A stretch of DNA of 46,983 nt, taken from assembly GCA_944358115.1 (NCBI GenBank), contig CALVQH010000003.1:1-46983 (forward strand), given 5' to 3'. The translations under genes and the position numbers were made by a program. A model generated the notes under the pieces. The model made no database searches and was not told the DNA's origin. It was given only the letters and a program-made list of their open reading frames with translations. Origin of the DNA: an uncultured Bacilli bacterium. Lineage in GTDB: Bacteria; Bacillota_I; Bacilli_A; RF39; UBA660. Of the stretch, positions 1 through 46,983 are shown in pieces (the first letter of the stretch is position 1; every line of letters begins with the position of its first letter).

Positions 1-453
1 AAAACTATTTAAAACAACTTCTTTCCCCTTGCCTAAATCATGTATTTGATATTCTAAGTAATCAATTTTATCACTCCATAATTTAGCCCATGAATTACGA
101 TATAATTCACTTTTATGTGGAGATAAAATTAATTGATTATTGATATCAATCATTCTTTTTAAATCATATTCTTCCCTTATATTTCCAACTGGTTTTAATA
201 GTATATAATTTGTTTCATATACATTAGTTATTAATTTACCCAATTTATTTAATAGAATATCATGACATTCTAATCCTCTTACTTTTAATTCTTTACTAAT
301 TTCTATTAAATCAATTAGTTCCCTTTCTGTTCTTTTTAAAGGTACAAAATAAAACTTTTCATGATTGCAATCAAAGGAATACATGGTATCCCAATCTTCT
401 ACTTCTTCTACATTTAAATTATAATAATAATTTATAATATCCCTCATATTCAT
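1..453 (-). CDS. CotS/YutH-family spore-coat kinase-like protein, N-terminal 151 codons (gene continues beyond window start)
   Basis: Not in the ORF track because it runs off the window edge. Minus strand from ATG at 453 is open to position 1: MNMRDIINYYYNLNVEEVEDWDTMYSFDCNHEKFYFVPLKRTERELIDLIEISKELKVRGLECHDILLNKLGKLITNVYETNYILLKPVGNIREEYDLKRMIDINNQLILSPHKSELYRNSWAKLWSDKIDYLEYQIHDLGKGKEVVLNSF. Layout resembles the N-terminal part of CotS/YutH-type phosphotransferases and the paralogue at 3113-4012. It sits downstream of a yutD-like gene. No clear SD. Confidence 0.5.
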   Translation of the reverse strand, partial: MNMRDIINYYYNLNVEEVEDWDTMYSFDCNHEKFYFVPLKRTERELIDLIEISKELKVRGLECHDILLNKLGKLITNVYETNYILLKPVGNIREEYDLKRMIDINNQLILSPHKSELYRNSWAKLWSDKIDYLEYQIHDLGKGKEVVLNSF

Positions 454-499
454 CACTTAATTAAATGTATGAAAAAACTGATGTTTTTAATACACCGGT

Positions 500-1456
500 T
501 TATTGATTATTATTGGGATTAGTTGGCATAAAAGAACTTAAATCCATTACCTTTTGAGCATTATCGTGAGCAATATTAGCAACTTGTTCTCTTGCTTCAG
601 CGTTTAGTAAATGCTCATTAGCATCTTTTAATTTAGCACTAATTTCAGTTTCTTTTCTTTTTAGTTCTTGTTCTCTTGCTTCTAATTCATTTAATTCTTT
701 TTGATATTTTGAAATTAGGGCATCAAACATATTTTCACAGGCTTTTAAGAATGTTTCTTTATCATTTTCAAAATTCATTTTATTTATATTTGGTATTGTT
801 TGTACGTTACTAGTTGGTTGTGTGTTTTCGGTAGTTACTGGTGTTGGATTAGATGCTGGTTGGGGTGCCACAGTTACTGGGGGAATATTATTTACAGTTG
901 GTGTTTCGTTTACTGGTGCAGCACTTACTTTATAAGCATCATCAATTAAATTCATCACTGATTCTTGCTGAGGCTCTGCAGTTACAGTGGAAGAAGCAGG
1001 CGTTACATTTACTGTGGTGTTACTAACTGGACTTGGATTTGGCATTACGGGTGCAACTTCAGGAGTAGATGGAGTTAATGTTGGAGTAGTACCACCTTGA
1101 TTAGCATTATCTTCTACTACATAGCGGTTTTTAATGACATCAAAAGAAGCCGCTGGTAAGGTAAGTGGGGTGTAATAAGCTTCATCCGCGTTAACATTAT
1201 CTCCTATTTTTACATATTCAAAATTAGTTCCACTAATAATCCCTTTTAAATAATTTTTTACTCCTTGCCATTCATTCGTATCATTTATTTTTTCTAGTTT
1301 GGTTGTATATTTACTTACATAAATGATTGGTAAACCCATAGATCCCATTTTTTCGCTATCTAATACAACATAAATGTTATTTTCGGCTTTAAAAGCACTT
1401 AATAAAGTTAAACTTTCTATTGTTCCAGTTGGTTTGGTAATATTTATTTTTGCCAT
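500..1456 (-). CDS. hypothetical protein: N-terminal globular domain, Pro/Thr/Asn/Val-rich linker, C-terminal coiled coil
   Basis: 318-aa ORF with SD-like gagagggat upstream of the ATG. No signal peptide. Low-complexity region TPTLTPSTPEVAPVMPNPSPV...PVTVAPQPASNPTPVTT. C-terminal heptad-like KYQKELNELEAREQELKRKETEISAKLKDANEHLLNAEAREQ. Confidence 0.6.
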   Translation of the reverse strand: MAKINITKPTGTIESLTLLSAFKAENNIYVVLDSEKMGSMGLPIIYVSKYTTKLEKINDTNEWQGVKNYLKGIISGTNFEYVKIGDNVNADEAYYTPLTLPAASFDVIKNRYVVEDNANQGGTTPTLTPSTPEVAPVMPNPSPVSNTTVNVTPASSTVTAEPQQESVMNLIDDAYKVSAAPVNETPTVNNIPPVTVAPQPASNPTPVTTENTQPTSNVQTIPNINKMNFENDKETFLKACENMFDALISKYQKELNELEAREQELKRKETEISAKLKDANEHLLNAEAREQVANIAHDNAQKVMDLSSFMPTNPNNNQ

Positions 1457-1505
1457 TTTTATCCCTCTCTATTCTTAATCATTATACCAAATTATTGGCT
1501 TTCAT

Positions 1506-1787
1506 TCAATTCTTTATTTCGCTAATCATGAACCAGCGGCAACCATAAGCACAATTATTTTTAATATAATCGCTTACTTTGTCCACATCATTCATTTCTT
1601 TAAAATTTTTACTGGTTTTGCTGTTAAATCCTTTTAATCGCAATTTACCATAAGCAATATCCCCAACAATATAGTCAAAGTCATCAAAATATTCGGTTAT
1701 TTTTTCAGATAATTCTTCTATATTAATGGCATCTTTATAATTATTTAGCACTTGATATTTGCGATCATTGATTGTAATTACTTCCAT
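1506..1787 (-). CDS. yutD: YutD-like protein (DUF1027 family)
   Basis: 93 aa. The core YQVLNNYKDAINIEELSEKITEYFDDFDYIVGDIAYGKLRLKGF matches my memory of the YutD signature (..YDYIVGDWGYgQLRLKGF). Confidence 0.6.
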   Translation of the reverse strand: MEVITINDRKYQVLNNYKDAINIEELSEKITEYFDDFDYIVGDIAYGKLRLKGFNSKTSKNFKEMNDVDKVSDYIKNNCAYGCRWFMISEIKN

Positions 1788-1796
1788 AAACCCTCC

Positions 1797-2648
1797 CTAA
1801 ATCATACTAAATATAATAATTGATATGACACTTAATGAAGTTACAATGACACTCATTAATAGTAAAATATCGACATATCCATTTCCGCTGGTAAGCTTGC
1901 GACCATAAAGTTTATAGTAGTTCATGGCTTCATTTAATTTTTCATCACGGTTTGGACTTTCGGCATCTACTTCAAAATATTGATAAGCTTTATTTTGAGA
2001 AGCAGCAATTTCTTCATTACTCATATTTTTTAAATTAGATAAACTAATGCCAAGAGCATTTAGAGCATCTAAATTGATGTTTCCACTTATCGTTTTATCT
2101 AGTTCAAGCTCTCTTGTAACATCCATTTCGTTTAATTTTGAATAATAATATTTTTCAATAAAATTTAGATCCTCACTCATTAAGTAGTTATAAGAAATTC
2201 GATAAGGGTTTGTTGTATAGGAAGAATAGATCAAATCTAAAAAGGTTTCTTCTTCTGTTAATGATGTCTCACTACTTTTTTTCTTAGCAACAAACATATC
2301 TACTAAATATTTTTGAATATTCGTAAAATATGGGTTTTTTAATTTGATTTTACGCTTTTTATTTTGCTCTTCAAATTCATAAAATCTTAGAAAATCATCT
2401 TTAAATAATGCTATTTCTGATTTGCTAATACCATATTTACTTAAATTATTCATAAATACTACACTATTTTTTAAATAATAAGGATTTAAAATATCTAACT
2501 TGCCATAAATAAGAGCAAGCAAGCGAATAACTACAACAGGAAAAGTGTTATAAGCGATACTGTCTTTATTATTTGTGTTTTTTAAATATAACCCTATTGA
2601 TTCATCAAAAGCAATATTCACAAAGTACTCTTCCCTCATATTATTCAC
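1797..2648 (-). CDS. hypothetical protein with C-terminal transmembrane anchor
   Basis: 283-aa ORF. C-terminal hydrophobic stretch VDILLLMSVIVTSLSVISIIIFSMI. First gene of an apparent 2648->1 operon. Confidence 0.55.
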   Translation of the reverse strand: MNNMREEYFVNIAFDESIGLYLKNTNNKDSIAYNTFPVVVIRLLALIYGKLDILNPYYLKNSVVFMNNLSKYGISKSEIALFKDDFLRFYEFEEQNKKRKIKLKNPYFTNIQKYLVDMFVAKKKSSETSLTEEETFLDLIYSSYTTNPYRISYNYLMSEDLNFIEKYYYSKLNEMDVTRELELDKTISGNINLDALNALGISLSNLKNMSNEEIAASQNKAYQYFEVDAESPNRDEKLNEAMNYYKLYGRKLTSGNGYVDILLLMSVIVTSLSVISIIIFSMI

Positions 2649-2655
2649 CTAATCT

Positions 2656-2684
2656 ATTATACCAATGTTAGCTTTAAAAAACAA
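2656..2684 (-). promoter_or_regulatory. sigma-A-type promoter for the 2648->1 operon
   Basis: Minus strand TTGTTT - 17 nt - TATAAT, with TGg extended -10 (ttggtataat), about 10-35 nt upstream of the ATG at 2648. Confidence 0.5.
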
Positions 2685-2744
2685 TTATCAAATTTTGTAA
2701 ACCTGTTTACATTCTATTTACTTTTAAATATTTTGGCATAAGAA

Positions 2745-2807
2745 AAAGCACTTGACCTCGAGGGCATATAAGCCAAAAGAGAGTTTGGAATTTTGGCCAA
2801 GTGCTTT
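2745..2807 (-). terminator. long-stem structured hairpin followed by a U-run; probable intrinsic terminator of the spoVID/ysxE-like operon
   Basis: 13-bp stem (minus strand aaagcacttggcc / ggtcaagtgcttt). One pair is G.U on the minus-strand RNA but an A.C mismatch on the plus strand. The stem encloses a 37-nt interior with possible sub-hairpins (ccaaaa...ttttgg, ggc..gcc). It is followed on the minus strand by tttttctt. Confidence 0.4.
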
Positions 2808-2943
2808 ATGTACAGATTTCTCCGTACAACAATATTATATATTTACTCTCAGTAATAATCAAGCAAAAGCGTTCGACAATTTTTACCAATTTGTCATTTA
2901 ACCAATTGTTTTATTTCATCATAAAATATGTTAGGTGATTATT

Positions 2944-3132
2944 ATGTATCCAAGGCGGCCTTGTGGTAGTGGACTTTTTACTATTTTAGCTATTTTTTGT
3001 CTTTGTATTTTGATTTTTTATCAAATTATTATTACTTTGATTTTGCCTTTTCGATTTAATATCTTTATTTTATTAGTGGAAGTGTTTATTCTTTTTTATT
3101 TATTATTTCGAATTATCTATCCCCGTTGTTAG
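2944..3132 (+). CDS. small hydrophobic protein (62 aa, two predicted TM helices), uncertain
   Basis: Good SD (taggtga, 5-nt spacer) before the ATG at 2944. Product MYPRRPCGSGLFTILAIFCLCILIFYQIIITLILPFRFNIFILLVEVFILFYLLFRIIYPRC. T-rich DNA can generate such ORFs by chance. The 3' end overlaps the convergent gene by 20 nt. Confidence 0.3.
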   Translation: MYPRRPCGSGLFTILAIFCLCILIFYQIIITLILPFRFNIFILLVEVFILFYLLFRIIYPRC

Positions 3133-4012
3133 GTGGTAGTAATTTTTTTACAAGAGTCTCTGTTTTAAAAATATAATCTAATTTTTTTCTAATTTCTCTT
3201 GTGATATTCATTTCTTTTCCTTCTAAATTGATAATTGGGGGTATACTTATAACAATGAAAAATAGATGTTTTTCATTTAAACTTAAAGGATAATTCCTTA
3301 AATATCTTTCTAAAATGGGTTCGAAATTTAAATTCATATATTCTTTTTGATAGAAACCGATTAAATCAAGAATTGGTGAATCAATTTTTGATTTTTCCCA
3401 GCTAATTAAATATTCTCTGGTATTTTTGATAAAATGATCTGTTTCTAAATTATTGTGGATAAAAGCTACTCTTGTTTTTTGCTCTTCTTTTACTCCATCG
3501 AACCATCTATCTAATTGGTCTTGGCAAAAATTTAGAGATTCAAATATTTTGTAAATATTACGCATTAATAAATAATGACTAGGAGAAGGATATACTTCTT
3601 CTAGTAGTTTTTCATATAGAAAATTATAATATCCTTCTGTATAGACAATATTTTCTTTTAAATTCTCGTAAATTTCTTTATATTTATCTTCTGTTACTTC
3701 CTTATAATAAGTGGTTTTATTATGAAGAAGAGCAACTAAATCAATCATATCCATTGCTTTTTGTTCTTTAGGCATAGGAATTTCTTCAATGTATTCAAAT
3801 ACATTTACATCTTTTCGATCTTCTACTGCTAATTTAGGAAAATAATCAAAATTTCGACTTAATAGATATTCATAAGCATTTTCTATTTTATTATCCTTTT
3901 TTTCTTTTATTACAAACGTTCCACTTGTAGAGTTCATGATGGTTACTTTTTTCTTTTTAGTTAATCTATATGGCTTATATTCCCTTTTTAATACTTCTAA
4001 AGCATTATTCAT
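3113..4012 (-). CDS. CotS/YsxE-family phosphotransferase-like spore-coat protein
   Basis: 299 aa, kinase-like fold cues (IHNNLETDHFI region). Overlaps the preceding SpoVID-like gene by 8 nt, the same order as Bacillus spoVID-ysxE. Confidence 0.6.
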   Translation of the reverse strand: MNNALEVLKREYKPYRLTKKKKVTIMNSTSGTFVIKEKKDNKIENAYEYLLSRNFDYFPKLAVEDRKDVNVFEYIEEIPMPKEQKAMDMIDLVALLHNKTTYYKEVTEDKYKEIYENLKENIVYTEGYYNFLYEKLLEEVYPSPSHYLLMRNIYKIFESLNFCQDQLDRWFDGVKEEQKTRVAFIHNNLETDHFIKNTREYLISWEKSKIDSPILDLIGFYQKEYMNLNFEPILERYLRNYPLSLNEKHLFFIVISIPPIINLEGKEMNITREIRKKLDYIFKTETLVKKLLPPNNGDR

Positions 4013-4691
4013 TATTTTCCGGTATAATTAATTTATCGCCGGGAGTAATACTAGTTAGATCATTGTAGTCTTGTAAAATATTTAAATTGGAATTATACAT
4101 CGTACAAATTGTTTCTACACTTTCGCCATCACTTACCATATGAATATGATAGGTGGCATATTCATTGGTATCTGCTTTAATACTGTTAATAATCGTATCT
4201 TCACTCTCCCTTTTTTCTTCTGTTTGCTCTTCTTTCTCTTCTTTGCTTGCCTCCTCTTTTTTGTCTTCTTTTTCTTCTCTATCTTCATCTTCTAAAACAT
4301 CAGTCGGCTCTAAAAAAGCATTGTCGGCATTTTGAAATAGTGGTTCTTCCTTTGGTTCTTCTTCTTTTTCTTTTAGGCTTGCAATGACATTAAAATCGAT
4401 ATTCACTCTGAGTATACTTTGATCTACTATCTCATAAGTAAAGTCTTCAATCATAAATTCAATGGTATCTGGATCCACATCATCAGCTAGATCAATTTCA
4501 AAAGGTAAAATATAAGAAAATGGTTCTTTGTTAACGCTTACTTCATGACTTTTAAAATCACCTGAAACAATAAAATTTCCTTTTAATACTCCCTCTTCCA
4601 CTTTGGTTTCGTGTTCTAAACTAATGCTGGTAATTTCACTTACTTTTTTTTCGAAATCAATGTCTTTTGTAAATGGTATTTTACAATTCAT
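4005..4691 (-). CDS. SpoVID-like protein: N-terminal SPOCS-like domain, acidic E/K/D-rich linker, C-terminal LysM
   Basis: C-terminal LysM signature YHIHMVSDGESVETICTMYNSNLNILQDYNDLTSITPGDKLIIP. Central EDEDREEKEDKKEEASKEEKEEQTEEKRESED. Followed by a CotS-family gene. Confidence 0.55.
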   Translation of the reverse strand: MNCKIPFTKDIDFEKKVSEITSISLEHETKVEEGVLKGNFIVSGDFKSHEVSVNKEPFSYILPFEIDLADDVDPDTIEFMIEDFTYEIVDQSILRVNIDFNVIASLKEKEEEPKEEPLFQNADNAFLEPTDVLEDEDREEKEDKKEEASKEEKEEQTEEKRESEDTIINSIKADTNEYATYHIHMVSDGESVETICTMYNSNLNILQDYNDLTSITPGDKLIIPENNE

Positions 4692-4756
4692 CTTATCATC
4701 TCCTAAAAAATTGTATGAATTCTTACTATAAATATGCTTAAAATTGCGATAATAAA

Positions 4757-4785
4757 TTGACTTTTCCCATATAATATGTTAAAGT
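4757..4785 (+). promoter_or_regulatory. promoter of rpmB
   Basis: TTGACT - 17 nt - TAAAGT with TGt extended -10. SD ggaggtg at 4806-4812. Confidence 0.45.
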
Positions 4786-4817
4786 TTTATAAGTAAGAAA
4801 TTTATGGAGGTGGCAAA

Positions 4818-4979
4818 ATGGCTAAAAAAATTACAACAAAGAAACCTTTAACAGGTAATAAAAGAAGTCATGCACTTAATGCAATTAAAATGAAGCAAAA
4901 ACCTAATATTCAAAAAAAGACTATTAATGGAGAAAAGGTAAGAATTAGTGCTAGAGAAGCAAGAACATTAGAAAAATAA
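4818..4979 (+). CDS. rpmB: 50S ribosomal protein L28
   Basis: Below the ORF-track size cutoff; hand translation gives MAKKITTKKPLTGNKRSHALNAIKMKQKPNIQKKTINGEKVRISAREARTLEK. The GN(K/R)RSHA.N motif is typical of L28. Strong SD GGAGGTG 5 nt upstream. Confidence 0.85.
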   Translation: MAKKITTKKPLTGNKRSHALNAIKMKQKPNIQKKTINGEKVRISAREARTLEK

Positions 4980-5001
4980 CACATCGTAGTGATGTGTTTT
5001 T
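4979..5001. terminator. bidirectional intrinsic terminator shared by rpmB (+) and the CoA-transferase gene (-)
   Basis: acacatc-gtagt-gatgtgt hairpin, followed by ttttt on plus and preceded by an A-run (a T-run on minus). Confidence 0.6.
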
Positions 5002-6565
5002 ATATTAAATCTTTTTTGATATTCATTTTTTCCGGCATAAATATGCGTTCATCCATTCGTTTTATATTTTTAGATATAGTTGGTTTAAAGTCCATTTGAT
5101 CTAATATATCTTTTTTCAAATCAATTCCAGGGGCTATTTCAGTTAATTCTAAGCCACCTTTTTTTAATTCAAATACTGCTCTTTCGGTTACAAATAATAC
5201 TTGAATATTATTATTTATCGCATTTTTACCACTAAAAGTTATTTGTTCTACATGATCGACAAATTTTTTCTTGTTTCCTTCTTGATCAATTATTATTTTT
5301 CCATCCTTTACTTCTTCTTTTAAATCTACGGCTGTAAAGGTTCCCATAAATATAATTTTTTTGGTACTTTGAGTAATATTAATAAATCCTCCTGGACCTG
5401 TTACTCTTGTTCCAAATTTAGAAACATTGACATTTCCTTCTTTATCTACTTCAGCTAAACCTAAAATAGCCAAATCTAAAAATCCACCATCATATAAATC
5501 AAAGTTATCAGCAGTAGAAATAATAGAATCTGGATTTATGCTTGCACCAAAAGCAACTCCACCAATAGGAATTCCGCCTGTTGGCCCACATTCAATTGAT
5601 AAATAGATATCATGGATAAAATCCTCTTCATTTACCACTTTAGCAACTAAATCAGGCATGCCTACGCCTAAATTAATTACATCCCCTTTTTTTATTTCCA
5701 TGGTACTACGTCTGGCACATACTTTACGAACGTTTAATGGACATGCTTCAATTTTTACATCTATTTTTTTCTCTCCTGTTAATTCCGGACGATAAATTGG
5801 TAAATTGTAATCCCCTAAAGATAGATCCGGTTTGCTTACTACAACATAATCAACTAGTTTATTATGAATTAATACATCTTTAGCTTTTAGTGAGCCTGCT
5901 GGTTTAATTTCTTCTACCTGAACGATTACTATTCCTTTAGAATTATGAGCGGCAGCAGCCATGTGAAATTGTTCAGAAATTACGGCTTCATGTTCAAAAC
6001 TAATATTTCCTTCTTCATCAGCATAGGTTGCTTTTATTAAAGCAACATTGATTGGAAAGCTTTTATAGAACAAATAGTCTTTATTGTCTATTTTTAATAA
6101 TTCTACTATTGGTGGTTCTTTTTTGGCAAGATCATTTATACAACAGCCTTCTATCCGAGGATCAGCAAATGTATCTAAGCCAATTTTACTTATGATTCCT
6201 GGCTCTTTACCAACAATAGCTCTTAATAAATGATTGATAATTCCTAAAGGAAGACCAAAAGCTGGAAATGTATTCTTTCCAACTGCTTTTCCAAATAACT
6301 TTCCCATTCCTAAATGAGCACAAATTGCTTTTGATACTAATCCTTCTTTACTAAGCATGTTCATTCCCACAGCATCTTCAGTTAAATTTCCGGGAGAAAT
6401 TCCCGCTACAACTGTAAGGTTTCTAGGTTTAGCATATTGGTCATAGCTTTCTTTTACACTTTTTAGTAAAATTTCAGGAGAACAGCTTCCACCACAGCCG
6501 GTAATAGCAACGGTGTCATTATCTTTAATTAGACTTGCTACTTCTTTTGCATCTATTATTTTCAT
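5000..6565 (-). CDS. family-I acyl-CoA:acetate/propionate CoA-transferase (YdiF/Pct-like, fused alpha-beta)
   Basis: 521 aa. The length, N-terminal GCGGS region and overall pattern fit fused 3-oxoacid/acetate CoA-transferases. Confidence 0.75.
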   Translation of the reverse strand: MKIIDAKEVASLIKDNDTVAITGCGGSCSPEILLKSVKESYDQYAKPRNLTVVAGISPGNLTEDAVGMNMLSKEGLVSKAICAHLGMGKLFGKAVGKNTFPAFGLPLGIINHLLRAIVGKEPGIISKIGLDTFADPRIEGCCINDLAKKEPPIVELLKIDNKDYLFYKSFPINVALIKATYADEEGNISFEHEAVISEQFHMAAAAHNSKGIVIVQVEEIKPAGSLKAKDVLIHNKLVDYVVVSKPDLSLGDYNLPIYRPELTGEKKIDVKIEACPLNVRKVCARRSTMEIKKGDVINLGVGMPDLVAKVVNEEDFIHDIYLSIECGPTGGIPIGGVAFGASINPDSIISTADNFDLYDGGFLDLAILGLAEVDKEGNVNVSKFGTRVTGPGGFINITQSTKKIIFMGTFTAVDLKEEVKDGKIIIDQEGNKKKFVDHVEQITFSGKNAINNNIQVLFVTERAVFELKKGGLELTEIAPGIDLKKDILDQMDFKPTISKNIKRMDERIFMPEKMNIKKDLI

Positions 6566-6812
6566 TATATCACCATTAGTATTGTATCAAATTTTTAAGT
6601 GTATGTCTGCTTTTTTATTATAAAAATTAACTTTTGGTCCTTTCATTTCATTTTAAGAACATCTTATGGTTAGTTCTTTTCTACTAGATTTTCATGTATT
6701 TATAGGTCATCTTTTTGTGGTATATTTCTAAACTATATTTATGATGAGTCATAATAAAGGCTTATTTGATATATCATTAATTGTTTTACAGACTTGTTGG
6801 TTACTTTCTTAT

Positions 6813-6847
6813 AAAACAAAAAGGTAACTAAATCTGTTACCTTTTTT
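6813..6847 (-). terminator. intrinsic terminator of the acyltransferase gene
   Basis: aaaaaggtaac-taaatct-gttaccttttt hairpin; on the minus strand it is followed by tttgtttt. Confidence 0.6.
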
Positions 6848-6850
6848 ACT

Positions 6851-8077
6851 TTATGCTTTTTTCTTCTTTAAAATTGTTTCATCCATAATTAATTTTACTA
6901 ACATACTAAATATGATGGTAATAATTACGGTTGGAATAAATATTTTCCAGAAAGAATAAGTTGTAGCTGCACTATTTGGTCCTAAAACACGAAGCATTAA
7001 AATAGCGATTGGATAGTGAAGCATATACACATATAAAGAAATACTACCTAAATATTGAAATAAGCCATGTGTTACTTTATTATTTAATGCTTTTGTTAAT
7101 CCATCTCTATTTAATAAAGCTAAGGCAATTACCAAAATACATAATAATGAGACAGTCCATCTATCAAGATTAAACCATGTAGGTTGATAAATTGTATACC
7201 AAAGTAGTAAACCGGATGATATAATATTTAATACTGTTAAACTAACCTTTCCTGTTTTGGTAAATTTATGCTCTTTTAACTTAGCAATTAAATAATAAAG
7301 AATCATTCCACCTAAAAGGCCTAATAATACAAATAATAAACCATTATTAAATCCTATTGTAGCTGTTGCATCTGTTGCTGAGCCTCCCATACCATTAGTG
7401 GAAGCCGTTTGAAGGCCGAATGTTGACCAAGCTGTTTGAGCCGCTCTTGTGTTGGTAAAACACCACCATCCACTTAAAAAAATAAATATCAGTGGCGCCC
7501 AAAATCCTGCCGTTTTTTCTTCGTTTTTGCATAAGTTCCAATATAGGAAATAGCCTACTATTACTATAGCAGATATAAACCATAATGGGCCATTTAAATT
7601 AAAGAATTCTCCTCCTGTACTTCTTAAACCAACTGCATGGAATCCCAAAAATTCCCAAGCACTATTAATAACCATGTCACATATATCACGGAAGTTATAT
7701 GTAGGATAGTAATATTTTGTGCAAATAACAACTCCTAATATGTAACCAATTATTAAAACTGGTAATAAAGCTTTTATTCTTGATGCTGTATATTCCCAAG
7801 CTCTACTAGAAGCACTCCTTTCTTGATATTTTGGATCCTTTTGTCTTTTTTTAAAGTGAGATACCATAAAGTATCCTGCCGTTAAAGTAAAAATTAGTAG
7901 TACTTCACTTGACCCAAAGAACCAATTACTAGTTTCCATCCAATAGCCATTAGTTCCATTGGCACTTCTTGCAATTATCCAACCTGTATGAAACCCAATA
8001 ATAGCAATGGCAATTACAAAACGCCATATTTCAATTGCTACATTTCTTTTGCTTGTTAAAGCCTTTTTTTCCTCCAT
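6851..8077 (-). CDS. acyltransferase family 3 integral membrane protein (OatA-type O-acyltransferase domain only)
   Basis: 408 aa, about 10 hydrophobic segments. N-terminal RNVAIEIWRFVIAIAIIGFHTG resembles the acyltransferase-3 N-terminal motif. Adjacent to a cell-wall deacetylase gene. Confidence 0.7.
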   Translation of the reverse strand: MEEKKALTSKRNVAIEIWRFVIAIAIIGFHTGWIIARSANGTNGYWMETSNWFFGSSEVLLIFTLTAGYFMVSHFKKRQKDPKYQERSASSRAWEYTASRIKALLPVLIIGYILGVVICTKYYYPTYNFRDICDMVINSAWEFLGFHAVGLRSTGGEFFNLNGPLWFISAIVIVGYFLYWNLCKNEEKTAGFWAPLIFIFLSGWWCFTNTRAAQTAWSTFGLQTASTNGMGGSATDATATIGFNNGLLFVLLGLLGGMILYYLIAKLKEHKFTKTGKVSLTVLNIISSGLLLWYTIYQPTWFNLDRWTVSLLCILVIALALLNRDGLTKALNNKVTHGLFQYLGSISLYVYMLHYPIAILMLRVLGPNSAATTYSFWKIFIPTVIITIIFSMLVKLIMDETILKKKKA

Positions 8078-8097
8078 TCTTATCCTCCTCTATTTTA

Positions 8098-8126
8098 ATT
8101 ATAAATTTGACCTTTTATTTAGTCAA
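8098..8126 (-). promoter_or_regulatory. near-consensus sigma-A promoter of the acyltransferase gene
   Basis: Minus strand TTGACT - 17 nt - TATAAT, followed by SD gaggagga and the ATG at 8077. Confidence 0.6.
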
Positions 8127-8135
8127 TATCTTTTT

Positions 8136-9512
8136 TTAAAAATTGAAATAAGATTTTGTTGGATCAAGATTTGCTTTTTTTAACTCTATCATTTCATCAA
8201 TTGAAACAAAGGCATATTCATCTTTTAGTTCTTCCATTGCTAAAAGTGCACCTTCTACACTTGTTGTATAAATATCATGAAGGAGAATAATTGCTCCATC
8301 ATGGGCATGAGATACTATATTGTCTTTTATCTTTTCAGCATCTTTATATTTCCAATCTTCTGTATCAACATCCCATAAAATAGAATACATATTACTTAAA
8401 GAGCGAATATGTTCATTGGTATTACCATAAGGTGCTCTTAGGTATTGAGGCTTGATACCAATTATTTTTTCTATTTCATCATTAGTATTATTAATTTCTT
8501 TCATAATATCATAGTCTCCTAATTTAAATAAATTAAGATGACTATAAGTATGACTTCCTATTGTATTTCCCATTTCATAAGCTCTTTTTAAAGATTTACT
8601 ATAAGTATTTACCCTGCTTCCTAACACAAAAAATGTTACACGAGCATCATATTGATCTAAATTATCTAATAATTTATTTGTTGGACCATCACTTGGACCA
8701 TCATCAAAAGTAAAGGCTAGTAACTTTTTATCTTGGAATTTGCTTAAATCTCTCTTTTGAGGAGTAGAAGTGGTAACATTTTCTGGTTCTATGGATAAAT
8801 ATTCTTCTTTAATGATACCTTTTAACTTTGTTTCTGGTATCATAATTGTAATTTCACCATCAGAATGAGGTCCTACTTGATAGGGAGCAAAAGAAAGTTC
8901 TAAGCCATTTTCATTTAAATTAAAATTGGAAAAGTGTTCAATGTTAGCACTTGTTCCCTCTTTAATCCATTCATCATCATATTCTCGATTTTCATCTTGA
9001 TAATATTTTACTGTATAATAGTAAGCTAAATTGGATAAATCTTGTAGTTTATTTTCATTTGCTAAAAAATTTAGTAAATTAATTTCTTCTCCCGTTTCTG
9101 GATTAAAATAATAAGATTTATCTTCTTTTATATAATGAGCACCACCGGTATAAGAATAGATATTGACATGTAATGCTTGATAATCAAATAAAGATGTTAG
9201 AGAATATGTAATTGATAAATCTAATTTGGTTTGTGTAACACCTTTTAAATTTTCTGCCGTTGTTAAAAATTCTTCTTTTGCTTCGGTAATATAGTCTGTT
9301 ACTTCTTTTTCAATCTTTTTATTTGCTAACTTAGGATAGTCAATTTTTAATGTGTAATTTTCTTCTTCTTTTATTTCATGAATTTCATTTTCTAAATTTT
9401 TATCAGAATGATAAAAGCTTAAAGAGATTAAAACTATTCCAATCATTAATGTGCTTAATAACATTTTAGCTGTTTTTGTTAATTTTATTTTTTTACTTCT
9501 TTTATAACTCAT
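8136..9512 (-). CDS. PdaC-like peptidoglycan deacetylase (N-terminal TM anchor, DUF3298/RsiV-like domain, NodB polysaccharide deacetylase domain)
   Basis: NodB motifs FTFDDGP and HTYSH. N-terminal anchor LLSTLMIGIVLISLSF. 458 aa, the same architecture as B. subtilis PdaC. Confidence 0.75.
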   Translation of the reverse strand: MSYKRSKKIKLTKTAKMLLSTLMIGIVLISLSFYHSDKNLENEIHEIKEEENYTLKIDYPKLANKKIEKEVTDYITEAKEEFLTTAENLKGVTQTKLDLSITYSLTSLFDYQALHVNIYSYTGGAHYIKEDKSYYFNPETGEEINLLNFLANENKLQDLSNLAYYYTVKYYQDENREYDDEWIKEGTSANIEHFSNFNLNENGLELSFAPYQVGPHSDGEITIMIPETKLKGIIKEEYLSIEPENVTTSTPQKRDLSKFQDKKLLAFTFDDGPSDGPTNKLLDNLDQYDARVTFFVLGSRVNTYSKSLKRAYEMGNTIGSHTYSHLNLFKLGDYDIMKEINNTNDEIEKIIGIKPQYLRAPYGNTNEHIRSLSNMYSILWDVDTEDWKYKDAEKIKDNIVSHAHDGAIILLHDIYTTSVEGALLAMEELKDEYAFVSIDEMIELKKANLDPTKSYFNF

Positions 9513-9547
9513 AATGATACCTCGAACCCATTATACTATAAAAGCAA

Positions 9548-9579
9548 AGAAAAAAGTCAAATGTGTGGCTACACTTGAC
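9548..9579 (-). terminator. intrinsic terminator of the GntR-ABC operon
   Basis: Minus strand gtcaagtgta-gcc-acacatttgac (bulged stem), followed by ttttttctttgc. Confidence 0.5.
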
Positions 9580-9589
9580 ATAGGTTAGA

Positions 9590-10243
9590 CTAAAATTCTT
9601 TCTTTTTATAGATTTTACAAGAAACTAGATAGGAAAAGTAAAGGATTAAAGAGATTATTGATATAACAATTAAGATTAAAACAATATAATTTAATTTTTC
9701 TAACTTATTAAAGAAAGAAGCAATATTTAAACCTGAATTTTCAAATACAGAAATGATGAAACCTATTAATAAAGAGATTCCCATAATTGCTATAAATAAA
9801 ACCACTCTTCCCTTTTGAACACCAAATTGATAGAAAAAAGGAATTAAAAGAGCAATGACAAATACCACTCCCAAAATAGATGCAGTAGTAGATGCAAAGG
9901 TACTTATAAAATCCATATCTTGGTTGATCAAAGGAATTATTAATGATAAAATAAGACCAATTAATAATGCCGTAATAATACTTAACACACATAATACATA
10001 TCTTGATTTTACAATTGTTTTGCGATTAGTAGGTAGAGCGACTAAATAAGTGTTAGCATGATTTAAATCATCGTAACTAAATGCCGATATTACTAGCATA
10101 ACAATATAAAATGGAATTACAAAAGCAATATAAAAGTAATTTTCCATCCATATTGATAAAAGAATAAATCCTATTATTACAATTAATATATTGCGCATTT
10201 GATTTTTTAAAATCAGTAAATCTTTTAAAATTAATCCTTTCAT
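9590..10243 (-). CDS. ABC-2 type transporter permease
   Basis: 217 aa, six hydrophobic segments. A 4-nt overlap with the upstream ATPase gene. Confidence 0.65.
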   Translation of the reverse strand: MKGLILKDLLILKNQMRNILIVIIGFILLSIWMENYFYIAFVIPFYIVMLVISAFSYDDLNHANTYLVALPTNRKTIVKSRYVLCVLSIITALLIGLILSLIIPLINQDMDFISTFASTTASILGVVFVIALLIPFFYQFGVQKGRVVLFIAIMGISLLIGFIISVFENSGLNIASFFNKLEKLNYIVLILIVISIISLILYFSYLVSCKIYKKKEF

Positions 10244-11064
10244 TCTTTTTCACCTCGAACTAATAAATACATCATTTCATCAATATTGGCTTTATCAATG
10301 TTTAACTCTTTATATTTTTTCTTTAATTCTTTTTTATTTGCAATTAAAACTTCATAGTCATATTTGTTTTGGCGATAATTTAGAGCATTATCTTTTAATT
10401 CTTCAAATATTTCTTTGGTACAATGAATGATACCATAATTATCCATGATTTTGATCATCGATTCATTTAATATGATTTTACCATTATTCATTAAAACAAT
10501 GGAATCAGCAATATTTTCTAGATCACTTGTAATATGAGAAGAAATTAAAATACTATGGTCATCACTTTCCATGAATTCTCGGAATAAATCAAGTACTTCT
10601 CCTCTTACAATTGGATCTAAACCACTCGTTGGTTCATCTAATATGAGAAGGCGAGGATGATGAGATAAAGATGTTGCTATTTCTAGTTTCTTTTTCATTC
10701 CTTTAGAAAGAGATTTTATGGTAACATTGTTGATTAAATTAAATTTCTTTAAGTACTCTTGAAATTTTTTTTCATCCCAGTTTTTATAAATATTTTTCAT
10801 AATTATGTTAATATCATTGATTTTTAATAATTCTGGTAAAAAGGCGTCATCTAAGACAATACCAATTTCCTCTTTTGGAATAATATCAATATTACCAGCA
10901 TCTTTTTTGATCATTCCTAGTAATAATTTAATTAAAGTAGTTTTACCAGCGCCATTTGCTCCAACTAGACCAACAACGGAACCAGTAGGTATTGTTAAAT
11001 TTAAATTATCTAAATTAAAATGTTCATATTTTTTTGATAAATTTTCAACATGTATGATATCCAT
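10240..11064 (-). CDS. ABC transporter ATP-binding protein
   Basis: Walker A GANGAGKTT, signature LSKGMKKKLE, Walker B LLILDEPTSGLD, H-loop SSH. Confidence 0.9.
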   Translation of the reverse strand: MDIIHVENLSKKYEHFNLDNLNLTIPTGSVVGLVGANGAGKTTLIKLLLGMIKKDAGNIDIIPKEEIGIVLDDAFLPELLKINDINIIMKNIYKNWDEKKFQEYLKKFNLINNVTIKSLSKGMKKKLEIATSLSHHPRLLILDEPTSGLDPIVRGEVLDLFREFMESDDHSILISSHITSDLENIADSIVLMNNGKIILNESMIKIMDNYGIIHCTKEIFEELKDNALNYRQNKYDYEVLIANKKELKKKYKELNIDKANIDEMMYLLVRGEKE

Positions 11065-11067
11065 TTT

Positions 11068-11442
11068 TTATTCCTCCTTTAAAAGGGTATCTAACATTTC
11101 TGCTATTTCTTTATAGTCAATGTTATAAGTATCAGCAAGATTAATTGCTTCACTTAGTTTTTCTTCAATTTTAGTATAAATTTCTTCTTTACGAAATTCT
11201 TCACTTTTTTTCTTCACAAAATAGCCTTTTCCGGGAATAGATCCAATAAAGCCATCATGTTCTAATTCTTCATAAGCTCTTTTGGTTGTGATGTTACTAA
11301 TACGAAGATCACGAGCTAAAGAACGAATGGATGGAAGTGCTTCTCCGCCCATTAATTCTCCTTTTAAAATGCTTTCTTTGATACTATTTATAATTTGTTC
11401 ATAAATGGGTGTATCAACAGAATTACTAATGATTATTTGCAA
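11068..11442 (-). CDS. GntR-family (YtrA subfamily) transcriptional regulator
   Basis: wHTH LPSIRSLARDLRISNITTKRAYEELEHDGFI; short YtrA-like C-terminus. I place the start at TTG 11442 (SD agaggtga 4 nt upstream). The ORF-track extension to 11496 would run through the promoter. Confidence 0.8.
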   Translation of the reverse strand: MQIIISNSVDTPIYEQIINSIKESILKGELMGGEALPSIRSLARDLRISNITTKRAYEELEHDGFIGSIPGKGYFVKKKSEEFRKEEIYTKIEEKLSEAINLADTYNIDYKEIAEMLDTLLKEE

Positions 11443-11455
11443 ACTATCACCTCTT

Positions 11456-11496
11456 CTGTATATATACACTATATACAGTTTATATACGTTTGTCAA
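11456..11496 (-). promoter_or_regulatory. promoter plus palindromic operator of the GntR-ABC operon
   Basis: Minus strand TTGACA (11496-11491) - 17 nt - TATAGT (11473-11468). Inverted repeat CTGTATATA-n5-TATATACAG at 11456-11478 overlaps the -10 and the start site. Confidence 0.6.
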
Positions 11497-11516
11497 GTAA
11501 AAAATAACAAAAGATG

Positions 11517-11542
11517 AAAAAAAGCTTATTTTTTTAATAAGC
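11517..11542 (-). terminator. intrinsic terminator of the 11526-12407 gene
   Basis: gcttatt-ttttt-aataagc hairpin overlapping the stop codon; T-run tttttttc on the minus strand. Confidence 0.5.
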
Positions 11543-12407
11543 CTATTCCTAAATATATATTTTTACCTGCTAATAAATGTTGTTTTAATTTCTTTTGTAA
11601 AGAAGTTGTTTCTGGTAATTCATTTGTGTTTTGACATTCTTTTAATTCAAAGACAAAATTTAGAATATCACTTGTGCATTCACTTCCCTTTTTGATCTCA
11701 AATAATTGTGAAAACTTAAAAATATTCGAATTTTCATTTAGCTCATTTAATACTTCTTGGCTTAGTAGCCATGAACAGCAATAATATTTAGGTTTTTTTA
11801 AATGAAAATATTTTTTTATTTTTTGAGGAGCCTTATTTAACGATTTTTTTACTTCTTTTATTTCTAATGTTTTTCCTCTCGGAATATGGATTTTTATTCC
11901 TTCTTCTACTTCATTTGTTAGAGGATTTTTAAAGCTTATTTCATATTGCAATCTTCCTATTTCGATGATTCGCTCTTTTGTAAAATAAATTCCCCATAAC
12001 ATTTGGGATATTCTAATCCTTTCATATCCTCTTTTTATTATATCATTTAGTAAGGATTCTCGAATTCTTCTTTTGGCTATTTTTATTTGTTTATGCGAAA
12101 AATGGCGTCTATTTTCTTTTAAAATTGGATAAGCACTTAATAAAATAATGTTAGTTAAAAAAGGAATGCTACTCTCTTTTAATATTTCTTCTAAATCTTC
12201 AATATTCCATAAACTTTTTAAATACTCATCATCTTTTAACATTCTTTCTCGAATCGCTAATACTTTTTCTAATAACTTTGGATTTTTTTCTAGTTCTTCT
12301 AAGCTTTTTAGACATTTCTTGGCATAATTTTCATCTTTGATTTGATAAAAAGCTAAGGCTTGTTTTATTTGCTCTTGATTCATTGAAAAGTTCACCCTCT
12401 TTATCAT
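11526..12407 (-). CDS. hypothetical protein (possibly a DUF5596/GNAT-like acyltransferase-domain protein)
   Basis: 293-aa ORF. The N-terminal helical region (QALAFYQIKDENYAKKCLKSLEELEKNPKLLEKVLAIRERML) resembles acyltransferase-domain proteins from memory only. Confidence 0.4.
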   Translation of the reverse strand: MIKRVNFSMNQEQIKQALAFYQIKDENYAKKCLKSLEELEKNPKLLEKVLAIRERMLKDDEYLKSLWNIEDLEEILKESSIPFLTNIILLSAYPILKENRRHFSHKQIKIAKRRIRESLLNDIIKRGYERIRISQMLWGIYFTKERIIEIGRLQYEISFKNPLTNEVEEGIKIHIPRGKTLEIKEVKKSLNKAPQKIKKYFHLKKPKYYCCSWLLSQEVLNELNENSNIFKFSQLFEIKKGSECTSDILNFVFELKECQNTNELPETTSLQKKLKQHLLAGKNIYLGIGLLKK

Positions 12408-12472
12408 ATCATATTTTTTCTATTTATGAATAATTTTATTTGTTTTCATGTATTATATTAATAGGTGAGTTT

Positions 12473-12994
12473 ATGACTTTAAAGAAATGGAAAATTATTA
12501 GTATTGTTGGTATCTTTTTAGTAAGTGCCCTATTACACTTTATTTATGATTGGTTTCCTAATTTTTTTACTAGTTTATTTTTTCCTGTTAATGAAAGTAT
12601 TTGGGAACATAATAAAATTATTGTTGGATCTTTTTTGATTTTGGCAATTATTGAAAAAATTTATTATAAGAAACGCAAGAATGTTATTTTTGCGGAAGTT
12701 ATTTCGGCTCTGGTATGTATGACTTTAGTTATGCTTATTTTTACGCCTGTTTATTTATATATTTTGAAAACGAATGATAATATGATTGTTACATTTGCTA
12801 TTTTTATTATTGCAATTACTATTAGTCAAATTGTTTCTTATCATTTACTACAAAAAGAATATTATCCTAGGTTAGAAGAATTAGGTGTGATTCTCTTTGT
12901 TATTTTCTTCTTGATCAATATCATATTTACTTACTATCCACCAAAATTTGCTATCTTTTATGATTATACGAATCAAATTTATGGATTAAAATGA
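12473..12994 (+). CDS. small polytopic membrane protein, paralogue 1 (pairs with 16550-17059)
   Basis: Start moved to ATG 12473 (SD aggtgag). About 5 TM segments. Shared motif W-F-P-x-F-x-T-S-L-x-x-P-(V/I)-N-(E/D)-x-I-W-(E/Q)-x-N-K with the second copy. Confidence 0.6.
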   Translation: MTLKKWKIISIVGIFLVSALLHFIYDWFPNFFTSLFFPVNESIWEHNKIIVGSFLILAIIEKIYYKKRKNVIFAEVISALVCMTLVMLIFTPVYLYILKTNDNMIVTFAIFIIAITISQIVSYHLLQKEYYPRLEELGVILFVIFFLINIIFTYYPPKFAIFYDYTNQIYGLK

Positions 12995-13599
12995 TGAGTT
13001 TTATTTAAGGAATTTATAATAAATGAGATTACCTCATCATCTTTATCTTGCTTTTTATTGTTTAGTCGATCTTCTTCTGTCAGATCAACAAAATATTTGT
13101 TTAGCCTTTTATCAATGGAAATAGAATCTAGGGGATAACCGGGATTTCTTTTTTTATTTACATCACTCACTAAATAAAAATCTTCATAGCTCCATGAATA
13201 TTCATAAGTATTACCATCATTTATTAAAACCATGCCATATACCCATCTTGCTTTTAACTTACCACCATATTCTTTAACTAATTTGGTATAATACTCGATC
13301 ATTTCATCATCATTTAATTCTTTACCATTAATTCTTCTCACATAAGTGCCTGGTTGTAATTCATCTGGAATGCCTTCAATAAATAAATTGTTATCCATGC
13401 CTATGGTCGGAAGTTCTAATTCATCATAATATGCTTTTGCTTTAATATAAGCATTTTCTATCGCATTTTTACCAGTTTCTTCTACGGGAATATGAGTATC
13501 AATATCTTTTAATGTTAATAATTCAATTCCAAGTTTTAATAACTTTTCTTTATAATTTCTAACTTTAGCGGGATTAGAGGTCGCAAATAGCACTTTCAT
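12979..13599 (-). CDS. HAM1/RdgB-like non-canonical NTP pyrophosphatase, divergent (paralogue A)
   Basis: MKVLFATSNPAKVRNY..., ETGKNAIENAYIKAKAYY, PTIGMDNNLF, PGTYVRR. These correspond to the Ham1 motifs (T-x-N-x-K; ETG..ENA.IKA; DDSGL-like Asp; PG..S.R). No C-terminal SHR motif. The start overlaps the upstream stop as TAATG. Confidence 0.65.
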   Translation of the reverse strand: MKVLFATSNPAKVRNYKEKLLKLGIELLTLKDIDTHIPVEETGKNAIENAYIKAKAYYDELELPTIGMDNNLFIEGIPDELQPGTYVRRINGKELNDDEMIEYYTKLVKEYGGKLKARWVYGMVLINDGNTYEYSWSYEDFYLVSDVNKKRNPGYPLDSISIDKRLNKYFVDLTEEDRLNNKKQDKDDEVISFIINSLNKTHHFNP

Positions 13600-14036
13600 T
13601 ATTCCTCTCCTTTCATACTTTTTAAATAGTTATCTAAATTTTTATTTTGTTTTATTTCTGATACAAAATTAGGTTTAAATTGATCTAAATATTCAATTAT
13701 CAAATTGACATATTGATTAATGTTTTTATCATTCACAATATCTTTCAAATATTTGCTGATTCCTTTTTTCGTGTTTACTCTATCTATGTAGAATGCAAGT
13801 AAATTGGTGTTTCCTACTTTTTCTTTTGCTGATAAAACTATAGAAAGTAACGCCTCTCTTGTAGCACTATATCTTGCTTTATAGCCACCACATCTAGAAA
13901 AAAGTATTAGAGCGCATCCTACAAATAATTTGTCTGTTCCATCACTTGGAAATGTTTTTTTGGCAAATTCGATTAGACTTTCTATATTATTTTTTTCATA
14001 ATCATCATATAATTCCATTAAAATTCGATTAATCAT
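13599..14036 (-). CDS. hypothetical 145-aa protein, predicted all-alpha, no recognisable motif
   Basis: ORF with SD aggtaggaag. Translationally coupled to paralogue A. Confidence 0.55.
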   Translation of the reverse strand: MINRILMELYDDYEKNNIESLIEFAKKTFPSDGTDKLFVGCALILFSRCGGYKARYSATREALLSIVLSAKEKVGNTNLLAFYIDRVNTKKGISKYLKDIVNDKNINQYVNLIIEYLDQFKPNFVSEIKQNKNLDNYLKSMKGEE

Positions 14037-14074
14037 AAATTTAACTTCCTACCTTAATTATTTTTCTCAAGTTT

Positions 14075-14737
14075 TTAAGTTCTTTTTTTTAATTCCTTAT
14101 TCATTATCCATTTGATATCTTCAATCGATTTGTTTATGTTAAACCGTCCGTTACCAATAGGATAATATACAGAATAAAATTTATAATTTGTTCCATTAAT
14201 ATCTTTTAAAAATAACTTTTTTCTTACTTGTGATACTGAAATTTTTTTATTCAAAACAATGGAACTTACTTGATTACCAAAAAGAATAATTACCTTAGGT
14301 TTAACAATTTCTATTTCTTTTTCTAATAATTGTAAATATTGCTTGTAAACTGAATTAGGTAAAGCTCTAGCATCCGGTTGCGTGCATTTTCCTAAATTAG
14401 TAATAAAATATTTATGCTTTATTACATCATCATATACTTCCCTAGCAAAGTCTTCTGTCCATTCTTTTCCTTTTTTTGATTTTATTTTGTTATATGTATT
14501 TTTATCCAAAAGATTTACTTCAGCAAATAAATCCCATATATTTTTTGTTCCAATCCAAGGCGCTTTTAATCCTTTCCATGTTTTAGAAGAAGCTATATTT
14601 CTTCCAGTTGGATTCATAAAAACAAAGCAAATATCTGGTCGATTTTCGCATCCTCCATTATAAATAGAATCAAGCTCTTTAGCTCCATACTTTTTTCCAA
14701 GTTTATCATATTCTTTATTTAAATCAGTTAAAATCAT
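14075..14737 (-). CDS. uracil-DNA glycosylase superfamily protein (Asn-type motif 1, MUG/SMUG/HDG-like)
   Basis: Motif 1 CFVFMNPTGRN (compare GINPG/GMNPG). Later ITNLGKC, IILFGNQ and a C-terminal YYPIGNG motif-2-like loop. 220 aa. SD aaaggtg in the 12-nt gap after the upstream gene. Confidence 0.65.
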   Translation of the reverse strand: MILTDLNKEYDKLGKKYGAKELDSIYNGGCENRPDICFVFMNPTGRNIASSKTWKGLKAPWIGTKNIWDLFAEVNLLDKNTYNKIKSKKGKEWTEDFAREVYDDVIKHKYFITNLGKCTQPDARALPNSVYKQYLQLLEKEIEIVKPKVIILFGNQVSSIVLNKKISVSQVRKKLFLKDINGTNYKFYSVYYPIGNGRFNINKSIEDIKWIMNKELKKRT

Positions 14738-14749
14738 TATAACACCTTT

Positions 14750-15385
14750 TTACTTTGATAACTTTCTCATTTCTTTGTGTTCTATTTCATAAATCGTATT
14801 TAATATAAAATCAAAGATTTCTTGTTGTTCTATATCCATCGTTTCTTTTTCTTCCTCTTCTGTTAGTTCGGACTTGAATTTATTTAGGGAAGGTATAATT
14901 TGAATAGAAGCTAGTGGATAGCCCTCATCAATTACTTTGCTTTGCCTATTCGTAAAACAGCGATTTGCTTGATAATCAAAGGTATAAATATCATTATCGT
15001 CAATTATAGCAACACCTTTTAAAAAATATCCTAACAATTTTCCATCTTTTCCATACTTATTTACTAGACTTATATAATAATCTATCATCTCTTTATCATT
15101 TAAACGTCTGTTATTTACTCTTCTTACATGTGTACCAGGTTGTATTTCATCAGGAATATTTTCTAGAAATAATCCTTCATCTAGCGCTATCGTTGGAATA
15201 TGACTTATTCCATAGTATGCTTTAGCTTTAATAATAGCATTTTCAATTGGATTGTTTCCTGTTTCATCCACATCACAAGTAATCCCTAGTTCTTCTAAGG
15301 TTACTATATCTATTCCTTTTTGTTTTAATTTATTCCCATAATATCTTATCTTGGCTTTATTAGTAGTAGCTAATAGTATCTTCAT
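14750..15385 (-). CDS. HAM1/RdgB-like non-canonical NTP pyrophosphatase, divergent (paralogue B)
   Basis: MKILLATTNKAKIRYY, DETGNNPIENAIIKAKAYY, PTIALDEGLF, PGTHVRR. Roughly 40-50% identical by eye to paralogue A over the N-terminal half. SD aggaga. Confidence 0.65.
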   Translation of the reverse strand: MKILLATTNKAKIRYYGNKLKQKGIDIVTLEELGITCDVDETGNNPIENAIIKAKAYYGISHIPTIALDEGLFLENIPDEIQPGTHVRRVNNRRLNDKEMIDYYISLVNKYGKDGKLLGYFLKGVAIIDDNDIYTFDYQANRCFTNRQSKVIDEGYPLASIQIIPSLNKFKSELTEEEEKETMDIEQQEIFDFILNTIYEIEHKEMRKLSK

Positions 15386-15406
15386 TATATTCTCCTAACT
15401 TCCTAT

Positions 15407-15435
15407 ATTATAAATTCTTTTCTTATTTTTGTCTA
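15407..15435 (-). promoter_or_regulatory. candidate promoter of the four-gene HAM1/UDG operon
   Basis: Minus strand TAGACA - 17 nt - TATAAT in the 63-nt gap between the ORF6N gene and paralogue B. Confidence 0.45.
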
Positions 15436-15448
15436 TTGTTTATCCTTT

Positions 15449-16252
15449 TTATATTCTATCAATTAAAGCTTTTATTATCATTTTATCATTAATTAAAGTA
15501 ATAGAAAATGTTTTATATCCTATTCTATTAATACTAGCACCGCAATGATAAACAATTTCGTTATCTATTATAAAATATCTATCATGAAATGTATTATCAT
15601 ATTTTATTGTTAAATTATGATACTGTTTGTTATATTTTTCTATATCTTGTTCGCTTAATAAATTATTTTTCCTTGTTATAATTTTCACTTTAACATTTAA
15701 TCTTTTTATTATATCAAGCAATGTATGATCAGCATAAGAATCTATTATAATTAATTCTTTCTTAACACTTTTAAAAATATCTAATATTTTCGAATACGCA
15801 TCATAAATTTGACCATTAAAATAAATTTCACTATCTTTTCTTTTTTCTTCAAGTTTTTGAAATGACTCTTCTAAAACTTTTATTTTATCATGGTCTTTTA
15901 ATACTAAATTATTAATATATTTTTGTTCTATTAAATTAGCTCCTATGTATTTGCGCATGGCAACAAAAGCATCCATTATTTTGATGCTCACTTCTTCTGC
16001 TACTGAAGTTCTAAGTATCGTTGCTAGCATGGCCACACCTTGCTCTGTGAAAGCATATGGCAAATACTTAATATTATGTCCTTGTCCTTTCAAGGTTTCG
16101 ATTTGAAACCTTGAAATACTACTTACTTCTTCAATGGTTAACTGAAACATAAATCTTTCCGGAAACCTATTAATATGTCTTTTAACTGCTAAATTAATAG
16201 TTTTTGTTCCATTAGCACACTTATAAAGTTTGGCTAGATCACTATCTAACAT
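15449..16252 (-). CDS. ORF6N-domain DNA-binding protein with C-terminal PLD-like (HxRx4D) domain; N-terminus disrupted by a 1-nt frameshift (original start probably ATG 16323)
   Basis: MLDSDLAKLYKCANGTKTINLAVKRHINRFPERFMFQLT is the ORF6N core. The C-terminus has FHDRYFIIDNEIVYHCGASIN. The upstream in-frame codons NLIYEIRGKQV are preceded by TGA. A separate short frame MNDIVLNQKDKIEI* (16323-16279) carries the missing N-terminus. Confidence 0.65.
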   Translation of the reverse strand: MLDSDLAKLYKCANGTKTINLAVKRHINRFPERFMFQLTIEEVSSISRFQIETLKGQGHNIKYLPYAFTEQGVAMLATILRTSVAEEVSIKIMDAFVAMRKYIGANLIEQKYINNLVLKDHDKIKVLEESFQKLEEKRKDSEIYFNGQIYDAYSKILDIFKSVKKELIIIDSYADHTLLDIIKRLNVKVKIITRKNNLLSEQDIEKYNKQYHNLTIKYDNTFHDRYFIIDNEIVYHCGASINRIGYKTFSITLINDKMIIKALIDRI

Positions 16253-16549
16253 TACTTGTTTGCCACGTATTTCATAAATTAAATTTCAATTTTGTCTTTC
16301 TGATTTAAAACAATATCATTCATATTCTACCCCACTGATTTTTTAAGAGAATTATATCAAAACATACTTTTTGTTTGTCAATAATTTGTTTAAAAATGTA
16401 AATACATTTTATGTACTTTCCCATAAGAAAAAAACTTGAGATAAATCTTAAGCTCTTTTAAATAATAACACAATATTTTGGTGCATTCATGTGTTTAATT
16501 TTTTACATAAATACAGCAAAAATTATTAAACTAATAAAAAGGTGATTTT

Positions 16550-17059
16550 ATGAGTCAAAGTAATTATAAACTTAAAATATGGAAAGTTTGTAGTGTTATT
16601 GTTATATTTTTGTTAACTCTTTTGGTAAATAATATCTATTTGTGGTTTCCTTCTTTTATTACTTCTTTAATATCCCCAATTAATGATCATATATGGCAAT
16701 TTAATAAGGCGATTATCCTTTCTTTTTTGATTTGGTCTGTTTTTGAGAAAGTAACCATAAGAAAAAAGCATGATTTAAATACTTGTACCAGTGGACTTAT
16801 TGCCGCCCTTACATGTACTTTTTTATTCATGCTTATTTACGCTCCTATTTATTTTTATGTTTTAAATCAAGAACACAATCTATTTCTTATGTTTCTTATT
16901 TACTTTATTTGTATTGTTATTAGTGTTTTACTTAACTATCAATTACTTAAAAGAAAATATAATTCTGAACTTGAAAAGAAAATTATTTTATCTTGGTTAC
17001 TTGTAGTGGTGATTAATGCTATTCTTACCTTTTATCATCCTAATTTAGCTTTGTTCTAA
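16550..17059 (+). CDS. small polytopic membrane protein, paralogue 2
   Basis: 169 aa, SD aaaaggtga, same TM layout and motif as 12473-12994 (about 30% identity by eye). The 3' end overlaps ogt by 15 nt. Confidence 0.6.
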   Translation: MSQSNYKLKIWKVCSVIVIFLLTLLVNNIYLWFPSFITSLISPINDHIWQFNKAIILSFLIWSVFEKVTIRKKHDLNTCTSGLIAALTCTFLFMLIYAPIYFYVLNQEHNLFLMFLIYFICIVISVLLNYQLLKRKYNSELEKKIILSWLLVVVINAILTFYHPNLALF

Positions 17060-17542
17060 TTTGAGCAAATATTCTTTTTTATCTAATCCGCCGGCATAAC
17101 CTGTTAGATTACCATTTGAACCTACTACTCGATGGCATGGAATAATGATGGATATTGGGTTATGAGCAACGGCACCGCCAACGGCTTGGGCTGACATACT
17201 TTTAACGTTTTTTTCTTTGGCTAGTTTGGCAGCAATTTCTTTGTAAGTTATGGTTTGGCCATAAGGAATTTCACAAAGTATTTTCCAAACTTGTTTTTGG
17301 AAATCACTACCAATTGGTTTACATTTTAATTCATTAGGATTTGGCTTTTTGCCTTTAAAATATCTATCTAACCAGTTCTTTGTTTTCTTTAAAATTTCTT
17401 CATCATCTTTTTCTTGCAGCTCTTCATTTATAGAATTTAAATAATACTTTTGTCCTTCAAACCATAGACCTATTAACTCATCATTTTTGCTTGCAAGTAG
17501 AATATTTCCTAGTGGTGATGAATAAGCGCTTGTGTAAATCAT
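17045..17542 (-). CDS. ogt: methylated-DNA--protein-cysteine methyltransferase
   Basis: Active site IPCHRVV, with the YGQTITYKEIA helix upstream. Start set at ATG 17542 (MIYTSAYSSPLGNILL...), 1 nt after the upstream stop. The ORF-track N-terminal extension is an out-of-frame read of the upstream Gly-rich tail. Confidence 0.85.
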   Translation of the reverse strand: MIYTSAYSSPLGNILLASKNDELIGLWFEGQKYYLNSINEELQEKDDEEILKKTKNWLDRYFKGKKPNPNELKCKPIGSDFQKQVWKILCEIPYGQTITYKEIAAKLAKEKNVKSMSAQAVGGAVAHNPISIIIPCHRVVGSNGNLTGYAGGLDKKEYLLKLEQS

Positions 17543-17543
17543 G

Positions 17544-19928
17544 TTAGAAACGGCCTCCGCCGCCGCCTCCACCACCGAAGCCACCACCAGAAGAGAATCC
17601 TCCTCCCCCTCCAGAACCACTTGACCAATTAGAGCCACCTGAAGAGCTATTGTAAGTTCTGGCACTATTAATTGATGAGGATACGGTATGGGAAATGATG
17701 TTTAAATTCATAAATGTTATGGGATCAAAACTAAAGGTGTAATCAACATTCCTGTTTTCTAGCTTTATTTTCATGGTTTTAGAAAGTTTATCAGCACAAC
17801 CTAAAACAACTGCATAAACTAAATATTTTTCCCAAAGAATAATTTCTGGTAGAGATTTTTCATCCATGGTGCCAAAATCTTTTAGAAACTGTTTGAATGC
17901 TTGCCACTTTTTATATTCCAATGCTCCTTTTTCTGTTCTTTTCTTAGCAATTGCAGTATAAATCATGAGTATCATTGCAACTATTATAACAGCTAAATAA
18001 ATTAAAAGTGCATCATTAATAAAATGATTATAAACAAATAAATGGATTATTCCTATTATAGAATAAATAATTGTTAATATTGCAAAAATTCTACTATATT
18101 TTTTAGTACGATAAAATTCACTTTTAACTTCCTTTAATTTGTAAGAAAGTGTATTTTTGTTCCAGCAAAGGATAATTATAAGAGCAAGGATAAAGGCCAA
18201 GAAGCCTATGCTAGCTGCAACAAGAAGAATAATGATCGAAACGATTCCTTTCCAAGATTCTTTCTTAGAAGAACTTTCTACTTTTGTTTTATCTTCTTCA
18301 TATAATTTTTCACTTAATGCTCTATTTAACATGATTTTATTTACTTTTTTATAGTCTTTATAAAAACTAGTTGTTGTTTTAGCAGCTTTCTTTAAATCTT
18401 TTAACCAAATCTTTCCTTTATTTCTAAAGATTAAATTCATTAAAGCTTTTTCTAATTCATTTTCATGATCTAATTCTAAGCCGTTTTTTTCTAAAAGAAT
18501 GTCTTTCTTTTCTTTGTCTTCTGTAGCTTTTATTTTTTTCTCATAAATTAAGTATAAGATTTCGGCCGAAATGGATTCTTCGGTTATTTTCTTTTTCATC
18601 AAATATTCAACAGTCGATGGGGAAAAATTATCAGGAAAATCGCGCATATACTTGTGGTCAAAATCAACAACATATTCTTTATCGCATTTATAGTATATAT
18701 AAATGCCTGTTCCTAATAGACATACAATTACAATACTAGCAATAATTGATGCAGTTTGATTATAATCTTCTTCTTTTTCCATAATTTCTTGTTTAATGGG
18801 AACTAACTTTGTTAATAATTCACTTTTTAATTCTTCATTTTCTAATATGGTTACTGATTCCATTGCAGCGTTATACCAATAATAATCACGAGTTTCTAAA
18901 GCTCTTTCGACATCTTCTTTCGCTGTTGTTTCCTCAGTTTCCACGACAAGAACGTGTAATTCTTCTAATTTGCTTTGTAAGTCAGCTAAAACTGTTTCAT
19001 TTGTTACTAAAGAAATATAATAAGAAGCATTATTGTAACAGACCCTAGTTGGATATCGGTTACAATAATCTAATTCCGTATATGCTTGCTCCTCATTTTG
19101 ATATTCTGTTTGCTCTCGTTCATAGTTTGCTTGATTGGAAGCATTTTCTTCATAGTTAAGTATTTTAGTTAGGGCATCTACACCGGTTGTTTTGGTTGAT
19201 TTTGCTACTACTTTCTTATCAAATGCTGCTCGAATATCAACTGCCTCATAACTATAAACATTAGTTACTTCTGCTTCAAGTACTTGATTTGATGTTTTCT
19301 TTATAACTCCATTTAAAGGTCCATGAGCCCATACGCGGAATTCATTTTGGTTACCGGGAAAAGTTACGGTTATTTTTAGAGTTCCGATGGATTCACGAAG
19401 AGAATCTCCAATTGCATTCCAATAAAGTTCGGCAATATCATTATGAACAATTGCCATATTTTTTAATGTGTATTTAATATAAAAGGCTTCCTTTTTACTA
19501 TCTGGTAAATAGATTTGATAAGATGCTCCATTACTAGAAGTACTCACCGTATAAACGCCATAATCACCGGGATCAGCACTACTTACTTCTTTAAAAAGCG
19601 TACCCGAAATATTTGTGAAATCAAAATTTTCATCGATTGGCAGAGCTCTAATTTCTATTAGTTCTATGCCACTACCATTATGAAGCTTACTTCCACCATA
19701 ATAATCTAATTCGGGACGAAATTCATATAAATCATCATTTTTATAAAGAATATCTCGTTCCATACCATTAAATTCACCATTTAAATAGAAGTACTCTTCA
19801 ACGGTTAAATCGCCATTTTCTTCTACTACAGCGTTTATATAAAACTTTTTTATTCCTTCTTCAGCATTTACCGTAAAGGGTATGCACAACACTAAAATAA
19901 ATATAAACTGAAAAAATAATTTTTTCAT
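17544..19928 (-). CDS. DUF2207-type membrane protein with Gly-rich C-terminal tail
   Basis: 794 aa. Signal peptide MKKLFFQFIFILVLCIPFTVNA, large extracellular N-domain, several TM segments, tail SSGGSNWSSGSGGGGGFSSGGGFGGGGGGGGRF typical of DUF2207 proteins. Confidence 0.7.
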   Translation of the reverse strand: MKKLFFQFIFILVLCIPFTVNAEEGIKKFYINAVVEENGDLTVEEYFYLNGEFNGMERDILYKNDDLYEFRPELDYYGGSKLHNGSGIELIEIRALPIDENFDFTNISGTLFKEVSSADPGDYGVYTVSTSSNGASYQIYLPDSKKEAFYIKYTLKNMAIVHNDIAELYWNAIGDSLRESIGTLKITVTFPGNQNEFRVWAHGPLNGVIKKTSNQVLEAEVTNVYSYEAVDIRAAFDKKVVAKSTKTTGVDALTKILNYEENASNQANYEREQTEYQNEEQAYTELDYCNRYPTRVCYNNASYYISLVTNETVLADLQSKLEELHVLVVETEETTAKEDVERALETRDYYWYNAAMESVTILENEELKSELLTKLVPIKQEIMEKEEDYNQTASIIASIVIVCLLGTGIYIYYKCDKEYVVDFDHKYMRDFPDNFSPSTVEYLMKKKITEESISAEILYLIYEKKIKATEDKEKKDILLEKNGLELDHENELEKALMNLIFRNKGKIWLKDLKKAAKTTTSFYKDYKKVNKIMLNRALSEKLYEEDKTKVESSSKKESWKGIVSIIILLVAASIGFLAFILALIIILCWNKNTLSYKLKEVKSEFYRTKKYSRIFAILTIIYSIIGIIHLFVYNHFINDALLIYLAVIIVAMILMIYTAIAKKRTEKGALEYKKWQAFKQFLKDFGTMDEKSLPEIILWEKYLVYAVVLGCADKLSKTMKIKLENRNVDYTFSFDPITFMNLNIISHTVSSSINSARTYNSSSGGSNWSSGSGGGGGFSSGGGFGGGGGGGGRF

Positions 19929-19945
19929 ACACTTTTTCCTTTCTT

Positions 19946-21154
19946 TTATTTTTTATTTAAAACGCAGAAACTTTCAATATGATATGTAAAAGGAAACATA
20001 TCCATAATTTTAAAATCAGCAATTTCATAATTTGTTTCTAGCTCTTTTAGATCTCTTATTAAGGTATTGGGGTTACAAGAGACATAGATGATTTTATCTG
20101 GTAATTTTGTTAAAATAAATTCTCTTGTTTTTTTATCTAAACCTTTTCTTGGTGGATCTAATATTAAAGTATCAAAATTTAAATTTATTTTATCTACTGT
20201 GCTTGAGACATCACCAAGCATTAATTTAATATTATTTGCTTGATTTAATTTGGCATTCATTATTCCATTTAAGACAGCATTTTTAATGATTTCTATACTG
20301 TAAACTTCTTTTGATTTAGAAGATGCGATGATTCCTAGTGTTCCTACTCCACTATATAAATCTAAGACAACACTACTTTCATCGATGTTTTCTTTTATTA
20401 AAGCAAATAATTTAGTGGTAATATTTTCATTTATTTGGAAGAAAGAGTCAAATGATACTTTAAATAGTTTACCACCCACTCTTTCATAAAAGAAATTTTC
20501 ACCATAAATCGTTATCTTATTATAAATAATTCCTACTAGTTTTATTTTTTCCTTTAATTTGGCTAATTCTATGTTATATTCTTTTTCGTTTGTTTCAATA
20601 ATGATTAATATTTCATCATTATCATTTGCTCTAATTGTTAGTTTAGCATTTTCTAAGTTTAATAATTTGTAATTTTTAATTACTTCGTTAATAGAATGTT
20701 TGGCAATTATACATTCTTTTATTTCTATTAATTTATGAGTACTTTCTTCATAATACCCTAACTTGCCATTTTCTATTTTTAAACTTATTTTATTTCGGTA
20801 GTAAAGAGGAAAATCACTTTTTATGATCTCTATCTCTTCATTTTTGTTTATTTTATTTTTCTTTAATAATTCTTTTATTTTATTTTGTTTAAAAGTTAGG
20901 GTATTGTCATAAGTTAGGTGTAATAAATGGCAACCACCACATTTTTCAAAATAAGGGCAAGGACTTTTTACTCTATCTTTACTTTTACGCACATATTCTG
21001 TTACTTTGGCTTCACTAAATTTTTTCTTATTGCTTGTTATTTCTATCTCGACTAATTCGTTTGGTAAAGCGTCCTTGATGAAAACTACTTTATTATCAAT
21101 GTGGGTTATTCCTCTTCCGTAGTCATCTAGTTTTTCTATTAATACTTTAGGCAT
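19946..21154 (-). CDS. rlmD: 23S rRNA (uracil-C5)-methyltransferase RlmD/RlmCD family (TRAM + 4Fe-4S + SAM MTase)
   Basis: Cys cluster CPYFEKCGGCHLLH, SAM motif VLDLYSGVGTLG, ILDPPRKG, catalytic YVSCNP. Start preferred at ATG 21154 (MPKVLIEK), with ggaagtgg upstream. Confidence 0.8.
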   Translation of the reverse strand: MPKVLIEKLDDYGRGITHIDNKVVFIKDALPNELVEIEITSNKKKFSEAKVTEYVRKSKDRVKSPCPYFEKCGGCHLLHLTYDNTLTFKQNKIKELLKKNKINKNEEIEIIKSDFPLYYRNKISLKIENGKLGYYEESTHKLIEIKECIIAKHSINEVIKNYKLLNLENAKLTIRANDNDEILIIIETNEKEYNIELAKLKEKIKLVGIIYNKITIYGENFFYERVGGKLFKVSFDSFFQINENITTKLFALIKENIDESSVVLDLYSGVGTLGIIASSKSKEVYSIEIIKNAVLNGIMNAKLNQANNIKLMLGDVSSTVDKINLNFDTLILDPPRKGLDKKTREFILTKLPDKIIYVSCNPNTLIRDLKELETNYEIADFKIMDMFPFTYHIESFCVLNKK

Positions 21155-21201
21155 ATATACCACTTCCATTCATATTCTATCATGAATTTATTTTTAAATA
21201 A

Positions 21202-21228
21202 AGAAAAAGCTTGATTTTTTCAAGCTTC
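21202..21228 (-). terminator. intrinsic terminator of the transglutaminase-like gene
   Basis: aagcttga-ttttt-tcaagctt hairpin overlapping the stop codon; tttttcttt on the minus strand. Confidence 0.55.
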
Positions 21229-22839
21229 ATTTTCAGTAGTATTAGTTGTATTCGACTCTTTTACTGTTCCATTTACTCCAAAAGTTACAGAGTAACTGCT
21301 AGTTACTTTTATTTTGATATTATAATATGTTGTACCTACTTCATCAAAGGTTAAAGTTACTGTTTTACTACTGCCATCATAGGATTCACTAGAAATCACC
21401 TGATCATTTTTTAATATTTCTAATGTATATTTTTGTGTTCTTGATGTTTTAAATGTTACATTTACTGTTTCTCCTAATTCATAACTACTTGATGAATAAG
21501 AACTAGTTGTGCCATTACTTGCTAAATTTTTTTCTGTTGTTAGAGCACCATTTGTTGTGAATGTTGCTTCAAATTCATGTGGTTGATTAGGATTTTCTTT
21601 AAAGTAATGAAATTTACTAATATTGGAAGATAATGTATAGTGATAGATTGGTAACTCAGCATCGGTTTTACCAAAATAATCATAACTGGTTCCTTTACTG
21701 TCTTCTATTTGAGGATCAAAAATATAGTAAGTGCTACCAGCTTTAATCATTACCCAAGCGTGTCCTATAGTTCCGCCTCCTACTTTATTAACAGAACCCC
21801 CTACTACATAAGCATCAAAGCCAATTCGTCTAGCTAGAATCATAAATAACGCTGCATAATTATCACATACGCCTTTTCCAGTTGATAAGGAATATTTAGC
21901 ACGCATTACATCCATACCGTCATAATCATAGTAACTATATTTGTCTTGCATTTCCCATAATTCATTATAATTTAGTATCATCATTTCATAGCTAAGTTTG
22001 TTTTTAACATAATTATAAATAGCTTGTAGTTTTTCATAGTTTGACATACCACTATTAGTGACACTTGAAATAATATTTGCTATCTGATTGTCTAAATCGG
22101 TATATCTAGTTTTAAGTGGTGATAAAGAAACATTGTTAATTGCTGTTTTGAAATTAGTATTATTGGCTGTAGTGTTATTGGATGTATTATTGTTTTTGTT
22201 AGTATTATTTGTTGTATTTTCTTTATTTTTTTCTTGGTTATCACTGGTATTTTCTGCTTTTTCATCCTTAACATGAACCGTTAATATTGCATTTCCCATA
22301 TTATCATGAGAATCAGTAATGGTATATAAAACTTGATAATCGCCTACTTTTTTGGTATTTACTTGATCATCTATTTCGATGTCATCTACAGAAACTTCAT
22401 CATAATTATCACTTACTAGGAAAATATAACTTTGTGGATCAAATTCGCTATTTTTTACAATTTCTATTTCTTTTGCTGATAAAACAATATTAGGAGCAAG
22501 CGTATCAATTACTTCTACTTGATATGTTTTTTCATACTTTTTTCCTTCATAAGTAACACTTACTAAAATTTCTTGAGATCCTAAATCTTCGATGTTGGTA
22601 ATGGTATAATCAAGTGTATCGCCTTGATATAAACATTCTTCTTCACAAGTTACATCATCAATAAAGCTACTTAAATTTATTGTTCCATAATTTAGTTCTG
22701 TCACTTCTTTAAAGGTGAACCCACTAAATTCTTGATGCTTCTCTTCTATCATAAAATGAGAACATAAAATAAAAATAATTGCTCCCAAAATAATTAATCC
22801 GAACGCACTATAGACTATTATCTTTTTCTTTTTTTTCAT
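21220..22839 (-). CDS. membrane-anchored/secreted transglutaminase-like protease-fold protein with Ig-like repeats and an Asn/Thr-rich linker
   Basis: N-terminal anchor IIVYSAFGLIILGAIIFILC. Cys-His-Asp core GKGVCDNYAALF ... GHAWVMI ... FDPQ. Linker NTSDNQEKNKENTTNNTNKNNNTSNNTTANNTN. Confidence 0.7.
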   Translation of the reverse strand: MKKKKKIIVYSAFGLIILGAIIFILCSHFMIEEKHQEFSGFTFKEVTELNYGTINLSSFIDDVTCEEECLYQGDTLDYTITNIEDLGSQEILVSVTYEGKKYEKTYQVEVIDTLAPNIVLSAKEIEIVKNSEFDPQSYIFLVSDNYDEVSVDDIEIDDQVNTKKVGDYQVLYTITDSHDNMGNAILTVHVKDEKAENTSDNQEKNKENTTNNTNKNNNTSNNTTANNTNFKTAINNVSLSPLKTRYTDLDNQIANIISSVTNSGMSNYEKLQAIYNYVKNKLSYEMMILNYNELWEMQDKYSYYDYDGMDVMRAKYSLSTGKGVCDNYAALFMILARRIGFDAYVVGGSVNKVGGGTIGHAWVMIKAGSTYYIFDPQIEDSKGTSYDYFGKTDAELPIYHYTLSSNISKFHYFKENPNQPHEFEATFTTNGALTTEKNLASNGTTSSYSSSSYELGETVNVTFKTSRTQKYTLEILKNDQVISSESYDGSSKTVTLTFDEVGTTYYNIKIKVTSSYSVTFGVNGTVKESNTTNTTENEA

Positions 22840-22890
22840 ATAAACTCAACCTTCTTTTTTATATTATACCATAGTCTTTTTTAGAAGTGA

Positions 22891-23568
22891 TTATTTTTTT
22901 GTTAATGTTCTCATCATATTTTTAGCTTTATTCCCTAAATTGTTTAACCAAGAGGCAGTATTTGTTCTATTTTGCTCTGCTAGAAGTTCTAAAGATTCAT
23001 AAAAGTGAAATAGACATCCACTATAAAATAAATATCTTGATCCACTTCTGGATACTGTCACAACGATGTTTTTATTTTCTTCTTTTAATGGTGAAGAATA
23101 AAAAGAGATGCGGTAAGAGTGACGGCGTTTTTCTATTGTAAAAGAAGAAGCAATATGTTCAGGTTGTGTATCACTTAACCAAGTCACAATTCCGTCTTTC
23201 ACTAATAAACGGTAATACATACTTTTTTTAAAGTTTTCATTTTCTCTTTCATTTTCTTTTATTATTTTAGCTACTTTTTGTTCATAATCTTCATTAAAAA
23301 AAGCACATTCTTTTTTGATTCTTTCTAGTTCCCCTTCATCTAATTCTTTAAATATACTTGAATCTAGAAAATCATAATATAATTCATTTACTGTTTCATA
23401 AATTGGGGTATTGACCTCATCAATAGTGAAAGTAGCATCATCTTGAAAATGTGATAAGCAAAACATTAAGTCTCCTTGGTTATTTTTAATCATTCTTAAT
23501 TCTTTATAACCATTTTTTAATACGATTAGATTTTCTTTTGGATCTCCTATTAAATTTACTTTTTTCAT
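22891..23568 (-). CDS. hypothetical cytosolic protein
   Basis: Start moved to ATG 23568 (MKKVNLIGDP), which has a strong SD aggaga 6 nt upstream. No motif recognised. Confidence 0.5.
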   Translation of the reverse strand: MKKVNLIGDPKENLIVLKNGYKELRMIKNNQGDLMFCLSHFQDDATFTIDEVNTPIYETVNELYYDFLDSSIFKELDEGELERIKKECAFFNEDYEQKVAKIIKENERENENFKKSMYYRLLVKDGIVTWLSDTQPEHIASSFTIEKRRHSYRISFYSSPLKEENKNIVVTVSRSGSRYLFYSGCLFHFYESLELLAEQNRTNTASWLNNLGNKAKNMMRTLTKK

Positions 23569-23659
23569 TTGTATTCTCCTATTCTTTTTATTTTTTCCTT
23601 TTTTGTACACAAGGAATAATATCATAACATATTTATATGTAAGATGCAATGAAATAATC

Positions 23660-23688
23660 TTGTTATCCCTCGTTATTTCGTGTATAAT
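23660..23688 (+). promoter_or_regulatory. promoter of the ComGA-like ATPase gene
   Basis: TTGTTA - 17 nt - TATAAT. Confidence 0.55.
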
Positions 23689-23705
23689 TAAATTAGAATA
23701 AGGTG

Positions 23706-24917
23706 ATGTATTTGAGAACTTTTGATTTTGAAAAAGTTAGTATTGTAGAAATTGTAAATGAAATTATTGTCGATGCCATTCATCGAAGAGCTTCCGATAT
23801 TCATTTTGATCCTACAGAAGAATGTTTGATGGTACGAATTCGGATCGATGGTGAATTACAAGATTATGCTAAAATTCCCAATATACTTAAGAAAAATGTG
23901 ATTACTAGAATTAAAATTATTAGTGGAATGAATATTACGGAAATGCGAATGCCTCAAGATGGAGCGATTAAAAATATCATTCAAGATATTGCTTTGGATC
24001 TTCGTGTTTCTTCTTTACCTTGTGTCAATGGTGAAAAAATGGTAATTCGAATTTTGGATTATAGTATGAGTTTAAATGGTTTAGAAAATTTAGGCTTTTC
24101 TGAAGCTAATTTAAAAAGATTAGAAGACATGATTAAAAAGCCAAATGGCCTTATTTTGGTTACTGGAGCTACTGGTACTGGTAAATCGACAACTGTTTAT
24201 GCTATCTTACAAAAATTAAATACGAAAGAGCGAAATATTATTACAGTTGAAGACCCAGTTGAAATGAAAATTGAACATGTTAATCAAGTACAAGTATTAA
24301 GTGATATTGGTCTTACTTTTTCTCATACGTTACGGAGTATATTAAGACAAGACCCTGATATTATCATGGTTGGAGAAATTCGGGATAATGAAACTGCTAG
24401 AATTGCTGTTAGAGCTAGTATTACTGGTCATCTTGTTTTATCAACTGTTCATACTAATAACTCTCTTACGACGATTGAAAGATTACTTGATATGGAAGTA
24501 GAACGTTATTTGCTTGGTAATGCTTTAACAGGGATTGTCAGTCAAAAGTTAGTTAAAAAATTATGTCCTAAATGTCGTGGTACAAGACCTACTACCCCTT
24601 ATGAGAAAAAGCTTTTTAAAAAGCATTTAGGTATTAGTGTTAATGAAGTTTATACTCCCGTTGGTTGTAAATATTGTAATCATGGTTTTTTGGGAAGAAT
24701 TGCTATTCATGAAGTCCTTAGTATTAACGAAGAGATTCGAGAAGCAATTACAACCAATGTCGATAGAAAAACACTTAAAGAACTTGTTTATCATGCCAAA
24801 GATGATATTACCACTAGTTTCGAAGACGGTTTATCTAAAGTTGTAGAAGGACTCACAACGATGGAAGAAATTATGAAGACTGTTGATATTGAAAGTGATG
24901 AAGAATTAGATGTATAG
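23706..24917 (+). CDS. type IV pilus / competence pseudopilus assembly ATPase (GspE/PilB/ComGA family, short N-terminus)
   Basis: Walker A GATGTGKST, Asp box, Walker B DPDIIMVGEIRD, His box TGHLVLSTVHTN, tetracysteine CPKC...CKYC. The start is ambiguous (GTG 23703, ATG 23706, or TTG 23712, which has the best SD spacing). Confidence 0.8.
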   Translation: MYLRTFDFEKVSIVEIVNEIIVDAIHRRASDIHFDPTEECLMVRIRIDGELQDYAKIPNILKKNVITRIKIISGMNITEMRMPQDGAIKNIIQDIALDLRVSSLPCVNGEKMVIRILDYSMSLNGLENLGFSEANLKRLEDMIKKPNGLILVTGATGTGKSTTVYAILQKLNTKERNIITVEDPVEMKIEHVNQVQVLSDIGLTFSHTLRSILRQDPDIIMVGEIRDNETARIAVRASITGHLVLSTVHTNNSLTTIERLLDMEVERYLLGNALTGIVSQKLVKKLCPKCRGTRPTTPYEKKLFKKHLGISVNEVYTPVGCKYCNHGFLGRIAIHEVLSINEEIREAITTNVDRKTLKELVYHAKDDITTSFEDGLSKVVEGLTTMEEIMKTVDIESDEELDV

Positions 24918-24949
24918 AAAAAGGCTTTCTTAGTTTTGAGAGCCTTTTC
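24918..24949. terminator. bidirectional terminator between the ATPase gene and 24930-25427
   Basis: aaaaaggct-(14 nt)-agcctttt hairpin with T-runs on both strands. The loop contains the stop codon of the minus-strand gene. Confidence 0.45.
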
Positions 24950-25427
24950 TTTTAAATATTTTTTTAAATAATTTAGCAATATAACTTACTATTAAAATCA
25001 TGATGTATTCTAAAAATAAATATAGTAACATGATTTTATAAGTAAGATTTAAATTATTGGTATTATGATAATAAATAAATGGAATACTAATTAGTATTAA
25101 TAATAATAACAATTGAATGATATTATTTTTCCAAAAATTTTTTTGGAAACTATTTTTCTTTTCATAAAAGAAATTAACAAATAAATATAAACAGATCATA
25201 GCAAATAAATATTTATCAACAAATTCCCGATCAAAAGAAGCAAAATACCAATAACAAACAATTAATAAAAGGGTATCTAAGCGAAATATTTTAAAGATGT
25301 TTTTCTTTAAATAAGATAGAGAAAATTTTTGATAATTTTCATTATTTAAATGATTCACTAAACTTACAACAATAATTAGTATCCATGGGATAAAGGTTAC
25401 GATTGTTATATACTTTTCAATATCCAT
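24930..25427 (-). CDS. hypothetical polytopic membrane protein
   Basis: 165 aa, 4-5 hydrophobic segments, no motif recognised. Confidence 0.45.
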   Translation of the reverse strand: MDIEKYITIVTFIPWILIIVVSLVNHLNNENYQKFSLSYLKKNIFKIFRLDTLLLIVCYWYFASFDREFVDKYLFAMICLYLFVNFFYEKKNSFQKNFWKNNIIQLLLLLILISIPFIYYHNTNNLNLTYKIMLLYLFLEYIMILIVSYIAKLFKKIFKRKGSQN

Positions 25428-25430
25428 ATT

Positions 25431-26030
25431 TTACTCCTTTCCATAAAGGCAACCACAATAATCTTGACGATATAGATTGTAGATTTTGCTAAATTCAATA
25501 CTTTTTTTATAGCCATCATGTTTCTTAAAATCACCATAAATATAGGGTATCATTAATTCTTTACTAATATGTTCTCCTATTTCATTGATGATTGTACTAT
25601 TTTTATGAGGACTTACTGTAAGGGTTGTCCCAAAATATTCAAAATTGTTTTCTTTGGCCACTTCGGCTGTCTTTTTCATTCTTAGATAAAAGCATTTATT
25701 ACATCTAGCTCCCCCTTCAGGAACTTCTTCTAAGCCTTTAGCTACGTTTTTAAATGCTTCATGATCATAATCGCAGTCTAAAAAGTCAATTTTTGCCTCC
25801 TTGTATTCTTCTAAGAACCGAATTTGTTCTCTTTTACGATGAAGGTATTCTTCTAAGGGTTCAATATTCGGATTATAATAAAAAACTGTTATTTCAAAAT
25901 AATCTTTTAAGTAATCAATTACTTGGGTAGAACATGGTCCACAACAACTATGAAGTAATAATTTTGGCTTTGTATTTAACGTACTTACTAATTCTTCTAA
26001 CTTTTTTTGATAATTAATTTTCGGTTGCAT
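25431..26030 (-). CDS. queH: epoxyqueuosine reductase QueH (DUF208)
   Basis: Cys motifs HSCCGPCS, CNKCF and DYCGC. Start at ATG 26030 (SD gggggtga, 8-nt spacer), overlapping the divIB 3' end. Confidence 0.75.
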   Translation of the reverse strand: MQPKINYQKKLEELVSTLNTKPKLLLHSCCGPCSTQVIDYLKDYFEITVFYYNPNIEPLEEYLHRKREQIRFLEEYKEAKIDFLDCDYDHEAFKNVAKGLEEVPEGGARCNKCFYLRMKKTAEVAKENNFEYFGTTLTVSPHKNSTIINEIGEHISKELMIPYIYGDFKKHDGYKKSIEFSKIYNLYRQDYCGCLYGKE

Positions 26031-26790
26031 TGGTATCTTCACCCCCACTATCATCTACCGTTTTTTCTTCATCATCACTACCAAAAGCTTCAAAAATAAT
26101 ATTATTGGCATTATAACTATCGAGATAAACCGTTCCATGAACATCTCCTACAGTAGCAAAAATCTCTTCATAATCGTTTAGACGCTCCATATTAATAATG
26201 TTCACATAAACATGATTTGTATCATTCATTCTAAGTAAAAAGCGATATTCATCGATTACAATATCATTGCTAATATCAGGATCATATTCAATTTCATTAA
26301 TCATTTTAATAATATCAAGATCTATTTCTTTTAAAGACTCAATAAAATCATTTAATATATCGGTTGGTACATAATTAATGAGAGTGGGAAGACCTAAATA
26401 CTTAGCATTACTTTCTACTTCTTTCGTATTACTTAAGACTACTTTATTCGTATTTCGATTATAAAATAAAGGAGTTGCTTCGGTAATTTCAATTGTTAGT
26501 TTTCCGGTTAAGGTTTTTCTTATTTCCACTTGCTCAACTAACTCTAACTTGCTAATCCGTTGTTTTAATTTATTTGTGCTTGTACCAAATATAGCTGGAT
26601 AATCTTTAATACCAGCCGCTTCAATAATTTCATTGTCAGTTAAAAGAGATGTTCCTGTAATATAAATATTTTTGATTTTCATCGTAAAAATGGTATAAAA
26701 AAGCATTACTATTAAATAAAGAATTAATAGTAAAAGAATGAGTGCTTTCCAATTTAATTTTTTTCTTTTTACCCTTTTTAATTCTGCCAT
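26014..26790 (-). CDS. divIB: cell division protein DivIB/FtsQ (TM anchor + POTRA)
   Basis: N-terminal anchor ALILLLLILYLIVMLFYTIF, then a POTRA-like KIKNIYITGTSLLTDNEIIEAAGI. Located downstream of murB. Confidence 0.7.
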   Translation of the reverse strand: MAELKRVKRKKLNWKALILLLLILYLIVMLFYTIFTMKIKNIYITGTSLLTDNEIIEAAGIKDYPAIFGTSTNKLKQRISKLELVEQVEIRKTLTGKLTIEITEATPLFYNRNTNKVVLSNTKEVESNAKYLGLPTLINYVPTDILNDFIESLKEIDLDIIKMINEIEYDPDISNDIVIDEYRFLLRMNDTNHVYVNIINMERLNDYEEIFATVGDVHGTVYLDSYNANNIIFEAFGSDDEEKTVDDSGGEDTNATEN

Positions 26791-26793
26791 TTT

Positions 26794-27672
26794 TTACTTC
26801 CAATCAATTATTTCTTGTTCTAACACTAAATCAACATTAAATTTTTCTTTGACTTGTGTATGCACTAATTTTATCAAATTTTTTATATCATTACTAGTGG
26901 CAGTACCAGTATTTACAATAAAGTTGGCATGTTTTAGAGAAACCATTGCTCCTCCTATCTTTTTTCCTTTTAATCCAGCTGCTTCGATTAGTCTGCCAGC
27001 ATGATCATTTTCAGGATTTCGAAATACACTTCCAGCGGAAGGCATATCAAGAGGTTGGGTTGCTCTTCTTCTTATTTTTCTATCTTCAATTAATTTTAAT
27101 GATTCTTCTTTGTTTCCTTTTTCTAACTTAAAAGTGGCTTCTAAAACAATCCATGGTTTTTCCTTTAATTCCGTATGACGATAAGTATGTTTTATCTCTT
27201 CTTTTTTTAATTCTTTCACATTTAAAGATTCATCCAATACTTTGATACTTACTAAAGAATCAAATATATCTTTATTGTAAGCACCAGCATTACCAACAAT
27301 GGATCCTCCTACTGTACCAGGAATATTAATTGCCCATTCCAGTCCAGTTAAATTGTGCTCTACTGAAGTACAAGCAAGTGCTCCCATCATTACGCCAGCT
27401 TCACAAGTAATCTGTTCTTGATCTACTTTGATATTTTTTAGACCATATAATTTAATTACTGCCCCATCAAAATATTCATCAATAATAATATTAGAACCTG
27501 CTCCTAAAATAAAACATTTTATTTTATTTTCTTTTAAATATTTCAAAACATTTATCAGTCCGTCTAATGTTTCAACTTGAATGAAGTATTTTGCTTTACT
27601 TTCTAATTTGTATGTATTTAAATTTTTTAAAGAGGCATTTTCGGTTACAATAATTCCTTTTATATCTTTCAT
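26794..27672 (-). CDS. murB: UDP-N-acetylenolpyruvoylglucosamine reductase
   Basis: FAD-binding GAGSNIII; C-terminal PSAGSVFRNP and GGAMVSLKHANFIVN. Confidence 0.9.
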   Translation of the reverse strand: MKDIKGIIVTENASLKNLNTYKLESKAKYFIQVETLDGLINVLKYLKENKIKCFILGAGSNIIIDEYFDGAVIKLYGLKNIKVDQEQITCEAGVMMGALACTSVEHNLTGLEWAINIPGTVGGSIVGNAGAYNKDIFDSLVSIKVLDESLNVKELKKEEIKHTYRHTELKEKPWIVLEATFKLEKGNKEESLKLIEDRKIRRRATQPLDMPSAGSVFRNPENDHAGRLIEAAGLKGKKIGGAMVSLKHANFIVNTGTATSNDIKNLIKLVHTQVKEKFNVDLVLEQEIIDWK

Positions 27673-28748
27673 TTTATCAAGCTCCTAATCTCACGAACAA
27701 TAATTTCACTACTATCTGTTTTTCCTAAATTTCTTAAATTCATTTTCATAATTTCATATTTTTTCTTGTCATTTAAAAGATCCTCTACCATATGATATAA
27801 GGCTTCTCCATTTAAGTTTTGTTCTTCAATCATTAAACCAGCATTATTTTTTACTATTTCTAAGGCATTATAGTATTGGTGATTACCGGCTACATAAGGA
27901 CTTGGAATAAAAATAGCGGGAAGATTTAGAGCTAGAATTTCACTCATCGTAGATGCGCCAGCCCTAGTTACAATTAAATCACAATTGCGCATTAAACCAG
28001 CTAGATTGTCTAAGTATGGCACTACTTTTATATTACTACCAAATCTAGTTCCTTTAATAAATTCTTCATAATGCGTTTTTCCTGTAATATAAAGGACTTG
28101 ATAATCACTTTTTTTGCTTAGTCTTAAAAACTCTTTTAATTTTTCATTCATGGAACTACTACCAAGAGAACCAGCGACAACAATTACTAGTTTTTTCTTA
28201 TTATCTAAACCAACATCACTTTTTTTGATTTCTTTCGTAGTTAGCGCATTTTCTCCACAAGGATTTCCAGAATAAATTACTTTTTTAGCTTTAGGAAACT
28301 TATTTAAAGTACTTAGGAAAGAAACGGCAACTAAGTCTACTCCATTAGATAAAAATTTATTCGTTTTACCAACAATACTATTTTGTTCATGTAAGAATGT
28401 TTTTATATTTAATTTTTTGGCTGCTTTTAATACAGGATATGTTACATAACCACCAAACCCAAGAACAATATCTGGTTTAAATTCTTTTAACTCTTTTAAA
28501 CATTTATGATAGCTTTTTAATACTAAAAAAACATTTTTAATATCTACTAAAATATTTTTAGAGAATCCATAAATATCAAGGCCAATATAATTAATTCCTC
28601 TTTTAGGAATAATCTCACTTTCCATTCTACTTTTCGTACCAATATAAAGTACCTCTAAGTTCTTCTCTTCTTTCTTCAGTTTTTCTAGTACTGCTAAGGC
28701 TGGATAAATATGGCCACCGGTTCCACCAGCACTAACAACAACTTTCAT
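27669..28748 (-). CDS. murG: undecaprenyldiphospho-muramoylpentapeptide beta-N-acetylglucosaminyltransferase
   Basis: N-terminal GGTGGHIYPALAV; C-terminal RAGASTMSEILALNLPAIFIPSP. 4-nt overlap with murB. Confidence 0.9.
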   Translation of the reverse strand: MKVVVSAGGTGGHIYPALAVLEKLKKEEKNLEVLYIGTKSRMESEIIPKRGINYIGLDIYGFSKNILVDIKNVFLVLKSYHKCLKELKEFKPDIVLGFGGYVTYPVLKAAKKLNIKTFLHEQNSIVGKTNKFLSNGVDLVAVSFLSTLNKFPKAKKVIYSGNPCGENALTTKEIKKSDVGLDNKKKLVIVVAGSLGSSSMNEKLKEFLRLSKKSDYQVLYITGKTHYEEFIKGTRFGSNIKVVPYLDNLAGLMRNCDLIVTRAGASTMSEILALNLPAIFIPSPYVAGNHQYYNALEIVKNNAGLMIEEQNLNGEALYHMVEDLLNDKKKYEIMKMNLRNLGKTDSSEIIVREIRSLIK

Positions 28749-29011
28749 AAACTCACCTCTTATTTAATTATACTATAAATTTCAGAAAAAACTATCTTTT
28801 TTTCATATTAATGCCTTTTTGTCGATTTTTGTTGAACGCTTTTTCTTGCTTTTTTTAATTCCCTCATTCATAATATAGTCTTGGTCGTTAAGGAGCAATG
28901 TTTGCCTTTGTTCTTTTCCATTCTATTGGTTTTACCTTCTTTACTCCTTAAGGGGTTTTAGAAAGGGGTGTGAAAAGTATGAAGGTTCAGTTAAAAGTAA
29001 TTTTGCCAAGA

Positions 29012-29128
29012 ATAAAAATAGCATTGGTCTTTCTGATAACAACCAATGCCAAAACTCAAAAGTAGGCATTGGATTGTCTCCTTAATGCTCTACAATTTAA
29101 GTATAAACTATTTTTTTAATAAATACAA
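29012..29128 (-). promoter_or_regulatory. promoter, SD/ATG, mutually exclusive hairpins and intrinsic terminator: candidate attenuator or short sRNA upstream of murG
   Basis: Minus strand TTGTAT (29128-29123) - 17 nt - TATACT (29105-29100). SD aaggaga (29083-29077). ATG 29069. Segments ccaatgcc (29051-29044), ggcattgg (29073-29066 on plus) and accaatgc can pair 2:3 or 3:4. The 3:4 hairpin is followed by tatttttatt. Confidence 0.4.
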
Positions 29129-29153
29129 GTACTTTATGGTAAATGGAGATGCA

Positions 29154-30596
29154 ATGAAATTAAGTGTTTTAGGCTATGAATTAGATCAAGAGCAAACAAA
29201 GGCTGCTTGCAAGAGTAAAAGTAATACGATTATTATTGCTGGAGCAGGAACTGGTAAAAGTACTACTATGGTTGGAAAAATAAAATATTTAGTATTATAT
29301 GAACATATTCCTTTAGAAGATATTTTGTGTATTACTTTTACAAATAATGCAGCGAATAGTTTAGAAGAAAAAATAAGACAAGAACTAAATCAAAAAGCAA
29401 AAGTTTATACTTTTCATAAATTATCTTTGGAAATATTAAAGGAACATTCTATTGATTACCATATTGCAAGTGAAGATTTGCTTTCTTATTTAGTAGATGA
29501 AATCTTTTATAGTGTTCCTAGTATTTATTTTGAACAATTATTTTTAGATAAAAATTATTTAGAAAAAGAAGAATTTCAGCAATATAAAGCTATTATTGTG
29601 CGGTTTATTAGACTTTTTATTTCTAATTATTACGACATTCAATATTTTGATAAAATTTTTAAGAAAGCAAAAAAGAGAGATTTACCTATGTTAAAGATTA
29701 TTAAGAAGATCTATGAAATGTATATTTTAGAAAAAGAAGCTACTGGTACAATTGATTTTGATGATATGATTTATATGGCAACCAAACTTGTTAATCAAAA
29801 CGGAATTGTGAAACATTATCAATATATTATTGTTGATGAATATCAAGATACATCACAAGTTCGAGAACAATTAGTTCAGGCGATTCGAAATAAAACAGGT
29901 GCTTATGTTACGGTTGTTGGTGATGATTTTCAATCTATTTATCGTTTTTCAGGTTGTGATATTAATAATTTTTTGGAGTTTAAGAAAAATTTTAGACCAG
30001 CAAAAGAACTATATATTACTAATACTTATCGCAATAGCAAAGAGCTTATCTCTGTTGCCGGTTCTTTTATTATGAAAAATCCTAGACAGATGAAGAAAAA
30101 ACTAAAAGCCAAGAAAAGTATTTTAAAACCAATTGTTGTATGCTATTACAAGAATATGAAGGATGATTTTTATAAACTACTAGCTTCTATCCCCTATTCC
30201 CAAATTATGGTTTTAGGTAGAAATAATTATGATATCTTTAACGTTTTAAATAATAAACTAAAAATAGAAAATAATCAAATTTATTTTCCCAATAAAAATG
30301 TCTATTATAAAACTATTCATAAAGCAAAAGGATTAGAAGAAGAACAAGTGGTAATTATTAATTTAACTAATGATATTCATTCCCTGCCTTCTAAAGTGAA
30401 AGATGAAAGAATATTAAAGTATGTTATAAAACATTTTGATATTTATCCTTTTGAGGAAGAGAGAAGACTATTTTATGTAGGACTCACACGTACAAAAAAT
30501 TATTGTTACTTATTTGTACCAAAGAATAATCCTTCTATTTTTGTTCAAGAATTAATAAAAAATTATAGAGAATATATCTCTATAATAAATCTTTAA
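29154..30596 (+). CDS. compact SF1 UvrD/Rep-like DNA helicase (about 480 aa)
   Basis: Motif I AGAGTGKST, II VDEYQD, III VGDDFQSIY, IV TNTYRNS, V TIHKAKGLEEEQVVI, VI LFYVGLTRTK. Start set at ATG 29154 (SD ggaga). Confidence 0.8.
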   Translation: MKLSVLGYELDQEQTKAACKSKSNTIIIAGAGTGKSTTMVGKIKYLVLYEHIPLEDILCITFTNNAANSLEEKIRQELNQKAKVYTFHKLSLEILKEHSIDYHIASEDLLSYLVDEIFYSVPSIYFEQLFLDKNYLEKEEFQQYKAIIVRFIRLFISNYYDIQYFDKIFKKAKKRDLPMLKIIKKIYEMYILEKEATGTIDFDDMIYMATKLVNQNGIVKHYQYIIVDEYQDTSQVREQLVQAIRNKTGAYVTVVGDDFQSIYRFSGCDINNFLEFKKNFRPAKELYITNTYRNSKELISVAGSFIMKNPRQMKKKLKAKKSILKPIVVCYYKNMKDDFYKLLASIPYSQIMVLGRNNYDIFNVLNNKLKIENNQIYFPNKNVYYKTIHKAKGLEEEQVVIINLTNDIHSLPSKVKDERILKYVIKHFDIYPFEEERRLFYVGLTRTKNYCYLFVPKNNPSIFVQELIKNYREYISIINL

Positions 30597-31770
30597 ACTC
30601 ATTTTCTTCTTCATGAGCTTTAATTGTAATTATTTCATGTGTTTTTACTGCTTCATAAATTAAATCTTTATAGGGAATTAGCTCTTCATATTCCCGACAT
30701 TTTTCTTTTATTGGATTAATTACTGGATGCTTTGGTACAAATATGGTACAGCAGTCTTCGAATGGTAAAATACTGGTCTCATAAGTATCAATTTTCTTAG
30801 CAATATCAATAATATCTAATTTATCAAAACAAGCAAGAGGACGGATTACCGGAATACTAACTACTTCATTAATAGCACTCATACTCGTTAGCGTTTGGCT
30901 GGCAACTTGCCCTATTGATTCCCCATTTATTAGTACCTTACTATTTCTACGACTAGCTAGTATAGCACTAATCCGATACATCATTCTTCTCATGATCGTA
31001 ATTAAATAATCATGAGGAATATTTTTATAGATTTCTTCTTGAATTTTAGTAAAATTGATTACATGTAGAACAATATCATTATTGTAAATTGCTAGTTTTT
31101 TAGCTAAACTCTTTACTTTATTTTTGGCTTCTACACTTGTATGAGGAGGACTTTCAAAGTAAATTGCTTCTATTTTTACCCCTCTTTTAATTGTTAAATA
31201 TCCAGCGACTGGAGAATCTATTCCGCCACTTAGCATTAATAATCCTTTTCCAAGTGTTCCAACTGGGTAGCCACCTAAACCTTTAAACTTCTCAAAATAA
31301 ACTAGTGTATTATTAAGGCGATATTCCACGTTTACTAGTACTTCCGGATTTTTTACATCTACTTTTAAGCCAGTAATATTTTTTAAGAGATAAGCACCTA
31401 AGTTTTTACTTAGTTCAACACTTGTTGTATTTAGTTTTTTGTTTGCTCTTTTACTTTCTACTTTAAATGTTGTAAATTCTTTTTCTTTTAATAGTTCTAA
31501 AATATTTTCTTTTACAATATCAAAATCGGTAGATTCTATTACATAACCTATATTTATTTCATGAATGCCAAAAATATTTTTTACTCTTTTAATTACTTCA
31601 TCATAATTTTCATTCGTATGAATAAACATACGACCTAAATCATAAGTTACATTTACATCTAAATCATTTAGCGCAAATAAAATATTTTCTTTTAGCTTTT
31701 TTAAAAAGAAATTGATATTGTCCTTTTTGGTTGATAATTCACCGTATTTGATTAATATTAATTTTTCCAT
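30580..31770 (-). CDS. thiI: tRNA 4-thiouridine(8) synthase ThiI
   Basis: THUMP region then PP-loop LSGGIDSPVAG. N-terminus MEKLILIKYGELSTK aligns with ThiI starts; ATGs at 31779 and 31776 are also possible. Confidence 0.85.
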   Translation of the reverse strand: MEKLILIKYGELSTKKDNINFFLKKLKENILFALNDLDVNVTYDLGRMFIHTNENYDEVIKRVKNIFGIHEINIGYVIESTDFDIVKENILELLKEKEFTTFKVESKRANKKLNTTSVELSKNLGAYLLKNITGLKVDVKNPEVLVNVEYRLNNTLVYFEKFKGLGGYPVGTLGKGLLMLSGGIDSPVAGYLTIKRGVKIEAIYFESPPHTSVEAKNKVKSLAKKLAIYNNDIVLHVINFTKIQEEIYKNIPHDYLITIMRRMMYRISAILASRRNSKVLINGESIGQVASQTLTSMSAINEVVSIPVIRPLACFDKLDIIDIAKKIDTYETSILPFEDCCTIFVPKHPVINPIKEKCREYEELIPYKDLIYEAVKTHEIITIKAHEEENEFKDLL

Positions 31771-31831
31771 AAACATCACAAGTTTATTATACTATAAAAT
31801 TTCTTGTTTTGTAAATAAATTAGACTACAGC

Positions 31832-32962
31832 TTAATTGTGTAGTCCACTTAGTTTGCGATAGATTTGATCAAAATAAGAAATAAATTTGTTTACTTCATC
31901 AGTTGTTGTTAAATGAGATAAGCTAATTCTAAGGGTTGAAGATGCTCTTACTTTGTCATTATAGACCGCCATAACACTACTTGATAGGGTTGCACTAGAA
32001 CAGGCTGTATTAGAGCTTACATATACTTCAAATTCTTCTAGAGCATGCAAGAATGTTTCGGCTTTTATGTTTCTTAAACTGATATTCAAAATATGAGGAA
32101 TGCTATACTTTGTTTTATTGATCATGACGCCACTATATTTTTTTAAGGCATCTACTATTTTTAAATTTAATCTTTCAATAAATCTTTCTCTTTTTTCAAT
32201 ATCGGTTGTTGCTAGTCTTACTGCTTTTGATAAGGCAACAATTAGAGGTACTGCCGGAGTACCAGGATTTAGCATATTCGTTTTACCTGAGCCAAAAAGA
32301 ATTGGAGATATTAAAATATTATTATTTTTGTATAAAACACCTATCCCTTTTGGTCCATATATTTTATGGGCTGTGAATGTTGCTAAATCCACATCATGCA
32401 TACTTACACTTACTTTGCCTACTGCTTGCGTCATATCCGAATGAAATATCGTATTGGGATTTTCTTTTTTAATAATTTGTCTAATCATTTTTAAAGGTTG
32501 TCTAATTCCTAATTCACTATTTACTGCACAGATACTTACTAAAATGGTGTCTTCTCGGATTAATTTCTTTAAATCGTCAAAATCAATTAGTCCTTCCTCA
32601 TCATTACCTACATAACTAATTTCAAATCCTAAAGTCTCTAGATGAGTACAAATTGCATATATGGATGGATGCTCTAATTTAGAAACAATAATATGTTTTC
32701 CTCTTTTGTGTTCATGCATTGCAACACCCATTAAAGCCAAATTATTAGCCATGGTCGCTCCGTCCGTATAAGTAATTTCCGATTCATTAATATTAAATAT
32801 TTCAGCGATTTGTTTAGTAGCACTATTCATTAAATTTTTTGATTTTACCCCTAGTTCATGCAAAGAATTAGGATTGCCAAAAAAATCCTTACTTGTCTTG
32901 TTATATGTATCTAGTACTTCAAAACCAATTGGTGTTGTTGCACTATAATCTAAATAAATCAT
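31832..32962 (-). CDS. class V cysteine desulfurase (NifS/NifZ/IscS-like), ThiI partner
   Basis: MIYLDYSATTP start, PLD-Lys motif TAHKIYGPKGIGVLY (PLP-binding Lys), active-site loop SSNTACSS. SD aggtga. Upstream of thiI, as with Bacillus nifZ-thiI. Confidence 0.85.
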   Translation of the reverse strand: MIYLDYSATTPIGFEVLDTYNKTSKDFFGNPNSLHELGVKSKNLMNSATKQIAEIFNINESEITYTDGATMANNLALMGVAMHEHKRGKHIIVSKLEHPSIYAICTHLETLGFEISYVGNDEEGLIDFDDLKKLIREDTILVSICAVNSELGIRQPLKMIRQIIKKENPNTIFHSDMTQAVGKVSVSMHDVDLATFTAHKIYGPKGIGVLYKNNNILISPILFGSGKTNMLNPGTPAVPLIVALSKAVRLATTDIEKRERFIERLNLKIVDALKKYSGVMINKTKYSIPHILNISLRNIKAETFLHALEEFEVYVSSNTACSSATLSSSVMAVYNDKVRASSTLRISLSHLTTTDEVNKFISYFDQIYRKLSGLHN

Positions 32963-33043
32963 TTAAGTCACCTATCTTTATTATACACAAAAATTAAACG
33001 TTATTCCATACCAAAGTAATAGAAAATACAATACTTTACTTTT

Positions 33044-34051
33044 TTAGATTTTATAATTTGTACCTTCTGCATCATTTATGATTTCTAGGCAATGGCGCAT
33101 TAAATCCTTTCTGCCTCTTTTTGATAAGACTTGGACTAGATCAAAACCAGGACGACGATTGCCTTCGATAAATGTTGCTCCATCTTTAGTAACGGCTACA
33201 TCCCAACCAACAACATGAATGTGTTTATTTACGTTAGAAGCTTCTAATACTAACTTTTTTACTTTATCCCAATTAGGAATTTCAAAACCATCAAATTTAA
33301 TTTTTGATTTAGGATGAACCTCAAAGTAATCTAAGTTTTTATTAAATGCTTTCCCTACTAATTTGCCTGTATCTAGATCTATTAAACAAGCCATACCACC
33401 CTTGTGAAAATTATCAACATGCGCCTCACCATTGCCAAAGCGCATACAAGCAAAAAGAATTTCAGATTTACCATTATAATTAAACGTCATAATACGAATC
33501 GTATTGACACTACTATCACAGATTTCATTTATTTTGGGATGTTGCTCGACATATTCTTCTAAAAATAACTTTTCTTCTTTTAACTTTTGATAAAAAGCTT
33601 CTGTATCTTTGATATCTTTCGCATATCCTTTTTCAACACCAGACCCGCCTAAACCTTCATTTGGCTTAATCATGAAATATTTATGTTTTTTTAAAAATTC
33701 TTTTAGTTCATCTAGAGTACCATCATAAAAGAAATCACGACTAATATAGTCTTTGAAGTTTTTTAGAAAATTTGTTTTAATTGTAAAGAAAGTTTTGTAT
33801 TTGGCGGGACTTACAATTTCATAAAATTTATCTTGATCTTTAATTGAGGCATATTCTAATACTTCTTTTTTCGTTTTATTATATAATTCATAGTTTAAGT
33901 AATCACTATATCCACAACCAATCAAACGAAAACAATTTAGAAAGTTTAGTTTTAAGCCCAAAGCACTTCGATTTTCTTTTTTAGCTAATTCACTAATCTT
34001 TTCATTAAAACGTTTTAAATTTCCTTTTAAGGCATAACTTATGATACTCAT
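33044..34051 (-). CDS. sugar-transfer-associated ATP-grasp family protein
   Basis: 335 aa. FMIKPNEGLGGSGVE glycine-rich loop and WDVAVTKDGATFIEGNRRPG C-terminal ATP-grasp pattern. The start codon abuts the GT4 stop. Confidence 0.55.
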   Translation of the reverse strand: MSIISYALKGNLKRFNEKISELAKKENRSALGLKLNFLNCFRLIGCGYSDYLNYELYNKTKKEVLEYASIKDQDKFYEIVSPAKYKTFFTIKTNFLKNFKDYISRDFFYDGTLDELKEFLKKHKYFMIKPNEGLGGSGVEKGYAKDIKDTEAFYQKLKEEKLFLEEYVEQHPKINEICDSSVNTIRIMTFNYNGKSEILFACMRFGNGEAHVDNFHKGGMACLIDLDTGKLVGKAFNKNLDYFEVHPKSKIKFDGFEIPNWDKVKKLVLEASNVNKHIHVVGWDVAVTKDGATFIEGNRRPGFDLVQVLSKRGRKDLMRHCLEIINDAEGTNYKI

Positions 34052-34052
34052 T

Positions 34053-35198
34053 TTATTTTTCCTCCAATAATTCTTGATATACTTTTATAGCAAGATCGGT
34101 TACATTTTTAGCCGAATAGCGATCCGCGATCGCTCTTAAATTATTTACTTTATAATGATCCAAATTTTGATATACGTAGGCGATGGCCTCTGCTATTTCT
34201 TTGATGTTTCCAACACTTACTAGTTTGCCACTTTCTTCATCAATATATTCCTCAGGGCCAAAACATTTGGTAGATACAACAGGCATACCACTTGCTAGTG
34301 CTTCGATTCCAGGAATACAAAATGTTTCATTGGTACTCGTAATTACAAATACATTATTTTCATTTAATATTTGGGCAATTTCTAATTTGCTTTTTCGGCC
34401 AACAAAATCGACATAAGAATCAAGATTTAATTCATGACATTTATTTTGATAGAACTCTTTTAAATAACCATCACCTACAATTGTTAGATGAACATCTTTG
34501 ATTTTATATTCATCGATTATGATTCTTAAGGCTGAGAGAAGATCTTCAATTCTTTTACCTTTTCTAAAAGCACATACTTTAGCAATACGTAGGCCTTTGA
34601 TCGGCTTTCTTTCTAGTTTAAAGCATTCTGTATCAACTAAGTTAGGAATTACTTTTTTTCTTTTTACATAACTTGGAAGATCTGCAAGCATGTATTTACT
34701 AACTGCTGTAAAATAAGCATTTTTTAAAACAAATTCGGTATATTTTTTATTTTTTCCTTGGAAAAAGTCTTTATAATAACTCGCATGTTCCGTTACAACA
34801 ACAGGAATATTATATTTTTTACCAAGAAGACAGGCTGCATATCCAGCTGGTATGGTTACTTCGGCATGTAAAACATCTGGTTTGGGATTATTTTTCAAAT
34901 ATTTTTGAAAGGCTTTTTCTAACGCTTTAGCATATCTTTTCATTTGCCAATTAAAACTAATTCGCTCGACATTTAGCATTCTTTTTACAAATGTTTGATA
35001 GCCTGATTCTTTTATCACATAACTTTTTTTCATAAAAATATATTTTAGGGGATTACTTAATCGTTCTCTTTCAATAAATAACATGTTTACTTTGATATTT
35101 TTCCTCTTGGCTAACGCTTCACAAAATTCTTTATGATATACTCCCATAAGCATATCTTGACCATTTGGATACCAAGATGGAATTACTAATATATTCAT
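34053..35198 (-). CDS. GT4-family (GT-B) glycosyltransferase
   Basis: MNILVIPSWYP start. E-x7-E region NETFCIPGIEALASGMPVVST. Extended -10 tggtataat at 35227-35235 upstream. Confidence 0.75.
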   Translation of the reverse strand: MNILVIPSWYPNGQDMLMGVYHKEFCEALAKRKNIKVNMLFIERERLSNPLKYIFMKKSYVIKESGYQTFVKRMLNVERISFNWQMKRYAKALEKAFQKYLKNNPKPDVLHAEVTIPAGYAACLLGKKYNIPVVVTEHASYYKDFFQGKNKKYTEFVLKNAYFTAVSKYMLADLPSYVKRKKVIPNLVDTECFKLERKPIKGLRIAKVCAFRKGKRIEDLLSALRIIIDEYKIKDVHLTIVGDGYLKEFYQNKCHELNLDSYVDFVGRKSKLEIAQILNENNVFVITSTNETFCIPGIEALASGMPVVSTKCFGPEEYIDEESGKLVSVGNIKEIAEAIAYVYQNLDHYKVNNLRAIADRYSAKNVTDLAIKVYQELLEEK

Positions 35199-35243
35199 TA
35201 CTACTCACCACCAACAGTATAGCAGAATTATACCACTATTACA

Positions 35244-35281
35244 ATTAAAAAAGAATGATTATACATATTCATCATTCTTTA
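35244..35281 (-). terminator. intrinsic terminator of ftsZ
   Basis: aagaatgat-(11 nt)-atcattctt hairpin overlapping the stop codon; tttttt on the minus strand. Confidence 0.55.
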
Positions 35282-36364
35282 AAATCTATTGTCTTTATTA
35301 TTTCTTAAGAAAGGCGGAATGTCATATTCATCATCTAGTGTTTCTTCGACTGGACGACGTCTTGGCATTTTGTTATCATCGCTAAATAACATTTCGTCAG
35401 TTTCTCCTTGATTTTCAAAGCCAGTAGCAATAACCGTTACAATTACTTCGTCGGTTAAGTTATCATTTTGAATTGCACCAAAGATAATATTGACATCATT
35501 ATTGGCAGCAGCACGAACTGTTTCAACAGCATCTTCAATTTCAAATAAAGTTAAATTTGGTCCACCAGTAACATTTACAATGGCATTCGTTGCCCCTTCA
35601 ATTGTTGCTTCAAGTAAAGAATTGGCAACTGCTTGGCGAGCCGCTTCAATGGCTCTATTTTCACCAGCATTACAACCGATACCAATAATGGCAGTACCAC
35701 TTTTTTGCATAACTGTTTTAACATCAGCAAAGTCTAGGTTGATAATTCCCGTAACAGCGATTAAATCGGAAATTGATTGAACTCCACGATGTAAAACGTT
35801 ATCTACTTCTTTGAAGGCATCTTTAAATGAAGTATTTCTATCAATAATATCTCTTAATTTATCATTTGGGATGACAATCAAAGTATCGACATTTTTCTTT
35901 AATTCTTCAAGGCCTAGTAAAGCATTTTCCATTCTTCTTTTACCTTCGAATCTAAATGGCTTGGTTACAATACCTACGGTTAGCGCACCTGATTCTTGAG
36001 CAATCTCAGCGATTACAGGAGCAGCACCTGTTCCTGTTCCTCCACCCATACCACAAGCAACAAAGACCATATCAGCACCTTTAATGGCTTCCTCTAGATC
36101 TACTTTTGATTCAATGGCAGCAGCGCGTCCAATCTCCGGATTAGCACCGGCTCCTAGTCCTTCCGTAATTGTCGCACCAATTTGAATTTTATTTTCACAT
36201 TTACTAGCATTTAATACTTGTAAATCTGTATTTACGACAATAAATTCGACACCTTTTACTCCTTCTTCGATCATTCTATTAACGGCATTATTTCCCCCAC
36301 CGCCAACACCAACGACTTTGATTTTAGCTATTTGATCCATTTCTAAACCGTTCATATTTTGCAC
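35279..36364 (-). CDS. ftsZ: cell division GTPase FtsZ
   Basis: [13 protein letters not shown] and the tubulin signature [14 protein letters not shown]-terminal DIPPFLR tail. Confidence 0.95.
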
Positions 36365-36369
36365 TCTCC

Positions 36370-37611
36370 TTAACTATCAAAAAAATATCCGAATAATTTT
36401 CCTAATATAGAATTTTCATTGATACTTACCTTTTTATGAACTCCACTTAATATTTCCAGTTCATCTAAATTAAATACCGAATATTCTTTATTCTTCAATT
36501 TTAATCTTCCGTTGTAATATTTAATTGTTCCTAATACAGTACTATATTTGTTATTTCTAGCACCTACAGTATCTATTTTACCAAGAATATGGGGTTTAGT
36601 AAAGACTTTATCGAGCAAATTATTAAAATCTCCAATTTCACTAGACCCTCCAGTTATAATTATATATTCAATTTCTCTTTTTGTTAAGAGGTTAATTTGT
36701 TTTCCTGCCAATTCTAATATTTCTTTTAATCTGCTTTCAATGATTTCACTTAAATCACGCTGATTAATCACCACTTCTTCACCTAAGCGATCGGTTAGTG
36801 TTACTTTTTCTTCGCTTCTTGCCATATCACTACAAGCTAGGCCAATTCTCTCTTTTAATTCTCTGGCATCTTTTTTGGTTATTTTATAAATGTAAGCAAT
36901 ATCATTATCAATATTGGCTCCCCCGAGTTCTATTACTTCGGCACGAGTAAGTATGCCTTTATTAAAGATTGATACGGTTGTTGTTTCTTCGCCAATGTTA
37001 ATCATAGCCCCAATTTTTTCATTTGAACCTTTGAAACGATTACTGGCATAATCTCCTAAAGAAGAGGTTACGACATCGATTACTTTGATACCAATTGTTT
37101 CTAATACCTTTAAAAACTCTATGACACTACTTTTTGGGGCAGTAATTAAAACAGCTTTTAAAGATAATTTTTTACCAATCATGTTAATAGGATTTTTGAC
37201 AATATCATTATCTACTTTATAAGTGGTTGGTAAAATAGAAATTAATTCTTCATCTTCCCCTATTTTGTTGTAACTAGCAGCGTGCATTGCTCTAATTAAA
37301 TCTTGATAGGTTACGACATGATCTTCATTTGTTATTGTGCTCGTTCCTTCTGACATTTCCGCTTCGGTATAATAAGCAGGAATGGATAAAACGACTTCTT
37401 TTATAGGAATTCCTAACATTTCTTCTGCTTTGTGAAAAGTTTCTTTTAAAACAGGAATTAATTCTTCTCTTCTATATACTAATCCTTTTTTGATTCCTTT
37501 ACTAGGCACTTCAGAGGTACATAAAACATGGAGTCTGTTTTTGACGAACTCACCCACTATAAGTTTAATGGTGTTTGATCCGATGTCTAAACTCGCAATA
37601 ATTTTCCTCAT
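36370..37611 (-). CDS. ftsA: cell division protein FtsA
   Basis: Actin-fold [32 protein letters not shown]. Immediately upstream of ftsZ. Confidence 0.9.
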
Positions 37612-37637
37612 AGTTTCCTCCTACTATTTTCTTTTTA

Positions 37638-37666
37638 ATTATACTTTACTTTTGGCGTTTTTTCAA
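37638..37666 (-). promoter_or_regulatory. near-consensus sigma-A promoter of ftsA-ftsZ
   Basis: Minus strand TTGAAA - 17 nt - TATAAT, then SD aggagga. Confidence 0.6.
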
Positions 37667-37674
37667 GATATTAA

Positions 37675-37701
37675 GAAAAAAAGTTCCAAGTTTATTGGAA
37701 C
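37675..37701 (-). terminator. intrinsic terminator of the Rel-like gene
   Basis: gttccaa-taaac-ttggaac hairpin (minus strand) spanning the stop codon, followed by ttttttt. Confidence 0.6.
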
Positions 37702-39158
37702 GATTTTTTCTTTTGACGAGTTAAACTTAATCCTTCTTCCTTTTTTAATTCTTCCTCTTTGGTAATAATTACTACATAATCATTTTCTTTTAGAGGAAAA
37801 TTTAAATCTACTTTAATTCCATTTACTTTGGCACTACTTGCTTCACTTTTTAGTTTTGAATGGATTTTATAAGCTAAATCGGCAACCGTCGACATGGCTG
37901 GTAAGCAATAAATGGTACCATCTGCAACATGAACATTTATTTTTTCTGCTAATAGTTCTCTTACTGTTGTGTTGATTAATTCAAATGGTTTTTTATATAA
38001 TTTATAGTTTTTATTTAAAGATTGAAAGAAAGGATTATTGTGTATTAATTCTTCTTGAATTTCACGAATGCTTTTTTTAGGATAAATATCGATTAAAGCT
38101 GCAAATCCATAGTTATTTACTAAAAACATTTCTTTCGTAAATAGGCGAATTTGAAATGGTGATTTTTTCCCCTTTATTTGTAAGTGAAGAGCTTGATAGC
38201 CATTTGGTCTAGGGTTAGCAATAAAATCAGTTATTTTCAAAACAGTAACATTTTGAGAAATTTCTTGGGCTAACTTATTTATTTCTTCTTTATCTTCTAC
38301 CATGATATCAAAAGAAATTAAATTTGGTAATAGTGATATTTTTTTATTTTGGATAAGACTTTGATAGATAGCAAAATGATTCATAATACGTGGTCTAATG
38401 TTGGCAGTAATTCCTAGTTTTGCTTCTAATTCTTCTAAATCTTTTAATATTTTTTCTATTCTTGGTTGATGTTTAATTAAATAATCATCACTCATTCCTT
38501 TAATTTCCCGATAATTTCTATCACTTAAATAGCGGAAAGAAATATCAACTAATTCTTCTCTGGTTTTTAGTGCTCCTACATGGGTAGCAAGTGGGACAAA
38601 AAAGCGAAGTGTTTCAGCACTTTTGGCAATTCTTTTTGGCTCTTCTTTGTATTCCAGCGTACGCATATTATGAAGGCGGTCAGCTAGTTTAATATAAATT
38701 TCCCGATAATCTTTTAAAATACTCTTTAATAGTAAATAATTATTATAATCTTCTTTTTCTTTTTTACTTACCAATTCTTTCATTTTGGTTACGCCCATGA
38801 CTAAATTAGCAACATCTTGATTAAAAAGGTTGGCAATCCACTCTTTGGTAATTCCACAATCTTCAATCGTATCATGTAAAAGAGCAGCAGCAATACTATC
38901 AGCATCATGTAATTTCATACTTTCAAGTAAAATATAAGCTACATAAGTGGGATGAATAATATAGGGTTCACCACTATTTCTTTTTTGACCACGATGAAGA
39001 TCTTTCGCAACTAAATAGGCCTTTTTAATTAATAAAATTTCTTCTGTATTAAAATACTTTTTAGCTTCTTTTATTAATTCGTCATAAATTTCCGTATGGT
39101 TAGCATTTTTATTAATCGGAAAATAAGAATTTGTTTTTTTTACATATTCGTTTGACAT
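37692..39158 (-). CDS. truncated long-RSH (Rel/SpoT) homologue: intact HD hydrolase domain, degenerate synthetase domain, C-terminal TGS; no ZFD/ACT region
   Basis: Hydrolase motifs HRGQKRNSGEPYIIHP, LLHDTIEDC, ADRLHNMRTL. Synthetase region has NGYQALH, but EVQIRT is replaced by PFQIRLFT and RxKxxxS is degenerate (RPRIMNHFAIY). TGS-like VHVADGTIYCLPAMSTVADLAYKIH...VNGIKV. 488 aa versus about 730 for canonical Rel. Confidence 0.75.
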   Translation of the reverse strand: MSNEYVKKTNSYFPINKNANHTEIYDELIKEAKKYFNTEEILLIKKAYLVAKDLHRGQKRNSGEPYIIHPTYVAYILLESMKLHDADSIAAALLHDTIEDCGITKEWIANLFNQDVANLVMGVTKMKELVSKKEKEDYNNYLLLKSILKDYREIYIKLADRLHNMRTLEYKEEPKRIAKSAETLRFFVPLATHVGALKTREELVDISFRYLSDRNYREIKGMSDDYLIKHQPRIEKILKDLEELEAKLGITANIRPRIMNHFAIYQSLIQNKKISLLPNLISFDIMVEDKEEINKLAQEISQNVTVLKITDFIANPRPNGYQALHLQIKGKKSPFQIRLFTKEMFLVNNYGFAALIDIYPKKSIREIQEELIHNNPFFQSLNKNYKLYKKPFELINTTVRELLAEKINVHVADGTIYCLPAMSTVADLAYKIHSKLKSEASSAKVNGIKVDLNFPLKENDYVVIITKEEELKKEEGLSLTRQKKKSFQ

Positions 39159-39190
39159 CTTGCTACACCCCCTCCATTAAATTTATGGCT

Positions 39191-39219
39191 ATCATACCAA
39201 ATTAATGGTTTCTTGTCAA
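39191..39219 (-). promoter_or_regulatory. sigma-A promoter of the Rel-like gene
   Basis: Minus strand TTGACA - 17 nt - TATGAT, then SD ggaggggg. Confidence 0.6.
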
Positions 39220-39226
39220 ATTTTGT

Positions 39227-40858
39227 TTATATTAAACGAATACGATAAGATATATTTCTAATATTTAAAACAAGTTCTACACGATCCGTATTTGCTACTT
39301 CTTTAGGTACTTTAATTACAGCTTTCTCACTATAAGAGCTGGGATTTTCTATCGATACATCATAATAATAAGTAGTTCCATTTATCCTGTAAACAATTTG
39401 GGTATAATCCTCAAAAAATGAGCGATAACTTCTTGTTATGTCCATATAAGGAATATCAGGATCGATTGTTAGATTATAATCTAGAACTAAAAGAGTCATT
39501 CTACTGCCATCATTAGCATAATCAATTGAAACAGAACCCGTAGAAGGAATACAATTATTTTCAGTAATACAATAATCATACGTATAAGTATAACGATTAG
39601 TAAATTCATAGTCCGTAATAGCAAACGTAGAATTACCTAAATTAGTAGAAGATAAATCAATATTGGTTCCTAAACTAACATTATTAGAAATAATCTCATC
39701 ACTAATTAAAGTTGGATCTAAGCGAATACGATTATTTACGGTGCCTATTCCTCCGACACTTCCGTCATAGTGAGAATAAACAGTTAAAAGAAAATCTTGA
39801 TTAATTAAGTATTTATCTATTTCATAAACAAGAATGTAATTGCTAGTAGTATTTCCCTTTATAAAGGTTCCACTATAAGGGGTTCCATAATCAGTAAAAT
39901 AATTAGCAATGGATAAGTTTGGCAAGAAATATTCGTTATTAATCGTTAATTCTAAATTTACATAATTAAATTCATGATCTTCCCGGTAACGATTTGTAAC
40001 TTCTAATTGCAAAATAACATAGTATTTATCTTCGTTTAATACTTCTCCATTTTGACTTAAGTTAGAAATATAACTGTTTTTTATGGTAAAGTTGAGGTAG
40101 CCAGAAGCAATGCTATCATTTTCTTTATATACTCTTTGATAAACTTCTTCATTCATATAAAGAAGTGTTCCTACAACTCCAATTGCTATCACCACAATCA
40201 TGATAAAAACAAATTTATTTTCTTTGTAATAATATTTTAATTCTCGAAAGAAACGCCTTACCGTTCTTTTGGCTTTATCAGCGTCAATTCCAATTAAGAA
40301 TTCTACTTCTTCACTATCTTCACTGCTTATTTCTAGTTCTGCTAAATCACTTTTAAAATCAAATTGTTTGATATTAAAACCTATACCTCTTATGGCAGTA
40401 AAAATAATAAAGATATATTGACTATAATGAACGATAGTAGCTAAATCTCTAATTAACCTTGCGAATACTGGGTCTAGCGTATCATTTTCAATCGATTTAA
40501 AGATAGCAAAACTAACTGTTATTAATATGAATATTACTAAATAATAGACAATGCTTATATTATAGAATTTAGTTGGTTTATCTTTTCTTTGTAAAACAAT
40601 TGTTAAAAAGATTAAAACAACCAAAATGATAATAACTGCTAGATACATGAATATATTAATGTAATTGCTAGCTAGAGATGATAACACATCAGTTGATGAT
40701 CCTAATGTATAATTATTTGCAACATAATCATGAAAAAAAGTTAACATTTCTCGTGTTTGTGTTACCAAAAAAATCATAGGGATTAATAGCAATAAATGGA
40801 TTAATCTAAAATGTTTAATAATAAAGGCATAAGGTTTTTTGATAATCATGTTAAACAC
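39227..40858 (-). CDS. hypothetical membrane protein: N-terminal multi-TM block, acidic loop, further TM, large beta-rich extracytoplasmic C-terminal region
   Basis: 543 aa. TM segments in residues about 15-170 and about 215-235. The C-terminal part has patterns such as YYVILQLEVTNRYREDHEF, reminiscent of DUF4352-type beta-sandwich domains (from memory, unverified). Confidence 0.55.
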   Translation of the reverse strand: MFNMIIKKPYAFIIKHFRLIHLLLLIPMIFLVTQTREMLTFFHDYVANNYTLGSSTDVLSSLASNYINIFMYLAVIIILVVLIFLTIVLQRKDKPTKFYNISIVYYLVIFILITVSFAIFKSIENDTLDPVFARLIRDLATIVHYSQYIFIIFTAIRGIGFNIKQFDFKSDLAELEISSEDSEEVEFLIGIDADKAKRTVRRFFRELKYYYKENKFVFIMIVVIAIGVVGTLLYMNEEVYQRVYKENDSIASGYLNFTIKNSYISNLSQNGEVLNEDKYYVILQLEVTNRYREDHEFNYVNLELTINNEYFLPNLSIANYFTDYGTPYSGTFIKGNTTSNYILVYEIDKYLINQDFLLTVYSHYDGSVGGIGTVNNRIRLDPTLISDEIISNNVSLGTNIDLSSTNLGNSTFAITDYEFTNRYTYTYDYCITENNCIPSTGSVSIDYANDGSRMTLLVLDYNLTIDPDIPYMDITRSYRSFFEDYTQIVYRINGTTYYYDVSIENPSSYSEKAVIKVPKEVANTDRVELVLNIRNISYRIRLI

Positions 40859-40869
40859 CTACCATTACA

Positions 40870-40898
40870 ATTTTAACAAACAAAACCCTCTTTGTAAA
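40870..40898 (-). promoter_or_regulatory. candidate promoter of the 543-aa membrane protein gene
   Basis: Minus strand TTTACA - 17 nt - TAAAAT, about 12 nt upstream of SD ggtaggtg. Confidence 0.4.
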
Positions 40899-40947
40899 TT
40901 AATTTAAAAATTATTTTCAATTTTTTAAAAAAATTCACAAAAAGTAG

Positions 40948-40976
40948 TTGACAAAAATCCATTTATCATTTAATAT
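40948..40976 (+). promoter_or_regulatory. consensus sigma-A promoter driving a short non-coding transcript
   Basis: TTGACA (40948-40953) - 17 nt - TAATAT (40971-40976) on the plus strand, between two minus-strand genes. Confidence 0.6.
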
Positions 40977-40982
40977 AACAAT

Positions 40983-41086
40983 CACCAATTCACTTAACAA
41001 GGCGAATTGGTGCTAGTATCACACTAGTCAACCCCTTTTTATTCTTTTAAGAAGCTGTCTTCAGGGGGCAGCTTCGATTTTTTTTT
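40983..41086 (+). ncRNA. candidate small RNA, about 104 nt, family not recognised
   Basis: No ATG/SD. Hairpin 1 caccaattc/gaattggtg (40983-41012). Hairpin 2 ctagt-atcac-actag (41013-41027). Single-stranded C-rich tcaaccccttttt. Terminator gaagctgtc-ttcaggg-ggcagcttc (41051-41075), followed by nine T. Confidence 0.5.
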
Positions 41087-41087
41087 G

Positions 41088-41130
41088 CAAAAAATTAGAG
41101 TGAAGCAAAAGTACAAAAAAGCTTCACTCT
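41088..41130 (-). terminator. intrinsic terminator of the 576-aa exoprotein gene
   Basis: 10-bp stem agagtgaagc/gcttcactct with a 14-nt loop; aatttttt follows on the minus strand. Confidence 0.55.
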
Positions 41131-41180
41131 ATTGTAATAATAACTTGCCCATGGGTAAAGGAAAAGAGCCATAGGCAAGA

Positions 41181-42911
41181 TTATGCAACTACATATGGGT
41201 TTTCTACTGTACCAGAACCGGTTATTATAACTTTAGAGGATAAATTAATGACTGGTCGAACGCCATATAAGCTGCCTACATTTTTATTTGAGTTAATATT
41301 ACCAAAAGAATCTATGGCAAAGACACTAGCATTATTATTTGAAGCATTAAAGTATGCAGGAGATATAGTCCAGTAGTTTTGGCCTGTATATAAGTAATAA
41401 CTATTATTATTTGTTGTTACTCCACCTCCTGCTAACAAGATCTCATCCAGTGTAATTAACCCAATCTTAGTGGTATATAAATCTAGGTTATTGCCGCATT
41501 TTAATGTTGGTGATCTGTCAATTAATCTTTCATATGGAATATAATATATGATACTGCTTGGCCTTTCACTCCAACTATATTCACTGGCCATATTTCGATC
41601 ATTACAAAATCCTGGGGCACTTACTAAATGATCGTCTAATCCTTGATCTGCAATATTGGCTGTATACCAATTATCTAGAACTTCTTTAATTGTACTTGGT
41701 TTGCCATCATTTTGTATACTAGGTCTTTGTTGACCTAATTCATATGCATATCCTACATGGTAACTATAATCCCATGAACTGTTATATGAACTTGTTTGTG
41801 TTTGTCTATCTTCGGATGATTCTCCATTCGCATGAGCGCTCGTTCCATCATAAATAATTCGGATTGATCCATCTCCATTGATTCTTATGATTCTCCAGTA
41901 GTATCCAGCAAATGATACATAGTTATTTTCTACTGCTCCTCGATAATAATAACTTGTTCCAAAATCATCTTTAGCTTCGTATATTCCATTTGTTTCTTCA
42001 CAATTTTCTATTCCTTCACAATTTGCTTGTGCTGTTTTACTAAAGTCCGGGGCGTTTATTTTATTTGGATTAGAACATATTATTTTACTTGTTCCATTTA
42101 ATTGTGTACATACTATTTCATTTGTTGATTCGTTTACTGTTAAATTTCCTAATGCTGTTGCTACTTGTTTTGTTTTTTCTAATTTTACTGCATAGTTATT
42201 ATTATCAATTGTTGCACTTGTAGTTGGTGTACAAATATTATCTGTTGTTGTACAGTATGTTGCACTAGTTACATTATTAGTTAAAGTACTAGTTAATGTT
42301 TTATCATTTAGTTCAAATGTTGCTTCTAGATTATCTACTACTTGTGTTTCTGGGTTTGCTACTACATTTATTTTAGATGAGTATACTTTATTTGCTGCTT
42401 GCTCAACTGTTGCATCATAATCAAGCCATAGTTTTAAATGATATGTCTTTGTCTCACTTGCTCCTAGCGTTCCTGTATATAAATTATATGCTTCATACGC
42501 TCCATCTATTTCTGGTGTTACACTTGTATTATCGTTTAGTATAGATATAACATTATCTACTGTATCACTAGATAAGGCTACTTTAATGTAATCTGCACTT
42601 AATGAATTAGATACTTGATTTAAACTTTCTAGATTAATGGAATAATTAGTAGAAGTATTACAACTATTAGTAATTGTAAAATCATAACTAGTTCCATCTA
42701 ATCCTTCTAGATCTGTAACTGGATAAGTATTCGTTAGATTAATAGATGCTGAGGCATCAGTTAAACTGATATTTAGGCAGCCACTTGTGAAGGTATTGGC
42801 TTGTTCCTGGTTTCCTCCCGTGGAGAAGAAGGCATAGGTTATTCCGATAATTCCGATTAATATGACTAGCGCTCCTGCTACTAAAAAGGTTATTTTTGTG
42901 CTTTTTGTCAT
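41181..42911 (-). CDS. large secreted protein with SipW-dependent (TasA/camelysin-type) signal peptide
   Basis: N-terminus MTKSTKITFLVAGALVILIGIIGITYAFFSTGGNQEQANTFTSGCLNISL matches the (T/A)YA(Y/F)FSD...NTFT(A/S)G.L pattern of SipW-type signal peptides. The C-terminal half has GYYWRIIRINGDGSIRIIYDG, YWTISPAYF and GVRPVINL motifs. Confidence 0.65.
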   Translation of the reverse strand: MTKSTKITFLVAGALVILIGIIGITYAFFSTGGNQEQANTFTSGCLNISLTDASASINLTNTYPVTDLEGLDGTSYDFTITNSCNTSTNYSINLESLNQVSNSLSADYIKVALSSDTVDNVISILNDNTSVTPEIDGAYEAYNLYTGTLGASETKTYHLKLWLDYDATVEQAANKVYSSKINVVANPETQVVDNLEATFELNDKTLTSTLTNNVTSATYCTTTDNICTPTTSATIDNNNYAVKLEKTKQVATALGNLTVNESTNEIVCTQLNGTSKIICSNPNKINAPDFSKTAQANCEGIENCEETNGIYEAKDDFGTSYYYRGAVENNYVSFAGYYWRIIRINGDGSIRIIYDGTSAHANGESSEDRQTQTSSYNSSWDYSYHVGYAYELGQQRPSIQNDGKPSTIKEVLDNWYTANIADQGLDDHLVSAPGFCNDRNMASEYSWSERPSSIIYYIPYERLIDRSPTLKCGNNLDLYTTKIGLITLDEILLAGGGVTTNNNSYYLYTGQNYWTISPAYFNASNNNASVFAIDSFGNINSNKNVGSLYGVRPVINLSSKVIITGSGTVENPYVVA

Positions 42912-42949
42912 TTTCTACTCTTCCTTTGCTCAATTATATTTATAATTTT

Positions 42950-42979
42950 ATTATATCTTTTATGGGGCATACTTGTCAA
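42950..42979 (-). promoter_or_regulatory. promoter of the 576-aa exoprotein gene
   Basis: Minus strand TTGACA (42979-42974) - 18 nt - TATAAT (42955-42950). SD aaggaag before the ATG at 42911. Confidence 0.55.
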
Positions 42980-43023
42980 TGTAAAAATGAGGCAAACTTG
43001 CTACAATTTTTTTGGTGATAAAA

Positions 43024-43248
43024 ATGCTTAAAGAATATCGTAAAAGAAAAAATATTAGTCAAGAAGAATTAGAAAGGTTGACTAATATAGATAGAAAAAC
43101 TATATTTAGGATCGAAAATGATTTAAATATGCCTCTGTTAGATACTTTTGCTAAAATGGTTGTAGCTTTGGATTTAACTGATGAAGAAATCGCCTTAGAA
43201 GTTAAGAAAATTATACAAAAAAATAAAAATATTTTAAAAAAGCTATAA
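43024..43248 (+). CDS. small XRE-family HTH transcriptional regulator (74 aa)
   Basis: HTH KNISQEELERLTNIDRKTIFRIENDLNMPLLDTFAKMVVAL. ATG 43024 with SD ggtga. Extended -10 tgctacaat at 42999-43007. Confidence 0.8.
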   Translation: MLKEYRKRKNISQEELERLTNIDRKTIFRIENDLNMPLLDTFAKMVVALDLTDEEIALEVKKIIQKNKNILKKL

Positions 43249-43386
43249 CATTTATAATAATCAATTATTCTTGTAAAATTAAAATTGAAAATTGAGATGA
43301 TAGTATGGTTATAATAAATATCGAAGAACTTTTAAAGAAAAATAATTCTTTCTGTTACTTTTTTTGACTTTTTATGTAACTTACTT

Positions 43387-43422
43387 AGTTGCCGAGAATT
43401 CCTCGGCAACTGTTTCTATTTT
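43387..43422 (+). terminator. strong plus-strand intrinsic terminator (XRE transcript or an independent short transcript)
   Basis: 10-bp GC-rich stem agttgccgag-aattc-ctcggcaact, followed by gtttctatttt. Confidence 0.55.
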
Positions 43423-43445
43423 GGAAACAATTGAATTTAAGTTAC

Positions 43446-43475
43446 TAAAAAAACTTCTCGTTAATTTTGAGAAGT
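43446..43475 (-). terminator. intrinsic terminator of nifJ
   Basis: acttctc-(9 nt)-gagaagt hairpin spanning the stop codon; ttttttt on the minus strand. Confidence 0.55.
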
Positions 43476-46400
43476 ATTTTTTTCACTTAATTCTTTATAG
43501 TAAGCATATCTTTTTTTGGCATTTTCTATTTGTTTTGATAATAGTTCATCGGCTAAATCTTTATCTTTTATTTTTAGAGAATTATATCTAACCTCGTTAT
43601 CCAAAAATTTTTCGTAATCATCAAAGTTTGGTTCTTTGTTATCCATGTATAATTTTTCTTCTTCTGGATTATAACGCATAAGTAGTGTGTATCCTACTTC
43701 ACTAGCAAGTTTTTCCTCTTCAATGGAATGTGACATACCCGTTTTAATGCCTTGTTCAATACATGGTGAGTAAGCGATGATGATTGCTGGCCCATTATGT
43801 TCCATGGCTTCTTTCATAACTTTAATCGAATGCATCATGTTGGCACCCAGACTAATACTTGCCACATAACAATTTGGGTAAGCCATGGAGATTCTAAATA
43901 AATCTTTTTTCGCTGTTTTCTTACCAAAGTCAGCAAACTCAGCAACAGCTCCTAATTTACTAGCTTTACTAGTTTGACCACCGGTATTTGAGTAAACCTC
44001 AGTATCAAGCACTAATACTTTGATGTTCTCACCAGTAGATAAGACATGATCTAGGCCGCCAAAACCAATATCATAAGCCCATCCGTCTCCACCTATTGCT
44101 AGTACCGTTCTTGCTGGAACATAATTTAATAAACTCTTTAGTTTCTCTGGTATTTCCATATTCGATAATTTATTTTTGATATCCATGGTTATTTTAAAGT
44201 CATTCATGTTATTGATAAATGTTGTAAACAATTCTTTTAATTCACTATTTACATGATCCATTTCACTTTCCATAATCTTTTTAATTAAATTTCTTTTACT
44301 TTGGAAAGATAAATGCATTCCTAAAGCAAATTCGGCATTATCTTCAAATAAAGAGTTAGCCCATGGAATCGTGTATGGTGTTGTTGGAACGGAACCGCCA
44401 TAAATACTAGAACAACCGGTTGCATTGGCAATCACAAGTTCATCACCAAATAGTCTTGTAATTAAATTAATATATGGGGTTTCACCACATCCCGCACAAG
44501 CTCCACTAAATTCAAATCGAGGTTTACATAAAGATGCTCCCGGAACAGTAAATTTATTTAGTACTTCAGGATTTTCATAATTATTAAAGTATTCATTGGC
44601 TTTTCTTTGATTTTCTAGATCAACTGGACCAAATTCTAAAGCTTTTTTGCCATTTTTACCAGGACATTCTTCAATACATAAACCACATTCTGTACAATCT
44701 ACTTCACTTACTAATACTTGATAAGTGTATTCTTTATTCGCTAATAAGGGAATTCCGTTTTCATCTTTCGTTACAAAAGTTCTAATAACGGCATGAGGAC
44801 ACACAAAACTACAACGACCACATTCGATACAGTTTTCTTTGATCCATTTAGGAGCAAAACTGTTAACATGTCTTTTTTCTAGTTTACTTAAGCCATCAGG
44901 GAAAGTTCCTGTTTTTAGGGAAGCTACTTCACTAACTGTTAATTCATCCCCTCTTCGACGATTAATTTTACTAAATACATCTAATTCTTCTTCTTTCTTT
45001 AAAGCATTTTGACTAGTTAATTTGATTTCTTTTAGATTTTTTATTGCTTCTTTAATAGCTAGGATATTACTATCAACTATATTTTTTCCCTTAGTTCTAA
45101 AACTATGTTCAATACTTTTTTCTAGTAATTGTTCAGCATTTGGGATTTCTAATTTATGCAAGACTATCATTTCAATAATTTTACTAATTTTTCCTCTAAT
45201 ACCACAATCAGCGGCAATCTTGGAAGCATCAATCGTAAATACTTTAACATTTCTACGATTAATTGTCTCAATATCTTCTAAACATAATAGATTACTTATT
45301 TCTTCTTCAGTTTTATTGGTATTAATTATAATGGTTCCATTTATAGTAATATGATCAATCATATTAAATTTTTTAAAATATTCATCTTTCGTTACAACAA
45401 TTAAACTAGGACTTTCTACATAAAAAGGAGCATTTATTTTTTCTTTGCTAATTCTTAAATTACTTACGGTAACGCCTCCACTTTTTTTTGAATCATAAGA
45501 GAAGTATCCATTAACTTGATATCCTTCCCCACCCATGATTTTTAAAATATCTTTGGAAGCACTTACACAACCATCAGAACCATATCCATAAATTAAAAAT
45601 TCTTGCGCATTTAATTTTATTTTATATTCTTCTTTTGGCAAGCTGGTATGCGTTAAATCATCAGTGATACCAATTGTAAAGTTATTCTTTGGTTCCTGTT
45701 CTAGCATGGTAAAGACGCTTTTGATATCAGCTGGGGTTGTATTTTTACTAGATAAGCCAAATCTTCCGCCAACAATATTTATTTCTTTATCTTTTAAGGC
45801 ATTTACAATATCTAAATAAAGAGGTTCTCCAGTTGAACCTGCTTCTTTGGTTCGATCTAAAACAGCAATATTCTTAACCGTACTTGGCAAAACGTCAAGT
45901 AAATATTTCGTGCTAAAAGGACGATATAAATGAACTGTTATTAGTCCCACTTTTTTACCATTTTTTCTTTCTTCATCAATGACAAGTTTGATGGTATCCG
46001 TGATACTTCCCATAGCAATAATGATATCTTGCGCAGCAGGATCTCCATAATAAGTAAATGGTTTATAGTCGGTACCCATGATGTTATTAATACTTGCCAT
46101 ATATTTATTTACAATATCGGGAAGTATTTCATAATTTGGATTTCTAGCTTCTTGCGTTTGAAAGAAGATATCCTCATTCATAGACATTCCTTTTTGGATA
46201 CCAGCACCTACATTTAAAGATCTATTTTTAAATTCGCCAATTTTATTCCAAGGAATTAATTTTTTTAACTCTTCTTCTGGTAATTCTTTAATACTACTAA
46301 TTTCATGACTTGTTCTAAATCCATCAAAAAAATGTAAGAAAGGAATGCTTCCTTCGATCGCTGATAAATGAGCAACGGCAGCAAGATTCTGGGCATCATA

Positions 46401-46823
46401 GACATTCGATGAAGCAAGAATCGCAAAGCCTGTTGGACGAGTAGCATAAATATCACTATGGTCACCAAAAATAGATAAAGCATTTGTTGCAACTGTTCTA
46501 GCTGCTACATGAATGACTCCAGGTAACATTTCCCCTGCTATTTTATACATGTTAGGAATCATTAATAGTAATCCTTGAGATGCAGTAAAGGTTGAAGCAA
46601 GAGAACCACTAATTAGCGCACCATGAAAAGCACCAGCAGCCCCAGCTTCACTTTGCATTTCCACTAATTTTACATGAGAGCCAAATAAATTTAGCTTATC
46701 ATGACTTAAAGAATCAATGTTTGATGCCATGGGACTAGATGGCGTAATTGGATAAATACTAGATATTTCACTAAAAAAGTAAGCAATATCACTACATGCT
46801 TTATTTCCGTCACATATTTTCAT
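43461..46823 (-). CDS. nifJ: pyruvate:ferredoxin (flavodoxin) oxidoreductase
   Basis: N-terminal DGNKACSDIAYFFSEISSIYPITPSSPM. Two 4Fe-4S motifs CIECGRCSFVCPHA and CTECGLCIEECP. TPP motif GGDGWAYDIGFGGLDHV. Start preferred at ATG 46823 (SD aggtga, 8-nt spacer). Confidence 0.95.
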   Translation of the reverse strand: MKICDGNKACSDIAYFFSEISSIYPITPSSPMASNIDSLSHDKLNLFGSHVKLVEMQSEAGAAGAFHGALISGSLASTFTASQGLLLMIPNMYKIAGEMLPGVIHVAARTVATNALSIFGDHSDIYATRPTGFAILASSNVYDAQNLAAVAHLSAIEGSIPFLHFFDGFRTSHEISSIKELPEEELKKLIPWNKIGEFKNRSLNVGAGIQKGMSMNEDIFFQTQEARNPNYEILPDIVNKYMASINNIMGTDYKPFTYYGDPAAQDIIIAMGSITDTIKLVIDEERKNGKKVGLITVHLYRPFSTKYLLDVLPSTVKNIAVLDRTKEAGSTGEPLYLDIVNALKDKEINIVGGRFGLSSKNTTPADIKSVFTMLEQEPKNNFTIGITDDLTHTSLPKEEYKIKLNAQEFLIYGYGSDGCVSASKDILKIMGGEGYQVNGYFSYDSKKSGGVTVSNLRISKEKINAPFYVESPSLIVVTKDEYFKKFNMIDHITINGTIIINTNKTEEEISNLLCLEDIETINRRNVKVFTIDASKIAADCGIRGKISKIIEMIVLHKLEIPNAEQLLEKSIEHSFRTKGKNIVDSNILAIKEAIKNLKEIKLTSQNALKKEEELDVFSKINRRRGDELTVSEVASLKTGTFPDGLSKLEKRHVNSFAPKWIKENCIECGRCSFVCPHAVIRTFVTKDENGIPLLANKEYTYQVLVSEVDCTECGLCIEECPGKNGKKALEFGPVDLENQRKANEYFNNYENPEVLNKFTVPGASLCKPRFEFSGACAGCGETPYINLITRLFGDELVIANATGCSSIYGGSVPTTPYTIPWANSLFEDNAEFALGMHLSFQSKRNLIKKIMESEMDHVNSELKELFTTFINNMNDFKITMDIKNKLSNMEIPEKLKSLLNYVPARTVLAIGGDGWAYDIGFGGLDHVLSTGENIKVLVLDTEVYSNTGGQTSKASKLGAVAEFADFGKKTAKKDLFRISMAYPNCYVASISLGANMMHSIKVMKEAMEHNGPAIIIAYSPCIEQGIKTGMSHSIEEEKLASEVGYTLLMRYNPEEEKLYMDNKEPNFDDYEKFLDNEVRYNSLKIKDKDLADELLSKQIENAKKRYAYYKELSEKNTSQN

Positions 46824-46842
46824 TTTTATTATCACCTATTTT

Positions 46843-46871
46843 ATTATAGCATGGATTAGAATGATTGTCAT
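46843..46871 (-). promoter_or_regulatory. possible promoter of nifJ (very short leader)
   Basis: Minus strand ATGACA - 17 nt - TATAAT with TGc extended -10. The predicted start site falls almost on the SD, so this is uncertain. Confidence 0.3.
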
Positions 46872-46983
46872 GAATTTTAAAATAACTATTTCGTCAAATT
46901 TTGTTTAGTTGAGTTGCAAAAGTAAATTCCACCCTAATTTTTAAAACTGTAGAAGTTACTTCTTCAAAATAAAACATAGAAAT

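What the first reader, a model, noticed from the sequence alone, without database searches (positions are those of the whole stretch)
12979..15435. Four-gene operon pairing two divergent HAM1/ITPase-like paralogues with an Asn-type UDG-fold glycosylase and an unknown 145-aa protein
**Seen in the sequence**
- Gene order on the minus strand is HAM1-like B (15385->14750), UDG-fold protein (14737->14075), 145-aa unknown (14036->13599), HAM1-like A (13599->12979).
- Gaps are 12 nt and 38 nt, then a TAATG stop/start overlap. Each gene has its own SD.
- A TAGACA-17-TATAAT promoter lies in the 63-nt gap upstream.
- The two HAM1-like proteins keep the N-terminal nucleotide-binding motifs (T-x-N-x-K; ETG-N-x-IENA-x-IKAKAYY; the Asp of the DDSGL-equivalent loop; PGT-x-VRR). 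Both lack the canonical C-terminal SHR motif and are only about 40-50% identical to each other by eye.
- Motif 1 of the glycosylase is FMNPTG. That is the Asn type seen in MUG/SMUG/HDG, not the GQDPY of family 1 or the GEAPG of family 4.

**Established knowledge**
- Ham1/RdgB enzymes hydrolyse (d)ITP/XTP.
- Several Asn-type UDG families excise hypoxanthine, xanthine or uracil.

**Inference**
- The operon couples nucleotide-pool cleansing with base excision for a non-canonical base.
- Two paralogues in one operon suggests a heterodimer (Ham1 enzymes are dimers).
- The fixed unknown partner makes this more than ordinary housekeeping.
- It could be a dedicated deaminated-purine repair module. It could equally be a defence module against phages that use non-canonical bases (dU, hmU, 2-aminoadenine, deazaguanines).
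- I know of no described system with this composition, but I cannot search.
Basis: partly seen in the sequence, partly recalled or inferred. Interest (0 to 1): 0.7.

Follow-up and report, generated by a model that had tools for sequence, protein, structure and literature searches.

The report
Swappable glycosylase–Ham1 cassette with orphan partner
An uncultured gut bacterium carries a real four-gene operon joining an unusual DNA-glycosylase-like enzyme, two enzymes that probably destroy abnormal DNA building blocks, and a strongly conserved protein of unknown fold; the exact foursome is a local mosaic, but the glycosylase/cleanser pairing and the orphan protein's tendency to sit beside glycosylases recur across many species.

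Summary
Four minus-strand genes (HamB, a 220-aa UDG-fold protein, a 145-aa unknown, HamA) lie at the stated coordinates, with the stated spacing and promoter-like site.

- **Not a conserved system.** The foursome exists only in this lineage. In close relatives the same slot holds Q_salvage + mini-UDG, or mini-UDG alone. HamA is present or absent.
- **What recurs.** UDG-fold genes sit next to Ham1/NUDIX/YjjX-type NTP pyrophosphatase genes, with different subtypes of each. The 145-aa protein sits next to UDG-fold genes of five to six subfamilies (10 of 92 flanking genes versus 3 of 149 controls).
- **The 145-aa protein.** It has a confident all-α model with no structural relative. It is as conserved as ribosomal protein L19.
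- **The two Ham1 genes.** HamB→UDG and UDG→HamA each occur elsewhere with one Ham1, so the pair looks like a merger, not evidence of a heterodimer.
- **An accessory block.** It lies in a defence-island-like slot, was recently exchanged between lineages, and is jointly pseudogenised in a sister lineage.
- **Known systems.** It is not Kongming and matches no PADLOC system.

Best reading (about 0.5): an accessory module that removes one non-canonical base from both the nucleotide pool and DNA. Anti-phage defence is a serious rival (about 0.3).

The parts
15407..15435 (-). Promoter-like site TAGACA-17-TATAAT in the 63-nt gap upstream of HamB
   Evidence: It matches 11 of 12 positions and is the best minus-strand match in 12300-16700. 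DNA homology with relative L011 runs through this site and stops 15 nt into the first cassette gene. Function is not shown.
14750..15385 (-). HamB: divergent Ham1/ITPase-like NTP pyrophosphatase (211 aa)
   Evidence: Pfam PF01725 E 3e-13, far below the NCBIfam equivalog cut-offs. E. coli RdgB (PDB 1k7k) E 6.5e-10. It keeps the catalytic Asp (LDEGLF) and lacks SHR. A 71%-identical HamB-type gene sits directly upstream of UDG220 in L122. In the sister lineage it has a nonsense mutation at codon 31.
14075..14737 (-). UDG220: UDG-superfamily glycosylase-like protein with a family 4-like scaffold, a family 2/3-like motif-1 Asn and no motif-2 His
   Evidence: Pfam PF03167 E 1e-7. TIGR00758 scores 45 bits against a cut-off of 125. 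AF2 model pLDDT 78, pTM 0.81. Foldseek top hits are family 4 UDGs 1ui0 and 4zbx (E 3e-8, TM 0.6-0.7), then MUG/TDG and UdgX. Invariant residues include N42, P43, K117, C118, Q120, D122, A123, Y192, P193, G195, N196 and G197. The family has about 4,900 clusters. pI 9.6.
13599..14036 (-). p145: conserved 145-aa all-alpha protein of unknown function and orphan fold
   Evidence: No Pfam, NCBIfam, PADLOC, PHROG or PDB sequence match. AF2 pLDDT 90.5, pTM 0.82. Foldseek finds nothing in PDB or BFVD (best E above 1, TM 0.41 or less). There are 385 clusters at 90% identity and 60 at 50%, all from uncultured gut Bacilli. It is as conserved as RplS. UDG is the top Pfam family among its immediate neighbours.
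12979..13599 (-). HamA: Ham1/ITPase-like NTP pyrophosphatase (206 aa) of a large SHR-less subfamily
   Evidence: Pfam PF01725 E 2e-15. RdgB 1k7k E 1e-7. The subfamily has about 2,800 clusters. The consensus keeps the catalytic Asp (GMDNNLF), PGxxVRR and GYPLD and lacks SHR. HamA-type genes sit downstream of UDG220, mini-UDG, p145 or NUDIX genes in other lineages. It is cleanly absent in L010-L012.
15449..16252 (-). Upstream neighbour: ORF6N + PLD-like protein (PADLOC candidate PDC-S05). It is exchanged and decays together with the operon; whether it belongs to the module is uncertain.
   Evidence: Pfam ORF6N E 2e-22. PADLOC PDC-S05 E 1e-80. PHROG anti-repressor-like. It is 97% identical at the DNA level to the sister lineage and frameshifted there. 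Its own 5' end is frameshifted in the window.

Best explanation
The operon is an accessory 'non-canonical base hygiene' module in the chromosome of an uncultured gut Bacilli bacterium related to Candidatus Caccenecus.

**Proposed mechanism**
- The Ham1-like enzymes keep their catalytic Asp. I infer that they hydrolyse an aberrant (d)NTP to the monophosphate, so that it is not incorporated into DNA.
- UDG220 is basic, has the UDG fold and has a MUG/SMUG-like catalytic Asn. I infer that it excises the corresponding base once it is in DNA.
- The logic is the same as MutT with MutM/MutY for 8-oxoguanine, or dUTPase with Ung for uracil.
- The base is unknown. Deaminated purines (hypoxanthine, xanthine) are the leading candidate. 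Loss of the SHR motif in the Ham proteins and of the motif-2 His in the glycosylase leaves room for a different specificity.
- p145 is a conserved accessory factor that works with UDG-fold enzymes. It is mildly basic and may bind DNA. Its biochemical role is unknown.

**Architecture**
- The four-gene arrangement is a mosaic. A HamB→UDG220 unit replaced the glycosylase cassette upstream of a resident p145→HamA pair.

**Shown versus inferred**
- Shown: fold and family assignments, retained and lost motifs, recurrent linkage, cassette swapping, lateral exchange and joint decay.
- Inferred: enzymatic activities, shared substrate, the role of p145, and action on the cell's own DNA.
For: **Families and motifs**

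**Recurrent UDG and NTP-pyrophosphatase linkage with swapped parts**
- UDG220→HamA-type in L017, L022, L132, L142, L145 and L112.
- HamB-type→UDG220 in L122.
- mini-UDG→HamA-type, abutting, in L157/L158.
- NUDIX→NTPase_I-T→UDG220→Ham1-like with overlapping genes in L069.
- NUDIX→HamA-type in L154-L156.
- A HAD::UDG220 fusion in L146.
- Sources.

**p145 and UDG-fold genes**
- UDG is the most frequent Pfam family at offset ±1 from p145 (10 of 92) against 3 of 149 at offsets ±4/5. Fisher p = 0.004.
- Five to six UDG subfamilies are involved.
- NUDIX or Ham genes are directly adjacent in other species.
- Sources.

**Housekeeping-like features**
- p145 matches RplS in conservation (median 65.9% versus 63.6%).
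- UDG220 is 64-80% identical across species, and its family is very large.
- Ogt lies two genes away.
- There are no PADLOC or PHROG hits, and phage genomes give no match for UDG220 and only two weak hits for HamA.
- GC content does not deviate.
- Sources.

**Functional linkage**
- Genes are translationally coupled: TAATG here and an 8-nt overlap of mini-UDG with p145 in L011.
- All genes of the block are inactivated together in a sister lineage while the flanks stay intact.
- Sources.
Against: - No activity or substrate has been measured.
- SHR, the purine-recognition motif of ITPases, is absent from the whole Ham subfamily.
- The glycosylase fails every catalytic signature of its nearest family.
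- The slot is hypervariable and sits next to defence-candidate genes: PDC-S05 here, ResIII and a type I R-M fragment in L157, and R-M, Fic, RhuM and Schlafen-like genes near p145 elsewhere.
- The block is 94-97% identical to the sister lineage (p145 91%) while the flanks are 78-88% identical. It is dispensable there. That pattern is more typical of accessory or defence genes than of core repair.
- Most UDG220 loci (about 85%) and most p145 loci lack the proposed partner nearby.
Confidence: 0.5

Rival explanations
1. Anti-phage defence. The UDG-fold enzyme excises a modified base (for example dU, hmU or another thymidine or guanine derivative) from invading phage DNA, as Brig1, Brig2 and the Dag enzymes do. 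The Ham1-like or NUDIX enzymes destroy the phage's modified dNTP precursor. p145 is the conserved adaptor or regulator, while glycosylase and NTPase 'specificity modules' are swapped to track phage DNA chemistry.
For: - The glycosylase cassette is replaced between close relatives at sharp breakpoints, with a conserved promoter and a conserved p145.
- The adjacent ORF6N-PLD gene is PADLOC candidate PDC-S05.
- The syntenic slot in L157 holds a ResIII helicase and a type I R-M fragment.
- p145 loci often carry R-M, RhuM/PDC-S05, PDC-S13/S22/S23, Fic or Schlafen-like genes.
- The block was recently exchanged laterally and is jointly pseudogenised.
- There are published precedents. Brig1 is a UDG-family antiviral glycosylase (PMC11078745). 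Brig2 is UDG-like and acts against phages with modified thymidine (10.1101/2025.10.29.685425). Defensive HAM1 modules are sometimes found next to UDG or NTPase genes (10.1101/2024.12.20.629578).
Against: - None of the four proteins hits PADLOC or PHROGs.
- UDG220, the HamA type and p145 are very strongly conserved, and p145 tracks species divergence like RplS. Getz et al. describe defence glycosylases as highly variable in sequence and housekeeping ones as conserved.
- GC content does not deviate.
- Many UDG220 and p145 loci are in plain housekeeping contexts: rplS-lepB-ylqF-rnhB, cmk, PBP.
- The published defence glycosylases act as single genes.
Confidence: 0.3
2. One reading: the two Ham1 paralogues form an obligate heterodimer, which together with the glycosylase and the fixed 145-aa subunit makes one dedicated four-component machine.
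For: - Ham1/ITPase enzymes are dimers (established knowledge).
- The two paralogues are co-transcribed and both keep the catalytic Asp.
- All four genes decay together in the sister lineage.
Against: - The foursome is confined to one lineage and its sister.
- Every other UDG-Ham locus sampled has a single Ham. HamB-type and HamA-type genes each pair with UDG220 on their own.
- p145 is absent from several UDG-Ham pairs (L069, L157, L132, L142).
- HamA is cleanly missing in L010-L012, which keep p145.
Confidence: 0.07
3. Kongming-like nucleotide signalling. A Ham1-like protein acts as a catalytically dead sensor of dITP or another base-modified nucleotide and activates an effector.
For: - Ham1-like proteins lie in a defence-like slot.
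- Kongming-type KomBC modules are reported next to UDG, NTPase and 5'-nucleotidase genes.
Against: - Defensive HAM1s invariably carry His in place of the catalytic Asp and are tightly linked to the SIR2 effector KomC.
- Here both Ham proteins keep the Asp.
- No SIR2 or other effector gene is in the locus.
Confidence: 0.03
4. No functional unit. The genes are merely neighbours in a recombination-prone slot, each doing an unrelated job.
For: - The content of the slot varies greatly.
- Most members of each family occur without the others.
Against: - The same kinds of genes re-associate in unrelated contexts with different subfamilies.
- UDG is enriched at offset ±1 from p145.
- Coding regions overlap or abut.
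- A natural HAD::UDG220 fusion exists.
- The whole block is inactivated together.
Confidence: 0.1

Closest known systems
RdgB / ITPA / Ham1 house-cleaning (d)ITP/XTP pyrophosphatases (Pfam PF01725)
   Same: - Significant sequence similarity to E. coli RdgB (E 1e-7 to 6.5e-10).
- Conserved T/S-x-N-x-x-K, ETG..ENA..KA, the catalytic second Asp of DDSGL, PGxY..R and a GY(P/D) motif.
   Different: - The SHR motif is absent from the whole subfamily.
- The C-terminal half has diverged.
- Scores are far below every NCBIfam equivalog cut-off (45-71 bits against 145-301).
- Two paralogues lie in one operon, linked to a UDG-fold gene.
UDG superfamily: family 4 UDGa (nearest in sequence and structure) and families 2/3 MUG/TDG/SMUG1 (same catalytic style)
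   Same: - UDG fold, with Foldseek E 3e-8 to family 4 and 1e-6 to MUG.
- An ITN-x-x-KC segment like family 4.
[quoted passage not shown]
   Different: - It lacks family 4's E-G doublet, H155, N89 and a conserved four-Cys set.
- It has its own invariant signatures: CFVFMNP, KCTQxDAR and YYPxGNGRFN.
- I found no characterised member.
MutT + MutM/MutY ('GO system') and dUTPase + Ung: two-level sanitation of one lesion (established knowledge)
   Same: The same logic is proposed here: a pool-cleansing NTP pyrophosphatase plus a glycosylase for the same base.
   Different: - In those systems the genes are usually unlinked.
- Here they are operon partners, the families differ, the target base is unknown, and an orphan protein is attached.
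Brig1 / Brig2 antiviral UDG-fold glycosylases (PMC11078745; bioRxiv 10.1101/2025.10.29.685425)
   Same: - A UDG-fold enzyme in a variable, defence-gene-rich neighbourhood.
- The cassette shows lateral exchange.
   Different: - Brig enzymes act alone.
- Defence glycosylases as a class are described as highly variable in sequence, and 41% of Brig2 homologues lie within 20 kb of a mobile element or defence system.
- UDG220 is highly conserved, belongs to a very large family, shows no GC deviation, and comes with NTPase partners and p145.
Kongming KomABC dITP-signalling defence system (bioRxiv 10.1101/2024.12.20.629578)
   Same: It contains a Ham1-like protein, and related KomBC modules are sometimes found beside UDG or NTPase genes.
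   Different: - KomB has His in place of the catalytic Asp and always partners with SIR2 KomC.
- Here the Asp is kept and there is no SIR2 or adenosine deaminase gene.

Membership tests
Ham1/ITPase superfamily (PF01725) | Significant sequence match to the family profile and to solved RdgB/ITPase structures | tested here: met
   Pfam E 3e-13 (HamB) and 2e-15 (HamA), both above the gathering score. RdgB 1k7k E 6.5e-10 and 1e-7.
Ham1/ITPase superfamily (PF01725) | Catalytic Asp (second D of DDSGL) and the N-terminal phosphate-binding motif T/S-x-N-x-x-K | tested here: met
   HamA MDNNLF and HamB LDEGLF align their Asp with the second D of RdgB DDSGL, which is the position changed to Ala in PDB 2pyu. 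ATSNPAK and ATTNKAK are present.
Canonical RdgB/ITPA (d)ITP/XTP pyrophosphatase (NCBIfam equivalogs such as TIGR00042) | C-terminal SHR motif and a score above the equivalog cut-off | tested here: not met
   SHR is replaced (KKQ/NKK in HamA, MDI in HamB) throughout the subfamily. TIGR00042 scores 45-54 bits against a cut-off of 145.
Canonical RdgB/ITPA (d)ITP/XTP pyrophosphatase | Hydrolysis of (d)ITP/XTP to the monophosphate plus PPi | not testable with these tools
   This needs an enzyme assay.
UDG superfamily (PF03167) | UDG alpha/beta fold and a profile match | tested here: met
   Pfam E 1e-7, above the gathering score. The AF2 model matches 63 PDB UDG-fold chains at E <= 1e-3, top TM 0.6-0.7.
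UDG family 4 (UDGa) | Motif 1 G-E-(A/G)-P-G doublet, motif 2 His (H155), motif 3 Asn (N89), and Cys ligands for a 4Fe-4S cluster | tested here: not met
   Motif 1 is F-M-N-P-T-G. Y192 stands in place of the His. The invariant A123 of 'DAR' aligns with N89. Only three Cys are present, and C30 is Glu in L049. TIGR00758 scores 45 bits against a cut-off of 125. The Fe-S criterion comes from my own knowledge.
UDG family 2/3 (MUG/TDG, SMUG1) | [quoted passage not shown] | tested here: met
   N42 is invariant and there is no His in motif 2. The criterion comes from PMC5387724. Overall sequence and structure are closer to family 4, so this is a shared catalytic style and not membership.
Kongming (KomABC) | HAM1 subunit with the catalytic Asp replaced by His, tightly linked to a SIR2 effector, usually with an adenosine deaminase | tested here: not met
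   The Asp is kept in both Ham proteins. No SIR2 or ADA domain lies within 10 kb.
Defence glycosylases (Brig1/Brig2 type) | Proximity to mobile elements or defence genes, high sequence variation, local GC deviation | tested here: inconclusive
   For: PDC-S05 neighbour, swapped cassette, lateral exchange. Against: 75-80% identity across the family, no GC deviation, many housekeeping contexts.
Defence glycosylases (Brig1/Brig2 type) | Protection against phages with modified DNA | not testable with these tools
   This needs phage challenge experiments.
Any PADLOC-DB v2 defence system | Profile match of the operon proteins | tested here: not met
   No family matches HamB, UDG220 or HamA. p145 has only chance-level hits (E 0.01-0.03). 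Only the neighbouring ORF6N-PLD gene matches, to PDC-S05.

The most novel reading that the evidence does not exclude
p145 is the conserved core, with a new fold, of a previously undescribed modular system. An interchangeable UDG-fold glycosylase (at least five to six subfamilies) and an interchangeable NTP pyrophosphatase (Ham1, NUDIX, MazG-like or YjjX) are plugged in beside it. Together they recognise and destroy DNA and precursors that carry a particular modified base. This would be a multi-component anti-phage defence against hypermodified phage genomes, with p145 as adaptor, regulator or DNA-handling subunit.
Probability: 0.2. Interest if true: 0.85.

Novelty: new variant of a known kind. 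Interest (0 to 1): 0.6.

Why it matters
- It would give a physically linked, operon-encoded example of two-level sanitation of a non-canonical base (pool plus DNA), built from uncharacterised subfamilies of two classic enzyme families.
- It defines a large UDG clade of about 4,900 clusters. The clade has a hybrid active site: a family 4-like scaffold, a family 2/3-like Asn and no His. Its specificity is unknown.
- It identifies an orphan-fold protein, as conserved as a ribosomal protein, whose only functional clue is its attraction to glycosylase and NTPase genes.
- If the defence reading is right, it would extend the single-gene Brig/Dag glycosylase paradigm to a modular multi-gene system in the abundant but uncultured gut Bacilli.
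- In either case the substrates are directly testable with oligonucleotide and dNTP panels.

Tried and rejected
**p145: no known relative**
- Pfam, NCBIfam, PADLOC, PHROGs, PDB sequence search, Foldseek against PDB and BFVD, and a profile search of 1.84 billion representatives found no known relative.
- IMG/VR holds no relative.

**Phage origin rejected**
- UDG220 has no hit in 50,697 phage genomes. HamA has two weak hits in unannotated faecal contigs.

**Mobile-element signatures not found**
- There is no tRNA, no Rfam family and no convincing terminal repeat around the block.

**Kongming rejected**
- The catalytic Asp is kept and there is no SIR2 gene.

**Family 4 UDG membership rejected**
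- The assignment fails on four catalytic or structural signatures.

**Frameshifts as assembly noise: mostly rejected**
- I first suspected that the frameshifts in L056, L071 and L072 were assembly noise.
- The same lesions recur in L159-L161 from independent samples at about 14x coverage, and the truncated HamB is on 51 contigs.

**Heterodimer not tested**
- No multimer prediction tool is available.

**Other points**
It was rerun on A3.
- A literature search for a described Ham1+UDG operon returned only the Kongming paper.
- My first neighbour counts used HMMs built from the neighbours themselves, which biases ascertainment. They were replaced by an independent Pfam scan with a positional control.

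Full report
**1. The observation**

All four ORFs lie on the minus strand at the stated coordinates:
- HamB, 14750-15385 (211 aa)
- a UDG-fold protein, 14075-14737 (220 aa, here called UDG220)
- an unknown protein, 13599-14036 (145 aa, here called p145)
- HamA, 12979-13599 (206 aa)

The spacing is 12 nt, 38 nt and a TAATG overlap. Each start has a Shine-Dalgarno-like sequence. TAGACA-17-TATAAT at 15435..15407 is the best minus-strand promoter-like match (11 of 12), but such matches are barely enriched in this 28% GC DNA.

Pfam confirms Ham1p_like for both Ham proteins (E 3e-13 and 2e-15) and the UDG superfamily for UDG220 (E 1e-7). p145 matches nothing. HamA and HamB are 44% identical. The identical intact cassette is present in at least three independent samples (L151-L153).

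The organism is an uncultured gut Bacilli bacterium. Its closest named relatives are Candidatus Caccenecus MAGs.

**2. The Ham1-like proteins**

Both align with E. coli RdgB (E 1e-7 and 6.5e-10). Both keep:
- the phosphate-binding T/S-x-N-x-x-K motif
- ETG..IENA..KA
- the second Asp of DDSGL, which is the position changed to Ala in PDB 2pyu
- PGT-x-VRR
- a GYPL(D/A) segment equivalent to FGYDPIF

SHR is absent, not only here but across the HamA-type subfamily of about 2,800 clusters. All NCBIfam equivalog scores are far below their cut-offs.

The proteins are therefore probably active pyrophosphatases with altered base recognition.

**3. The glycosylase**

UDG220 belongs to a family of about 4,900 clusters. 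Family members are 64-80% identical to the window protein. The AF2 model (pLDDT 78, pTM 0.81) has a UDG fold. It is closest to family 4 UDGs (1ui0 and 4zbx, E 3e-8, TM 0.6-0.7), followed by MUG/TDG and UdgX.

Measured against the criteria in PMC5387724 and the Tth UDGa alignment, UDG220:
- lacks the family 4 E-G doublet (its motif 1 is F-M-N42-P-T-G)
- lacks H155 (Y192 instead)
- lacks N89 (an invariant Ala in 'DAR')
- has only three Cys, one of which is not conserved
- has no motif-2 His, as in family 2

UDG220 is basic (pI 9.6). I found no characterised member.

**4. p145**

p145 gives a confident all-α model (pLDDT 90.5, pTM 0.82) with no structural relative in PDB or BFVD (best E above 1). 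The family is narrow: 385 clusters at 90% identity and 60 at 50%, among 1.84 billion representatives. All come from uncultured gut Bacilli MAGs, and none is in IMG/VR.

It is strikingly conserved. Mean column identity is 72%, with 36 invariant columns, many of them Lys, Arg, Tyr, Glu or Asp. Across the same genome pairs it is as conserved as ribosomal protein L19 (median 65.9% versus 63.6%; LepB 51.6%).

**5. Is the foursome conserved?**

It is not. tblastn of the window proteins against 54 species-level loci that encode p145 finds the full cassette only in one near-identical relative. At the syntenic slot, between Ogt/DUF6512b/ORF6N-PLD and DUF6512a/GNAT_C/GntR/ABC, close relatives carry different contents:

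| Locus | Content of the slot |
|---|---|
| window | HamB - UDG220 - p145 - HamA |
| L010-L012 | Q_salvage (PF10343, E 3e-37) - 141-aa mini-UDG (PF03167, E 4e-10; 8-nt overlap with p145) - p145 |
| L013 | mini-UDG - p145 - HamA |
| L157/L158 | mini-UDG abutting a HamA-type gene - ResIII helicase (no p145) |

The DNA breakpoints are sharp:
- Homology with L011 runs through the ORF6N gene, the promoter and 15 nt into the first cassette gene.
- It breaks there and resumes 32 nt upstream of p145.
- HamA is a clean presence/absence difference.

**6. What does recur**

*(a) UDG-fold gene next to an NTP pyrophosphatase gene.* In 80 metagenome loci with UDG220, a Ham1-like gene is directly adjacent in about 10, and NUDIX genes are nearby in about 12.
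- L069 has NUDIX → NTPase_I-T (YjjX family) → UDG220 → Ham1-like, with overlapping or abutting genes.
- L146 is a HAD-phosphatase::UDG220 fusion.
- L154-L156 have NUDIX → HamA-type.
- L157 has mini-UDG → HamA-type.

*(b) Two separate single-Ham arrangements.* In L122 a HamB-type gene (71% identical to HamB, 42% to HamA) lies directly upstream of UDG220. HamA-type genes lie downstream of UDG220, of the mini-UDG, of p145 or of NUDIX. The two paralogues in the window are best explained as a merger of two arrangements that each normally have one Ham. They do not point to a designed heterodimer.

*(c) p145 next to UDG-fold genes.* p145 neighbours UDG-superfamily genes of five to six different subfamilies:
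- UDG220
- the mini-UDG
- a YunG-UDG fusion
- a 169-aa type that resembles hypoxanthine-DNA glycosylases by eye
- a 193-aa type
- a 227-aa type, which lies a few genes from p145

In an independent Pfam scan, UDG is the most frequent family among genes at offset ±1 from p145 (10 of 92), against 3 of 149 at offsets ±4/5 (Fisher p = 0.004). NUDIX or Ham genes are the immediate neighbour in other species (L025, L026, L047, L061).

Even so, about 60% of p145 loci have no such gene within 8 kb. Some are plain housekeeping contexts such as rplS-lepB-p145-ylqF-rnhB.

**7. Accessory behaviour**

A sister lineage was seen in several independent samples (L159-L161, L056, L071, L072). Its truncated HamB is on 51 contigs. 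Compared with the window:

| Region | DNA identity to window | State in sister lineage |
|---|---|---|
| Flanks: Ogt, DUF2207, DUF6512a, GNAT_C, GntR, ABC | 78-88% | mostly intact (GNAT_C frameshifted in L160 and L071) |
| ORF6N-PLD | 97% | frameshift |
| HamB | 96% | nonsense at codon 31 |
| UDG220 | 96% | C37R and frameshifts, stop at codon 170 (L159-L161); one frameshift, no premature stop in L071/L072 |
| p145 | 91% | frameshift, stop at codon 38 |
| HamA | 95% | frameshift, stop at codon 156 |

This indicates recent lateral exchange of the block and joint loss of function. The block is dispensable, and its genes share a fate.

The wider context resembles a defence island:
- The adjacent ORF6N-PLD gene is PADLOC candidate PDC-S05 (E 1e-80).
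- Genes around p145 elsewhere include R-M systems, RhuM, PDC-S13/S22/S23, Fic and a Schlafen-like ATPase.

Against a defence reading:
- The four proteins have no PADLOC or PHROG match.
- Phage genomes give no match for UDG220 and only two weak hits for HamA.
- GC content does not deviate.
- No tRNA, Rfam family or terminal repeat is present.

**8. Comparison with known systems**

- *Kongming.* It uses a HAM1 protein with the catalytic Asp replaced by His, always with a SIR2 effector. Such modules are sometimes found beside UDG or NTPase genes. Here the Asp is kept and there is no SIR2 gene, so this is not Kongming.
- *Brig1, Brig2 and the Dag enzymes.* These show that glycosylases, including UDG-fold ones, can be stand-alone antiviral effectors. 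Defence glycosylases are reported to be variable in sequence and associated with mobile elements, and housekeeping ones to be conserved. UDG220 and p145 look like housekeeping genes by conservation and like accessory genes by local context.
- *Conceptual analogues.* The closest are MutT with MutM/MutY, and dUTPase with Ung (established knowledge).

**9. Verdict**

The operon is real, unannotated (no source gives any of the four proteins a functional name) and a local mosaic.

The best-supported reading (about 0.5) is an accessory module that removes one non-canonical base at the nucleotide and DNA levels, with p145 as an accessory factor linked to UDG-fold enzymes. Anti-phage defence against modified-base phages is a serious rival (about 0.3). 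The heterodimer and fixed-foursome model is not supported.

Activities, the target base and the role of p145 are inferred, not shown.

Noticed in passing
window 16250-16330 (minus strand): The ORF6N-PLD gene has a 5' frameshift. 'MNDIVLNQKDKIEI*' is followed one frame over by 'NLIYEIRGKQVMLDSD...', whereas L013 has an intact 289-aa protein beginning 'MNDTVLKQEEKIENLIYEIRG...'. An A-run appears to be one base short. The 267-aa ORF therefore starts inside the ORF6N domain (Pfam match begins at profile position 12), and the gene may be decaying in this lineage too.
   Followed up: partly
window 12440-12994 (+) and 16550-17059 (+): Two DUF6512 membrane-protein paralogues (about 40% identical) bracket the ORF6N + operon block, both on the opposite strand. 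DUF6512a overlaps the 3' end of HamA by 16 nt. DUF6512b belongs to the high-identity (94%) exchanged tract.
   Followed up: partly
L151 12432-13763: One strain with an otherwise identical locus carries an extra 443-aa gene with a weak HTH_38 match (possibly a transposase) between DUF6512a and GNAT_C. This is more evidence that the neighbourhood is recombination-prone.
   Followed up: no
L146 4371-5666: A natural fusion of an N-terminal HAD-family phosphatase domain to UDG220 (431 aa), confirmed by Pfam. It links this glycosylase family to nucleotide or phosphoester metabolism in a single polypeptide.
   Followed up: yes
L035 8001-8897; L019 3979-4506; L029 4105-4632; L043 819-1559; L048 8001-8720; L051 3001-3750: p145 occurs fused to, or followed by, a 150-175-aa domain with no Pfam match. 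In another clade it carries a C-terminal extension of about 100 aa and is followed directly by a 162-171-aa UDG-fold gene. These extra domains are uncharacterised.
   Followed up: partly
L042 5723-6184 and 7287-7979; L142 3895-4377: DUF5680 proteins sit next to UDG-fold genes in two unrelated loci. A DUF3841 protein is the immediate upstream neighbour of p145 in L042. These are further uncharacterised small proteins travelling with UDG genes.
   Followed up: partly
L001-L004 (about 1-6450): p145 is the divergent neighbour of a YunG::UDG fusion (304 aa). Beyond that fusion lies a strain-variable island: two NUDIX genes, Fic, DpnII- or MwoI-type R-M genes, or MazG-like plus a Schlafen-like/nSTAND ATPase. 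A 1,056-aa SNF2 helicase lies on the other side.
   Followed up: partly
window 14042-14076 and 15396-15430: The two junction regions of the swapped cassette (just upstream of p145 and just upstream of HamB) share a TAACTTCCTA (plus strand) ribosome-binding-site context and are 71% identical over 35 nt. This may be a short homology that helps cassette replacement.
   Followed up: no
window 17544-19928 (minus strand): A 794-aa DUF2207 membrane protein ends in a long Gly-rich tail (…SSGGSNWSSGSGGGGGFSSGGGFGGGGGGGGRF). The longest possible Ogt ORF (GTG start) overlaps its 3' end, while gene callers place the Ogt start further downstream (165 aa).
   Followed up: no
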